Below are positions 1-64,000 of a DNA stretch of 64,000 nt, piece after piece. This DNA is from Mytilus edulis (lineage: Eukaryota): assembly GCF_963676685.1 (NCBI RefSeq), contig NC_092357.1, positions 35,526,001 through 35,590,000 of the forward strand. Direction: 5' to 3'. Positions within the stretch are counted from its first letter, which is position 1. The number at the start of each line of letters is the position of its first letter. A program made the translations under genes and the position numbers. A model generated the notes under the pieces. It was not told where the DNA came from. It made no database searches and worked only from the letters and a program-made list of their open reading frames with translations.

Positions 1-944
1 TGTTAAAGGGGTTCCCAACCGTGAATATTAAATAATATATACCGATTTGATTGGCCAATAAATGTTTTAACACACGACGCCATCAATTTACGTAAATATT
101 TTGGAAATATACAGACGATATTTCGCAATCCACGGCTCCTAGGAAAGTTTCTTGTAGTGTAACGTAAAGCGGGAAATACGCGTTTATGTAGTTAAAAATT
201 GGTAATTTTAAATTATTAACCTTTTTTTTACATTTAGGCTTCTTCCTTTTTTTCCTAAATTGTTACATTATTTGGAGAATTGCGATTTAATGTTATTTTT
301 TTGTATCGTTTGTATCAAATTTTATTTTTATATTAAAACTAGAAATTGACCTGTTGTCTCACAAGGAAACAGCTGTTTTGACGTTTTTTTTATGGAAACA
401 ATCCTAAATATTCTAAAAACTTTTCACCCACATTTTGTCGGTTTCAATTATTAAAGTGAGCAATATTGAATTTCATGCTAAATACAGGAGCTTACCAGAT
501 TAAATTAACGCGACCTATTTAAATAGTCAAAACAATAAGTTTTTATTCCAATTACAATTGAACTTTTTATATCAATTCGAGATTTATGTCATGTTGATCT
601 GTAATATATTTATTTGTATTAAAACTTGACCAACTTCTTAAAATCTGACAGACCGTACGCGAACAGTCCGACGTATGCCGCGTATTTTGAAAAAGTACTT
701 GTACCGTAAAAATACTCATATGGTCTGGAACATAGACATCTATCTATATTGTTGAAAACTATACTATACTATGTTGCCTTCTGGATGTCCTTAGTTTGTC
801 TTTGTCATTTGATTGCTGTTTTATTAACGTATAACCTACATTTCCAACAGTTTTGTATAGCTAAAACGGTTATTGTGTATAGAATAATTGTCTTTCTTTC
901 CTTAAATAATATGTTAAAAAGAAGAAGGACCGAAGAGAGATGTG

Positions 945-1043
945 CACAGGTACTTGTTTCGATCTATCAATGGGAAGGTCGACTATCCATATATATTACA
1001 TATTGATAGTCGACCTTCCTATTGATAGAAACAGGTGCATGTG
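945..1043 (+). other. ~100-nt inverted repeat (hairpin)
   Basis: 964-987 pairs with 1005-1028 (23/24) and 945-960 pairs with 1028-1043; 17-nt AT loop. Confidence 0.8.
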
Positions 1044-1785
1044 GCGATGTCCCTAAATAAAAAAAATAAAGTAAACAGAAAAAAAATGCTCCACGTTTCA
1101 ATCTTTAACTTTCCCTCCCCCTTCCAAGTTTTTTTCTACTGTATTTTTTTTTTAAGACATGTCGCATCTACACAAAGTCTTATTGATCTGCAGCTTACCC
1201 CCTTTCAATTTTGGTATACATGATCTACATTAAATTCGATCCAAAAATAGTCACTCGAAAGGCATACATATCTAAATAGTTGCAATAAGTTGCATTAACC
1301 ACGAAACTAATTACAGTCAGATATTTATTTCGATATTCTTATTAAAATACATTTCTTTTTTGGCCGAAATTACAAAAAAAAAATGATTATTATCTGGTTT
1401 AACTGTGAAACACTGATTTCAGATTTATATTGTACATATATATAACTTTGAAAATGGGAATAAAACATCCTTCTTTAAACGTTTTATCGATTACCACTGT
1501 GCCTGTAGTGATATAATTATAAATAGATTTCAGAACGCGGACGTGATAGAAAGCCTATTTATTAAATTGTTAAGACGAACGCCAGTAGGAAATAAGATGA
1601 GTAAACAATGATTAATACCTTTGATTTGCATTAAGTTAGTTGCTTGAATATACAAATAATCCAACGAAGTAAGACTTCAAGTGTAGTTCTATGATATTGA
1701 AGATTCTTCTTCGTCTTCTAACATTTGAGGCATCTTGACCAAGAATAAAGAACGCTGCAGCCATGTTAGATGGATTAATTCATTT

Positions 1786-1970
1786 TCGTAGAAAAACTAC
1801 GATGGAGTTACGACTGGGTATAGCTGTAGTAAGTTACGCTAGGATTTACGCTTTTTTTACGATCATCTTAACTTACGACGGCTTTGTGAAACGGCTGTAA
1901 ATCCTACGATTTATTTACGATGGACTTACGATGACACGTAGACTTACGAAGGCTTTGTGAAACGGTGGCC
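1786..1970. mobile_element. Right end of a PIF/Harbinger-like non-autonomous element
   Basis: Clustered TTACGA subterminal repeats ending in GGCTTTGTGAAACGGTGGCC; no matching left terminus found. Confidence 0.45.
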
Positions 1971-3853
1971 TGTTTATTAAATCTTATATTTACCACATAC
2001 AATGTTTAAATAGGAAGAAATGCTTAAAAGCTGTTTTTTCGCAGATGGCGGTATTTTGGGCAACTGTATGAGTTGTTATGATTTGCTGTTTGATTAGAAG
2101 TAAGCATAATTTTAGGATATTTTATGATGTCATAAACTTCTTTGATAGTCATTACAGGGTTTTACTCAGTTTTAATTGATAAGCATTTGCACCAGAACAT
2201 GCAGAAAGAAAAATTTGGGTTTTCACACATTTTGTTAACTTTTACTCGAATTTCAGGAAACATGTGCTCTCTGTCAAAAACATGCTTTAAATATTAAAAA
2301 ATGTATTTTAATAATGACTGTTAATCTATCTGCTAAACGTTTAAATTGTTTGCATGTGTGAATTTAGCATATAAAAGTCATATGTAATCAGGCTGAAATC
2401 TTAGAAAATATGCACTTATTCGTCCTTGGTCTTTGATCTTGATTTGACGGAAATTGCACCGTACGATTTTTTTACGACCGGGCAAAACAGATAGTACAGA
2501 TGTGTAGCTTTCAAATGATATATAATTTAGCCGTGTGTTAGGTAGGTGCATTAAACATTTAATTTTATGGTTAAAGTCACTCGCCTAAGAAGTCCTATTG
2601 ACATTTACTAGTTGGCAAGACAACAAAAGTAGCCTAAACGTCTTTACATGGCAATTAAAGGAAATGTACAGGTGATCAGGGATGCTTTACAAAAATAATT
2701 ATTAAGCATGATAGTACAATAAGTACAGTATAGTTTATTTATTTAAAAACGAAATAAGGGAGTGCGTATTTTTGACAAACTCGAAGGAATTTTTCGTTTT
2801 TTTCTGGCAGTTTATTTAATCCTTTGTATAGAGATGTTTCACAACGGTAACATTAACTCTCTGGAAACATTATTGGTTTCATTTTGCTGATGCATTTAAC
2901 AATTACAATACTGATGTTTATTAAACTTAGGATTATATGACGTCAACATTAACCACTATGAGTCTTTTTCTAAAGCATCCATGCTATTAGATCTATCTAT
3001 AAAGAACCTTACAGTGAAGATAAGGGACTATGTTTTTAAATATTGTTTTAACTTGGAAATACGCCGGTATTCACAAGAGTGTTGTTCATGTTGTTATATA
3101 GTAAATAGAAAAAAAAGGTATAATCTGAAATTCTCCCATCTCTTGCATCATTTTTTCTACTTGAGCGATTCGTATTGTCAATATCCAGATGAAAGATCAA
3201 GATATCAGCTTAGCATTATTGTTTGGGGGGTAATTTTTATTACTTTACGACTGGATAAATACGTTCGCAGGTAACACACAAAAAGTTTGACCATGAAAGA
3301 TTAATGTAAGGTTGAATCTGTTTCATGTCGGACTAGTTATTGCAGTATTATCGAGATTAAAACAAGGAATACAAGTGAAAAGGTTATATAAGTCTATTGT
3401 TTTATACTAAACCTGTATGTTCTATGAAATTTTGACATATCGTTTGGATAATTCAAAATCAGCGTCTTCTTTGTTTCGGAGCATTTGGCAAACCTAGTCC
3501 ACACTTGTGTACATTTGGTAATCAGACCTGAGAAAGAAGATAGAGTTTTTCAATTTTGTATCCAATTTCTAAAGAAACATAGAGTACAAAAAGGTAGATC
3601 TATGAATGGTAAGGATTTTTTGCGGTCCTTATCATCGTGGCAGTGTATGTTCAGTTGGTCAGAGAAATTATTTATGCATCAATAAATCATGCCTTCTTTT
3701 GTTGTTTTATTGTTTTGAAGATTTCTCCCTAAATGTATCACCAGCTCAGAAGTGAACACATCTGTGTTCACATAAATCTTTATTGATATAATATTTTAAA
3801 ATTACGTTAATAAATGACAACAAATTACCAATTTTAAGAACATGTTATAATAA

Positions 3854-4253
3854 TATATACTGCAGCTGTGCTATTTGAGCAGTCAAATTGCATTGAATGT
3901 ATATTCCTATGTGATATACTGTCACTGACCATATATCACCTTGTTTATGACGTTGACAGTGCGTTTCCATAGAGTTTTATTTATGACGTCCATAAAGCAT
4001 ACAGGTTTGCGGAAATTTAATGTTGTCCGCTCCAAATTAAAAAACAATGATTTTTACCCTAAATACTTCATTTAGAACAGTTATAAGAGCTGCAGTATAT
4101 AAAAAATAACCATACATTGTCTTGAAATATAAAAGTTATTTGTACTCGGCTCGAAACAGTTAGAAATGCTCGGCACAGCCTTGCTTTCTACCTGTTTCTA
4201 AGCCTTGTACAAATAACATTGATATTTCGAGACAATGTATGGTTGTTCTATAT
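3854..4253 (+). mobile_element. Short-IR plus terminal-hairpin element (Crypton-like, non-autonomous)
   Basis: 14-bp IR TATATACTGCAGCT (3854) / AGCTGCAGTATATA (4088), followed directly by a ~140-bp hairpin at 4108-4244. Confidence 0.55.
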
Positions 4254-5529
4254 TTGTCTGTTGTTTTCATGCCAGCAGTTATTTACTTGCTTGCTATTAT
4301 TACTTTACCATTTTGAAACAAATTTTCAATTATTTTAGGTTGAGAAGGCTGTTGAAGGAATTACAGAACTACAAAAACATATGTTAAGGTCTAAAAATCA
4401 AGAACTTGCCAGAACAGATATAGGTAAAGAAATGAATGTTAATGATGTCACCATTACTTGTGATTGGGCAATGAAGTTTTTGCCCAGGAGATATCGGGAG
4501 GGCCAAATGGATTGGTTCGCTAAAAGGGGAATAAACTTGCATGTGTCAGTATCATTGGTAAAACTGGAAACAAAGATGTGCAGCTTTTCTCATATTCACA
4601 TCTTTAACAATCAAACTTCACAGGATGCACCAACAACTACTGCAGTTATTTGTGATGTTGTGAAAGATTTACAGGCAGCTATTCCAATTTAAATGAACTA
4701 TCTATCTTCAGTGATAATGCTGGTTGTTACAAGAGCACTATGACATTATCAACTTTACCTCATGAAATATGAATTTTCAAGAATTTGCAAGTTTAAAAAA
4801 GCATGTTTTCCTGGAATTTATTACAAATGTATTATTATGTGGATCTGCAATACAGTTACCTTATGTGGATTCAATAATATTCATACATGAAATTTATGTT
4901 TTTTACACCCAATCTTTGAATCTTGATGGATAAAAGCACGTCTTGTTTTATATTGATCCTATCAGAATTCATTCAGTATCCAATCTTTTGTAGGCAATTG
5001 ATTATGTACCAAGGAAACCTGACAGGGTGAAGGTTGTGGACACAATCCATGATTTAGATGTCACCAAGAATAAAGATACTATCACCAATATTACAAGTTT
5101 TTACAACTTTAGATTTGAGAGCAGTCATTTGAGGATGACGCAGGCATACAATATTGGTGAAGGTATTACTTTTATATTCAATATAAAGAAAGAAAAAAAG
5201 ATTACAAATAACATATTGTTTTAAACATAACACAACCACTGAAAATAATATAGGGTCTGGCTTCTACATATTGTATCTTCCTCCTAAAACCTGGGTTAGT
5301 ATTTAAAAGAATATAAAGACACTTAAAAGCAATACCAATACTAACTATAATGCAACTATTTTGTATCAATGATTCTGATTCGATGACAGTTAGCGTAAAA
5401 TTCTCTATCTCCTTGTCTGTAACTAAGGAAGCTGACATTTGGAATTGCTGAATGTATTGACATGTAATTTCTACAATAATAAGCAAAAAAACTCACATGT
5501 TGCACCTAAAAATCTTCTTTTTATCAAAC

Positions 5530-5892
5530 TTTATTACATTCTGAAGCGGCACAGATTCCAGAAAATGCCCGGTGTTTATGTTTGACGCCGGAAGCATACC
5601 TATGACGTCACCTAGTGTAGGGACCAAAGAAGATAACATTTTTCGCGGAATTTTCTTTAATGAAGATTTTTACACTGAAATAATGATTGAATTTTAATTA
5701 TGAACTTGTTTTGCATTAGAACAGAGATAACTATTGTATTTGAAGCTTTTGCGGACTTCCATCGGTAGTTTTACTGTCGCAAATACCCATTTACCTGTCT
5801 CCACTCCGCGTCGCCAGGTAAACTAAATTTGCGACAATAAAACTACCGATGGACGTCCTTAAAGCTTCAAATACAATACAGTTATCTTTTAA
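5530..5892 (+). mobile_element. CATTAGAA plus hairpin element (Crypton-like)
   Basis: CATTAGAA (5714), then a ~165-bp hairpin 5725-5887 ending TTAA; related to 9352-9528 and 38012-38172. Left boundary approximate. Confidence 0.55.
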
Positions 5893-6004
5893 ATTTAATA
5901 AGCTCAGCACTTCAACTTAAAACATATAAAATTAAATCATCTTAATAAAAGGTTGCATACTTCATTTTGTACTTAGAATGCCCACCATTTAATGTCAGCC
6001 AGAT

Positions 6005-6454
6005 GGTCCGAGACCACAATTGTCGTCCCTTGATTTTCGTTGTTCACGAACATAGTCCCTAGTGTTGACAGTGGGTTACTTGCCATTAATTTTTATACCC
6101 CTTTCAAATTAATTTCTCCATGTTTAATGCCTCAAATTGCAAGTAGGGGGTGAAATTACACTGTAAAAAAAATTTTGGTCCAGAATTGTAAAGGAAAGTA
6201 GTGATTTGGTCAGGTGAAAAAGGTTGGAAATTAGTACTTCGGAAGCTGTCAAAAGATTTCAAGACGCCCTAAATATAAAATTGTGCATATTTTGAGTTAG
6301 AGCCGATGAGGTTTTCTATAATTTTGATATAATTTGTCCCAAAAGTAGTACAACACACTGTAAAAGTTTCTTTGAGAAAGCGCAGGTGGGATTTTTTTTA
6401 TTTTCATTTATGTTCTAAAAGAAATGCACTACGAAATAATTGTGGTCTCGGACC
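6005..6454. mobile_element. 450-bp MITE with 17-bp TIRs and a 4-bp TSD (AGAT)
   Basis: GGTCCGAGACCACAATT ... AATTGTGGTCTCGGACC, with AGAT on both flanks. Confidence 0.9.
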
Positions 6455-6471
6455 AGATAATAAATAGAGCC

Positions 6472-6743
6472 TTTTGATAAAAAAAAAAAAAAGGCCACAA
6501 ACTCCTAAACTAGAATGTATGCTATAAAACTGCAGGTAATTTTATATCATAGCATTGATAATCTTAAAGTCATAAGCTTTCCTGAAATGAAAATTGAAAT
6601 TAATTTTTATGACGCTATGATATAAAATTACCTGAAGTTTTATAGCATACATTCTAGTCTAGGAGTTTGTGGCCTTTTTTTTTTTTTTATCAAAAATTTC
6701 AATTTTCATTTCAGGAAAGCTTGTGACTTTAAAATTATCAATG
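6472..6743. repeat. Interleaved inverted repeats A-B-A'-B'
   Basis: A 6472-6553 pairs with A' 6614-6695; B 6553-6600 pairs with B' 6696-6743. Confidence 0.85.
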
Positions 6744-6849
6744 AATTCTTTGCAGTTAAAAGTACTTAATGACTGGACAGAGATGTCTTTAAACGGTCTC
6801 ATTACTGAAGGTAATTTTATAATTATTTCATTTACTAACTGTCACGTAC

Positions 6850-7172
6850 CAAAGAGGGATGAAAGATACCAAAAGGACAGTCAAACTCATAAATCGAAAA
6901 TAAACTGACAACGCCATGGCTAAAAATGAAAAAGACAAACAGACAAACAATAGTACACATGGCACAACATAAAAAACTAAAGAATAAACAACACGAACCC
7001 TATCCAAAAACCAGGGGTAATCTCAGGTGCTCCGGAAGGGTAAGCAGATCCTGCCCCACATATGGCACCCGTCGTGTTGCTTATGTGATCACAAATCCGG
7101 TAAATAGTCTAATTCGGTAGGTCACATTCATGAAAGGGAAGGGGACTGTAGTTAAGACGTAAAGAACATATC
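6850..7172 (-). repeat. Dispersed repeat derived from the 3' end of Penelope-like elements
   Basis: Core CTCAGGTGCTCCGGAAGGGTAAGCAGATCCTG, also seen near 16480, 19300, 27490, 47900 (opposite strand), 58960 and 63870; contiguous with RT coding sequence at 27330-28240. Confidence 0.7.
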
Positions 7173-9351
7173 CAAACTTAAGCACCCTTGAAAGACAATG
7201 ATCATTATTATAATTTGTCACAAAATGGAGGAAACCAACACAAATTTAAATAAACCTTGTTATCTACTTATGCATCATTTAAATTTCCTGTTTGTGGGTA
7301 ACAGGATTAGGGATGTAGACATAATCTTGTTATAGTTAATCAGACTGTCCAATGTTGAAAGAAATATTCATACAAGTAGTATTGTTGTCCTTTTTAGGTC
7401 CCTGGTCCACTTCTGGCATAAGCTTTTTCAAAAATCTTCTAATGAGGGCCAATTGGAACTGCGAATGGTTACATGTGGTTACATGTAGTAAATTAGAATT
7501 TTACTGTGGTTTTTTTTTTGGAAACATATTTATTTTATTTATCCTCTTTTTAGGAGCAGAACAGGCTTCAAAACAGCATATAGTTGTCCTATGGAGGGCT
7601 GCATTTGGGTGTTCAAGAACCAGATCAGTCTTGATCAGCACCTCCTTCAAGGCAACTGTGAATACAAGCTAGAGAAAGGCCCATTAAAAGATCAGCAAAA
7701 GTTCTGTATGCCCAAATGCTGTCCAATAATGTACAGCATTGTCCTGATATGCAAGCTGCCTTACTACAAAATGCATTTACTCCAGGCTTGAGTGTCAAAG
7801 AAATTGGATGGGCATTAAAAGTGAAAAAGAAAAAGATTTTCTTTAGTGTCAAACAGAAGGAATTTATGACAGATTTATTTAATCAAGGGGGAAAATCTGG
7901 CTCCAAAATAGACCCTTATACAGCTGCAGAACATATGAGATCAGGTGTATATACCTTTAGGAAAGACGAATTCTTAACTGCCCAGCAGATAATTGTTTTT
8001 TTTCTAGAATGGCACAACAACAGAGAAAAACAGATAAGCATGACTATAAATCAGCTAAGTCTGAAATTGTCAGATCACAACTGAAAACAGAGATTTTAGA
8101 GACAATTGAAGACTAAACAAGTGCTATTGACATTTTGTACTAAAATAAATTTAATTTTGCCATCACTTGATATCCATCAGCAGCAATTAAATTTTTTTCC
8201 AAAATTTACATCTGTCACGACAGAAAAGGTTTGAAACACATCATTTGTGACAAAAGTCTTCAGACACAATACAAGTCTGAGTGGGGATCATAAATTGCCG
8301 TTCAATGTAAGGGAAGAGACAAACACTTAAAAGACTTCAATACAAATTAGATAAAAAGAAGAGATAAATAAAAAGTACAGAGATATTTATATAAGTTATA
8401 GTACCTAGTTTTAAAATGCACTAAATTAAATAAGCTTACACTTCTGAAGTTCTGTTAGATTTAAGATTAAATTTGAACATAACGCTAAATTATAGGTGTT
8501 GCAATTTAAATTGAATTAATCACATTTTTTATCTGAAATCTCTAAACCAATTATCCTAACAGATTATGGCCATATAATCATGATATATCTGACTTTTCAA
8601 ACCTAATGATACAAATTTTTATGACATTTGTGAAATGTAATGATGCTGATGTTTATTTTGATATTTTATTAGTACACATTTGAATGTATTAACTATTCAT
8701 TTGAATACTGGTACATCTTTTTGTCAATATGTTCAAACTTGATTAGGTGATATATCTGTAACCATAGCAGTTTGAACTTACTTATGAGAATTGCTTGAAA
8801 GTTTTGTAATACCTGTACAATGTCATTGATATACATATATAGACATGTTGGCACTGTTAGCAGATAAGCTTTAAGTGAACTGAATTAGCATTTTTAACAT
8901 GCTGTGTATGTTTGTGAGTATTTGCCTACTTTTTCTATTGATATTTCTTGGAAAAAGGACTATTCTAAAGCAATTTGTTTGTATCATTGAATTTCTATTT
9001 GCTACCACTCAGCGTAAATTCAAAAATCTACCTTCCATAACTAAGGTTCTTCTTGAACAGATACAAGAAGCAGCCATATTGGATTGAACATGATATTTTC
9101 CGAATAAACAAGCAAATTTCAAAAATGTCTACCAAAACTACTTTTTATCAGTTTATATCCAAATTTAACGAGTTAACAAAGCTGTTAAACATACAATGTT
9201 AATGTTTTACACTGGAAGTATTCATATGATGTCATAATGTTGCTATGAAGGTTAGGTGCCAAAGAAGTCATCAATGTATTGTGGAATATTTGATTTAAGC
9301 AACTTTATGTCCAAATAAAAAAACCAGAAACAACATTTTTATTGACTATTG

Positions 9352-9528
9352 CATTAGAAAGGACATAACTGTATTGTATTTTAAGTTTCGTGGACTTAAA
9401 TCTAGATTTTACTGTTGCAAATATCAGATTACCTAGCTTTGCCATATGTGCCTAGGTAAACTCAATTTGCAACAGTAATATCTATTTTATGTAGAAAAAC
9501 GTTCAAATACAATACAGTTATCTTCTAA
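9352..9528 (+). mobile_element. CATTAGAA plus hairpin element end (Crypton-like), older copy
   Basis: ATAACTGTATTGTATTT ... AAATACAATACAGTTAT arms, homologous to 5725-5887. Confidence 0.5.
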
Positions 9529-11124
9529 AGTACCGTAACATGATTGTACCAATATGACTTAAATATAAAGAAATTTGCATGTACTTAGACGGTGTTTTAC
9601 TTGATTTAAAAAATTTAAGATGGACAAGCATTTTACCCACATTGCTTTATAAATAGCAAACTTTGTTGATCTGTATCAGTTAAAAACTAATATGCACAAT
9701 CAGTTCTTTCTTCCCGCTGTATTCAATTACAGATATAAATATTAAAAAATGAAAAAATACATACTCAATTTGAGAACAGAAAAAATTGTAAAATTTTGAA
9801 AATTCGGTTACCATAACAACCATTTTTATTAAATTTCATGAACCAAAAATATATTTCTGGACTGAAAATTTTTATATGTAAATTACTTGGATCATTATTG
9901 ACTTATTTAAAAGTCCTTTATAGGTGGTTTCTAAATATACCTCACTTTTAACTGGGAGACGCTGCATTTAAGATAAAAATCCACTTGAATATCCTGTATT
10001 TATGCGTTTTTAACTGAAATCCAAATTTGCCATTTCACCATATCTTTACTAGCTGGTAGCAGAATAATTGATATGGTAAATGTTAATCATATGTGAATTT
10101 TAAAGAGCTTAAAGGACATTTATATTATATTATTTAGAAAAAAAAGGTTATGTTATACATAAATAAAGTACTACACAGTGCGACATGTCGCTTTTTCACC
10201 TTTTCAAGAGTTGAAATTTGACCTTTTATTGCTTAAATCAACCTATGTGGTTTCCATGGCAACCGGGATATTCCAGAAAAATTTGTTGTCTGTTATTGCC
10301 TTTAGGTAAGGTACTGGATATTATGTTTAATTTCTATCAAAATCTGAGACCATGTGTGCCAGACCCTATTAGCATTTCTTTGGTGGTTACATCGAATTGC
10401 TCTTAATTACGTATAAACTGTTTATTATTTTTTTGCATTTAAAAAAAAATAAGGATGTTTTACCCAAGGAAATTATAATTTTAACAAAATCTTTCGGAAT
10501 TTCAGTCATTTTGTAATCGATTTGTCCGTTTCGATACAAACATCGTCACATTAGAATAACCATGGAGTTTTCACTGGTTCATTTATACTACCAATACGAC
10601 TGATGTAACATTTGGAGCAGGATTTAATCACCCGTCTGAATCAACTGATATCTCTAGATCTTCAGCTTGAGTTTCTCAGTCATGAGTTTTGTATATGTTT
10701 TGTATACTGTTGTTTGTTATTTGGTTTTCCGTTTTAGGCTCTATCAGTTTGCCGTCAACTACTGAGCATGAATATTCGTTTGACATGTTCGGTATTTCCC
10801 GCTTTCCCCCCCTTGCTAGTAAAATGGAAAAAGAGTTATACAGTAGGGCATTTGACTGTTAAGATTCACTTGGGAAAACAGAACATGATACATTACTAAT
10901 ATTTACTACAGGATGAATTCGGCAAACAAATTATGAATGGCAACTTATTTGTTTAACACTTTATAAATATAGAGCTAGTATGAATACTATGAAAAACAAC
11001 AGCTTTTCCGTTGACGGTTGATACATGCAAATGATATTCACGAGGCAATCTATCCTAAAGTACAACAACATGACTTCATTTATATAGATACAAAAGAATG
11101 ATTGAGAGAAATATGGTCAAATAT

Positions 11125-11236
11125 GTTAATTTCAAGGTATATCTGCTTGACATTTCATCAGTTAATTTCAAGGTGTATCTTCTTGACATTTAATCAGTTA
11201 ATTTCAAGGTATATCTTCCTTACATTTAATCAGTTA
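11125..11236. repeat. 36-bp minisatellite, 3 copies
   Basis: GTTAATTTCAAGGTRTATCT..TT.ACATTT.ATCA at 11125, 11161 and 11197. Confidence 0.9.
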
Positions 11237-13776
11237 CATTCAATCACGTCATTGCAAAGGTCAATAAGACTGTATAAAATATGAACTAAAACGACTGTCT
11301 GATATCAACAAAATAATGTTTAGTACTAAAGGCGAACATGCAAACACGAGACCTCTGAGAAGCTTTTTAATATTGAAATATAAAAGTTGTAACTACTGTT
11401 TTCCTACCTAAAGTATGAACAAAAACTTTTACTTTCTTTTTCCTAAAAGGTAGATTGGGTGGAGGGTTGAGGAATGAATTATAATACGAAGATATTAGAA
11501 ATACTTTGTCAAAATGTAGTTTATGAAATACTTTTCAAATATATAATAAAAAGTATGGGTAACAAGGCCTTTTTTCACACTACAGGTTGTGCAAAAGTTA
11601 AAAATTTTGTCTACATTATAAATTATAAACCATCTTTGTGTGAAAAAAAGAAAATTAAGCATAGAATTTTTAACAACAAAATAAGATAAGTTAGCTCTTA
11701 TAATATGTTTTCTGTTAAAAAAAGAGAAGTGAGTCACTTGTTTTCTTGCAGCACATTAGCAAAAGGTACAAATTCACAACACATAATATTATAAAAGTTA
11801 CTTTTAAAATTTTAGTTATTTCCCATTATATGATTATATCTAATCTTTCTCCTTTTATTTGTCAAATTTAAACAGTGCTCCCATCAATCAAAAATGTTCT
11901 GTTTTTATCTATTGATTTGTAAAATGCAACTATGATGATATGCATAATTGTCTACATTTACATGAACATTATAACACATGAACTACATAATACTCTCGAC
12001 ATTTGAACATTTCATTTAAGATGTACACCGATTGTTATCTGCTAGTCAAAATCTTAGATGGAGCAAGACAACCCAGCTAAAGAATGCATCATTGATACAT
12101 TGTGATATTTAAAGGGCTTTTGATAAGTGACTGTTTGTCACCATTTTCTTACTCTTTTTTTCACACAGATTCTTTTTATCATTCAGATGAAACTACGCGA
12201 GAAAATACCGACAGCTTCAGGATTGCATTTGGTATGAATTGATTAAAAGTACAATGAAACACAACAAATTTGCTTGTCACCCATTTATTTCCTTTTCACT
12301 GAAATAAAAAAGGACTTTAATTCAAAGAGCATCTGATAAGTGACTGCTAATCATGTTTTAAATTTTGTTTTTCTTTTTTTCACACATTTTCGTTATTATT
12401 TAGTTGACTTTGGGGCAAACATACTCACATCTTAAATCAAAATGTATTTGTTTTTGGTGATTAACAATATGAATCATCTATAAAAAAGAAGATGTGGTAT
12501 GACACTATTGTGTTATTTTCATTCTAAAATTTCTAAAAGAAAGACGTTTTCATTAATTATATGGCATTAATATCTAAAGAGCATTTGCTAACTGAATACG
12601 TATCACATTAAAGCCTTTTTTCTCGTGTTGATGTATTGATTTTTTCTCTTATTCAGATAACTCAAAAAATCTAGAAAAAACTATGTGATACTCTTGCACT
12701 TTTAGCTGGATTAAACAGAAATTGTACCGTTCAAGAATGTAAATAAACATCAATGAGTAAGTTGGTGTATAAGTAATATTTAGAGCGTCATTACATTAAT
12801 TTGGATAACCTGTTTTAAGAACTAATATAAGGCTTTTTGAATACATTTATCTGTCGCATGTTGCTAGGTTTTTGTTGACTGAGAGATGTTTTTAGACTGT
12901 TGAATTTTCAAATTGCATCCATAGCTTATATTGTTCACGGCACCTAGTACTACAAAACCTGACAAGTTTGCAATAGAACTATTTAGATATGTTGATTTTG
13001 AGATTTTGTCGTGGACATCTTGTGAAAAAGTCTCCATAAAAGGGGGTCCAACCCCTCCTTCAGGATCCACCACCAGCATGGCTCCTTTCAAAGCTCAGAC
13101 ATCTAAATTATACGAAGTGAGATCATTTTTTCCGTAAATTACAAGCCCCGAAAATCCTTTCGTGATGCGGCTCCTAGTGGGGGAAAAAATGCTTTTTCTT
13201 TGAAATTTTAAAACTGACCGAATTTCATTTGTTTTTGAAATTCTTGCATTCTATGCCTTACGTATATTTGATTACAATACAAAAGATATTGTAACTCGTA
13301 ACTAACAAAACAATGTCAAAAAAGGTCTGCAATTATATCATGTTCCTTTTGAATTTAAAGCGACTATTATTAACACAATCAAAGTTAGTAAAAGATGAAC
13401 CAAATATATCAAAGGGACAATAAACACATATTCTAAAACTAAGCACAAGATTGGAAACTTAAAACTGAGCAACACGAACTTCGACTCATAAGAAACCGTG
13501 TAAGTATAAATCGTGCTTCCTTAATGACATAAGCTCGATCAATTCTTATCTGAAATTTCTAGATATTAGTTATATATCACAGATTTATTCCATATAACTA
13601 TAATGAAACAAGTTTTTTCCCTGTATCTTTTAATAGAGCTTCAAAGTCATAACTTTGTATATGACTATACTGTTACATGTTCTAGTGTGGCTCATATGGG
13701 CATTTCGATCCTCGTTTTTTTCTATAGATTAGACCGTTTGTTTTCAAATTGAAATTTTTCCAAACCAGTCATTTTA

Positions 13777-14671
13777 AATTGAGAATGGAAATAGAGAATA
13801 TGTCAAGAGACAACAACCCGATCAAAGAGCAGACAATAGCTGATGGCCAACAATGGGTCTGCAACGCAACGAGAAAAATCCACACCCGGAGGTTGTCCTT
13901 AGCAGACCCCTAAAATAAAATTGTAAACTAGTTCAGTGAAAATAGACGTCGCACTAAACTCTAAACCATATAAATGAGCTAAAATTTAAAAAAAAAGACT
14001 AACAAAGGACAGAGGCTTCTGAGTTCGGAATTTGCTAAATTGTCCGTTGTCAGAAAAGATAACAAAATAAACTAAGCAAAACGATAATGATACATTAATT
14101 AACATACTACTAGCAGTTACTGATATGCCAGCTCCAGACCTTGATTAAACTGATCGAAAGATTATTTATTTATCATATGAAAATCAAGTACAATCCCATA
14201 CGGTTAGGAGATTAGTATCACACCATCATAAAATATCTGATAACAACATAACCCGTATCATGCCAACAACTGGTTTTAGAATAAATGTGTTCATGTTTAT
14301 ATTCGATGCAAAGACCCTATGAGTGAATCAATATTGATACCAAATTATACAATCCTTAATTAATTGACAACAGTATCGTAACTATATTCTTTCCGAATAA
14401 TTATGTTTTAAGGTTTGGATAGCTTTCGATTTGAATGTCGACATTTTTGTGCTTTGTAAAGAATATTATCATAAAATATTGGATGTGAAATAACTAAGCG
14501 TATAAGATATCTGCATGTTGATTTAAATAACCGAACGATGTCCTTATACTGATGATATAATTTTGTAAATGTTTCGACTAGTTTGTGATATCGAAAACCC
14601 CGCTGTAACAATTTTTCAGTAATACAGAGGTTTCTTTCGTTGAAATCAAATACGTTGTTACATGTATACAT
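13777..14671 (-). mobile_element. Penelope-like element fragment (RT C-terminus plus 3' region)
   Basis: CNNVFDFNERNLCITEKLLQRGFRYHKLVETFTKLY, followed by the abundant repeat AAATTGAGAATGGAAA...GAGACAACAACCCG. Confidence 0.75.
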
Positions 14672-17469
14672 CCATGCATTTTTATATCGACTTTTTTGTA
14701 TCCTTGTTGTTTAAAAAAATTACAATTACAATTTAGCAAAATAAACATTTGTTCAGTAGGACAATGTTTCTATCAAGATAATCATATAATATACGATCAT
14801 CATTTTTTCTATTTCAAACAAAAAGTCTGTCACGTCTGCTTTTTATATAGTTCTATTTTGTGAACGCCGAAAATTACTTTTTTTGATGAGAAACCATATT
14901 TATTGACCAAACATCTTTTTTTAGGGGGGGGGGGGGGCGGCAGAGAAAAGTGTTCATTATTATTTTTGTTTATAACAATTGGGGGACATTTAATAAAATT
15001 TAATATACGTAGCCAAAAAGTTTAAAAAAAAAGTTGGACCACGGAAATTTAACCCGCGGTTACATCAAGTAGTTTAAAGGGTTTATCTTGGATACAATTA
15101 ACCAATGGTTATATATGGCCAACAGATGATCAACCGGGTCCTGGTTTGTAAATTAAGTTTAAACTTGAATTATTTCTTTTAAAATAACAACAGCAATTTG
15201 AAAATGGACACATACAGTTTTTGAATTTAGTTAAAAAAATAAATTCTTTGAAAGCGTTTGTTTCGTTGTTAATGTATATGTAAGTCAGTATCAATAGCCA
15301 TAAACATTCATTTTGATTGCACTCTCCTAACATACTGCAGAATACATATCATTCGAAAGCCCATTATTAATATTATCTTTTAGCCCGATCATCAACAATT
15401 CGTACTGTCCATTTTCCGTTAAATTAGGATCAGAGGTAAACAAAAGCTAGTTTAAAAGATGTGTACGTGCAATTTTTGTTAAATGGCTTAGCATTTAAGA
15501 TGTGTACGTGCAATTTTGGTTAATTCGCCTAGCATTTAAGATATCCGAATTTTACACATAATGGTATCATGGTTATTAAATGTGTTAAAACAGCAAAAAC
15601 TTACAGAAAGTAAATTAGCAGTCACTTAACAGATATTACTATCGTAATAGAATGGAAGGCTTGTTTTGAAACTTCTAGTAAGTTGATTAAAATGTGTGAA
15701 AGAAAATAATTTTCGTATGATTCAACTGGGAATAACTTAAACCAAATATTATTTCAACATGTTCAAGAAAATGCCGACTTCAACAGTGACATTTGTAGAA
15801 ATTAGTTCAAACACACAAACAACCATACCAAATGATGTCTTTGACTTAAAAACCCCACAAGATATACTGCCTTTTACATTGTTTTAAGTTTTTCTAAATT
15901 AGAAAGGTGCAGGTTGTCAATAGTATGTTAAAGCCACACAATTCTTTAAAAAATACTAAAGGGAATAAAGCACAAAGAAAACTAGAATAAAACTTTAAAC
16001 CATTAATAAAGAAAACTGCCTCGGCGGTCACATGCATGCACCCTTGAATTGAGTTCTCAAGGTCGCAGGTTTGAGTGATGATGTGTTCAAGTAAGATTTT
16101 AAAATTTATTTTTTCTAGGTGCTGCTTTTCAAAATTACTAGTCACTAAAAGGAGAAGGAAAGCAAATAGTTGGTTGTTTGTAAGCAGCATAAAGAGCGGG
16201 GTATTACGATAAATATATATAAGAAGATGTGGTATGATTCCTAGTGAGACAAACCTCAAATGCATGTTAACGGGCACTCATCTCTCCCAACACCCTAGAT
16301 CAGTGGTGCAAACGAAAGAAGAAAGATATAGGATACTCATAAGACGTAAATAAAATGGCAACGCCATGACCGAAAAAAAATAATAAAAAAACAGACAAAC
16401 AATAGCACACACAACACAAAAAAACCAATTAAGACTAGGAAGCAGAACGAACACAAGTTGAATTAAGAGATACTCTCAGATTCTTCGGAAGGGAAAGCAG
16501 ATCCTGTTCCACATATAACACACGTCCTGTTGCTCATTTTAGTACAAACCCAGTAATAAGCCTTTTTCTGGATAGCATTATTATCCTCCTCCTCCTCCTC
16601 CTCTTCCTCCTCCTTCTCATCATCATTTTCATCATCATTTATTTCAATATGGTTGGGTTTTCTTAACGATGGGTGCCAGAAATTATCGAAATCAGCAAAT
16701 ACAAATCATGTACGGTTTCAAAGTTTTTTGATTTGATGAAACTTTAATGTAGCAACGTGTCTCATACTATCAAGTGTATCCGACATGCATAAACTAAACA
16801 TGTAAAGCTAAACATCAAAGTATGTGAAGAAAGTAAAGAAATCGTTACAACGGTTCTAATCTTGCAGAACAGCAATCAACAACGAGTACATTCAGTCACT
16901 GACTTTTGTGTCGATATTTAAATGTAACTTAACTGTATAAGAATGTATACTTTTCGACTGTAAAAGATTTCTTTACGATCTAATGAAAGAGGAAATACAT
17001 GTCGTAATGATAAGAACATTGCAGTTATCATAAGCATGTAATGCCATTTACAAGGCATGTTTTTACTTCATCTATCATATGAATATTACAACCAAGAACA
17101 ATAAGCTGTGTGTATGACAATGCTTTTAACTTTACATTGGTACATAACAAAATCTACTCCTGATGAACTATTTTCTCCTGTTCATGGTCAAACATGTTAT
17201 TTTGTTTGTGGATCATGCATTGTGGCATTGAACTACCATTTACCTGAGTGGACCATTTATGCAACCTTGATCTGTTCAATATTTAAAATTTGTCATTTAA
17301 TGATAAGCATAAAGGTTTCTTACAGATAAAAAGGTAGTCCAATCACTACAAAAAATAACGGGTACAACCATTGACGTCACAGCAATGTTTTAATCTTTAT
17401 TATTACATCCTTATTTCATTACAATGATGTCATGTCTGGAGCTGTTAAAAATGCGATTGGTTATTGGAC

Positions 17470-17697
17470 ACAAACATGTTTAACCCCGCCGCATTTTTAC
17501 GCCTGTCCCAAGTCAGGAGCCTCTGGCCTTTGTTAGTCTTGTATTATTTTAATTTAAGTTTCTTGTGTACAATTTGGAAATTAGTATGGCGGTCATTATC
17601 ACTGGACTAGTATATATTTGTTTAGGGGCCAGCTGAAGGACGCCTCCGGGTGCGGGAATTTCTCGCTACATTGAAGACCTTTTGGTGACCCTCTGCC
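17470..17697 (+). repeat. PLE-associated dispersed repeat (inverted relative to 18594-19073)
   Basis: CCTGTCCCAAGTCAGGAGCCTCTGGCCTTTGTTAGTCTTG is the reverse complement of 18815-18855. Confidence 0.8.
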
Positions 17698-18593
17698 GTT
17701 AACATTTAGTTTTATTGCACACATCGGAAATACTGCTAAATATACATACCATTCAAATACTATATTTTACTGGTTAGTCTTTTGAAGACGACATGCGCGT
17801 CTGACGAAAAAACAAAAATTCATTCCTGGTATCTATGATGAGTTTATTTAGTCCGATTTTCAAAAATTCGTACTGCGCATTTTCCTTTAAATCAAGATCA
17901 AAAGTTACCAAAACAAAATTAGTTTTCAAGACGTGTACGTGCGTTTTTGGTTGAATGGCTTAGCATTCAAGATGTCAGAATTAACACATAATGGAGTTTT
18001 AAAAAAAATGTTTAAAAACAACAAAAACTTACAGAAAAAAAATTAGCAGTCACTTATCATATATTAATAACGTAATTGAATGAAAGGCGTGTTTTAAATA
18101 TTCCAATAAATTGATTGAAATGTGTGAAAGAAAATTATTTTCATATGATTCAACTGTTCATCACTTTATAAAAAACATCATTTCAAAAAAATTCTGACAT
18201 CAACATCGACATTAGTAGAACTCATTTCCAACACAAAATCAACCATACCAAATGATACCCTGCCATTTTAGTTGTTTTTAATTTAAAAAAAACAAAACAA
18301 AAAAACGCATGTTATCATTATTACGTTAAAGCCACTCAATTCTTTAGAACAAACAATAGAGAGAACAAAGCACAAAGAATACAGGAATAGGAAATTGCCT
18401 CGCCGGTCTCGTGCTTGTGTCCTCGCCTTAACTTCTTTAAGTCACAGGTTCAAGTCAGATTTTTTAATTTGAAATATCTAGCTGCTGCATTTCAACAATA
18501 CTTGTCACTTTCAGGAAAAGGAGAGTTAATAACTTGTTGGTAGTAGTAATGAATCGGGATATATTGATATATACATAAAAGAAGATGTGGTAT

Positions 18594-19073
18594 AAAATTG
18601 AGAATGGAAATGGGGAATGTGTCAAAGAGACAACAACCCGACCAAATCAAAAACAACAGCAGAGGGTCACCAACAGGTCTTCAATGTAGCGAGAAATTCT
18701 CGCACCCGGAGGCGTCCTTCAGCTGGCCCCTAAACAAATATATACTAGTCCAGTGATAATAAACGCCATTCTAATTTCCAAATTGTACACAAGAAACTAA
18801 AATTAAAATAATACAAGACTAACAAAGGCCAGAGGCTCCTGACTTGGGACAGGCGCAAAAATGCGGCGGAGTTTTACATGTTTGTGAGATCTCAACCCCC
18901 CCCCCTATACCTCTAACTAATGTAGAAAAGTAAATGCATAACAATACGCACATTAAAATTCAGTTCAAGAGAAGTCCGAGTCTGATATCAGAAGATGTAA
19001 CCAAAGAAAATAAACAAAATGACAATTATACATAAATAACAACAGACTACTAGCAGTTAACTGACATGCCAGC
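18594..19073 (-). repeat. PLE-associated dispersed repeat
   Basis: AAAATTGAGAATGGAAATGGGGAATGTGTCAAAGAGACAACAACCCG..., also at 13777, 32998, 37088 and 46459. Confidence 0.85.
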
Positions 19074-20635
19074 TATGTATGTTTGCTTATGAGACAACTC
19101 TCAACAACCTAGACCACTTATGTAAACGAGAGGCTAAACATAACAGAGGATACGTTCAAACTCAAAAGTCGAAAATGAACTGACAATGCCATGGCTGAAA
19201 AACAACAACAGACAAACAATAGCGCTCAAAGCACAACATGCACAATTAAAATAACTAAAGACTTAGCAACACGAACTCAACTAAAAACTAGGAATAGTCT
19301 CAGGTACTCCGGAAGGGTAATCAGATCATGTTCGGTATATGACACCCGTTGTGTTGCTTATATCAGTATAAACCTGATAATAAGTCTTGTTTGGTAGGTC
19401 AAGGGTACGGGATTGTAGTCTCTCCTATGTTTAACAAATAGATTGATCATTGGTACCTGCGTATTAGAACACACAATTTGGATACAAAAAGGCAACCATT
19501 CACTATTTTAAAATCATTTTAAATTTGAAATGATTAGGATTCGATTACAATCAGTTAGATTAAAATGTCTAGACTATAAACCTTTAAATAGCTTAACACA
19601 AGGCTGCTAAAGAAGGAATGTAAGTCAGCCTAGTTTTGTTAAATCATGTTGCCATCTCGTAGGTCTTATTTTGACTGATACACCTGCTGCATGTTTGCAG
19701 TATCTTAAACAATTATCAATTTATGTCATTTGATATATTTGTTCTGTTGCCTTTTGATTAGAGACTTTCCGCATTTAAATTTCTGTAGAGTTCAGTAGTT
19801 TATTATTGTACCTTTCTCTCGTTAACAATGATTATAAAAGGGTTAAGTGTTTTCATTAATGGGTTTTATTATCAACAGTCAAGGATCAGAAGCTATCTTT
19901 GGTCAGTTGCAGAATTGGAGAGGTATGAAAATACATTTTTGTATTCACATAGGTACTTGTGTTTGTTAATACGATTTTTATAAAAGTATATTTCTTGAAA
20001 GGTATATTGAATTTATTCTGAAGTCCCTTTTGACATAACTGACAAAAAAAATAAAACAAATAATGATTTGATTTAAAAAAAAATTGATAGAACATCTATA
20101 AATCAATGTTTTCGTGTTGGGCCATTTCAAATTTCCCCTTTTTTTATAATTACTTAAATAACAATTAAATTTGGTCTTTTTATGATTTCTGGTAATAAAT
20201 AATTAAATATATATGATGTGCTCACTCAAATTTTTTTTCCATATTATTTTATTATTACTCGGTGGTAAGAACATCTTCGACATTTAAAACCTTTTTTCAA
20301 CGATGCTTGTATATTCAATGTATTATCAAGTATAGCAATATATATATAATCTTTCTTGTTTTATTTGGTCTAACACCTAATATTGAATCATCAACTTTAA
20401 ATATCCATATACCCACTCTTTTTGATCAAACGTTTAATAAAAGTTGTCTAAAAATGGTAGGCATTCATATAGGCCAGTACCTATAAGTGCTCCAGTAACA
20501 TCAGTTTCGTGTTGTTTCTTATTTATTATTTTTAAATGTTGATGTAAATGTCTTTTGGTTTTGTGAGTCTTTGTTTTCCCCTTGGTTTTGATTGTTATTG
20601 TCTTTTCAAAATCTATGATATGAGGCGGTTTTCTA

Positions 20636-22822
20636 CAAATATAATTAAACATTGTAAAACAAACCACATAAAATGAAGATAATTTAAACGAGACTGAAAG
20701 AAAGTGACAGAAAAGACTTTAAATTTTGATAATTATTGAGCACTGGAACATCATCTGTGTCATTAAGATAGTCAGGATATTTCAGATTACTTAGCAGCCA
20801 CATGATACAATCTTGATATATATTTATAAGTCGATGGAAAATACACAGATTGGACTGTTAAAACAAAATGTAACATGGTAAAAGTAGTTTGTTTGAAAAA
20901 GGTTATTTTCACGAATTGTTCACCTAATCTATGCAAGTACTTTCACCTTTAAGGGTTTACTTTTACAAAGTATGACTTGGATGGAGAGTTGTCTCATTCG
21001 CACTCAAACCACATCTTCTTATGTTTATTAACTGTATGTTGAAAATTTTAACTATATGCAGTACACATTGTGTTACCTACATGTAGCGCAACTTTACTAT
21101 TGAAATCCTAAAGTCATCCATGCCGCAACTTTACATGATTAGAAAATTTAAATATTAAAAATTAACACCTACAAAAAACTGGATTTGTTGGCGTTACTTA
21201 ATGAAAGAGCAAAAGATTTTTTGCTTTTTGATTATCACCTCCAAGAAATTTTCACCAGATGTTTAGCTTCCTGTTTAACTCCTTCTTTAATAGTGTATTT
21301 GTTGACGTGATTTGAACCTAAATAAAAAAAAAGTAGATCGGAGCCTTCTTCGATACAAACTGGAATGGTAAACACTTTGTTCAAACAAATATAAATGTAC
21401 AAGTAAAATATTATGTCAAAATATTAAAAGAAAAGACACATTATATTATTACAATCAAAAACTTGACACACTCAATGACCATGATCAAATATAATTAAAC
21501 ATTGTAAAACGAACCACATAAAATTAAGATAATTTAAACGAGACTGAAAGAAAGTGACAGAAAAGACTTTAAATTTTGATAATTATTGAGCACCGGAACA
21601 TCATCTGTGTCATTAAGATAGTCAGGATATTTCAGATTACTTAGCAGCCACATGATATAATCTTGAGATATATTCATAAGTCGATGGAAAATACACAGAT
21701 TGGACTGTTAACACAAAATGTAACATGGTAAAAGTAGTTTTTTTGAAAAAGGTTATTTTCACGAATTGTTCACCTAATCTATGCAAGTACTTTCACCTTT
21801 AAGGGTTTACTTTTACAAAGTATGACTTGGATGGAGAGTTGTCTCATTAGCACTCAAACCACATCTTCTTATGTTTATTAACTGTATGTTGAAAATTTTA
21901 ACTATATGCAGTACACATTGTGTTACCTACAAATGTACATGTAGCGCAACTTTACTATTGAAATCCTAAAGTCATCCATGCCGCAACTTTACATGATTAG
22001 AAAATTAAAATATTAACAATTAACACCTACAAAAAACTGGATTTGTTGGCGTTACTTAATGAAAGAGCAAAAGATTTTTTGCTTTTTGAATATCACCTCC
22101 AAGAAATTGTCAGCAGATGTTTAGCTTCCTGTTTAACTCCTTCTTTAATAGTGTATTTGTTGACGTGACTTGAATCTCAATTAAAAATAAGTAGATCGGA
22201 GCCTTCTTCGATACAAACTGGAATGGTAAACACTTTGTTCAAACAAATATAAATGTACAAGTAAAATATTATGTCAAAATATTAAAAGAAAAGACACATT
22301 ATATTATTACAATCAAAAACTTGACACACTCAATGACCATAATCAAATATAATTAAACATTGTAAAACTAACCACATAAAATTAAGATAATTTAAACAGA
22401 ACTGAAAGAAAGTGACAGAAAAGACTTTAAATTTTGATAATTATTGAGCACTGGAACATCATCTGTGTTATTAAGATAGTCAGGATATTTTAGATAACTT
22501 AGCAGCCACATGAAACAAGCTTGAGACATATTCATAAGTCGATGGAAATTACACTGATTGGACTGTTAACATGGTAAAAGTAGTTTGTTTGAAAAAGGTT
22601 ATTTTCACGAATTGTTCACCAAATCTATGCAAGTACTTTCACCTTTAAGGGTTTATTTTTACAAAGTATGACTCGGATGGAGAGTTGTCTCATTGGCACT
22701 CAAACCACATCTTCTTATGTCTATTAACTGTATGTTGAAAGTTTAAACTATATGCAGTACACATTGTGTTACCTACATGTAGCGCAACTTTACTGTTGAA
22801 ATCCTAAAGTCATCTATGCCGC
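20636..22822. repeat. Tandem array, ~850-858-bp unit, about 2.6 copies
   Basis: Unit start CAAATATAATTAAACATTGTAAAAC at 20636, 21486 and 22344; high identity; non-coding. Confidence 0.95.
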
Positions 22823-23109
22823 TTGTCAGTTGTTATATTCTGAAATGCTCATACTTTTAGTTCATATCCTTCACTTTGAAGATTGTCCCTAAACCCACAC
22901 TTATCTATGTGAAATGCATATTTTAAATGTATTAACTATTTTAGAGGAGATCCACTCATTATATAGTCGAGACAACCGAGGTTCATTTCTGGAATACATG
23001 AGTCTGTTTCTGGTATTAAATATTAAGACAAAACATTTTCGAGCTTTTTGTATGATTTATAATGAGATTTCACAAAAAGAAAATGTTAAGGTTAAACATG
23101 AAAGAATTA

Positions 23110-23375
23110 GATTTTTTGATTTGTGGTTTATTAACGCCACCTTTTATCACCGCTGTTAGGTTATTTTGTGGCGGCCAGTTTGTTTTAATGGAGGAAGCCG
23201 GAGTGCCTGGAGAAAACCACTGACATTCGATTGATAACTGCCAATCAGTCAATTACTGTCAATTAAGATTGAAGTCGAATGGACACACACGAGCGGGGTT
23301 CGAACTCACAACCTTTGTGTTGGCCGGCTAGTGATCACAGTAGTGACTACGTAGACCATTGGCAACCGAGGCCCC
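23110..23375 (-). mobile_element. tRNA-derived SINE with a V-type core
   Basis: Minus strand starts GGGGCCTCGGTTGCCAATGG, has B box GAGTTCGAACCC, core GGTTTTCTCCAGGCACTCCGGCTTCCTCCA and a simple-repeat tail. Confidence 0.8.
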
Positions 23376-23778
23376 TAATATGGAGGAAATTTGGTACGGT
23401 GTTATAGTTTAGATTTATCATTAACCTATCGACAAGACAGGAAAATGACACAAATTACCTACACATTAATTACAAAATAATCAAAAAGCTAATTTCTAAT
23501 TTCATTCTCCGTTCAATGTAATGCAAAACATATATATTAAAAACAGATAACAAACCACAACCATATAAAAAAATCATTGAAACTGTCAATACCTTTGTAT
23601 AATATTTATAGATAACATAAAAAACTATAAAATCAAAACGTTATTTAAGAATAGATGTCGAATAAAATAAATCATGAAAGTGACATATATTTGTGAACAG
23701 CATAAATCCTAGTTTGTTAAAACAAAATATAGAGATCATCTTTGTAATGTATAAGATATAAGTATGAAAACTATAATA

Positions 23779-25802
23779 TTATGCTGTCGATTTGACGTCT
23801 ATCGATACACAAAGAAGGTCGCCGCCTTCGAATATTTCATCTGCGGAATCGAACCATTGTCGCAACATCCTCTGACTTGGGATACCAGGATAAGGATTGA
23901 TAAGGATCAGCTCACAAACAGTCCGCAATTGACTGCAACCATATGGCATTAGATGAAGGAGGCCTTTACACGGTTTGGATAGAATCCAATGTTGTGAAAG
24001 ATTGGCTGTCCACTCCGCAACTTGCATAAAATCTAGTTTAGTGATAAGTCTGGATTTTTGCTTCAAAAACGTAATTGAAAGACTTGTATGTGTAAACTGG
24101 CACATGCATGATTGTTTTGCTTCCTCGTGTGTCCAAGAAGTGGACATATTCGTGCAGGAATGAGCATGATGTGGACGGCTATCTCTTATTACCTTAAAAG
24201 GGAATTGGTACAGAGGGGGTTATTAGTATAACACTCCCATGCCGCTCACATAAATGTAGATAGACATTTTTCTAAATTTTAGCAATCATTATTTAAGCAA
24301 TACTTTCTGCATAAATACATAGCATTACACACTAATTTAACAGATAAAAATAAAATTAGTTCATGAAATCTTCATAACGTCAAACTTGTTCGGTAGTAAA
24401 CAACCTTTCGTTCACTATTTATTATTACAGAAAAAACTGACTGTACATTGATAATGTTTGATAATATTTTGTATATCATAACACTAGATGTATGTTTCAT
24501 TATAATACGTTATTTTGATTGGCTACAATGTAATATCGCGTTATTCCTTAATCAACTTCATTACACAATAAAATGTATCACTCATGACGACACGAGGTCC
24601 CACAATAAAGTACACAGGTAAATTAAATAAAAACTTGATAAAAATCATGTTTTTAAGCTAAAAAATGTAATTGTAAGTTTTGAATGCTTCTTTTTGTAAC
24701 TTCATATGGTTATAACAGCGTTGACTGTGCGCACATTATCGCACTTCATATAAATGTACTTCGGTCAAAGCTTTTACATCCTCAATGAAGTTACAAAGAG
24801 AGGCATTCAATTATTAAATGCATAAGTATTATCATGATTATGAGGGTCGAAAAAGCTATACAAAAATATTATCCCAAATTTCAGGTTAAAGCTTCTATTT
24901 TGCAATATGTGACACTTAATCGCAAAACAATATGCTTCAATTGTGGCTACCTGCATCTCAAATGACCAGAAAGTTTTTTTTCTTTTTTTTATCGTTTTTT
25001 GCTTTGAAAGTGCCTGATCATGCACTCAAAATGTTATACTTCAAAGTGGGTGAATCTTTTGTCTGACACCTACAATGTCAATAGTCATAAATATTGAATT
25101 GTCGATGAGTCATAACGATTAAAATACTTTGATCATAAGTATTCTGATAACGTTCTGGTTTACATTACATTTGAAAACAAGAGCAGCAGGTATTTAGTTT
25201 AAGGATTAACACCTTCAAGAAACTGCTTCAGTTGACGTAATAATCTGAAATGTAAATAGATGGTAACCTTGTTCTACAAGAATCTGTATATGAAATATAT
25301 TCCTTTTTGTTTCAAACAATTACAAACATACAAATTGTTGTTCATATTGATTTTTGTATTTTATTTTGTTATGAATTAGGCCGTTAGTTTTCTCAGCAAA
25401 TATTTTGGGATTCGTGTTGATTAGTCTTTATTGTTCTATGTTTTGTTTTGTGTACTATTGTTTGTCTGGTTTTTTTTTCTTTTCTTGTTCATCCATGGTG
25501 TTTTGTCAGTTATTTTTTTACTGATGGTATCTTCTGCATCTTTATTACACCCGTCGTGTTGCTCATGTTAGTTAGTGATAATAGATATAACAAAAACCAT
25601 TGTATTTTTTAAATTTTTCTATCAAATAATTCACCCTTTCTGAATATCATCACACTTCCGTACCGACAGAAATGATAGTACATCGCACTTATCCTGGACA
25701 GTCCTTTTTTCTATCAATTGTTTTGATTTTTCAACCACTGTATACCAACATTCCCCATGAGAAAATTGAAAATCATCTTTAAGATATAATCCACAATACT
25801 TT
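23779..25802 (-). pseudogene. Disabled multi-exon gene of unknown family
   Basis: Terminal exon 24192-23779 is open for 137 codons after an AG. An upstream donor CAG|GTAGCC at 24951 is in matching phase 0. Segment 25802-25635 (KYCGLYLKDDFQF...KCDDIQK) has a phase-2 donor matching the acceptor at 25244 (LLRQLKQFLEG). The middle exon contains several stops. Confidence 0.4.
24499..24815 (+). mobile_element. Degenerate terminal-hairpin element (Crypton-like)
   Basis: TTTGATTGGCT near the start; hairpin arms TTGAATGCTTCTTTTTGTAACTTCAT / ATGAAGTTACAAAGAGAGGCATTCAA. Confidence 0.45.
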
Positions 25803-25929
25803 CAACATACAAACGTCAAATGGTAGCATAAGATTTAAATTTATTACTCTGCAAACTGATGTTTCATTCCTTTGTCAACCTCTTGTTTGTTTCATATGAG
25901 TAGAAGTTCTTTCAGGCACTTGTCAAAAG

Positions 25930-26460
25930 CAAGAAAATCAAAGAACTCAGGTCATTTTATTTGACATCAGATAAATTGATAATAATCCACACTTTTTTCA
26001 TTAGATTTCATTAATATATTCTCCAGAACTAGAAACTTTGAAAACTGAAACAGACACGGCTTCCTCTGCCTCATTTGAAGACTGATATCTCGAATTTGAC
26101 ATGCGCGGTCAGTACCATCATCTATGACAAACGAGACGATTTCAACTTTTAAAATTGTCAATTCCCCCCCCCCCCCCCCCCCCCCCCCCCTCTCTTAGTA
26201 GCAATATACCAACTTCATCGAATATTGGATATAAATTTACCTTTTTATTCGCTATTCAAGAGCTTGCAGCTGATATTCAATCTTTGTTAAACGTCAGCAG
26301 TGTCTAAATAGAAAATTGATGAGCGAGAGTAAAGTCATAAAACGTATCGTCCTTATTTTTTTAAAATACATCGGAAGGTACGAAGACCTTGTTGATAAAT
26401 ATTCCATATCAATTTCACAAATAATGCAAGATTATCTTGAAATATAGATTCTGGCTACTA
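25930..26460 (+). mobile_element. Penelope-like RT fragment, degenerate
   Basis: Across frameshifts reads YDKRDDFNF, SSNIP and YSRACS, the same motifs as 27735-28199. Confidence 0.7.
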
Positions 26461-26740
26461 TCGTTAATCATTTTGATAAGGTGTTATGCAATCATGTAGT
26501 ATTCTTGTATTTGTCTAGTTTATGTATACTAATATATCTCTTTCACTGTTTAGTCTGATTTTTGTCATATTTTTTGACGTGGCTCTGTAATTATATATCT
26601 TGTCATTGTGTTATTGTGATATGGTGAATTCTTGTATTTTATTTATTACATAGCTTTTATATAGCGCCTATCTAATAAACATAATACTCTAAGCGCTTAA
26701 CATATAATAGTTATCAAAGGTACCAGGATTATAATTTAGT

Positions 26741-26784
26741 ACGGCAGACGCGCGTTTCGTCTTCATATGACTCATCAGTGACGC
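26741..26784 (-). ncRNA. Minimal type I hammerhead ribozyme (PLE-associated)
   Basis: Minus strand: GCGUCA-CUGAUGA-GUC(auaugaa)GAC-GAAA-CGCGCG-UC-UGCCGU. Core intact, stem II present, palindromic stem III, one mismatch in stem I. Confidence 0.8.
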
Positions 26785-28741
26785 TCATATCAAAATATTT
26801 ATAAAGCCAAACAAGTACAAAGTTGAAGAGCATTGAGGATCCAAAATTCCAAAAAGTGGTCAATTGTTTGCAGCTGATATTCAATCTTTGTTAAACGTCA
26901 GCAGTGTCTAAGTAGAAAAAATTGTCTTTCATATTTGTAATGTTCTCTGTTTATGTGCTTTTTTGTGTTTCTTTGTATAATCTTTGCTTGTTTTATAGTG
27001 ATTAAGATTATAACAAAATGATGACTGCTGTACCAAAATGTTTACTTACATGTTCTATGTCTGTTTGTTTTGTTCACACATTGTTGTCAATATAATGTAA
27101 TTGTATATGAATGTCATAAGAGTAAGAATTTAAGCTAGCTATAAACCAGGTTTAATCATGTACCAACTCAGAAATATGGCTGTTGTTATTCATTCGTTTG
27201 ATTTGTTTAGGCTTTAGATTTTGTCATTTGATTAATTTTGATTATAAATAATAACTATTCATCGATATTAAAGTGTCAACAAATAAGGATCGATAAAGAT
27301 ACTATGTTTAAAAAAAAAGGGACTCACAAGACATCAGAGGGACAGTCAAACTTATAGATTGAAAATAAAATGACAACGCCAAAAATAAAAAAAAACCAAA
27401 CAGACAGACAGACTAATAATAGTACAGAAGATACAACATAGAAAACTAATGACTAACGAACATAAACCCCACCAAAAAAAGGGGGTGATATCAGGTACCC
27501 TGGAAGGTTAAGCTGATTCTGCTCCACGTCTGGCTCCAGTCATGTTACAATATAAGGAACATAACCGATATCATCTGTGAAACGGTTATTGCATAACGTT
27601 CAACCAACTCGTGATGTCGTCCGTTAAATTTACGAAGGGATGGTTTCAACTTCATCATTTGGAACTCTTGGTTTAATAGTTTCCTTGTAAGCAGCTATCT
27701 TCTACTAAGGAAAAACAACCCCGGTAGTATCGTATCAATTGGCAGATATATACTCCGTATGCAGGCGCTGCTGGAATGTTGCTAAAAAAAAATGAAAGTT
27801 CACAATTGGGAATCTGAAATCATTTCTTTTGTCGTAAAGTTTTGTTTTCAACCGACCTTCATTGTCAGTTTCTAGTTGTAGGTCAAGATATAAGGCTGAT
27901 TTTTCTGTATCTGTATCTGTAATATTCTTTATCTCTTGTTCGATGGGATAGATTCGTTCAACATAGGCAATAAGTTTTGTATTATTGAGTGAGAGAACAT
28001 CATCTATATAGCGGAACGTTAAGTTTAAGGATATTGCTAACCTCCTAAAAAATCCTAAAAAATCCAATATAAAGTCAGCCTCATTATAATAAAGAAACAA
28101 GAAGAGGCGCGCAATTGGTTCCCATTGGAGTTCGGACAATCTGTTAAAATACACGTCCTCCAACGAAACAAATATGTTGTCAATCATGAAATCAAGCATC
28201 TTGATAAAGTCAGTTTCCGATAATTTTTTGATGGAATCTTGTATTTGATTTTATGTACTCTAACATATTTTTTTTTTAGGAACCACATCAGATACACGCC
28301 ACCTCTAAAATAAGCAGTTTCTTAGTAATTTTAGAGCCCGGCTTCGATTGCTGATAAAAAAGATGCTGATAAATTTGAAAGAGGTTTCGTAGAGCAATTG
28401 GAAGACCCAACAATATACCGTTACTTCTAAGGACACTTATGTAGTTTAGGTATCCAATACAGTGATGGAACATCCAGTTCTTCATCTTTGGTTGAAAACC
28501 CAAAGGAACATAGATCAGACCTATGATTATCCAGGATTTCCTCTTTGGTAAGTATCGTGAGGGTATATGTTGAATTTCCAAGTGAATTGTCAATACCTAA
28601 TTCATTTATCAAACAGTTTATGTAATGATAATGATAACAACATATTTGTCATGGCGGTAGAACAAGTGTTTTGCAACAATGTACATGTAGGTTTTTAAAG
28701 ACATAGTGTAGGTAATGATTTAGTTTCATAATTAGTTTAAA

Positions 28742-28979
28742 CATATTTATTTATAGTGGATTGGGAAACAAGTTTTGTAACTTATATTAATCCCTTTCAA
28801 CTTTGCGGGTGCGAGTGCTGCCACGGGTCAGCCATTTATCGTCCCCTTCCGACGGACTATCATCGTTTCCTCAAGACCATACTCGCAAATGGTGCCAAGG
28901 GAGAGCCGAAAATTCAGTCCCTGAAACGGGAATCGAAACAGGAACATTTGCGTTAATAGTCCGATGCACTAACCACTAG
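28742..28979 (-). mobile_element. tRNA-derived SINE (second family)
   Basis: Minus strand TAGTGGTTAGTGCATCGGACTATTAAC...GTTTCGATTCCC (A/B boxes), then core GTCCGTCGGAAGGGGACGATAAA (possibly Meta/MESC-like) and an AAAT tail. Confidence 0.7.
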
Positions 28980-29248
28980 TTTCTTAATTCGGATTTGTAT
29001 CAACGACGTCACAGACTTAATCCATTCGGAAAGAGTATCTACGTCTTATTTCTTGCGTTTAGCCCGTTGCCTGGCATAATCCTCGACTGAGTCCATCAGT
29101 ATTTTGAATTTATATTTCAAATTAATGGATTTAGGCTCATGATATTTCGGACCTTTAGATAACAAATTTCGCAGGGAAGTGTTATTGACAATGTTGAGGT
29201 CTCCGTTAGTAACGTGGCCAGTCGGATTATATGTTAATTGGGAACTAG

Positions 29249-31673
29249 CACTACAAAAGTCAAAAAATCTGGAAAGATCAATTTTTGTCTGAATTTGCAT
29301 GAATTTTTACTTGATATTCTTTTTTTGTCTGAATTTTTTTTTTAAATTCTTAACATTGTATGAATTTGTCTAATAAGGTTTTTGATTTCTCTTGACAAAT
29401 GTCTTGACAGTATAAACATTGTTAAAAATATTCTCGAAACTTCCTGTTTCATCTGATAAGAGTCTTGATTAGTCTCGACCAATTCTTGACTGTCTCAAAT
29501 TTGTCTCGATAAGTCTTGACATATTCCTGACATACTTAATAATGTCTGAATATGTCATGACATATTCTTGACATGCTATATAAAGTCTGAATATGTCTCT
29601 ACACATTCTTGACAATCTGAAATTTGTCTGAATATATCTTGAAACATTCTTGATGGTCTGAAAGATGTTTACACTACCTCAACAGTGTTCATTTCGCCTG
29701 GAATGTGTAAAGACAAGTTCTGCACTGTTTATGACTTTCTATTGCTGTTATATACTCATTTTTATTATCGCTAAACTAAACTTTGAAGAATCAAGGATAA
29801 CTGTTGTATAATAAGATACCTTTAAATGCACCTTAGTGGGAAAACCCCGAATTACCCCAATGTAGTTTAATTTTCATTTATTCTTATTAAACGTTTAATT
29901 AACTGTTTTCACTTTGAATATATGTCAAAGTTACTGACAAACAGCATTTAGAATTTTGCCGTTCGAGAAACTGCCACTTAAATTTGCTTTACTAAAATGG
30001 GTGACTTGAGGTGGTTTCAAAATGTGACCATGACTCTTTTGTACCTCAAAATTCATCTTGTGCGTGTGTGTGTTTTCTCAAGAAATCATAGAACAATAAC
30101 AAATTGTTTAAATCAATAATGCATGTTTGTTTGAGATCCATTTCATAAGACCAATGATTTCTATAGAAATCATTGATGGGACCCTTTATAAATACAGTTT
30201 TCTATTATTTCCGGAGTAGATAATAATTTCTTTTTATCTTTTGGAAATTATTCAATTTGTTTTTATGTTTAAATAATTCACTTCATAATTATGATGAAGA
30301 AAAGCCATTTTTATTAATTTCAAAAATATTAAAATGATGATTTTCATTTTCATCATCTATCAACAAACTTTTTAAATTGTGGTGGCATGGTCTGTCAACT
30401 GGAAAGTTGCATGGCTGACTACAAGTAAAGGTGTTTACACCATTGATTTTCCCCTATTAGTTTTTGTTAAATTGGCATTTTTTTTTAAATGTACAGTATT
30501 TACCTTTATTTCAACTAAAGAAATACTTTGCATGAATAAAGTTTCATCCTTTCCAGTGCTACAGTGAAAATTTCACACAACATTTCATTGCATATAAGAA
30601 AGTAACCATCACTGGAAGTAAACAACCCAAATTTTACACTGTTATTTAATGGTTACCTGCTTTGGTAACTATGTAACGTTAACTTTCCAAAATATTTTAT
30701 ATAAGACCATCAAATAAAACAAGAATGATGCTTTCAAACACCCAACATACATGTTTATGACTCAGAAACATTGACGTGCATTGAAACGCAGGGTTAATTT
30801 TTTACAACTGTCAAATTCAAGGGAATATTTTTTTAGACCTACTTTCGTATACAACCGGATGTGACGTACCATGATTTGGTGGTATTACACCTAAAGCATA
30901 AATTTCAATATAACAGTTGCGTGTTCCCTAGGGTGTGGAATACCTTAATTTTATGGGGAATATCCTTTCCACGTGTAATACATAATAAATATTGCAAAAG
31001 ATGACATTATACAAATTTTCTTCATTTAAATCAAGGATTAGTACAGTAAGACTATACAAATCCTTGATAGAATTAAGATACCATCATACTTTGCTATTTA
31101 TAAAAAACACGTTTTAGTACAATAATTATTTAACATATTAACATTGAATATAATGAGTGTAGAATGAAATATATCTACAGTATGATTGGTTTTAATCATT
31201 TAGCAATGATTTAAAAGATTAAGAAATCAATATAGATTTCATAGCAATATTTGTATTAATTTTTGTAAAAATATTTATATACCCAGAATTCAAGTATTTT
31301 ACATGCCCCACTTTTTTTTGTTGTTGTAAAAAGTGGAACTTGGTCATGATTTGTAAAAATCAAAATTGTCAAGTAAATTTAGGACACAATTCAAAATGTT
31401 CAGGAGATGTCAATCTATGCTGAGTTAAAAAAAAAAGATAAGAATGTCGAGTAATTTCAAGACAGTATTCAAATGTCAAGAAATTGTCAAGAAATTTTAA
31501 AACCATACTCTGAATGTCGAGAGTTGGTCGAGTAAATTTCATACAAATTTGATATAAATGAGAATTTGTCAAGAGAAATTAAGACAGAAGTCATTCTTTG
31601 GAGAATGTTGAGTAAAAATTCATGCAAATTAAGACAAAAATTTGTCTTTTCAGACTTTTAGACTTTTGTAGTG
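29249..31673. mobile_element. Non-autonomous CACTA (CMC/EnSpm) element, 2425 bp
   Basis: CACTACAAAAGTC ... GACTTTTGTAGTG termini, ~70-bp imperfect TIRs, TCTTGAC/GTCAAGA subterminal arrays, 3-bp TSD TAG/TAT. Confidence 0.85.
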
Positions 31674-34600
31674 TATCACAGGTGCAATCAGGAGGTGAAG
31701 TCGTCAGTGTTGATATCCTGCAAAACGTGTTTGTAATTGAAATTTGTAGTTGCAATAGGTATAAGAAATTAGGCCAGACTGGTATTTAAAATACGGACTG
31801 AACTAATTTAGGATGAAGGATATTGGCTAAGTTGACGCCATCGAAACCTTTGTCTTTTTCATCTTTTCCAATGCGAACTCTGGTTTACTTTATTTAAGAC
31901 CTTTACAAAATTATCAGATTGTAAAGCTAATGATTAACACTCTAAGACAACAAGATAAGCAGACTTTTGACTTAATAATTAACACGTCAAGGAAACTGCA
32001 TTAACTGGCGTAATATGATTTTTAGTTAGAAATAAAAGAAGTGAGGAAAGACTAAATGATCATTTAAAATAAAAAGGAAAAATATTTTCAAAACTGCATA
32101 CAATTAATTTACAACAAAATAGAACGATTATCTTTAAAACGTATACAATTGATTTGCAAACAGAAAATTATGCTTACTGTTGGTTGTCTAAATATCAGGG
32201 ATCAAGTAATTTTCTTATGATGAAATAAGATAATTCGATTAGGAAGTCAAACGAACGTAACACATACAAAAAAAAACAAAAACAAACACACATCACATTC
32301 AAATATACCACATTTTGCAAAAGCATTACTCAAAAAGTAAGAGAAGGAATCAATCATTCATGGAAACTAAGAATTAATTTCTATTTAGATATTATGATAT
32401 TATCTTAGATTAATTAAAATGCTACATCTATATAGATTTCAATAGAAAGCTTAGCTTTCCTGTTCATTTACTGCAACTGTTTAAAGCGAAGTAATACAGC
32501 AAATTATATCCTCAAATATTGCAGAATCACCCAAATAATCAAGACAAATGTTAAACCAGTAAAAGTCGGATTTGATAAGGTTTGTATCATATGAATTTAG
32601 ATAAGACAATGTAAATAATATACTAGTACTTTAAATTCAAAATTGATAACAAATACTCCATAAGATCAGGACAGGTCGAATTTATTCGACAAAAAGACTG
32701 CTTAAATTTATTTTTTAAACATTGACTTTCTATTATCTTAATCAACATTCAAGTAACAAATGATTAGATAGAGAGTATGCAATACACTCTAGCTGATGTT
32801 TAACAACGTATATGTTAGAGGCATTTTTTTCTTTTCTAAATACACCACAATTTATTTATGTATTTGGATGCGAACAAGAATGCTTCGGAAAGTATTTTGG
32901 AACAATAACTATAAACCAAAATTTACTTACCAATATTTCTTAATCTAAAAATATTTCTAATAAACTCATCATATATAAGAAGTTAAGTAAAAGAAATAAA
33001 TTGAGAATGGAAATGAGGAATGTATCAAAGAGACAATAACCCGACTAACAAAATGTATGAAAGAATGTTTTCAATATTTTAGTTCTATTTTGATACTGTA
33101 GTACTGTGGTCTCCTGGTATTTGTGATGACTCATACAAAAGTGACTGCATCGGTTTGCATTCAAACGGACTGTGTTCCTTCTTGGACATTTGCATTAATC
33201 CTTCCTTTGTCGACATTAATGAAACAATAACTGAAAAATGAAAACAGATTTATGTACCGAAAAATTTGATCTATACACCTTTTTTTACATAATTATAGAA
33301 TAAAACAGATAGATATAATACCGTCAAACATGCAACAAAGTCCACCTCTATTGAGCAAAAACCTATCCTAGTCAAGCTGTGATGATAATAAGGCACCAAG
33401 AATCTAAATTTAAATGTCACTTATATCATAAAGTCAGTCGTATATGCCCCAAATGTTGACCTTTACATGCTGGTTTAACTTGATAAGAATGTATGTCACA
33501 ATAAATAATAAATTGATATCATCTATAAAAAAAAAGATGTGATATGATTGCACATGAGACAACTCTCCACTAGAAACCAAAACGACACAGAAATTAACAA
33601 CTTTATGTGCCCATCCACTTTGATTTGTATCTGTCTTGTTATTTATGCAGGAAATGAAATCAGGACAAAAATGATAAACTATGAATAAAGATATAACCAG
33701 GATTCATTGATACACGTACATATACGTAAGCTTTGGTCAAGTATAATATTTTGAAAAGTATTTAAATCTAAACAGAATTTATAAGTATTAAAGGATTTAA
33801 CAAGTGTAGCAAGTATTTAAACAGAAAATTAATTTATACGAAAAGGAACATACATCGAAATAATCGAAGTTAATATTACCTTTAGCAATACAGGGGAATA
33901 GAAAACAACTTTTTTGTCTACGATGCGTATGCTCTTAAAGTGCTTGCTTATTATTTAAATATATGGTTAATAAATATCAAGAGTATCACAAATTTCTTTT
34001 GGTGGCTATTGCATATTGAATATTTAAGTTATCTACCTCTAGGCGTAATTTAAAAAAGATTAAACATATTGAAGGTATTGCAAACGCCCTAGTCCTTTTC
34101 TCGGTATCTTCGTCAAATTTTAATATAAAAACGCGAGACTTGACGCCCTCACTACAAATCGAAGATGACATTTTTCTTGGAATTTTTATCATCATTCTTC
34201 ATTATCGTTTATTTAAGACCTATGCCGTTTGATGAAATAAGTTCAGTTCTTAGTCATTATACTTTTTACAATTGTTATACGATGATGACTGATGTACCCA
34301 TATTTTGACTATTTTATTTATTGTGTCTGTTTATTTAACGCATCAACGTAAATATAACGAATTTGATGAGACATTAACGCTTCATTTGAAATTCAATTTA
34401 GCACAATAAGTTTTTGATTCGCATTTAAAGATAAATAACACAGCTGGCATCCCTTGGCGAACCAACACGTCCACACACACAAAAAGATGTTCTCGACGTT
34501 CGATGTCACTGTTTCTTACATATAAATATTATCTTTTTTCAGATCGTTATGAAATGTCTGAATAAGGTTCTGATATAAGAAGGTGATTCCACTTTTTTTT

Positions 34601-36947
34601 GCGATGTTCAGAAAATACTGGTCGAGGATTTCTGCTGACATCGATCCATTTGTTCAGAACTGGATACACTTCTTGTTTTAGGCGCTTCTGACATAGTACA
34701 TAGTGGAGTTTATAAAAAACACACTTGTAAAAAAATTTGAATTTTAATACAGCTCATATTGAATATTATGGGGGTTTCTTTGGCACTTTGTAAATAAAAA
34801 TGTCTTGTGTAATTCAGAATTAAGATCTTAAAATACCTATTTTTGTCTCAAATTTCATAATCGAATAATATATCAGCACACACATTTCACCACAGGTTAT
34901 TTCTTTAGCAACATACGGGTATATACATGTAGATAGTAAACAGATAATTAAAAGGATCAGGATTAAAACTTTGTGTTGACTATAATTGACTGTACTCGGT
35001 TGTGAAATGTTCTTCACCATGTCATTTCACAACAAAAATTACAAAGTGTGAATTTCATTGGTAAACATCATGGCAACCAAAACGTACATGTAACTTCACC
35101 GTCGTCTTTTCCACTTACTAATGTATTGTACTTGCATGAGAAACATACCGGATGTGACGTGTGAAGCAGGGTCTTCTAACCCTTTCGAAGCACATTATAT
35201 CACTTTCAGTTCATGTTGCTCATTCTTCAGTTTTCTATGTTTTGTTTACATTTTTTTTTATAGTGATTGAGATAATAACACAACGTTAAATGTTATATCC
35301 CTATTTGACAATTTTATTTTTTGAGTCTGTTTGTTTTGTTCGCGCATCGTTGTCCATGTAATAGAATTGAATGCGACTGTCATAGAAGTGAGATGTTAAG
35401 CTAGCAACAAAACCAGCTTAAAGCCACCATTTTTTACATTAGAAAATGCCTGTACCAAGTCAGGTATATAACAGTTGTGGTCCATTCGTTTAATGTGTTT
35501 GATGTGTTTGAGCTTTTGATTTTGCCACTTGATTAGGGACTTTCCTTTTTTTAATTTTTCTTGGGAGTTTTTTTGTTTTACTGTGTTGTATGCTGTTGTT
35601 TGTCGGTTGATTGGTTTTGCTTTTTGTCATGGCATTGTCGGTTTGTAACGACTTAAGAGTTTGAATATCATTTTAGTGTCTTCAACCTTTCTTGTAATCT
35701 ATAAACCTGTTGTCTTGTTTCATCTGTCAACACAGTTGTACATTATTGTATCAAAATAAAAATAAACTAAAAGTTATTTACTAAGAGTTAGAATAGAGTT
35801 ACTTCCCTTTGCCCACAAAAGCCTCTTTTTGGTCTTAATTTATCGGAACTTACAAACAAGTTGTTTGACGTTAGAATTTCACTTTTTTCAATTATTTTTG
35901 TGAATAAAAGTATAAAAGGGTATCATTTTTTATTACTTCTTACTTATTTCTATCTCTGTCATTTTTTGAAGTAAAACTATTTTTCTTAAATTAAGACAAA
36001 CTTATTTTATTACTTCTGATTATTTTTTCCTTCTCGCTAAACATTTCTTTATTTTATTAAGCATGGTTACAGGAGATATTAGTTTGTTAATTGCATGCAC
36101 TTGAAAATTAAAAAAAAAAAAATTTTATTTTGTAGGGACCTTTAATAACTGACTATACAGTATTGGTTTTTCTTATTGTTGAAGGCCGTAAAGTTGTTTA
36201 TTATCGCTTTCAGTCAATTCATTTCAAATTTGGTGGAAAGTAGTTTCATTGGAAATTATACCACATCTCCTTACTTTTATATTTTGTTCATTGCTGAAAA
36301 CTATTTTTGTGTGTAACCAAATGAATGCACATATCTATCAGATTATGCTATACTTTTTTTATAGGAAATAATGACTTTTTCTTAGATAAAACAATTTTGC
36401 TTTTTAGGGGAAAATATAAACGCTATTTCAGTCCAAATAGATTTGATAACTGCATCCGTGCATCCTCTTTTAATATAAGCTGCATGGTTTCCAGGCGATA
36501 ATGAAGGCATATCTGATACGGAATCGTCTAAACCAGTTAATTTTACGAAGTTGCAAGAACGTTGATTCAATAAATACCGAATGTTGTCTTTAGTCTACAT
36601 ATTAATACATATTAATACATATTTATTATATTAAGATTGATTTATCAAGTTATTAGTTATGACATTTGTAACAGATTGTTTGATTTACCAAATACTTGAA
36701 AGAAAATATTCGCATGTTGACACACATTTCTAGATCTATAAATATTTGTTATTTGTTGTAAAACGGTTATGTCATCGAACTTTATGAGTACAAACAAGAC
36801 TAAAAGATTTAAAATGACTATTTGGTTCATGCATACTTTCCGGTGTAAATCTGCGATTAAACGTTTTGAAATAAGCATTATTTTCTTATCTCTGCCACTT
36901 TGAATCAATATTAGAATCAATCGGAATTTATATAAAAGACACTACCT

Positions 36948-37478
36948 ATTCTGACATCAGACTTGGACTTCTCTTAAACTGGGTTTTACTCGGCGTTTTC
37001 CTGAATATTGGTTTATTCTATATTAGTTTGAGGTATAGAGGGAACATGCTTCCGACTGTCCCAAGACGGGAGACTCTTGCTTTTGTAAAATTGAGAAGGG
37101 AAATGGGGAATGTGTCAAAGCAACGACAACCTGCAATAGAGCAGACAACAGCCGAAGGCCACCAATGGGTCTTCAATGTAGCGAGAAACTCACGTACCCG
37201 TATGCGTCCTTTAGCTGGCCCCTTAAAAAATATGTATACTAGTATAGTGATAATGGACGTCATACTAGACTCCGAATTATACACAAGAAACTAAAATTAA
37301 AAATCATACAAGACTAACAAAGGCCAGAGGCTCCTGACTTGGGACAGGCGCAAAATTGCGGCGGGGTTAAACGTGTTTATGAGATCTCAACCCTCTCCCT
37401 ATACCTCTAGCCAATGTAGAAAAGTAAACGCATAACAATACGCACATTAAAATTCAGTTCAAGAGAAGTCCGAGTCCG
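36948..37478. repeat. PLE-associated repeat pieces in inverted arrangement
   Basis: 36950-36985 is the reverse complement of the CAGTTCAAGAGAAGTCCGAGTC segment ending the 37088-37478 copy. Confidence 0.65.
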
Positions 37479-37849
37479 TAAGTCTTGTATGTTGTTTTTA
37501 TTTTGTTATTTTAGTTCATTTATTTGTTTTGGAGTTTAGTTCAGCTTTTTATTACTTTAGTTTGAAACTGTTTTGTACGAGCTTTCAGTAACTGTGGGGG
37601 TACAATAAGATCGTCTTTTTAGTTTATTTCTCGTTTTGTTATTTTTGTTGTTGTGCTTCGTGCCGAATAAGCCAAATTGAAGCATTTATACCAATTTATT
37701 TGTAATTGTTTGCTTTTTTTTTTCGCTCACCAATTACAAAAGGAATTGGTTGGGATAAATCATAAAACGGATCAAATCAAACCTTTCGGCATTGATAATG
37801 TGGTACAAATGTATAATCACTTGTTCATAAACATCAATTTCTGAAAACG

Positions 37850-38172
37850 TTAATTCTAATGCAACAACGTTTGTAACGTTCATTCTGATTGGATAACGTC
37901 ACTTTCTTACATGGCAACAATTGACAATTGATGCTATGGGACGTACGCGCAAGCGCAGACGGCATATGACAGATTTTAAATACATGTTTTAACGTTGTTT
38001 TCTGTCAGTTTCATTAGAATGGAGATAACAATATTGTATTTTAAGCTCCGACGGCATCAATTTGGGATTTGATGGTCGCAAATACCCGCGTCGCCAGTAA
38101 ACTTAATTTGCGACCATCAAATCCCCAATTGATGCCATCGGTGCTTAAAAGTACAATACAGTTATCTCCTAA
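37850..38172 (+). mobile_element. Complete short-IR plus hairpin element (Crypton-like)
   Basis: TTAA-TTCTAATG ... TTCTGATTGG ... CATTAGAA-T-GGAGATAAC [150-bp hairpin] GTTATCTCC-TAA. Confidence 0.65.
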
Positions 38173-38519
38173 GTTGAAGGTTCAAGATACGACGAATTAT
38201 TAAAATAAAAAAAAACGATTGAAGGACTTGTTGAAATTTACAAACATGTGAAAAACATTTTCGTCGTTTCGTTTTTTCTATGGCAATATGAATTTTGTTT
38301 TCAACTTACGAGTTGTTTGAATATCCCTTTGGTATCTTTCTTCTCTTTTTCCCTTAACATTAAAATATTCTAGTACATTTCATTTTTCATTTGTCACTTA
38401 AAGCTTGCTGGATGTATCAATAAAGGCAAGAGTCTGTTTCGAAAGAGCGATTTGCGTGACCCGTAAATTCAGCAGTAATTGTTCAATGATATATACACAC
38501 ACGTACAAGGCGATGTGGC

Positions 38520-38527
38520 TATATAAA
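38520..38527 (+). promoter_or_regulatory. Candidate TATA box of the Ig/C-type lectin gene
   Basis: TATATAAA about 80 bp upstream of a consensus donor (TCG|GTGAGT at 38607/38608); this would define a short non-coding first exon of about 38550-38607. Confidence 0.45.
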
Positions 38528-38549
38528 TCAAATGTGCTATCAACTAGAT

Positions 38550-38607
38550 AAGATATTGACGATGACCCAGTTCTAAAATCATTAAATACGTATTCTTCTA
38601 TATATCG
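38550..38607 (+). other. Putative non-coding exon 1 (5' UTR) of the Ig/C-type lectin gene
   Basis: Ends at a GTGAGT donor. The ATG-bearing exon starts with a strong acceptor (ttttttttcag|G at 40599/40600), so an upstream exon is expected. Start position is approximate. Confidence 0.4.
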
Positions 38608-38754
38608 GTGAGTACCGTTTTAAATACACTTCACGTTTAACCATACATTTTATCTATGAGCTTTTCAACGTTCTATATTTAAGGCGTAACGAACTTTAGA
38701 TTTAGCTTACACAAAGAATACATAAATGAGGAAATATAACTACATTATAACATG

Positions 38755-38955
38755 TTCTAGCCTGCCAATACTGAGGCTATACCAGGTGCGTTCGTCTCAA
38801 ATTTTAATTGTCTAGAATTGCCAGTCTTACTGCCAAAGGTTGGTGGTTCTCTATGGGTTTTCAAGCTTCCTCCACCCCATTAAAACGGGTTAAAACGATA
38901 AAGCCAAGAATGTTGAAAGTGGCATTGAACACCCACAACCTATCAATAAATAAAC
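38755..38955 (+). mobile_element. Degenerate V-type SINE fragment
   Basis: GGTGGTTCTCTATGGG...GCTTCCTCCACC...GTTGAAAGTGGCATT, similar to the 23110-23375 element. Confidence 0.55.
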
Positions 38956-40618
38956 GTATTTAAGAAATTGTATATTTATTTACAAAACCACTATTCTTTA
39001 ATACAATATCCATATTATGCTAGTTTAAACTCAGTCAAATGCTGTGTCCACGCTATCCAAACAACGAAGCTGCGCGTACTAGACGCAGAACATTTATTTC
39101 AGTTAGTTTGATTTAAACTGGAGAGAATTTTGGCAAACAGTTTATGCTTTCATTACCTTTATACATTAAAGCTGCAAGTTAACCTTAATCATATTTTTTA
39201 GATCCGACTAATTAAACTATAGAGATCAACCCGTACAATGTAATTGTTTAATTTTTTTTTTCTTGTTATCCAAAACCCAATAAAGTTATGTTATATACTA
39301 TTTATCCTTACTCTCTCGATTTCTTGAATGAATTCGAATTTGTTTATACCTCAATGTTGTATTTGTCCAACAATTGTTAATCCTGCTTCAATAAAGATGC
39401 AAACAGGATAATGCTCGTTTCAAAGAACATGTAAATTATCCAGTCGTTCACTCAACCAGTCTAAAAGGAAAGATTGGTTAGTAGATAGCTCCATTGTATT
39501 TGAGTTCCTCTTTCTTAACCCTTTCCAATCGATGACGATGACTTTCTCTATTTCTAACTGGTAGATGACGACTTTGGCATTCGCCAAAACCGCTTGAAGC
39601 CATACTCCGGTCGTCTCCTGACAAAATATGAAATAATTGTATCATACAAGATCTCTGGTGCCAGTTTGCACAATATTTTTATGCTAAAAAATTGAAGACA
39701 TATTTTTTTTCATTTTGTCCGAATCACCAGAAAAAAATACTGAACCAAATTCTTCACAAACCACTCTCTTTTTGTCTTTGGGTGGATCAATTTTTTTGGC
39801 AGATATAGGATATTCATTGTACAGTCTTATAACTCCGAAGCATTAAACAACGAGTATTTGCAGAGTCTCCTTCTTTTGCAACTGAGTAATGATAGTTGCT
39901 CTTACACAGAGTAGGTAACCGGCCAAACATGATACATACTTTAGGTATTTTACCTCATTTCATGGGAAAGTTATCAAAGTTAAGCAGAAGGTCAAATTCA
40001 TTTGTTGTAAACATTTGGAAGATCAACATATCTGTTTTGTTGATTTCACATGAACTTGATTTAATTTTTATGGTTTATTGGTCATTTTAATTTTTTTGGT
40101 TATCCTTTTGCAAACATGTTCTCTTTGCCTGTCTTTGTATTAATGTTTAAGATTTCAATGAGCACAATCTATGTATATTAACTGATAGATTATAAAGCCG
40201 GGGATTTTCAACTCATAAATTACTAATACATGTAGTTCTTAATTTATTCTTTCAAAGATACAAACATTTGTTTTGAAGTTTGCTTTACCTGAAGAATTCT
40301 TATAAAAAGCAAGTTATAACCGTTCTTATTTTACTCAATAGACTAAACAAGCATTTTAAAAACAACGTTTTTCTCCATATTTTACTGATAAATGAATCTC
40401 TTTTTGCAGTTAACATTTAGTTAGAGCTGGTCAATCATTATTTCATTTCTATTATTTAGACAACATCTTACTATTTCACATTACTCTGAAAACCTGCCAG
40501 TTTTTCTCTTGTTAGTGCATGTGTATTGTACATTTCCACTTTAATACTAAATGCATTTTTCAATAGCTACAGAAATTTGTATTTTTTGCTTTTTTTCAGG
40601 TCCTCAAATCACTGGAAC

Positions 40619-40697
40619 ATGTTTTTTCTCTCAGTCTTTCGTGCTTTGTTATTTACGATATTGTACCAGCAATTTCCTGTAGTTGTATACTCTCAAA
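40619..40697 (+). CDS. Ig-Ig-CTLD lectin (CREP/VIgL-like), coding exon 1: signal peptide MFFLSVFRALLFTILYQQFPVVVYSQ
   Basis: Acceptor at 40599, ATG at 40619, hydrophobic N-terminus ending VYS-Q, perfect phase-1 donor AAA|GTAAGT. Confidence 0.85.
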
Positions 40698-41442
40698 GTA
40701 AGTTTCGAACATAAAAAATGATATAATTAATATGTATAGTTAATTTCCATTGCTCCTTTTTCTTCTTTTGTCAAATGAGGAATGACCATGATATTACTTG
40801 TCCTGGCGAAAAAACCATCAGTCCAAATTGCTCAAGTTATTTCTGTACTTTATGAACAAAGATAATTTTTATTATGTTAAGTTTTGCATTTCCACGATGT
40901 AATACCCAAAAGGTTCCCAAATGTAAGCAAAATTGCCCATATTAATTCTTGGAGCGATAGTATTCTTTTTGAAATCATTGTTTGCGTATGAATACAGAAT
41001 TTGGTTATTTTTTTACCAACAAAACTTTCTCTCAAATGTATAAGTGGCTAAACACAATAAAAACTAGCTAAATATTGTCTTGCTTTTCTTGCTTTTCTTA
41101 TTTGTTTGAGATTTAAAAATCAATGATATCTAAGATGTATCGTCGTGTGTTGTCTTCAGACGTTGTTGGCTGTCGTTGTCGATGTCTTCTTTGCACAAAT
41201 CGACGGAACCTATTAGGCAAATTGGAACATCGTCATTGTAGTACATTTCATCTTGTTTAACAAACTTGTCAGATTATCCCATCTACCAACCAACAGTGAC
41301 TACACAAACAACGATAGACGAGAAGATTAATAAATAAGTCAGCTCTGCTATATTTAATCGTTGATTCCTCAAAGGAGTTTAGAACTTAAATGATGTTTAA
41401 GAGATTTCCCTTTTAAAAAAATGTTTCCATTTGTTATTTCAG

Positions 41443-41757
41443 CTTTAACACTGACTGTTGAAACTTCTCCATTTAAATACGGAAATGAGGTGACATTAAA
41501 ATGTTTATACTCTGGACCAATAACATGTTGTTCATCCTCTTCAAGGGTTTGGAGACGTGATGGAACATACATTATGAGTGATGGTGTTCAAGTTGATAAT
41601 ACAAAAAAATACGAAGAGAGAGTTAATACCGCAGGCCATTATTTTGAATTGAAAATATTCAACCTTGAGGAGTCAGATTTCGGTAAAGTATTTCAGTGTC
41701 AGTATGGTTTCTCAACCAGCAATTCCGTTACTTTAACAAAGGATTTTACTCATGAAC
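41443..41757 (+). CDS. Ig-Ig-CTLD lectin, Ig domain exon copy 1
   Basis: 315-nt phase 1-1 exon (tttcag|...GAAC|GTAAGT). Ig hallmarks: VTLKC, RVW, FELKIFNL, SDFGKVFQC. Confidence 0.9.
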
Positions 41758-42407
41758 GTAAGTATTGATGTTATGTTAATCAAACAAGATTTTCAAGCTA
41801 CTTGTTTAAGGAATCATTGATGTTTAGAACTCAAATTTAAATTTTAGGTTGGATTTTTGTTAGGAAAGTTGTATAATCCTCGATAGCTGGGAAAACAGTT
41901 ATATAACTTTAATCTGTACTCGGAATTCAAACATGACAAAATATGTGCTCCATATAATGAATTAAGTGTTTTGATCGTTTGAAATCTGAGTTTTAGTACG
42001 ATCGGAATGTTTATGATCGCAAGGCCTTATCATGACCCCATTTTTATTGATACATGCTTTTCTTATTTGTTTGAAATTTAAAAATCAATGATATCTAAGA
42101 TGTTTCGTCGTGTGTTGTCTTCAGACGTTGTTGGCTGTCGTTGTCGAAGTCTTCTTAACCCATCTCTACGGAACCTAATAGGCAAATTGGAACATCGTCA
42201 TTGTAGTACATTTCATCTTGTTTAACAAACTTGTCAGATTATCCCATCTACCAACCAACAGTGACTACACAAACAACGATAGACGAGAAGATTAATAAAT
42301 AAGTCAGCTCTACTATATTTAATCGTTGATTCCTCAAAGGAGTTTAGAACTTAAATGATGTTTAAGAGATTTCCCTTTTAAAAAAATGTTTCCATTTGTT
42401 ATTTCAG

Positions 42408-42722
42408 CTTTAACACTGACTGTTGAAACTTCTCCATTTAAATACGGAAATGAGGTGACATTAAAATGTTTATACTCTGGACCAATAACATGTTGTTCAT
42501 CCTCTTCAAGGGTTTGGAGACGTGATGGAACATACATTATGAGTGATGGTGTTCAAGTTGATAATACAAAAAAATACGAAGAGACAGTTAATGCTGCAGG
42601 CCATTTTTTTGAATTGAAAATATTCAACCTTGGGGAGTCAGATTTCGGTAAAGTATTTCAGTGTCAGTATGGTTTCTCAACCAGCAATTCCGTTACTTTA
42701 ACAAAGGATTTTACTCATGGAC
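42408..42722 (+). CDS. Ig-Ig-CTLD lectin, Ig domain exon copy 2
   Basis: Near-identical 315-nt phase 1-1 exon with intact splice sites (GGAC|GTAAGT); 5 amino-acid differences from copy 1. Confidence 0.85.
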
Positions 42723-43631
42723 GTAAGTATTGATGTTATGTTAACCAAACAAGATTTTCAAGCTACTTGTTAAAGGACATCATTGATGTTTAGAACTAAA
42801 ATTTAAATTTTAGGTTGGATTTTTGTTAGGAAAGTTGTATAATCCTCGATAGCTGAGAAAACAGTTATATAACTTTAATCTGTACTCGGAATTCAAACAT
42901 GACAAAATGTGTGCTCCATATAATGAATTAGGTGTTTTGATCGGTTGATCTGAGTTTTAGTACGATCGGAATGTTTATGATCGCAAGGTCTTATCATGAC
43001 CCCATTTTTATTGATACATGTATGGAGTTTTGAACAAAAGTTAAAGGGTTATTCTATTTTTGTGGTATGGTAAGATAAGAGAAAATTATAAAAAGCAAAT
43101 TTGACTATCTATAAAACGGCAACATTTGTCGTCAACTCCTTATATGGCCATTTGTTTGCATCTTTGATAAAAAGTATAGTAGATTAAATTTTAATCAAAC
43201 AATGATGATATTCACTGACCGTTACAGAGTACTGACTTCTACTTTGAGCTGGTGATAACCTTCGGAACAAACAGTCTACAAGCAGATAAATCGACCATGT
43301 GGTAGTAATAGCATTACTGCTACATACTTACTGCACAAGTTGTGTAATTCACCATGTCTCTTTATTGGTGTTCGCACCAAAACATAAAAAAGAAAACACC
43401 AAACCTGAAGAGCCGATCAAACCAAAAAAAGTGATCTCAAGTAGAACAAAATCAGGATAATTAATCATATTTTAAATAATCACATTCCTTGATTTAAGAT
43501 GATTTTCAAAGTTTCTTAAAAATCAACCAGTACCTATCTTTTTGGCAACACCATCACCATGCATAAAGATAACCTGTAAACAGAAATAACGATATGTAGA
43601 CTGATATTCAGATGTGATTTCATATTTTCAG

Positions 43632-43732
43632 ATAGCCTGTATGACTTGTGTCCATCGAACTGGACCAGGTTTGCTGATTCTTGTTACTATCCCAGCACTC
43701 ATGGGCAAGTTCATAACTTCCACACTGCAGCG
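43632..43732 (+). CDS. Ig-Ig-CTLD lectin, CTLD exon a (SLYDLCPSNWTRFADSCYYPSTHGQVHNFHTAA)
   Basis: ttttcag| acceptor, phase 1-0, long-form CTLD start CPxxWxxFxxSCY, donor GCG|GTAAAT. Confidence 0.9.
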
Positions 43733-44453
43733 GTAAATTATGTTTTAAACTAATAAGATTTCCAAATGTTATGTTATCAATGCAATTAAGCCAACAGATG
43801 AGCAGCACAAAGTTAATTGATTGGTTGCATCGATTGTGTCAGATATTTTGAAAATAACCGTGCAATTTCACTTTTCTGTTTGCAGTTTTCAGTCAATTTT
43901 TAAAAATGCAGTTGAACATGTGAATTCGTTTGGTACATGTATCAGTATTGTTTTTACATAAGTCTTGTGAATGCTTTTGTCATCAATTATTGTTCAAGTG
44001 TTCGAAATACTAAAATAAAAGAAAACAACACGCTTAATAATTTATTGCGTCCGATGCGCTTTTCTTGATTTACCTTCATCAGGAACGCTAAAAGCCAAAC
44101 ATTTGAAATCCGAAGATGTATAAATACCGAAAATCGACTAAAATTTTCAACTAGTGTCAACCTATTTTTCGTACCATTATGTATGACCTTGACACGTATA
44201 TATGTCTTAAAGTTCCCTACCAATCTGTTACAATCAAAGCATTTTCTTTTTTGCGTAGTATTGACTAGCTTTATTATTCTTCGACTTTTTGTATAATTAT
44301 GTTCTTTTTGAGGACACACATCCAGCATTCTATCTTTATTTTTAGCTCTTCGGTGCTTTGGTTGTCCTATATGAACGGCAATGAATGAAACAAAGTATAT
44401 ATGAAATATTTCATATTTTAATGGAAATTTTTAAATGCAATTAAATTTTACAG

Positions 44454-44538
44454 ACATTTTGTAATGGACATAATTCGCACTTGGTGGAATTAGATTCCCC
44501 AGAGGAACAAGTATTTATGGAGAAGTTGATCAACAAAA
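44454..44538 (+). CDS. Ig-Ig-CTLD lectin, CTLD exon b (TFCNGHNSHLVELDSPEEQVFMEKLINK)
   Basis: ttttacag| acceptor, phase 0-1, typical C...HLVxxxSxEExxF motif, donor AAA|GTAAGA. Confidence 0.9.
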
Positions 44539-44632
44539 GTAAGATAAATAAAGGCAACAGTAGTATACGTCTGTTCTAAGGTCGTAAATCGATAGATGGA
44601 AAACAACTCTTGGTTACATTTATATATGTATC

Positions 44633-44995
44633 AGTATTGTTTCCATGTTCAGTAGACCGTGAAATTGGGGTCAAACTTTAATTTGGCATTCAAATTAGAA
44701 ATATAATAGCATAAGGAACATGAGTACTAAGTTTCAAGTTGATTAAACTACAACTTCATCAATAACTACCTTGACCAAAAACTTTAACTAAAAACTGTAA
44801 TCTGAACTATGCACTATCATTTTCCATGTTCAGTGGACCATGACATTGAGGTCAAACTTTAATATGGCATTGAAAATATAACGATCATATCATGGGGAAC
44901 ATATGTACTAAGTTTCAAGTTGATTGGACTTCAAATTCATCAAAAACTACCTTGTCCAAAAACTTTAACCTGAAGCCGGACAAACGGACGCACGT
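44633..44995. repeat. Two units of a ~180-bp satellite followed by GACA/GACG repeats (Helentron-associated, resembles the main Mytilus satellite)
   Basis: TTCCATGTTCAGT.GACC.TGA.ATTG.GGTCAAAC...GTACTAAGTTTCAAGTTGATT at 44641 and 44822. Family identity is from recognition only. Confidence 0.7.
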
Positions 44996-45054
44996 ATTAT
45001 GTTGGTTTATGTAATGTATTCGTTTTTAATTTGTATTTAGTTAATACTTCGGTT

Positions 45055-45875
45055 GTATCATGTATATCTATTATATAGTCATTTTATAAAATTTACTGTT
45101 TGCATAAGTATAAATAATTTTAAATAATAAGGATGTTCTTATCCCAAGCAGAAAACTCTAGTCGTATTAGGCACAATTTTTTTGAAATTTTCTTCCTAGT
45201 GCTGTTCAACTTTTTACTTGTTTTTGACTTTCGAACTTTTTCCATCTGAGCGTCACTGGTTAGTCTTATGTCGACGAAACGCACTTCTGGCGTATTTAAT
45301 TTTTATCTGGTGCCTATTGTTAGCTATTGTTCGTGTGTTTCTCTGTCCTATATGTTCTCCTATTTATTTGTATTGTAGTCCTGTAATGTTATGTTGTCAT
45401 TTTCATGTTATATTTAACATTGCCATTAAAGCGGGAGGTTTGGCATGCCACAAAACTAGGTTTAACCCACCATTTTTTTTCTTTAAAAAATTTCATGTAC
45501 CAAGTCAAGAAAATGGCCATTGTTAAATTATTGTTCGTTTCTGTGTGTGTTACATTTTTACGTTGTGTTTCTGTTGAGTCGTGTGTTTCCTCTTATATTT
45601 GAGTGTGAACTCACATAGCTATAAGACGTGTCGTGATACCTTTCTATCCCAAATTCATGTATTTAGTTTTGATGTTATATTTGTTATTCTCATCGGATTT
45701 TGTCTAATGCTTAGTTCTGTGTGTGTTACATTTTAAGATTGTGTTTCTGTTGTGTCGTTGTTCTCATCTTATATTTATTGCGTTTCCCTCAGTTTTAGTT
45801 TGTAACCCGAATTTGTTTTTTTTTCTATCGATTTATGAGTTTCGAACAGCGGTATACTACTGTTGCCGTCATTTA
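45055..45875 (+). repeat. Composite PLE-associated repeat with a degenerate hammerhead (45248-45293)
   Basis: GAGCGTCACTGGTTAGTC...GACGAAACGCAC (mutated core) inside a lectin-gene intron. Confidence 0.6.
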
Positions 45876-46754
45876 ACTACACATAGTATTAATAAATATG
45901 ACTTTAAGGAAGTGTTATCTTTATAGTAGATAACATCGTCTTTCCTGTTGTAAATTCTCCTCCTTTGTGGTGATATTATGTGGTAAAATTAAGCATTCCT
46001 TAGCAAACAGCCTTAATAATTTTTGACAAAAGTGAGATCCCTAGAGTAAAAAAAATCCCTAAGAACTCGAAAAACGAAATCCTGTCTTACAACACCAAAT
46101 CCAACAACAACATGTATATTGGTTAAATTCTAAATTTAGAGTACAGTAATCGTGCTACAGATTTTTATGACTGCAAGACTGAAGTTTAAGATTTGAGAGT
46201 TGTGGATGAATGCTACTCCAATCGAAACAAATCTGGTCAGAAAAAATATACATCTATATATAGGAGCATGAAAAACCAACAACAGTACCACATGTGAGGC
46301 AAAATCTACTATTATTCGACAGCACCTGAGCTCACCCCCAGTTTTTGGTTGGGTTTATCTTGATCAGTCTGTATTTTATGTTTTGTTTTTTGTACTGTTT
46401 TTGTTCCGTTTGTAAGCCATGGCGTTGTCAGTATAGTTTTGACTAATTAGTTTAAATAAAATTGAGAACGGAAATGGGGAATGTGTCAAAGAGACAACAA
46501 CCCAACCATAGAAAAGACAACAGCAGAAGGCCACCAATAGGTCTTCAATGCAACGAGAAATTCCCGGACCCGGAGGCGTCCTTCAGCTGACCCCTAAACA
46601 AATATATATACTTGTTCAGTGTTTACAATGTGCAAAACCAAAATTGTATATTAGGCATAAAACAACAAATCAAAGTACACGTACGTCACATTCGGTTTCA
46701 AATGTTCGTTTAGTATCCTCGGCTTATTTGTTATTATTCTGATATAATTTTTAG

Positions 46755-46885
46755 CTAATTCATTACATGATTTTTGGATTGGTGCTAACGACATTGATCA
46801 CGAGGGTATTTGGAAGTGGAATGGTTCTAACACTGTATTGAATTACAGCCACTGGTGTACTGGAGAACCGAACAATGCATTACAG
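46755..46885 (+). CDS. Ig-Ig-CTLD lectin, CTLD exon c (NSLHDFWIGANDIDHEGIWKWNGSNTVLNYSHWCTGEPNNALQ)
   Basis: tttttag| acceptor, phase 1-0, WIG, EGxWxW and EPN motifs, donor CAG|GTATGC. Confidence 0.93.
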
Positions 46886-46904
46886 GTATGCATGAAATGT
46901 AGTT

Positions 46905-47045
46905 CAGTGAAAACTGTCTAAATCGAACCTCTTTGGGATTTGTTCAGTTTTGGCAGATAAGATTTGATATGATTAGACTAATTTATATATATGTTTTCGA
47001 CAGGTTGTCGTTTTCTGCAAGATTCAAATAAGACAGGTGTCACTG
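46905..47045. mobile_element. Short Tc1/mariner-type MITE remnant
   Basis: CAGTGAAAACTGTCT ... AGACAGGTGTCACTG|TA termini. Confidence 0.5.
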
Positions 47046-47312
47046 TACATCTAAGTCACAATATGTAAAATCAAAACAGTTATAGGTCAAAGTACGGACT
47101 TCCAACACAGAGCCATGGCTCACATCAAACAGTAAGCTATGAAGGGCCCTAAAATGACTAATGTAAAACCATTTAAACGAGAAAACCACGGTCTAATTTT
47201 TATAAAAACGAGAAACGAGAAACAAGTATTTACCACGATAACTACTTAAACATCAGGATCCTGACAAAGAAATCGCTGTTTTTAAATCATTGATTTCGTT
47301 CTTTTTCTTCAG

Positions 47313-47416
47313 GGTGAAGATTGTGCAGCTCTAAATGTCAACAATATTCCAGGCAAAAATTTCTGCTGGAATGATTACAGTTGCAAAAGTTATCATAACT
47401 TTGTATGTGAGAAAAG
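47313..47416 (+). CDS. Ig-Ig-CTLD lectin, CTLD exon d (GEDCAALNVNNIPGKNFCWNDYSCKSYHNFVCEK)
   Basis: Polypyrimidine acceptor, phase 0, EDC, WND and VCEK motifs. Ends at AG|GTAAAA (phase 2), or reads through to TAA at 47418-47420. Confidence 0.93.
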
Positions 47417-48520
47417 GTAAAATTCAAATAAAGATAGGTATAGATTATCAGGTTGATCAGTAGATCAAAAAGCCTTCATTTTGTGTCGAGCAGCTGATAT
47501 TTTACAATATCAATATGCAGATAAAATGTTTACAATGTGCAAATTCAGTATTTTATATTAGGCATAAAACCAACAAATCAAAGTACACGTACGTCACATT
47601 CGGTTTCAAACGGAAAGGGATCGAAAAATATTCCTTTAATTTTTACATTAGTATAAAGTAATTTCATTGCAAAACAAAATTCCTAAGCTTAAACATATAT
47701 CTTAATGGTTAAAAAAGACTAATCTTATTCCAATTGGAGTTTCAATATTATATTTTGTAAATTTAAGATTACATGGTTACTGAAACAGTGCAGAGGATAA
47801 ATTTGATGACAATTCGATTGGTTAACACCCAAAGATAGTTTCAGTTAGAATCCAGTGATGGTTATTGTTGACGGGTGCCACATGTGGAGCAGGATCTGCT
47901 TACCCTTCCGGAGCACCTGAGATCACCCCCAGTTTTTATTGGGGTTCGTATTGCTTAGTCTTTAGTGTTCTCTGTTTGTCTCTATTTATATTCTAGCCAT
48001 GGCGATGTCAATTTATTTTCAATCTATGGGTTTGACTGTCCCTGAGGTATCTTTCGCCCCTCTTTTCTTATCGTATATGCAATGAAATGGTGTATGATAT
48101 TTTAATTGTAAAATACTGGATACAATTTAACTCGTGTCAAGTGTTTCTTGGTTTAAAACAACGAGACATTCTGCACATTTTATTGAAAAGTGCAAATTAA
48201 ACAAATACTAACGGAGAAAACAGTATCATGCATGTAGACGGCTTTAAAACGACCGATTAAACGATAAACATCACTTCATTTGGTACAAAATTCTAACCTC
48301 ATTCAATATAAAAATATTTGACAAAAGCTTTTTTGAAACATTATAAACAAATTCCAACATTTGTATGATATTTATTACATGGAAACCTGACTAAACCAAA
48401 TATTGTGTAAACAAAACATCTGTCTAAACCTTACAGCAGGTTAAATCCCGAAGAGATTTGGTGTAGACAGGTTTTACTGTAATAAGGTCGCATAATAATA
48501 CAGATTATTTTTTATTTCAG

Positions 48521-48602
48521 TATTTCGGCAGTAAGTACAACAACCAATACGTATACTCTCCCAACAGGAACACTGGAATGGAGAACAGTAGCAAGAAAAT
48601 GA
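48521..48602 (+). CDS. Ig-Ig-CTLD lectin, terminal exon (ISAVSTTTNTYTLPTGTLEWRTVARK*)
   Basis: Strong acceptor tttttatttcag|, phase 2 matching the upstream donor, TGA stop, AATAAA at 48743-48748. Confidence 0.6.
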
Positions 48603-49111
48603 AATTATTGTTTTAAAGATATAAGTTTACGTTTTTATGTTAATATTGTAATTTCTTAATTCCGTATTTCCTTCAAATTTGCTGCATTTAGATCTGTTTC
48701 AAAATAATTAGGAAGCAGTGAGATGGCTTAAAAAAATGGTATAATAAACAATCATTGAGAAAACCAATCAGTCAGGAAACACAAAAAAGAACCACAAAAC
48801 AGACGTTCATTCTAAAAATACGACGCGTTTATAAAGTTTACTGAAATATGAGAAACAACTATTTATGCCGCTAGCTTTAAAGTAGATATATATACTTTGG
48901 AATTCAAACAATGATTGAAAAAATAACAGAAAAGACAAACTAATACTACCACACAAGTATAGTCCTCCGATCTCAGAGCACCCATAGTCCTGTTATTTGA
49001 CATTTTTCGTCAAGTTTCAAGCGTTATTCAAAAGAAGCAAAAAAAAATTTTTGTTTAAGTCCATATACATGTTTCAAAATAATATCAGTACATGTACATT
49101 TTACCAATATA

Positions 49112-49745
49112 CAATTATGGCCCGTTGAGAAGGTGAATATCCAAAAATGTCAACACGAGAATATTATTTACTGAGGGCGCATTCCGAAGTTACACAACGT
49201 TGAAGGGTTGACAGTTTTGAATATTCATCGATTTTCAGGCGCCACAATTGTTTTATTATAGCGAACTAAGAGTGGAAGGGCCTTTTGAACACTTGCTGTA
49301 TTTTTCTAGGAACAAACACAAGCTGACGATTCAAAATACATTTCTGTTTTAGAATTTCTCGAATGTACAACAAAAGAAGAAGCTTTTTGTAATATATTGA
49401 TGGCCCTGAAAAGGACTGTTTGTAAGAAATACCATCCACCGCTACATTGCTGGCATAACATACATATTTAAAGCTTCATTTTCTCGTGATCAATGGGCTT
49501 CCAGTGTAACGTGAACGCTGAAATTTTGTTCATTTACTTCTGTGATGTTATTTTTTTTGGAAATAACTCTTGTACAAATCTAGAAATCCAAACGGTTATT
49601 CGCCTGTGAACAATATGGTTATTCAACGCTGATGTCAATTTTCAGGGTTATTCGACGTCCTTCTTGCAATTAAATGAATATTTACTGAATTATTCCATGT
49701 CACGTGATAACGTGTTTACCCAATAGAATTGTTCGTAATGTATAT
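49112..49745 (-). mobile_element. Degenerate terminal-hairpin element in reverse orientation
   Basis: Imperfect hairpin 49112-49250 (GAATATCCAAAAATGTCAAC / GTTGACAGTTTTGAATATTC); CCAATAGAA near the opposite end. Confidence 0.4.
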
Positions 49746-51404
49746 TTATACCAGTTGTTATGCACAAAGTGATGCTCTAGATCAAAATAATTGAAATTTC
49801 AAAGCACAGTATGAACAACAAAATCAAGAAAGTACGACTTAAAAAGTCGTTCTGTGTATAGTTCTAATATTAAATATTGCCAATAATTTGAATGCTTCTG
49901 ACAAATTAAAGATTTAAAAAAGACGAACGTTAAAAAAAATGTTTTCTTTTGTTACAAGTCATACAATAGGACTGATGCTCAAAGTTTTTAGTAGTCCTTT
50001 AGCTTAGGGAAAGATTTGTTCACCCTCAAAAAATCAAATTGCCGAAGGGCGATCTAACAAGTTTAATCGCGCCATATGCTGTAAGTACATGTATGTGCCT
50101 GTCCCAAGTCAGGAACCTGTAATCGGTAGTTGTTGTTTGTGGATGTGTTACCTTTTTTTTTCGGTCATTTTTGTACATAAATTATTCCGTTAGTTTTCTC
50201 GTATGAATATATTTACATTTGTCATTTCGGGGCCTTTTATAGTTGACCATGCGCTATGGTCTTTGTGCATTGTGGAAGGCCGTACTGTGACCTATAATTT
50301 ATAATGTCTTTGTCATTTGGTCTCTTTTTGAGAGCTGTCTCATTGGCAATCATACCACATCTTCTTTTTTTTTAATTTTAGTAAGTTTTTTATAATAGTT
50401 CTTATCGAAGTTAAATAACGAGTATTGATAACCCGACATTTACCAATATTCATGAATTTTTAAGACTGTTTTATCATTTAATAAATGTGCTTTGTGTTGA
50501 AAGCTGCAATTTAAAACAAGGTTGCTTTTTTCGAATATTTACTTCAAATTAATTGACACCTCTACTGTGTGACGTCATAGGTCCGGTTCCGGAATCATTA
50601 GGCTGTGTTTAGCTTTTATACGCTACATAATGAAATCAAATTTGACAAACAAAATGTTAGCCGGTGGAAATGTGAGTTTCTCTGTATGATAGAACTCACA
50701 TTTCTACATTGCGAAGGATGGAAAGTCAAGGTCAACATATAAAAGTGTCATCTTGTATCATTGAATCAAGAACTCGTTCACTTGCACTTTTATTGACACA
50801 ATTTGATTTCATATACCACCCATGACATAATTATATATGTATATTTTCAACACTCAAACACTTCTCTTTCATTTTTTATGAGCAGGGCCACAAAGTGTGC
50901 AGAGCTTTAAATAAATTTATAGCGAATGGAATGTAGTAAAGTAAACGATTTACTCCTAAGATAATACAGTTATGTACAAGACGACTTTTGTATTTAGCTT
51001 TTATTACCAATATATTCAGACAAGTAACGGAATGCAGTGACATGTGATTGTCGTAAACAAATGTGTTTGGTTATCGCAAAAACGATAGTCTACATTTGTT
51101 GCGGCAATGAAGAAGACCTTGTCAGTATAGCTAGTACATATTAAAGAAAATTTTAATTTAAATTTAAAGACGATATTGAAAAAAATGACGAGCAAACCTT
51201 TATCAAACAACTTAATCATGATCATTAGATTGAAAAAAAAGACATTTTACAGCTTACGTTTGATTTCTAGAGAATTCAATTTGATTAAAATAGCATTTAT
51301 TTGCAAAGTCAGTAATAAATCAACGAATGTTGCAATAAACTAACCTTGAACAAGAACGGATTATGTAGGAAAAATTCAATGAAATAAGTAAATTGAGCTT
51401 TTAA

Positions 51405-51824
51405 GGTGGTATGGGAGTCTAATCAGAAAATGATAGAATTTGTTCATACTTTGCCAAAACGTAGTATCTATTGATATATATTTAAAAATATAATAAAAGA
51501 ATAGACTTGTATAATAAATTACGAAAAGATAGCTTTCAGACAATGCTTTGAGAATATCAAAAGAAAAAATTAATTGTAGATTCCTTCAGAAAATGTACTG
51601 TTTTAAAGTTACCTCCCCTTAAAATGCTAACTTAAAACATTCAAAAACAATAAAAAATAATCCGAACTTGTGAAAAAAATAATATTTATAAGTTATATTC
51701 TTTAAATGAACAATTACATTATATATCTGCATTTCTGCATCACATTTTGCCAACTTCATAGAAAATCTGGACCTTAGGTTCTCTGTTTTTTACAATCAAG
51801 ATAGCGAAAGACACCCATACCACC
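51405..51824. mobile_element. Kolobok-type MITE or solo LTDR, 420 bp, TTAA TSD
   Basis: TTAA|GGTGGTATGGGAGTCT ... AGACACCCATACCACC|TTAA. Confidence 0.85.
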
Positions 51825-51853
51825 TTAAGAATGTTTGGTCCTCAATGCTCTTT

Positions 51854-52010
51854 AACTTCGTACTTTGTTTGGCCTTTTTAAACAAAAAATATCTGAGTGT
51901 CCCTGACAAGTCTTTTGTGGACGAAAAGCGCGTCTGGCGCAAATACAAAACTTCAATCCTGGTATTTATGATGTGTTTATTTATCTATATTTCTTTATCT
52001 TATATTAAAT
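51854..52010. repeat. Left copy of a 157-bp duplication flanking the L1/Tx1 element
   Basis: Matches 58543-58700 with 2 substitutions and one 1-bp indel. Confidence 0.9.
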
Positions 52011-52247
52011 GGGGGTGATTACGAACGCACCTTTGAACAGGATGTAGTCATTGCGAGGTCTCGATGAAAATTAGTCTTTGGTGAGTTCAGAGTTAATATC
52101 AAGCATGTGATCTAAATCCATAACCTTTATAGCGTTTATTGAATATTATAATAGACAAAAAAGACTGTTTTATCGACAGAATAACCCCTTATTCCTTTTT
52201 TCAGTTTGCAGGATAAGGGGGATTGTGCGGTGCGCCTGACTTTTTAA

Positions 52248-54985
52248 GGAAGTACACCACTAATTAATGGCCCCATTGCTTTCTATGTTAAATTCCTCAA
52301 TTTCGAGTGGTCACAGCTCTTTTATCTGAAGTTCAAATAAAGTGACAATCATTGCATGTCAAAGCAACACCTTCTTGTGTCCTGTACTGAAAAAATCAAC
52401 ATACCTTACATTGCATATAAGAAAGAACTGGTTCCCGGAACTTCGGATGTACCAAAACAGGTACTTCCGATCTGACAAAAAGGCAAAATGTACCCTCCTT
52501 TTTAAATTTCATGCCATTTTTTTATTATTCAAATTTATCAGTCTAAAATTGTTCTACAATGATCACCAGTCATGCAGCTTTCATTTGATACCATAATTAA
52601 TAAAATACTCTAAATATTTTGAAAGTTATGACCATGCGTAGGAACTATTTTGTGTAAAATATGTACTACTTTCTGGTATGTGCTTTCTGGCCGGGCGCGA
52701 ATTAGTGGTGTTACACCTATAACAGAACCAAACTTGTTATATTGACTTGAGCATTACTTTATTTCATACTATGATCTATTCCAAGCAATAAAAAACATAT
52801 AAAGCTTTAGTCCAAATAATATTTTACTAATTTTAAGCTCAAATTGGACTGGTAGTAATATATTGGTTATTCAAAGAAAACTGCATATGGATATTGTATA
52901 TTGGCCAAAATCCTTTTTAATCTCAATATTATTGTTTTATTTATTAATTTCTATTAGAAAAGCTCTGTGCTAACCAATAGTCATATTTTTATCAGAGGTT
53001 CTTCATTAAATAAAAATTTATTAGTCCAAACTTAAGACACAATTGAGAATATTGTCCCCCCTTTTTTCTTCAAATAAAAAAAAATGGCCTTTTTTTTGTT
53101 TAAACCTTACTTCTGTGGTAAAACATAGATTATTAAGAGCAATTCTAATATGACGTGCTTCTTTCGCTTTGTAAACAACACCGTGATAAAATTCTCGATA
53201 TATCTATACTTAGCGCAGACTCCCAAGATGTACACAAATGGATGTTTAAATATGCCTCCCACGTAAATCCACATGTATCGTAACTTATGTGTAAACGGTT
53301 ACAATTGAATAAAACCCTACAGAACATTTATTCTGATTCTGATGCATAACAAAAAAAATTTACACATTAGAGAACGGAAAAATGGACAAAAGCAAAACAA
53401 ATTAAAATTCGGCGAAATTCCAGTTATGATTTTTGCGCATTAACGTCGTTTCAAAACATGACGTCATACGAATGAAAACGTCAAAGCCGAAGGTTTTTCA
53501 ATTGCGTTTACATTTGTACCTTCTAAACTCGGATACAATTGCATTAAAATAAAGTATTGAGGTGGGTGTTGCTTGTTTTCTGTTCTATTGCAATATTCGC
53601 ACATTTACTGATTTCAGCAAGTCAACATGGCGGCTCCTTGGTTACAACATGTCAACAGTGAATTTGACGGTAGCTTACGATAAAAAATGCAAATCTAAAA
53701 TTGCAAATGTTGGGTTTACAGAGAAGTAAAAAAAAGTAATCACATTTTTTTCTAGCGGTTAGTTAAGAAATCATTCATGCAGGTTTATTAGATTTGTTTT
53801 ACATTTACCGAACAGTGGGTAAAATAGAACAGCCACACACACGGTATACCCATCATCGCTTCAGTTTTTTAATGATCGTATTTGTCCTATTAGAATCGAA
53901 ATAATTCATGGAAGCCATAGATTTGTTGTTAATTTACACATGTCCTGGGCCGTGATATTCGTTAATTTTATCTCTCGCTAACGCTCAGGATAAAATTAGA
54001 ATATCACGGCCCAGGCCATGTGTAAATTTCCAACAAATCTATGGCTTCCATGAATTTTTTCTTAATTTATATTTACCAAAGCTAGATAACTTGCTAAACT
54101 GGTTCAAAATTACATGTACAGTGAGATTTTGGAATTCTTATATGAGTATATACCATTTGCCTAGACTGAAAAGGCTACCATAAGAAACACAATAAAACTT
54201 GAAAAATCATAGGATTATTTTGACCAAGAGCTATGTTGTACCATATGCAAGTCTAAAAATACATGTTTTATTGATTTCAATCATAAAAAATGCAAAAATA
54301 AGAACTTGGAGTCAAGTCTTAACTGCATGCATGTTGTATGACCATAAAAGGCTAAAATACTTGAGTATGCCAATTTAAGAGCTTACATTTTCTATAAACA
54401 GGATGGTTCACCAAAAAAAGATGATGAAACATGATTACTAGCATCAAATTTGACTTATTTTCATTGGAATAGATACAACTTCTAAAACTTGAATTTCTGA
54501 TGATTCTCTGTAATAGGAAGTACACCACTAATTAATGGCCCCATTGATTTCTATGTTGAATTCCTCAATTTCGAGTGGTCACAGCTCTTTTATCTTAAGT
54601 TCAAATAAAGTGACAATCATTGCATGTCAAAGCAACACCTTCTGGTGTCCTGTACTGAAAAAATCAACATACCTTACATTGCATATAAGAAAGAACTGGT
54701 TCCCGGAACTTCGGATGTACAAAAACAGGTACTTCCGATCTGACAAAAAGGCAAAATGTACCCTCCTTTTTAAATTTCATGCCATTTTTTTACTATTCAA
54801 ATTTATCAGTCAAAAATTGTTCTACAATGATCACCAGTCATGCAGCTTTCATTTGATACCAAAATTAATAAAATACTCTAAATATTTTGAAAGTTATGTC
54901 CATGCGTAGGAACTATTTTGTGTTAAATATGTACTACATTCTGGTATGTGCTTTCTGGCCGGGCCCGAATTAGTGGTGTTACACC
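52248..54985. mobile_element. Non-autonomous KolobokP-type transposon with 470-bp long terminal direct repeats
   Basis: LTDRs at 52248-52717 and 54516-54985 (about 12 differences), each bounded by inverted ends GGAAGTACACCACTAATT / AATTAGTGGTGTTACACC; TTAA only at the two outer ends. Confidence 0.85.
53141..54065 (+). mobile_element. Short-IR plus hairpin element nested in the KolobokP-type element
   Basis: AATTCTAATA ... TATTAGAAT (53888), then a ~160-bp hairpin 53898-54061 ending TTAA. Confidence 0.6.
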
Positions 54986-55039
54986 TTAATACGGGTTTAT
55001 CCTACAACCGAAATTTTAACCGGTGCATTCGGATAAACA

Positions 55040-56772
55040 ATGCAAAGTGCCGGTGAATTGTCAGATAGCCAAAATCGGAATTCAAATAATGGAATAAGAA
55101 GAAATATAAGTTAAAAAGGGAACCAAGCATATGTCACTGGAAAGAAACAATATTTTAAAGATTGTACTGTTCGAATTGAAGGTATACAAACTCAGAATGT
55201 TAAAAATATTACTGTTATTGAATCAGTTGAAGAAGTCACAGGTCTGAATACTGTTTTGGCAGTTGTTCAAAATGATGCATTGTCCTATGATGTTACTCTT
55301 GATTCGAAGGAGGATGCCGTGAAAATATTAAATGGAATAGAGATCAATAGATGTGACTACAACTGTAGTCTTATCTTTTCTGATACAACCGTTGTTTCAT
55401 TCATGAAATTACCTTTGTTTATTTAAGATGATGAAATTAGAGACAAATTACGTCAAAAGGGAATACTCATTAAATCTCCCATCTATCGCCGTGCTATACC
55501 GGGAACGCAAGTAGCAGATAGAACAAGGTTTGTTAAGTGTAAAATCCCACCAGGATTTGTTGCCTTACCATGGACAATGGGATTCGAGATTGGTACAACA
55601 ATGAAATACTACCGTTTTGTTCATAATAATCAGACTAAAGTCTGTTCACTTTGCCTATCGCCTGATCATATTCAACGTGACTGTCCGCATTATGTCTGCG
55701 ATGGTTGTGGTAATCATGGACACTCAGTTCGGAAATGTAGAGCTGCAAAAATCTGCCTTTAAAGTGTGTATGTGAAGCAGTTGAAGTAAATGGTAATTAT
55801 GATGGTGGAAATAAGGATGAGGTACATGTAGGAGCTAAGGATTTCTTTGACAAAGATGATAGACAAGGTTTTGGGAGACCCCAAAAAATCCAAGATACAA
55901 ATAATCAAGGTCATGAGAATGATTGTCCATACTGTGGGCATTTGGTATGTATTTGTGAGTGCATCAGCTGTGGTAATGCTGAATGCACTTGCCCTTGTGG
56001 AAAATGTGAAAAATTTCCCTGTCAATGTAGTATTGTTTGTTATCATTGTAATAATGATCCATGTGTATGTCCATGTCCAGATTGTAAACATGCTCCTTGT
56101 GAGTGTGTATGTGAAAAGTTTTAACAAACTGTTTGTAACTGTATAGACTCTGATGAAAACGAAAACACAGAAGTAGCATTTAAAAAAGATGAAACTGTTA
56201 AAAATATATATGAACCTATGAATGAACAAAATGATTATGAAAAAATGATGTATCTTTGAATGTTGTTATTGAAAATCATCACACTGAAAATGTAGACAGT
56301 AGAAAAAGGAAAATTGTAATTTCTGATGAAAATTGTAATGATGATAATGTTGAGGCTGTTTGTCAGACTGAGATGAATGATGTCATCTCTTTGTGTGAAG
56401 TAAATGACATAGGGAGAGATGAGCATATAGATAATAAAAATGTGAGAAGAGAAGCCTCTCCTTCTGGTGAAAAAATGGATACAGGAGGGGAGGACAGGGA
56501 CACTTGTGGTGATTATACCTCGGGTTGTGATGAGGTCACAGCCGGGGTAGATAATGTAGACTCCTCTGTCTGTGATGAGAGATGAAAGCTGGGACGGAGG
56601 AGGTTTTGTTAAGAATAATCTGATAGAGGTAGTTTCAAAAAACACAAATGCATTAACTGCCAAGCAATTACGAAGAGTTCGAAAAAAACAAGCAAGAAGG
56701 AATGAAAGGGTAAAGTCAAAATTAGATGGGAAACAAAATGCTGGTAAAAAAAACCTCAGATACTTAAAATGA
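55040..56772 (+). pseudogene. L1/Tx1 ORF1 remnant (RRM-like region, two CCHC knuckles, Cys-rich repeat, acidic tail)
   Basis: From ATG 55040, with in-frame stops: VLAVV..YDVTL, VVSFMKLPLFI, PGTQVADRTRFV, CSLCLSPDHIQRDC, CDGCGNHGHSVRKC. Confidence 0.8.
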
Positions 56773-56821
56773 TGGCAATGTTTAAATTTATCATGTTTAT
56801 ATTACTTATCTTACTTTTGAA

Positions 56822-58540
56822 AATGGTATTAATATGTACACATAGCACATAATTGTAATGGTCTGAAAAATGTAAATAATTTTCAAAATTATATATCTGT
56901 ATTATACGATAGGCATATTAGTTTTTCCCTGTTACAGGAAACATTTTGGGATGATGACTATGTCAATGGAATTAGACATATGTATGAAGGTGTAATATAT
57001 GAAAGTAATGGTAAAAATTGTCGACAAGGTGTAGCTATTATGATAAGTAATAACTATAAAGAAAGTTCTAAGTTAGTTTTTAAAGATGACAATGGTTTTA
57101 TACATGTTACATATGATTATCTAGGAAAAGTGTATAATTTAGTTTCTTTATATGCTCCAAATAATTATTCAGAAAGAAAATAATTTTTTATGTTTGTTAG
57201 AGAATATATATCAAGTTTAGAAAACCTCATTGTTGGAGGTGATTTTAATACCACTTTAAGTAGTTTAGATAGAGGTGGTTTATCAAAACATATTTGTGAT
57301 GAAGCTTATAAAGAGTTATTTGATATAATTCATTCATGTAATGTATATGATGTATGGAGAAGTAGAAATGAAAATAAAAAGATATTTTCTTGGAAAAGAA
57401 TTACAAATGGTATGTTACAACAAAGTCATATTGACTATTTTCTTATTAGTCGAATGTTGTCATCAAATGTACAAAATGTGTCTTATAACGAAACTAGTTT
57501 TAGTGACCATACGTATATTATAATGAATTTCAATTTTTGTACTGTTGAAAAGGGTTTTAAATAACACCTTATTACATAATGATGAATATGTTCAAACAGT
57601 AAGGAATATAATATAATTAATGAAGCTGTTCAAAGTTCATTGTATACTGTTGAACCTCTTGTATGGTGGGATAATCTTAAGTTAAGAATCAAAAGTTCTC
57701 ACAAGTTTTTTCAGTTAATTTGGCAAAAGAAAAAAAGAAAGATTTTTTTAACTTGCAAAATAAAATCCAAAGGATATGTGCCATGCAAGCAGACGGTATT
57801 GCTATAGATGTTACGAAATTAGAAAACTTAAAGCTTGAGTTAAATAATTATGAGTTAGAAAAATGCAAAGGAGCAGTTCTATGATCCAAAGCAATATGGG
57901 CTTCTGAAAGTGATAAGAATACTATTTTTTTTTTTAATTTAGAAAAATACAAGCAAGAAAATAATGCTGTAAAAGAGCTTATGAATGACAAAGGTGATGT
58001 CATTAGTGATACTGATGGTATACTAGATATTGAATATTCTTTTTATAAAAATTTATATTCTTGTGTTAAAGTAGATAATGTGAACATGGAAGAATTCATT
58101 AGTTCTATTGATGTAAAAGTAAATCACAATGATAAAGACATGTGTGATGCAGAAATATTATATGATGAAATTACTGAAGCTTTGATGGCTATGTCAAAAA
58201 ACAAAAGTCCTGGTACAGATGAGCTTACAACAGAGTTTTACTGTAAATTTTTTGATTGTTTAAGAAATATATTATGTCATGTTTATAATAGTATTTATGA
58301 TGAAAATATTATGTCAAGGTCTATGAGAGAAGGTGTTTTAAGCTTAATTTATAAGAAAAAAGGTGATAGAAGAATTTTGAAAAATTATAGACACCCTATT
58401 TTTGTGTCGATAATGGGATAAGACGAGGATGTCCAATAAGTGCCCTTCTCTTTATTTTAGCAGCTGAAACTTTACAATGTAATATTAGAAAAAATGTGAA
58501 TATATCTGGTATTAAAATTCCAAATACCACTGATAAAAAA
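56822..58540 (+). pseudogene. L1/Tx1 ORF2 remnant (APE endonuclease plus partial RT)
   Basis: NCNGL, LQET, GVAIMI, YAPN, GGDFN, IDYFL, SDH; KSPGTDELTTEFY, NYR; then jumps to GIRRGCPISALLFILAAE and stops before the YADD motif. Confidence 0.9.
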
Positions 58541-58542
58541 AA

Positions 58543-58700
58543 AACTTCGTATTTTGTTTGGCCTTTTTAAACAAAAAAATATCTAAGTGTCCCTGACAAG
58601 TCTTTTGTGGACGAAAAGCGCGTCTGGCGCAAATACAAAACTTCAATCCTGGTATTTATGATGTGTTTATTTATCTATATTTCTTTATCTTATATTAAAT
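58543..58700. repeat. Right copy of the 157-bp flanking duplication
   Basis: Begins immediately after the LINE A-tract. Confidence 0.9.
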
Positions 58701-58849
58701 AACCTTTGTATAAATTATGCTTCTTATGAGTTCAATAAAACTTGAATTTGAAATTTAGAAATGGACCGTCAAAGTAACACTTAAAATATAGAATGTTCTA
58801 TTCGTGGCATTGGGAAACTTATCAATATAAAATAAACTGTCAAAGTCAT

Positions 58850-59285
58850 GAATACAAAAGTAAAAAATAAACAGACAAGCAACAGTACACAAAACGCAAA
58901 ACACATTATCAAAAACTAAAGACTGAGAAACATGAACTCTACCAAAACCTGGGGTGAACTCAGGTTTTCCGGAAGGCTAAACAAAAGACGCACCATATGG
59001 TGCAACCACCGTGTTGCTCGTGTAAACACAAACGAGTTGATAAGTCTAATTTATTTGGTTACATTCGGGGGAAAGTAGACTGGTTTATATGATTATTCAT
59101 AACGATCAACTCGTGATAGCGTCCGTAAAATTAACGAAGGGATACTTTTAACCGCAACACCTGGAACGCTTGCGTTGTTACCTTCCTTGTGGTTAGTATC
59201 ACTCTATCAGGAAGTTATGGTAGGAAATAAGAGCCATGGATATCGTATCAACTGTAGATTTACATTACGTATGTAGGTACTTCTT
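58850..59285 (-). mobile_element. Degenerate PLE 3' end
   Basis: Colinear with 27400-27780 (CAACTCGTGAT..CGTCCGT.AAATT.ACGAAGGGAT, TATCGTATCAA). Confidence 0.65.
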
Positions 59286-61149
59286 TGATAGTGATACATA
59301 TATAGCAACAACTACTTTTTAATTTGATCACATATGTGAGGCTCCTAAAAAAAAATTGATAATTCGATCCCAATCGCGTGGTGTTAATTTAAATTGGAAC
59401 ATGATAATTTACGTGTGGGTTTACAAATAAGTTAGAATACGACAATATAAGTATATTGTAAAAATAAGTTGGTGTAAAATCATATAAGAAGAAAAATCAC
59501 AAAAATACTGAACTCCAAGGAAAATTCAAAACGGAAAGTCCCTAATCAAATGGCAAAATCAAATGATAAAACACATTAAACGAATGGAAAACAACTGTCA
59601 TATTTCTGACTTGGTACAGGTATTTTCAAATAAAAGCAAATATCACAATCTTGTAGGTGCATAAATTTTTAAATAACTGCTTTTGGTTCATCTACTGTGT
59701 CATTGTTTTGCATAAATATGCAACCATTTTTTGGTATTTTTTCAGATTTGTAGAATATTGGAAGCATTTTTGTGTGAAATGTTTGTTGGTTAGGCCGTAG
59801 ACTTTAAAATATTCAAAGACAAATACAACCACAGTTTTGACTATCGATAATCTCGTCACATAGTAAATCCTGCAAAGTATATTACATAAAATATATGACG
59901 TAATAACTTGAACGAGATATCGGTTGTCTATGCCTATAGGTCGATGCTAATTTTATCATCATTAGAGCACAATTATACCGCAAATCGTTTTTACAAAATG
60001 TATAAGCACAATCACTGTCATTTATGTTTCTATAAATATATAACATGCGTATGAAAAGCAATAACGATCCAAACAAGTATATAATTATTATATTTATATG
60101 TTTTAATTCATCAAGTTCATTGTTTTTTAATGATGCTTTAGTCAGATTTTGCTATATTGAGGAATTTCTATATCAGTAACTCAATAAGTTTTTACTTTCG
60201 TCGTATAACGTCTATATATGTATATCCAATGATTTGATGGCCTGTTTTTGTTGTCTCAAGTACTGGGTTTTGATATTGGTTTGTCATGGATGCTCTTCGC
60301 CGTTTCAGAATCTATTGCATTCTGGGTAATATTTTCAAAAATGTACACCGAAACGTCGTGATTGGTTGAAAACGTCCAAAACAATGGAAATTCAACCAAT
60401 GTCGTGACGTTATTTTCATTTTAGGGTACAAACAATGAAATTACCCATAGTCCTTTAGATTCTGAAACGGCTAATTACGAACTGGATTTGGCCAGTTCAC
60501 TTTTTTATGCAGGTGTTATTGTTTAGTCTTTTTTCAGACGAAATGCGCATGTGACGTTAACCTTTTTTGTCTAATACTTTTCGTGATTTTTCAGTTTATC
60601 TTTGAATGTTTAAAAAAGAAGGGGCAAAAGATAGCAGAGGGACAATCAAGCTCAGATATCCTTTTAACAAGTATTAGTTATGCCTCACTTACATAACCTA
60701 TTTTTTTTTAAACCAGGATTACCCTGTAGATACTACCAGTTAGGAGTACATGCGATTATGGGCATCAAACACCAAAAAATGTATGTCACTATTCGTCGGT
60801 AGACTTGGTTGCTATCGGGAAATTTTGAATCTTAAAAGTACACGCTTGTCAACTATTTATCAACTTGCCCTCATCACTTTATTTAGAACAAAATCTTCAT
60901 ATGATTTCATTAAATCATTGTTTCATTTTTTTTAACCAAATCATACATTACGGTTATGCGTCCAACCACTTACTTTGTTCCATGTTTTCTTATCAAAAGG
61001 GTAAAGGGTTATAATTGTCAAAACAAAATCGATACAGTAACGTCCTACTTAATGTAAATACAATCATGATATAAAAGAATACACCAACAGAGACAATCCT
61101 GTAACTGAACTCGTATTTAATTCGTCTACTAGCTATAGGATATCAAAAG

Positions 61150-61939
61150 TTACATCCCAGCTCCTTTGTTCTAACAGGGGTCAGATCGAGCCGGATCACC
61201 CCAACCAGATCACCCCAGTTTAAATTTCTTTGTTATAATATGCATGCTTTCCTTTGTTCTGTAACATTTTGCGGGAATGTCAAATCCAGTATAAAACTTA
61301 TAATTAATTATACGGAGAAGACTATCTATCAAAATTCACGTAGAAAAAATCCAGTGTATATGCTGGGATTCGAACTCAAGACCTTTAGCATATCAAGCCA
61401 CGATACATACCACTTCACCAGGACAACTCGATACGAACTATCAGAAATTTAACACACTTAAAGGAAGCAAGATATTTTTATAACTGGGGCGAGTTGACAG
61501 ACCTTCACTCAGTGGGGTTTAAACCCTTTTCGTTAAATAAATGAGTTGTCAGACTGATTGTTCAATTTGATTTTACACTTTTTTAAAGTTGGGCGAGTCG
61601 GTAACAAGAGTGGGGCGATTTTTTCATAAAGTGGCGATATAGTGTTGGCCGATTGGCCAGTGGGGCGAGTTTACATTGTTTGATATCTACTCATCGTGTT
61701 AGGGGGTCATAAAGGGTATACATCATATAGTAATATATAAAGTATATTATAATGGTTGTGTGGCGTTCTAAACTAGATTTTATGAATTGTAAATGGTTTT
61801 TCGTCTATTCTAAAACAGCTGGGATGTAAAATAGTTATCCCATTCGGACTTGGTGTGTCAGTGTAAGATCACCCTCTGGCCTCCGGCCATCGGGGTTATC
61901 TTACACTGACACACCGCGCCCTTATGGGATAACTATTAA
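61150..61939 (+). mobile_element. Short-IR plus hairpin element carrying a tRNA-like segment
   Basis: 13-bp IR TTACATCCCAGCT (61150) / AGCTGGGATGTAA (61817); hairpin 61830-61937; minus-strand A/B boxes at 61355-61425. Confidence 0.65.
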
Positions 61940-62649
61940 AGAAAGAGGTAATGAGATGAATACTATTTACAAAGGGTGGTATCAAAATATCAGTTCAACA
62001 TAAAAGGAATGAATGAAATAGTATAATAGGATAAAACAACGAAAAATTAAAGCATGAAGCAGATAAGTAAAACAAAACCTTAAACAAATGATATTGAATA
62101 TGAATCGCTAACCAAAACATTTTTGATTGATATGTTTATCAATACATAGATTAGTAAATTATTTTTTTTATTATTGTTTTTTTGTAACATACATATACGT
62201 GGCAGTAAACTGTTAAAAAGATAAAAATAAAATAAAAACTGTTGCATGAATTCAAGGATTATTGGATTAACAGATCAATTAATGAATTATCCATCAATCA
62301 ATTCATCATCCAATCAAAATGTACTTCCTTAAAACACTCTATTTACAAACAGAATACACAATATAACAGAACAGTTGGCCAGCAATTGCAACATTTTGCT
62401 CAATGCAGTAGTGAGGTGTGTTAAGCCAGCATGTTTAAATTAGAAAATCAGAAAATTGAAATAGGAATCCATCAATTAGATTTATCGTTACTGATCAGAT
62501 TGACTCGCTAATCATTTTCCAATTTGAACTAATCAAAGCAGGCTCGCTAAAAGTAAACGACTCAATCGATTATAGTCACTGAGGGTGTTAAGGGTAGCAA
62601 TGTAGAAACTCTCTTTTACGTGGGTTAGTGTAGATGGTAAAACTGATAC

Positions 62650-63728
62650 AGCCATGGTGAGATCTTCCAAATCATGATTAGAGTGACCAACTTTGAACAT
62701 GTTCAAAACAATCTTGATGCGGTCTTGGCGAAATCAAGTCGTAGTAGAAGCGCAGTGAGAGCGCAGCAAGGTCGTCGTAAGATCGCAAAGGTCGCTGTAC
62801 CATCGTAGCGAGGACGTAGCGAACGCTTGATTCTTTTCGGAGAGACTGCGCTACGATCTCACAGAGATGTTTCTACGACCTCACTACGACCATCATGTTC
62901 ACACCGCGACCCATTTACGCTTCCACTACGACTATACTACGTTTACACCATGCATGTTCAAGACCATAGTACGATTCTAGCGCGCCCATGACGTTCTCTT
63001 CACGCTTTTCTTTCGACCTGACTACGTTCATACTACAACCATCATGCTTATTTTTATTTTCACATGAAATATATAAAAGCACTCCAGGTATTGTTTGTAT
63101 GTATGTAATTTGGACTTCTTGTTCTTTTTCTCCAACGAATCTATCATGCTTGACACACCTGTGTCATCCCTGCTATCGTTCACTCAATAAAATCATTTGA
63201 GCTTGATGGACCAGCAATAGGTTTTGATTCATGTTGGATTGGTCGGTCTGACATCTCTGCTAGATCAGGATTCGTTACTATCAGAGCTCTCTCTGTCTCT
63301 ACATCTACTCCTACCACCACGTCCACGTGTTCGGGTAGATTCTGGTGGCATGACTGTGTTGTGTCCATGAAATCTACGCATTAATCAGAAATATAATGAA
63401 TGGAAAAGTATTTATATGGAACACAATGTTGACAATATTGCTGAGAATGTAGTAAGATCGTAGTATGAACGTAGTATAATCCTTGTAAGAACGTGCTATA
63501 ATCGCAGTAGAAGCGTGGTAAGATCATGTTGCAATCGGATAACTCGTGGTATGGTCGTAGTAGGAACGTGATGAGAGTAGTAAGATCATGACAATCGTAG
63601 AAAAAGCGTGGTGAGAACGTGGTATAATTGCGAAATCAACGAAAAATTTACATTTCCATGAAGCTCATACCGCGACTTCACCACAATCTTATCTTATTTA
63701 ATATCGCGGTGAGCGTGGGACTGTGGCT
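62650..63728. mobile_element. PIF/Harbinger-like non-autonomous element
   Basis: CTACGA/TCGTAG subterminal repeat fields in opposite orientations; right end GTGGGACTGTGGCT followed by TTAA. Left end approximate. Confidence 0.45.
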
Positions 63729-64000
63729 TTAATAAACACTAGACACGAGCCACATTAAGTTGAACTCAATTTGAATAGTCATGAAAATGTGCGCTAAGAC
63801 AAATACATGTACAAAAGATACAACATAGACTAAGTAACACGAACCCGACCAATACTGGGAGTGATCTTAGGTGCTCTGGAAGGACTAAATAGATCCTGTT
63901 TCAAACGTGGCACCCGTCTTTTCCTTATTGTAATTCAGTGGTTGTCATTTGTTGCTGTATTTGATCATATTTGTTTTTCGGAAATTATTTTGTACAAAAA

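What the first reader, a model, noticed from the sequence alone, without database searches (positions are those of the whole stretch)
38520..48748. Complete secreted Ig-Ig-C-type-lectin gene hidden from the ORF track
Eight coding exons (79+315+315+101+85+131+104+82 = 1212 nt) splice in frame to 403 aa: signal peptide, two Ig domains, a long-form CTLD with EPN and WND, and a short Thr-rich tail with no transmembrane segment. Ig plus lectin (VIgL: FREP, CREP, GREP) is established mainly from gastropod immunity. Here the Ig has a C-x7-CC-x6-W pattern and a terminal CQYGF, and joins the CTLD with no coiled-coil linker. This suggests an independent phase-1 exon-shuffling origin of a variable pattern-recognition molecule. 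Immune function is inferred.
Basis: partly seen in the sequence, partly recalled or inferred. Interest (0 to 1): 0.8.

Follow-up and report, generated by a model that had tools for sequence, protein, structure and literature searches.

The report
Mussel secreted Ig plus C-type lectin gene
This is a real, transcribed mussel gene that joins an antibody-like (Ig) domain to a calcium-dependent sugar-binding lectin domain, but relatives are already in public databases and it is a single gene, not a variable family.

Summary
The eight-exon model is correct: 79+315+315+101+85+131+104+82 = 1212 nt, all internal splice sites AG/GT, every frame open. Contigs from four public runs join Ig exon 3 to the lectin exons exactly at the predicted GT..AG sites; one 927-nt contig runs from the Ig exon through exon 7. 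So Ig and CTLD belong to one transcript.

The gene is not unknown. Orthologues are deposited as "CD209 antigen-like protein A" (Mytilus trossulus) and "COLEC12" (M. edulis), with the Ig part unnamed.

The Ig belongs to a Mytilus-centred V-like family. The family profile matches shark VNAR domains best (E 5.7e-8). Most relatives look like membrane proteins, and only this orthologue group carries a CTLD.

The two Ig exons come from a 965-bp tandem duplication, 97% identical. No contig showed an Ig-to-Ig joint, and the RNA evidence fits a one-Ig mRNA in other individuals.

An origin independent of snail CREPs is plausible. "Variable family" is not supported. Immune function is inferred. I never joined the window's exons; public orthologue proteins stood in for the joined model.

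The parts
38520..38609 (+).
   Evidence: Sequence only: a TATAAA-like string at 38520 and a GT after 38609. RNA contigs carry up to 111 nt upstream of the Ig exon. That is 13 nt more than the 98 nt from the AG at 40598-40599 to the end of exon 1, which fits a further upstream exon but does not prove it.
40619..40697 (+). Coding exon 1: ATG plus 26-residue hydrophobic leader (putative signal peptide), phase-1 GTAAGT donor
   Evidence: Maximum mean hydropathy 1.44 over 19 residues. This DNA is unique in the genome apart from the redundant contig C2306. The joint to exon 2 was not observed; no signal-peptide predictor was available.
41443..41757 (+). Coding exon 2: V-like Ig domain, copy 1 (phase 1-1, 315 nt)
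   Evidence: Pfam Ig_2 E 0.018, below the cut-off; invariant C20, W36, D78, C85; family profile vs shark VNAR E 5.7e-8.
42408..42722 (+). Coding exon 3: V-like Ig domain, copy 2 (6 nt differences from copy 1, 5 of them amino-acid changing)
   Evidence: Joined to exon 4 in contigs of runs X1, X2 and X3.
41090..43020 (+). Tandem duplication of a 965-bp unit (intron, Ig exon, intron), 97.1% identical
   Evidence: blastn: 962 aligned, 25 mismatches, 2 gaps; the upstream intron part occurs twice.
43632..43732 (+). Coding exon 4: short linker and start of the long-form CTLD (N-terminal Cys pair)
   Evidence: joints 42722>43632 and 43732>44454; maps to public orthologues.
44454..44538 (+). Coding exon 5: CTLD, Pfam Lectin_C positions 11-35
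   Evidence: (E 0.016).
46755..46885 (+). Coding exon 6: CTLD with WIGL-type core and EPN
   Evidence: (Lectin_C 22.7 bits against a cut-off of 22.6). EPN aligns with the EPN of C-type mannose receptor 2 (Endo180), fourth matched stretch.
47313..47416 (+). Coding exon 7: CTLD end with the Glu of Ca site 2, WND and the last three canonical Cys
   Evidence: (E 7.2e-4). WND aligns with macrophage mannose receptor and SRCL chains.
48521..48602 (+). Coding exon 8: Thr-rich 27-residue tail and TGA stop
   Evidence: Maps to the C-termini of P0003 and P0069. The X1 contig has 109 nt beyond exon 7, enough for this exon, but they were outside the laid stretch.
48745..48750 (+). AATAAA about 140 nt after the stop (possible poly(A) signal)
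   Evidence: Sequence only; not tested.

Best explanation
The locus is a single, transcribed gene of a Mytilus mussel. It encodes a soluble chimeric lectin with four parts: a cleavable leader, one V-like Ig domain (two in this assembly's allele, through a recent in-frame 965-bp tandem exon duplication), a short linker, and a long-form C-type lectin domain. The lectin domain has a complete mannose-type Ca2+ site 2 (EPN, a Glu eight residues after the EPN Glu, WND). A Thr-rich tail follows.

Shown:
- the exon structure;
- splicing of the Ig exon to the CTLD exons;
- orthologues in M. trossulus and M. edulis;
- membership of the Ig in a Mytilus-centred Ig family of mostly membrane-type proteins whose exons are phase 1-1.

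Inferred:
- The protein is secreted.
- The CTLD binds mannose/GlcNAc/fucose-type sugars on microbes or particles in a Ca2+-dependent way.
- The Ig domain adds a second binding or oligomerising surface. The two adjacent Cys in the loop equivalent to CDR1 are candidates for inter-chain bridges, in place of a coiled coil.
- The molecule therefore acts as a humoral or mucosal recognition/opsonin lectin, analogous to snail CREPs and crayfish PcLec3 but assembled independently in the mussel lineage by exon shuffling.
For: Gene model: all AG/GT, open frames, 1212 nt.

Transcription and splicing:
- Joint 42722>43632 in X1, X2 and X3 (three studies).
- Joints 43732>44454 and 44538>46755 in X1, X3 and X11.
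- Joint 46885>47313 in all four runs.
- One 927-nt X1 contig spans Ig exon 3 through exon 7.
- X11 is an RNA library on record.

Orthologues:
- P0069 (XP_063418451.1, M. trossulus) and P0003 (CAG2188039.1, M. edulis) map to the same exon boundaries.
- They score Lectin_C at 72.4 and 75.3 bits.

CTLD on the window's own exons:
- Lectin_C hits on exons 5, 6 and 7.
- EPN and WND align with those of solved mannose-receptor-family and SRCL domains.
- Exons 6 and 7 are the best conserved parts: 97.7% and 100% to M. edulis, 90.9% and 94.4% to M. trossulus.

Ig:
- Invariant B-strand Cys, C-strand Trp, Asp and F-strand Cys in 29 family sequences.
- The family profile hits VNAR and antibody V domains, best E 5.7e-8.
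- Paralogues P0004 and P0010 pass the Pfam Ig_3 cut-off.

No TM-like segment in any exon after the leader, nor in P0069 or P0003.

Shuffling:
- Paralogous Ig exons have AG/GT sites at or within a few bases of the phase-1 boundaries: 8 of 8 acceptors one codon in, 4 of 8 donors exact.
- Only P0003 and P0069 of 69 family proteins carry a CTLD.
- 0 of 20 regions downstream of paralogous Ig exons hold a CTLD exon, while the control recovered all 5 exons.
Against: Splicing gaps:
- The exon 1 to Ig joint was not observed.
- The M. trossulus RefSeq model starts with a different three-residue N-terminus and has no leader.
- No Ig-to-Ig joint (41757>42408) is among the 15 joints listed (2 more not shown).
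- The bin 41630-41829 has zero depth in all four runs, so the two-Ig protein is unsupported by RNA.

Quality of the RNA evidence:
- Three of the four runs are only guessed to be RNA.
- Contig depths are low (3-16).
- X11, the run on record as RNA, lacks the Ig-to-CTLD joint itself.

Ig call:
- Pfam Ig_2 on the window's exon is below its cut-off (15.7 against 27 bits).

Constraint: of 13 variant rows between RNA contigs and the assembly, 11 change the amino acid. This could mean relaxed constraint rather than function.

Function: no binding, localisation or expression-by-tissue data. No signal-peptide predictor was run.
Confidence: 0.72

Rival explanations
1. The normal product has one Ig domain. 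The second Ig exon is a private, recent duplication of this assembly's haplotype, or an assembly artefact of a tandem repeat. It may be skipped or may not exist in most mussels.
For: - The 927-nt X1 contig has one Ig exon flanked by 82 unlaid nt upstream (a length that fits exon 1) and by exon 4 downstream.
- No Ig-to-Ig joint is listed, and depth is zero over the exon-2-specific half in 4 of 4 runs.
- The RNA contigs mix copy-1 and copy-2 letters. For example, they read the copy-1 letter at 42606 in X1, X3 and X11, as expected from a single ancestral-type exon.
- The M. trossulus model has one Ig.
- The unplaced contig C2306 ends inside the repeat.
Against: - Both the chromosome and C2306 carry two copies. 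They are 99.99% alike over the last 9.4 kb, so they may be the same haplotype and not independent.
- Each copy has its own changes: 25 mismatches per 962 nt.
- Both copies keep identical AG and GTAAGT sites and an open phase 1-1 frame, so inclusion of both is the default expectation.
- The M. edulis model also holds parts of two Ig exons, the second divergent.
- The laid runs are from other individuals.
Confidence: 0.5
2. The lectin is not an immune receptor. It serves another extracellular task known for bivalve C-type lectins, such as mucosal capture or sorting of food particles, shell-matrix work or gamete recognition.
For: - The genome holds over 1000 candidate CTLD exons (1012 first-look candidates), so most cannot be dedicated immune receptors.
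- PMC10140915 (abstract and discussion passages) reports that bivalve CTL subfamilies are mainly expressed in digestive gland and gills.
- Nothing in my calls gives tissue or challenge data for this gene.
Against: - An EPN/WND site plus an Ig domain is the architecture of proven opsonins such as crayfish PcLec3 (PMC4944128, abstract).
- The excess of amino-acid-changing variants in the Ig exons and exon 5 is typical of host-pathogen interfaces. It is not statistically distinguishable from neutrality here.
Confidence: 0.3
3. The gene is drifting under relaxed constraint, as a dispensable presence/absence gene on its way to loss, and has no important function.
For: - 11 of 13 variant rows are non-synonymous.
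- 5 of 6 differences between the two Ig copies change the protein.
- The M. edulis model is broken up (frame-shifted start, truncated second Ig).
- No orthologue from M. galloprovincialis, M. coruscus or other bivalves surfaced.
Against: - The frame is intact over 1212 nt here and in M. trossulus.
- It is transcribed in four runs from four studies.
- The sugar-binding exons 6 and 7 are 91-100% conserved between species while other parts vary, which indicates purifying selection on the binding site.
Confidence: 0.15

Closest known systems
Public orthologues: XP_063418451.1 'CD209 antigen-like protein A' (Mytilus trossulus) and CAG2188039.1 'COLEC12' (Mytilus edulis)
   Same: Same gene. They map to the window exon by exon at the same boundaries: 71-94% (M. 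trossulus) and 86-100% (M. edulis) identity over the CTLD and tail exons, and an Ig exon of the same type.
   Different: The M. trossulus model has one Ig and no leader. The M. edulis model has a frame-shifted start and parts of two Ig exons, the second of a divergent type (55-62% identity) that I did not find in this genome. Neither name nor the Pfam scan records the Ig domain. The window allele has two near-identical Ig exons.
Gastropod VIgL proteins of the CREP type (IgSF plus C-type lectin; Biomphalaria, Aplysia)
   Same: Signal peptide, one or two N-terminal Ig-superfamily domains that standard profile tools barely detect, and a C-terminal CTLD (PMC9334734 passages).
   Different: CREPs, GREPs and FREPs are described as restricted to Heterobranchia (PMC8878817 passage). 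Here the Ig comes from a family whose named close members are all Mytilus. The gene is single-copy, not a diversified family. I could not align it directly with snail CREP sequences, because none was returned by a tool.
Crayfish PcLec3 (Ig-like domain plus CTLD opsonin)
   Same: A small secreted protein with one V-like Ig and one CTLD in tandem. Shown to promote phagocytosis (PMC4944128, abstract and one results passage).
   Different: It is an arthropod protein of 252 residues. No sequence relationship was tested here, and its function has been shown experimentally, unlike the mussel gene.
Bivalve 'CTLDcps' (CTLD proteins with extra domains) surveyed by Saco et al. 2023
   Same: The survey states that bivalve-specific architectures combine CTLDs with domains including immunoglobulins (PMC10140915, discussion passage).
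   Different: That survey depends on domain detection, and Pfam does not call this Ig, so this gene was probably counted as a plain CTL.
Shark IgNAR variable domains (VNAR) and antibody V domains
   Same: These are the best profile matches of the mussel Ig family among solved structures (E 5.7e-8 to 1e-6). They share the B-strand Cys, the C-strand Trp, a KYxE-like C''-D segment and the D-x-G...C F-strand motif. Both are short V domains of about 100 residues with extra Cys in the CDR1-equivalent loop.
   Different: The resemblance is at the level of a general V-set fold. There is no evidence of rearrangement or of close kinship, and the fold could not be modelled.

Membership tests
C-type lectin domain (Pfam PF00059), Ca2+-dependent mannose-type CRD | Profile match to Lectin_C above the curated cut-off | tested here: met
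   Exon by exon: exon 6 scores 22.7 bits (cut-off 22.6), exon 7 20.7, exon 5 16.4. Whole public orthologues score 72.4 and 75.3 bits. The window's joined model was not scanned, by rule.
C-type lectin domain (Pfam PF00059), Ca2+-dependent mannose-type CRD | Long-form cysteine pattern (extra N-terminal pair plus four core Cys) | tested here: met
   Cys counts per exon are 2, 1, 1, 4. Read in the translations: the N-terminal pair is in exon 4, and the core Cys are in exons 5 and 7. Two extra Cys sit next to EPN and WND.
C-type lectin domain (Pfam PF00059), Ca2+-dependent mannose-type CRD | Ca2+ site 2 / sugar ligands: EPN, downstream Glu, WND | tested here: met
   All are present. EPN aligns with the EPN of C-type mannose receptor 2. 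WND and the GEDC segment align with macrophage mannose receptor and SRCL chains. That these residues are the Ca/sugar ligands is established knowledge, recalled by me.
C-type lectin domain (Pfam PF00059), Ca2+-dependent mannose-type CRD | Ca2+-dependent carbohydrate binding | not testable with these tools
   Needs recombinant protein.
Immunoglobulin superfamily, V-like domain | Profile match to a Pfam Ig family above the cut-off | tested here: not met
   Ig_2 scores 15.7 and 14.5 bits against a cut-off of 27 for the two exons, and no Ig hit appears on P0069 or P0003. Paralogues P0004 and P0010 (E 1.9e-22 and 9.5e-15 to the exon) do pass Ig_3 at 31.4 and 34.1 bits against 30, so membership holds transitively.
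Immunoglobulin superfamily, V-like domain | Conserved B-strand Cys, C-strand Trp, and D...C on the F strand | tested here: met
   Invariant C20, W36, D78 and C85 (also R34, K55, E58) in 29 aligned family sequences.
Immunoglobulin superfamily, V-like domain | Similarity to solved Ig domains | tested here: met
   The profile of alignment A1 against PDB sequences gives VNAR chains at E 5.7e-8 to 2e-6, then scFv/Fab V domains, titin, pIgR and CD4.
Immunoglobulin superfamily, V-like domain | Two-sheet Ig fold | not testable with these tools
The Atlas did not hold the sequence.
Gastropod VIgL / CREP family | Architecture: leader, 1-2 IgSF domains, C-terminal CTLD | tested here: met
   The leader is called by inspection and hydropathy only.
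Gastropod VIgL / CREP family | IgSF domains homologous to those of snail FREP/CREP | tested here: inconclusive
   The full HMMER scan gave 68 representatives. I looked up names for 15 proteins, and 8 carried a name: 6 Mytilus, 1 bird and 1 hemichordate giant Ig protein, no gastropod. 54 of 69 proteins were not looked up, and no snail CREP sequence was available for direct comparison.
Gastropod VIgL / CREP family | Multi-gene, diversified ('variable') family | tested here: not met
   CTLD exon 6 has no paralogue above 56% identity. Only the two orthologues among 69 family proteins carry a CTLD. 0 of 20 downstream regions hold a CTLD exon; 11 further planned regions could not be fetched.

The most novel reading that the evidence does not exclude
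The V-like 'CC' Ig domain may mark an unrecognised, Mytilus-specific family of germline-diversified recognition modules.

- At least 37 paralogous phase 1-1 exons exist in this genome, 26 of them on this chromosome between about 29.6 and 35.0 Mb. Most relatives are membrane proteins.
- The lectin gene would be the soluble effector of this family.
- Its Ig cassette appears to be in flux between haplotypes and species: one exon in M. trossulus and in the RNA contigs, two near-identical exons here, and two divergent exons in M. edulis. Variation is mostly amino-acid changing.

On this reading it is a bivalve analogue of FREP/VCBP-type variable receptors that arose independently of the snail VIgLs.
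Probability: 0.15. Interest if true: 0.7.

Novelty: new variant of a known kind. Interest (0 to 1): 0.4.

Why it matters
Ig-plus-lectin molecules (FREP, CREP, GREP) are the textbook example of diversified innate recognition in molluscs. They are described as confined to heterobranch snails (PMC8878817 passage).

A transcribed mussel gene with the same architecture shows that this design arose more than once, by shuffling of symmetric phase-1 exons. It is built from a mussel-specific Ig family that domain scanners miss.

It also shows that domain-based censuses of bivalve lectins under-count such chimeras, since the deposited orthologues are named as plain C-type lectins.

The practical value is modest. 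It is one gene, already in databases, without functional data. It does offer a clean test case:
- a one-Ig versus a two-Ig allele;
- a V-like domain with two adjacent Cys;
- an EPN-type CRD.

With these one can ask what an Ig domain adds to a soluble lectin.

Tried and rejected
- First exon coordinates for exons 4 and 5 were one base off and gave stops. One search corrected them.
- Haplotig idea rejected. I took contig C2306 for an alternative haplotype with a broken second Ig exon (one search showed a TGA and a split match). Alignment showed it is the same sequence as window 13453-42870 (99.8-99.99%). Its only difference in the last 9.4 kb is one base in a T-run at 42604. It is redundant, not independent, evidence.
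- Leader origin unresolved. Similarity of the exon 1 peptide to the N-termini of family proteins was not significant (best z 2.7 against 200 shuffles), so I cannot tell whether the leader came with the Ig or with the CTLD. The DNA of exon 1 and intron 1 has no paralogue.
- Intron 6 as a transposon-made intron rejected. Only its middle (about 47042-47272) belongs to an abundant repeat (5989 first-look candidates, 78-86% identity). The flanks are unique.
- The word-index protein search with the M. trossulus orthologue returned only the M. edulis protein (1 of 168 candidates at E <= 1e-5). It added nothing on other bivalves.
- The literature search 'VIgL' + 'Mytilus' returned 53 papers, mostly by accidental word starts. 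Among the 15 listed, none reports a VIgL or CREP in a mussel. Searches likewise gave no paper describing an Ig-CTLD lectin in Mytilus. Subscription journals and supplements are not covered.
- Selection on the Ig copies or alleles: the counts are too small (5 non-synonymous to 1 synonymous between copies; 11 to 2 among variant rows) to reject neutrality. No claim is made.

Full report
SETTING. The window is G000:C14:35526001-35590000 of a 1.37-Gb assembly in 2368 contigs. It is AT-rich, with GC 0.28-0.37. No tool names the organism. The nearest named proteins are all from Mytilus species, so I treat it as a Mytilus mussel.

OBSERVATION. I rebuilt the model from the sequence. My first coordinates for exons 4 and 5 were one base off. 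The corrected exons on the + strand are:
- 40619-40697
- 41443-41757
- 42408-42722
- 43632-43732
- 44454-44538
- 46755-46885
- 47313-47416
- 48521-48602

The lengths are 79+315+315+101+85+131+104+82 = 1212 nt. Every internal acceptor is AG after a pyrimidine tract and every donor is GT (five of seven are GTAAG). Each exon is open in the frame fixed by the phase carried in.

- a 26-residue hydrophobic leader;
- C-x7-CC-x6-W and CQYGF in both Ig exons;
- the N-terminal Cys pair of a long-form CTLD in exon 4;
- EPN at the end of exon 6;
- a Glu eight residues after the EPN Glu, and WND, in exon 7;
- a tail with 8 Thr in 26 residues.

No 19-residue window after the leader has a mean hydropathy above 0.41.

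IS IT ONE TRANSCRIBED GENE? Yes for the part I could test. I laid the contigs of four public runs from four studies on 41430-47429.
- The Ig-to-CTLD joint 42722>43632 (GT..AG, skipping 909 nt) is present in X1, X2 and X3.
- Joints 43732>44454 and 44538>46755 are present in X1, X3 and X11.
- Joint 46885>47313 is present in all four.
- One 927-nt contig of X1 covers Ig exon 3, exons 4, 5, 6 and 7 in order, with 82 and 109 further nt at its two ends.

Caveats: three runs are only guessed to be RNA, though intron-exact joints argue for RNA. X11 is an RNA library on record but lacks the Ig-to-CTLD joint. Depths are low (3-16).

Independently, two public proteins returned by the searches map to the window at the same exon boundaries. 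These are XP_063418451.1 'CD209 antigen-like protein A' of M. trossulus (P0069, 275 aa) and CAG2188039.1 'COLEC12' of M. edulis (P0003, 278 aa). The core claim stands.

ONE OR TWO Ig DOMAINS? The two Ig exons lie in a tandem duplication of a 965-bp unit: 962 nt aligned, 97.1% identity, introns included. The exons differ at 6 nt, 5 of which change the protein.

The RNA evidence does not show a two-Ig transcript:
- No 41757>42408 joint is among the 15 listed (2 more are not shown).
- The bin with the copy-1-specific letters (41630-41829) has zero depth in all four runs.
- The contigs that reach the 5' edge of an Ig exon continue for 82-111 nt that did not lie on the stretch. This fits exon 1, which was outside the stretch, rather than another Ig exon, which was inside it.
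- The contigs mix copy-1 and copy-2 letters, as a single ancestral-type exon would.

Gene models differ too. The M. trossulus model has one Ig. The M. edulis model has the second half of one Ig exon followed by the first half of a second. That second exon is of a divergent type, 55% identical to ours, and resembles the orphan ORF P0002 (62% identical). I did not find that type in this genome.

The unplaced contig C2306 also carries both copies. But it is essentially the same sequence as the window, with one T-run base different in 9.4 kb, so it is not independent. Both copies here keep identical splice sites and an open symmetric frame, so a two-Ig mRNA is the default expectation for this allele. 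It is untested, and the laid runs come from other individuals.

WHAT THE DOMAINS ARE.
CTLD:
- Pfam Lectin_C matches exons 5, 6 and 7 separately at E 0.016, 1.7e-4 and 7.2e-4. Exon 6 alone just reaches the cut-off.
- The whole orthologues score 72-75 bits.
- The closest solved relatives are mannose-receptor-family CTLDs, CL-P1/SRCL, Mincle, CD23 and DC-SIGN.
- The EPN of exon 6 aligns with the EPN of C-type mannose receptor 2. The GEDC...WND...C...C segment of exon 7 aligns with SRCL, macrophage mannose receptor and mannose-binding protein A.
- By established knowledge of C-type lectins (recalled), EPN plus Glu plus WND form Ca2+ site 2 and select mannose/GlcNAc/fucose-type sugars.
- Exons 6 and 7 are also the most conserved between species.

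Ig:
- Pfam sees Ig_2 only at E 0.018-0.044, below the cut-off.
- A full HMMER scan of 1.84 billion representatives found just 68 relatives.
- In an alignment of 29 of them, the B-strand Cys, C-strand Trp, an Asp and the F-strand Cys are invariant.
- The alignment's profile hits shark VNAR domains best (E 5.7e-8), then antibody V domains, titin, pIgR and CD4.
- Two paralogues pass the Pfam Ig_3 cut-off over the homologous stretch.

So it is a divergent V-like Ig domain.

WHERE THE Ig CAME FROM.
- I looked up 15 relatives, and 8 carried names. The six closer ones are Mytilus (M. galloprovincialis, M. coruscus, M. trossulus, M. edulis). The two others are giant Ig-repeat proteins of a bird and a hemichordate at E about 1e-5.
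- Of 37 relatives of 200-600 aa, 26 have at least one TM-like segment and 14 have three or more. The two CTLD-bearing orthologues have none.
- In this genome the exon has at least 37 paralogous exons at 25-38% identity. Of these, 26 lie on this chromosome between 29.6 and 35.0 Mb, 0.5-6 Mb from the gene.
- In seven loci examined (8 plus-strand exon hits) an AG acceptor lies one codon inside the position expected for phase 1, so phase 1 is kept. A GT donor sits exactly at the expected phase-1 position in four hits and a GTAAGT lies within a few bases of it in the other four.
- Only the two orthologues among 69 family proteins contain a CTLD.
- None of 20 ten-kb regions downstream of paralogous Ig exons holds a CTLD exon (best E 1.6). 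The same search recovered all five downstream exons in the window control. Eleven further planned regions could not be fetched.
- CTLD exon 6 has no close paralogue: the best identity is 56%, among 100 matches. The genome has over 1000 candidate CTLD exons.
- In many of the listed CTLD matches, including the closest paralogues of exon 6 (C12:32280558-32280773, C14:71230705-71230920), the C-terminal half of the CTLD sits in one exon. Here it is split by a 427-nt intron whose middle is a common repeat.

The picture is a single chimeric gene. It was made when a symmetric phase-1 Ig exon of a local mussel family came to lie between a leader exon and a CTLD. It is not a diversified family.

MECHANISM.
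Shown: gene structure, splicing of Ig to CTLD, domain identities, conservation of the sugar-site exons.
Inferred: a secreted soluble lectin whose CTLD binds mannose-type glycans with Ca2+. Its Ig domain adds a second interaction surface or drives oligomerisation through the two adjacent Cys in the CDR1-equivalent loop, there being no coiled coil. The protein would thus act as a recognition or opsonin lectin.

Variation:
- Of the 13 variant rows between the RNA contigs and the assembly, 11 change the amino acid. They concentrate in the Ig exons and exon 5.
- This fits either diversifying or relaxed selection. The numbers are too small to tell.

COMPARISON WITH THE KNOWN.
- The architecture equals that of snail CREPs, whose Ig domains are likewise hard to detect (PMC9334734 passages), and of crayfish PcLec3, a proven opsonin (PMC4944128 abstract and a results passage).
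- A review-type passage states that FREPs, GREPs and CREPs are restricted to Heterobranchia (PMC8878817).
- A census of bivalve CTLD proteins mentions immunoglobulins among the extra domains of bivalve-specific architectures (PMC10140915 discussion; section 2.4 read in full; supplements closed).
- My four literature searches listed no paper describing an Ig-CTLD lectin of Mytilus. Subscription journals are not covered.
- The gene works like a CREP but fails two membership features: it is not a diversified multi-gene family, and no snail relative surfaced. I file it as an independently assembled variant of a known kind. It is already present, with no mention of the Ig part, in public annotation.

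VERDICT.
- Interest is moderate (0.4). It is a tidy example of convergent Ig-lectin assembly, with an unexpectedly VNAR-like, mussel-specific Ig module. But it is one gene, already deposited, with no functional data, and the eye-catching two-Ig feature may be allele-specific.

Noticed in passing
G000:C14 about 29.6-35.0 Mb (outside the window); loci L006-L012: A cluster of at least 26 paralogous V-like 'CC' Ig exons on this chromosome, often in adjacent pairs. AG/GT sites lie at or within a few bases of the phase-1 boundaries. Public relatives are mostly uncharacterised Mytilus proteins with one to seven TM-like segments, and several get no Pfam hit at all (e.g. P0009, P0024).
   Followed up: partly
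window 44630-45029 and 46430-46629 (intron 5): Two short stretches have enormous summed contig depth in all four runs (up to 165,250 against 3-16 on the exons). They show many rearranged joints and loose ends. These look like very abundant, probably transcribed, interspersed repeats inside the intron.
   Followed up: no
window 47042-47272 (intron 6): A repeat of about 200-230 bp from a very abundant family (5989 first-look candidates genome-wide, 78-86% identity) sits in the middle of the intron that splits the C-terminal half of the CTLD.
   Followed up: partly
G000:C2306 (29,405 bp), equal to window 13453-42870: An unplaced contig duplicates 29 kb of the window at 99.8-99.99% identity and ends inside the second copy of the Ig duplication. 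Its only difference in the last 9.4 kb is one base of a T-run at 42604, which would shift the frame of Ig exon 3. It is probably an assembly leftover or a homopolymer error.
   Followed up: yes
window 20636-22822: Another tandem duplication (units of about 850 bp, 93-95% identical) appeared as cross-matches when C2306 was compared with the window.
   Followed up: no
window 57190-58421 (+), with GC skew 0.31 at 56001-58000: A LINE-like retroelement remnant. The ORF at 57190-57561 matches Pfam Exo_endo_phos_2 (endonuclease-reverse transcriptase, E 2.8e-6). The next ORF got no Pfam hit.
   Followed up: partly
public protein P0003 (M. edulis) and ORF P0002: The M. edulis gene model holds part of a second, divergent Ig exon type (55-62% identical to the window's Ig) between the first Ig and the CTLD. 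That type was not found in this genome, which suggests presence/absence or turnover of Ig exons at this locus among Mytilus.
   Followed up: partly

Follow-up and report, generated by a model that had tools for sequence, protein, structure and literature searches.

We found a head-to-tail duplication of an Ig exon in a gene predicted to encode a secreted Ig-plus-C-type-lectin protein. The reading that we favor, with a slightly better than even chance, is recurrent Ig-exon turnover in this gene, giving a two-Ig CREP-like lectin. The window, as used below, is the whole 64,000-nt stretch of DNA that was analyzed. The duplication is present in the sequence and is probably real. The features are as follows.

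20636-22822: tandem array with about 2.6 copies of an 850-nt unit that are 2.4-4.4% diverged, with no clear ORF and no Rfam match; served as background control
40600..40697 (+): signal-peptide exon (by hydropathy), not part of the duplicated unit; its ATG at 40619 opens 26 codons plus 1 nt, and its donor is phase-1
41090..42054 (+): copy 1 of the duplicated unit, in which the Ig exon is preceded by 353 nt and followed by 297 nt of intron
41183..41213 (+): intronic 31-nt patch with 8 of the 21 flank differences (copy alignment)
41348..41619 (+): 272-nt run identical in both copies, the end of the intron plus the first 177 exon nt (copy alignment)
41443..41757 (+): first of the two A-type Ig exons (Ig exon 1), with a V-type Ig fold, 315 nt, phase 1-1; derived A62T, G75E and G104E
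42055..42056 (+): head-to-tail junction without a gap, 2-nt TG microhomology
42055..43020 (+): duplicated unit, copy 2 (self-comparison and alignment)
42408..42722 (+): second A-type Ig exon (Ig exon 2), 315 nt, phase 1-1; derived R59T and Y66F
43632..43732 (+): C-type lectin exon 1, phase 1-0 (tblastn with P0001, 34/35 identical)
44454..44538 (+): C-type lectin exon 2, phase 0-1 (gene model, P0001 match)
46755..46885 (+): C-type lectin exon 3, phase 1-0, carries the WIG and EPN motifs (Pfam Lectin_C E=8e-05, P0001 match)
47313..47416 (+): C-type lectin exon 4, WND motif, phase 0-2 (gene model, P0001 match)
48521..48602 (+): final coding exon, with the stop after a Ser/Thr-rich tail (gene model, P0001 match)

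The plus-strand gene model is complete and reads signal peptide, V-type Ig, V-type Ig, EPN/WND C-type lectin. Every intron is of the GT-AG type, and an AATAAA is found at 48743, after the last coding exon. Each lectin exon is backed by P0001 in tblastn. The Ig exon splices directly to the lectin with no interceding region. The signal peptide was called by hydropathy; the N-terminus is hydrophobic (KD19 1.44) and similar leaders (MYF...(V)SQ/YSK) are found in the relatives P0009, P0015 and P0010. No transmembrane segment was detected after the leader (the highest KD19 beyond residue 30 is 0.41) and the product is predicted to be secreted. As modeled, the gene shows CREP architecture. The EPN motif predicts mannose/glucose preference, and the lectin probably binds sugars of this type. 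EPN and WND are named, in the passages available of PMC5877582, as motifs that set binding in C-type lectins. The predicted protein is 403, 298, 298 or 193 aa long depending on the Ig combination, and all four forms are in frame. A candidate non-coding first exon lies at about 39820-39914 (+), and its GTAAC donor at about 39915 might be spliced to the acceptor at 40600. The lectin introns carry an 84-nt duplication on either side of lectin exons 3-4 (46620-46702 and 47527-47610, 6% diverged) and a 181-nt tandem (44640-44969, 15% diverged).

Self-comparison of the window aligned 41090-42056 with 42055-43020 (97.1% over 968 columns), a head-to-tail tandem unit of about 965 nt with no gap. Global alignment of the unit copies gave 938 matches, 25 substitutions and 2 indel events. 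The sequence-only reading had placed a recent in-frame Ig-exon duplication at 41090..43020, and the unit with its two intact exons is indeed there. In the same reading the flanking introns appeared more diverged than the exons, which did not hold up: the flanks differ by 21 events in 652 nt and the exons by 6 in 315 (P=0.30), and the excess hangs on the one 31-nt patch. Without this patch the flank count falls to 13 in 621 nt (P=1.0 against the exon), and the idea that the exon is more conserved than the introns was rejected as not significant. The 8 events in 31 intronic nt are clustered more strongly (P=1e-4) than the exon changes. In copy 1 the patch sits in a short quasi-palindrome (GTCGA...TCGAC, TTTG..CAAA), and this location suggests one template-switch event, not eight separate substitutions. 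The 272-nt identical run has P=0.003 under uniform placement and P=0.034 once clustered events are collapsed; it is possibly a conversion tract. The patchiness across the unit would fit conversion or multi-base events better than exon-specific selection. A 2-nt microhomology such as that at the junction is expected often by chance in DNA of 32% GC, the GC content of the window and also that given for the M. galloprovincialis genome in the available part of PMC7653742. Together with the match to P0001, this GC content makes a Mytilus mussel the very likely source of the window.

Both Ig exons kept their splice sites, with identical acceptors (TTTCAG), GTAAGT donors and phase 1-1, and the four isoforms stay in frame, as had been read from the sequence. 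The two encoded Igs are 95% identical. The exons differ at 6 nt in 5 codons (R59T, T62A, Y66F, E75G and E104G in Ig numbering), as first counted; the claim that every change replaces a residue needs correction, as one of the six nt is silent (41630/42595, third position of codon 62). The identical start, put earlier at about 175 nt, runs to 177 nt, and the first difference is at exon nt 178. The Pfam Ig_2 match of the exons is below cut-off (E=0.018 and 0.044). An alignment-based AlphaFold (AF2) model of the Ig has pLDDT 85.4 and is structurally closest to antibody/TCR V domains, with Z 12.7 and an rmsd of 2.2 over 96 residues; Foldseek on a single-sequence model gave the same outcome. C20, W36, D78 and C85 are conserved. 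On the AF2 model, with strand letters assigned by Ig convention, the changes map to strand D and the start of strand E, to the D-E turn and the E-F loop, and to the C-terminal linker. No change was found on strand F or in the CDR-equivalent loops (B-C, C'-C'', F-G) of this model. Four of the five residue changes do fall within 17 residues (P=0.047, post hoc), and their location around the D-E-F strands stands for D, the D-E turn and the start of E, not for F. A Cys-Cys pair is present in the B-C loop at Ig residues 28-29 (41526-41531 and 42491-42496) and is kept in about 26-27 of 38 family domains. In several relatives an additional Cys lies close to the end of the domain; both window exons lack it, and for this reason the Cys-Cys pair may form a vicinal or inter-chain disulfide.

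P0001 (M. edulis A0A8S3PVS3) was the only longer homolog found (1 of 38 candidates). It is auto-labeled COLEC12, a label that was rejected as a misfit: Lectin_C alone is reported (E=7.7e-21) and there is no collagen domain. Its lectin and tail match those of the window gene at 162 of 166 residues (4 differ). The Ig part of P0001 starts with the C-terminal half of an A-like Ig, 39/50 identical to either window copy. A Pro follows, which is the residue made by the phase-1 Ig1-Ig2 splice in the window model, and then the N-terminal half of a second Ig, 27/46 identical to Ig1. P0003 is an intact B-type exon ORF (63/102 identical to Ig1, 28/43 to the second-Ig half of P0001), and P0002 is a single-exon ORF that was used as a third haplotype. 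Three identity classes of Ig exon are thus distinguished (95%, 78% and 62%). The M. edulis model P0001 appears to have an older A+B pair where the window haplotype has A+A'. P0001 is one automatic model, in which the first 15 residues are in another frame of the A exon (13/20 identical) and the B exon is cut halfway; its Ig exons may be decayed, mis-assembled or paralogous. The Ig part differs from P0001 at 11 of 50 residues and the lectin plus tail at 4 of 166 (P=2.6e-5, about ninefold), from which we infer that the Ig part is the faster-changing module of the gene; the 22% divergence of the A-like Ig may reflect paralogy, not fast evolution.

The sequence-only reading had seen in the two exons the possible start of an Ig cassette array. 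This is probably wrong, since P0001 already joins two divergent Ig exons and the window has only two. The window duplication is at least the second round, because in P0001 an Ig exon is joined to another that is far more diverged. Multiplication of Ig exons is, as judged from these comparisons, a real feature of this gene. No further or degenerate Ig exon and no B-type remnant was found in the 64-kb window (family HMM in six frames, tblastn with P0001); other HMM hits had iE 0.25 or worse. Further homolog searches gave 2 of 98 candidates (P0001 again, plus a weak lectin) and 2 of 461 (P0002 and P0003). The leads from the ESM Atlas with P0001 pointed to mollusc lectin clusters and were all below 0.9. 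A phmmer search with the Ig found 68 relatives among 1.84 billion proteins. A lectin domain is found in only one of them, P0001 (Pfam scans covered 52 of the 68), and a hydrophobic segment after residue 60 is found in 29 of the 40 hits of at least 200 aa. Two such Igs in tandem are present in P0004, P0005 and P0010. Because the other Ig relatives are mostly membrane proteins and the lectin domain occurs only in P0001, the data suggest exon shuffling, independent of the snail CREPs, in which a lectin gained a symmetric Ig exon that came from a membrane-protein family.

Comparison of the two exons gave 5 non-synonymous and 1 synonymous change on 240.6 and 71.4 sites. The resulting pN/pS of 1.48 comes from 6 changes only and has no power (neutrality P=0.58). 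The 5N/1S count rejects omega 0.1 (P=0.005) and omega 0.2 (P=0.04), not neutrality, and positive selection, tried as a reading of the clustered changes, was rejected as unshown. The five sites are variable in the family, with a mean entropy of 3.06 compared to 2.32 for random non-synonymous sites (P=0.013, 37 related Ig domains). This test took in 36 of the 68 phmmer hits, those with E no higher than 7.3e-6 and without the repeat artefact P0007, and 37 domains were left once P0001 and P0002 were removed. The avoidance of conserved columns by all five changes has P=0.006-0.013. The fold was protected while the changes accumulated, because they sit in family-variable columns. At the five sites P0002 has R, A, Y, G, G and the A-like exon of P0001 has R, D, Y, G, G. 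Polarized with these two, three derived states are in copy 1 and two in copy 2, and decay of one copy with conservation of the other was rejected on this split. The 3:2 split together with the sparing of the fold fits two used paralogous exons and two alleles equally well. We regard the five residue changes as tolerated surface variation of allelic size and not as shown selection.

Such allelic size raises the question of an assembly artefact, in which two alleles of a locus with a single Ig exon were written in tandem (a false exon gain); we consider this unlikely. The copies differ by 2.6% overall and 1.9% in the exon portion, close to the 1.73% mean heterozygosity of M. galloprovincialis (available part of PMC7653742), and false exon gain is a documented error tied to high heterozygosity (PMC9516828, same limit). 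Ig1, Ig2 and P0002 are about equidistant (5, 5 and 4 aa), as three alleles would be, and the shunning of conserved columns is as expected under purifying selection. The junction, however, is seamless, with no assembly gap between the copies and 0 N in 64000 nt; in false duplications a gap most often separates the copies, according to the available passages of PMC9516828. The 850-nt array about 20 kb away is of the same size and divergence class and shows that short tandem duplications occur here; it cannot be just two alleles because it has 2.6 copies. Near-identical segments of at least 470 nt make up 7.9% of the window. The two Ig exons that P0001 carries in this gene are 59-62% alike, which is beyond the allelic range. 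If the duplication is real, one copy might be mostly skipped, or the Ig module might be decaying under relaxed constraint in a gene that is chiefly a lectin. This is rather improbable. The rejection of strong purifying selection points that way, as do the broken look of both P0001 Ig exons beside an intact lectin and the in-frame Ig-less isoform (193 aa). Both window exons, on the other hand, are intact with consensus splice sites, their five changes avoid conserved columns, unlike random decay, and the changes are split between the copies.

The spacer intron between the Ig exons is 650 nt. With this spacer and with double inclusion in frame, there is no steric or frame-based exclusion. Pairing between introns did not exceed chance: the best 40-nt duplexes in three intron comparisons were equaled by 6, 15 and 19 of 40 shuffles. 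Of 136 inverted pairs, the 25 inspected are AT-rich throughout, and docking/selector RNA pairing was rejected on both counts. Constitutive inclusion of both exons is the default expectation from the splice sites (identical acceptors, near-identical strong donors), and skipping of an Ig exon is possible. The cassette or mutually exclusive use raised earlier thus found no support, although weak or protein-based exclusion is possible. Alternatively used Ig cassettes of the Dscam type, skipped or mutually exclusive and diversifying under positive selection, are in our judgment quite unlikely, below the two explanations just weighed. The symmetric phase permits all four isoforms, pN is nominally above pS, four of the five changes cluster, Ig exons of three age classes exist, and a duplicated exon is alternatively spliced in an oyster (available part of PMC5589949). 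These points are countered by the fit to neutrality, the unchanged B-C, C'-C'' and F-G loops, the spacer and phase, the duplexes no better than shuffles and the presence of just two exons with no remnants in the window.

In the favored reading, recurrent Ig-exon turnover, a 965-nt stretch with a phase 1-1 Ig exon would have been copied head to tail; microhomology-mediated repair or template switching is the probable route. Both Ig exons would be spliced in by default, because their splice sites are equally strong and 650 nt apart, and the predicted product is a 403-aa protein with signal peptide, Ig, Ig and a Ca-dependent EPN/WND lectin. The event would be a single step in a process by which this gene repeatedly gains and loses Ig exons, because M. 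edulis P0001 appears to have an A+B pair and the window haplotype has A+A'. A bolder version was also considered, namely germ-line birth and death of Ig exons in which haplotypes differ in exon number or type (A, A+A', A+B), with alternative splicing and balancing or diversifying selection, on a VIgL-type receptor built independently in mussels when a V-type Ig exon of a membrane-protein family was joined to a conserved mannose-type lectin. It is improbable to about the same degree as a skipped or decaying Ig; if true, it would mean a population-level repertoire of Ig cassettes on a fixed lectin. If the difference between A+A' and A+B holds, one orthologous locus shows one- and two-Ig lectin receptors arising and turning over: the Ig exon is duplicated and exchanged next to a lectin that remains about 98% conserved. 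The gene would then offer a model, open to testing, of how VIgL receptors evolve in animals other than snails, and its genus has been deeply resequenced. Taken alone, the duplication is nothing unusual in this genome, and the striking claims (selection, cassette splicing) are unsupported.

Ig-lectins in molluscs are reportedly treated by Dheilly 2015, Gerdol 2017 and Gorbushin 2019. The window gene resembles the gastropod CREPs (VIgL; Biomphalaria, Aplysia) in being secreted by hydropathy and in having two Ig N-terminal to a C-type lectin. This likeness is one of architecture. The window gene differs in its bivalve host, in having 95% identical Igs where CREPs have distinct IgSF1 and IgSF2, in lacking the interceding region, and in an Ig family composed mostly of membrane proteins. 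A0A8S3PVS3 shares the lectin exons and tail and two phase-1 Ig exons before the lectin; its pair is A-like plus B-type, both partial in the model, whereas both A copies in the window are intact and a B remnant is absent. Among bivalve CTL-domain proteins, Ig is listed as a CTL partner domain in unique bivalve architectures (Saco et al. 2023, PMC10140915, in part). The passages of that paper, its section 2.4 and a supplement text without Ig terms mention neither Ig-exon duplication nor this gene. Like arthropod Dscam-hv, the window gene is of immune type and has tandem copies of an Ig-coding exon that preserve the frame. The alternatives in Dscam number 12, 48 and 33, of which one is used at a time (PMC12074976, passages), compared to 2 whole-domain exons here, and no Dscam-type exclusion device (docking/selector, too-short intron, frame incompatibility) was found in the window gene. 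The gene and its Ig-exon turnover are undescribed in the accessible part of the gastropod-CREP and bivalve-lectin literature (PMC10140915, PMC9334734), mostly outside subscription journals and bioRxiv supplements, and we make no priority claim. The available parts of PMC5549309 and PMC7588048 contain nothing on bivalve Ig-lectins.

Rfam gave 0 matches on the window. A 472-nt copy pair (97.5%; 52247-52718 and 54515-54986) is bounded by inverted repeats at its termini (TACACCACTAATT ... AATTAGTGGTGT) and resembles a MITE. A broken LINE-type retrotransposon is found at 55115-58418 (+), with a zf-CCHC ORF1 (E=0.0017), an Exo_endo_phos_2 endonuclease (E=2.8e-06) and a stop-interrupted RT-like stretch. 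Stop-interrupted ORF fragments in 3452-8113 (+), at 4339-4689 and 7492-8081, read like a decayed gene or transposon protein. Imperfect palindromes of 150-220 nt, some of them interrelated, are located at 5711-5893, 6472-6695, 9365-9521, 38021-38169 and 53898-54061 and are probably MITE families.
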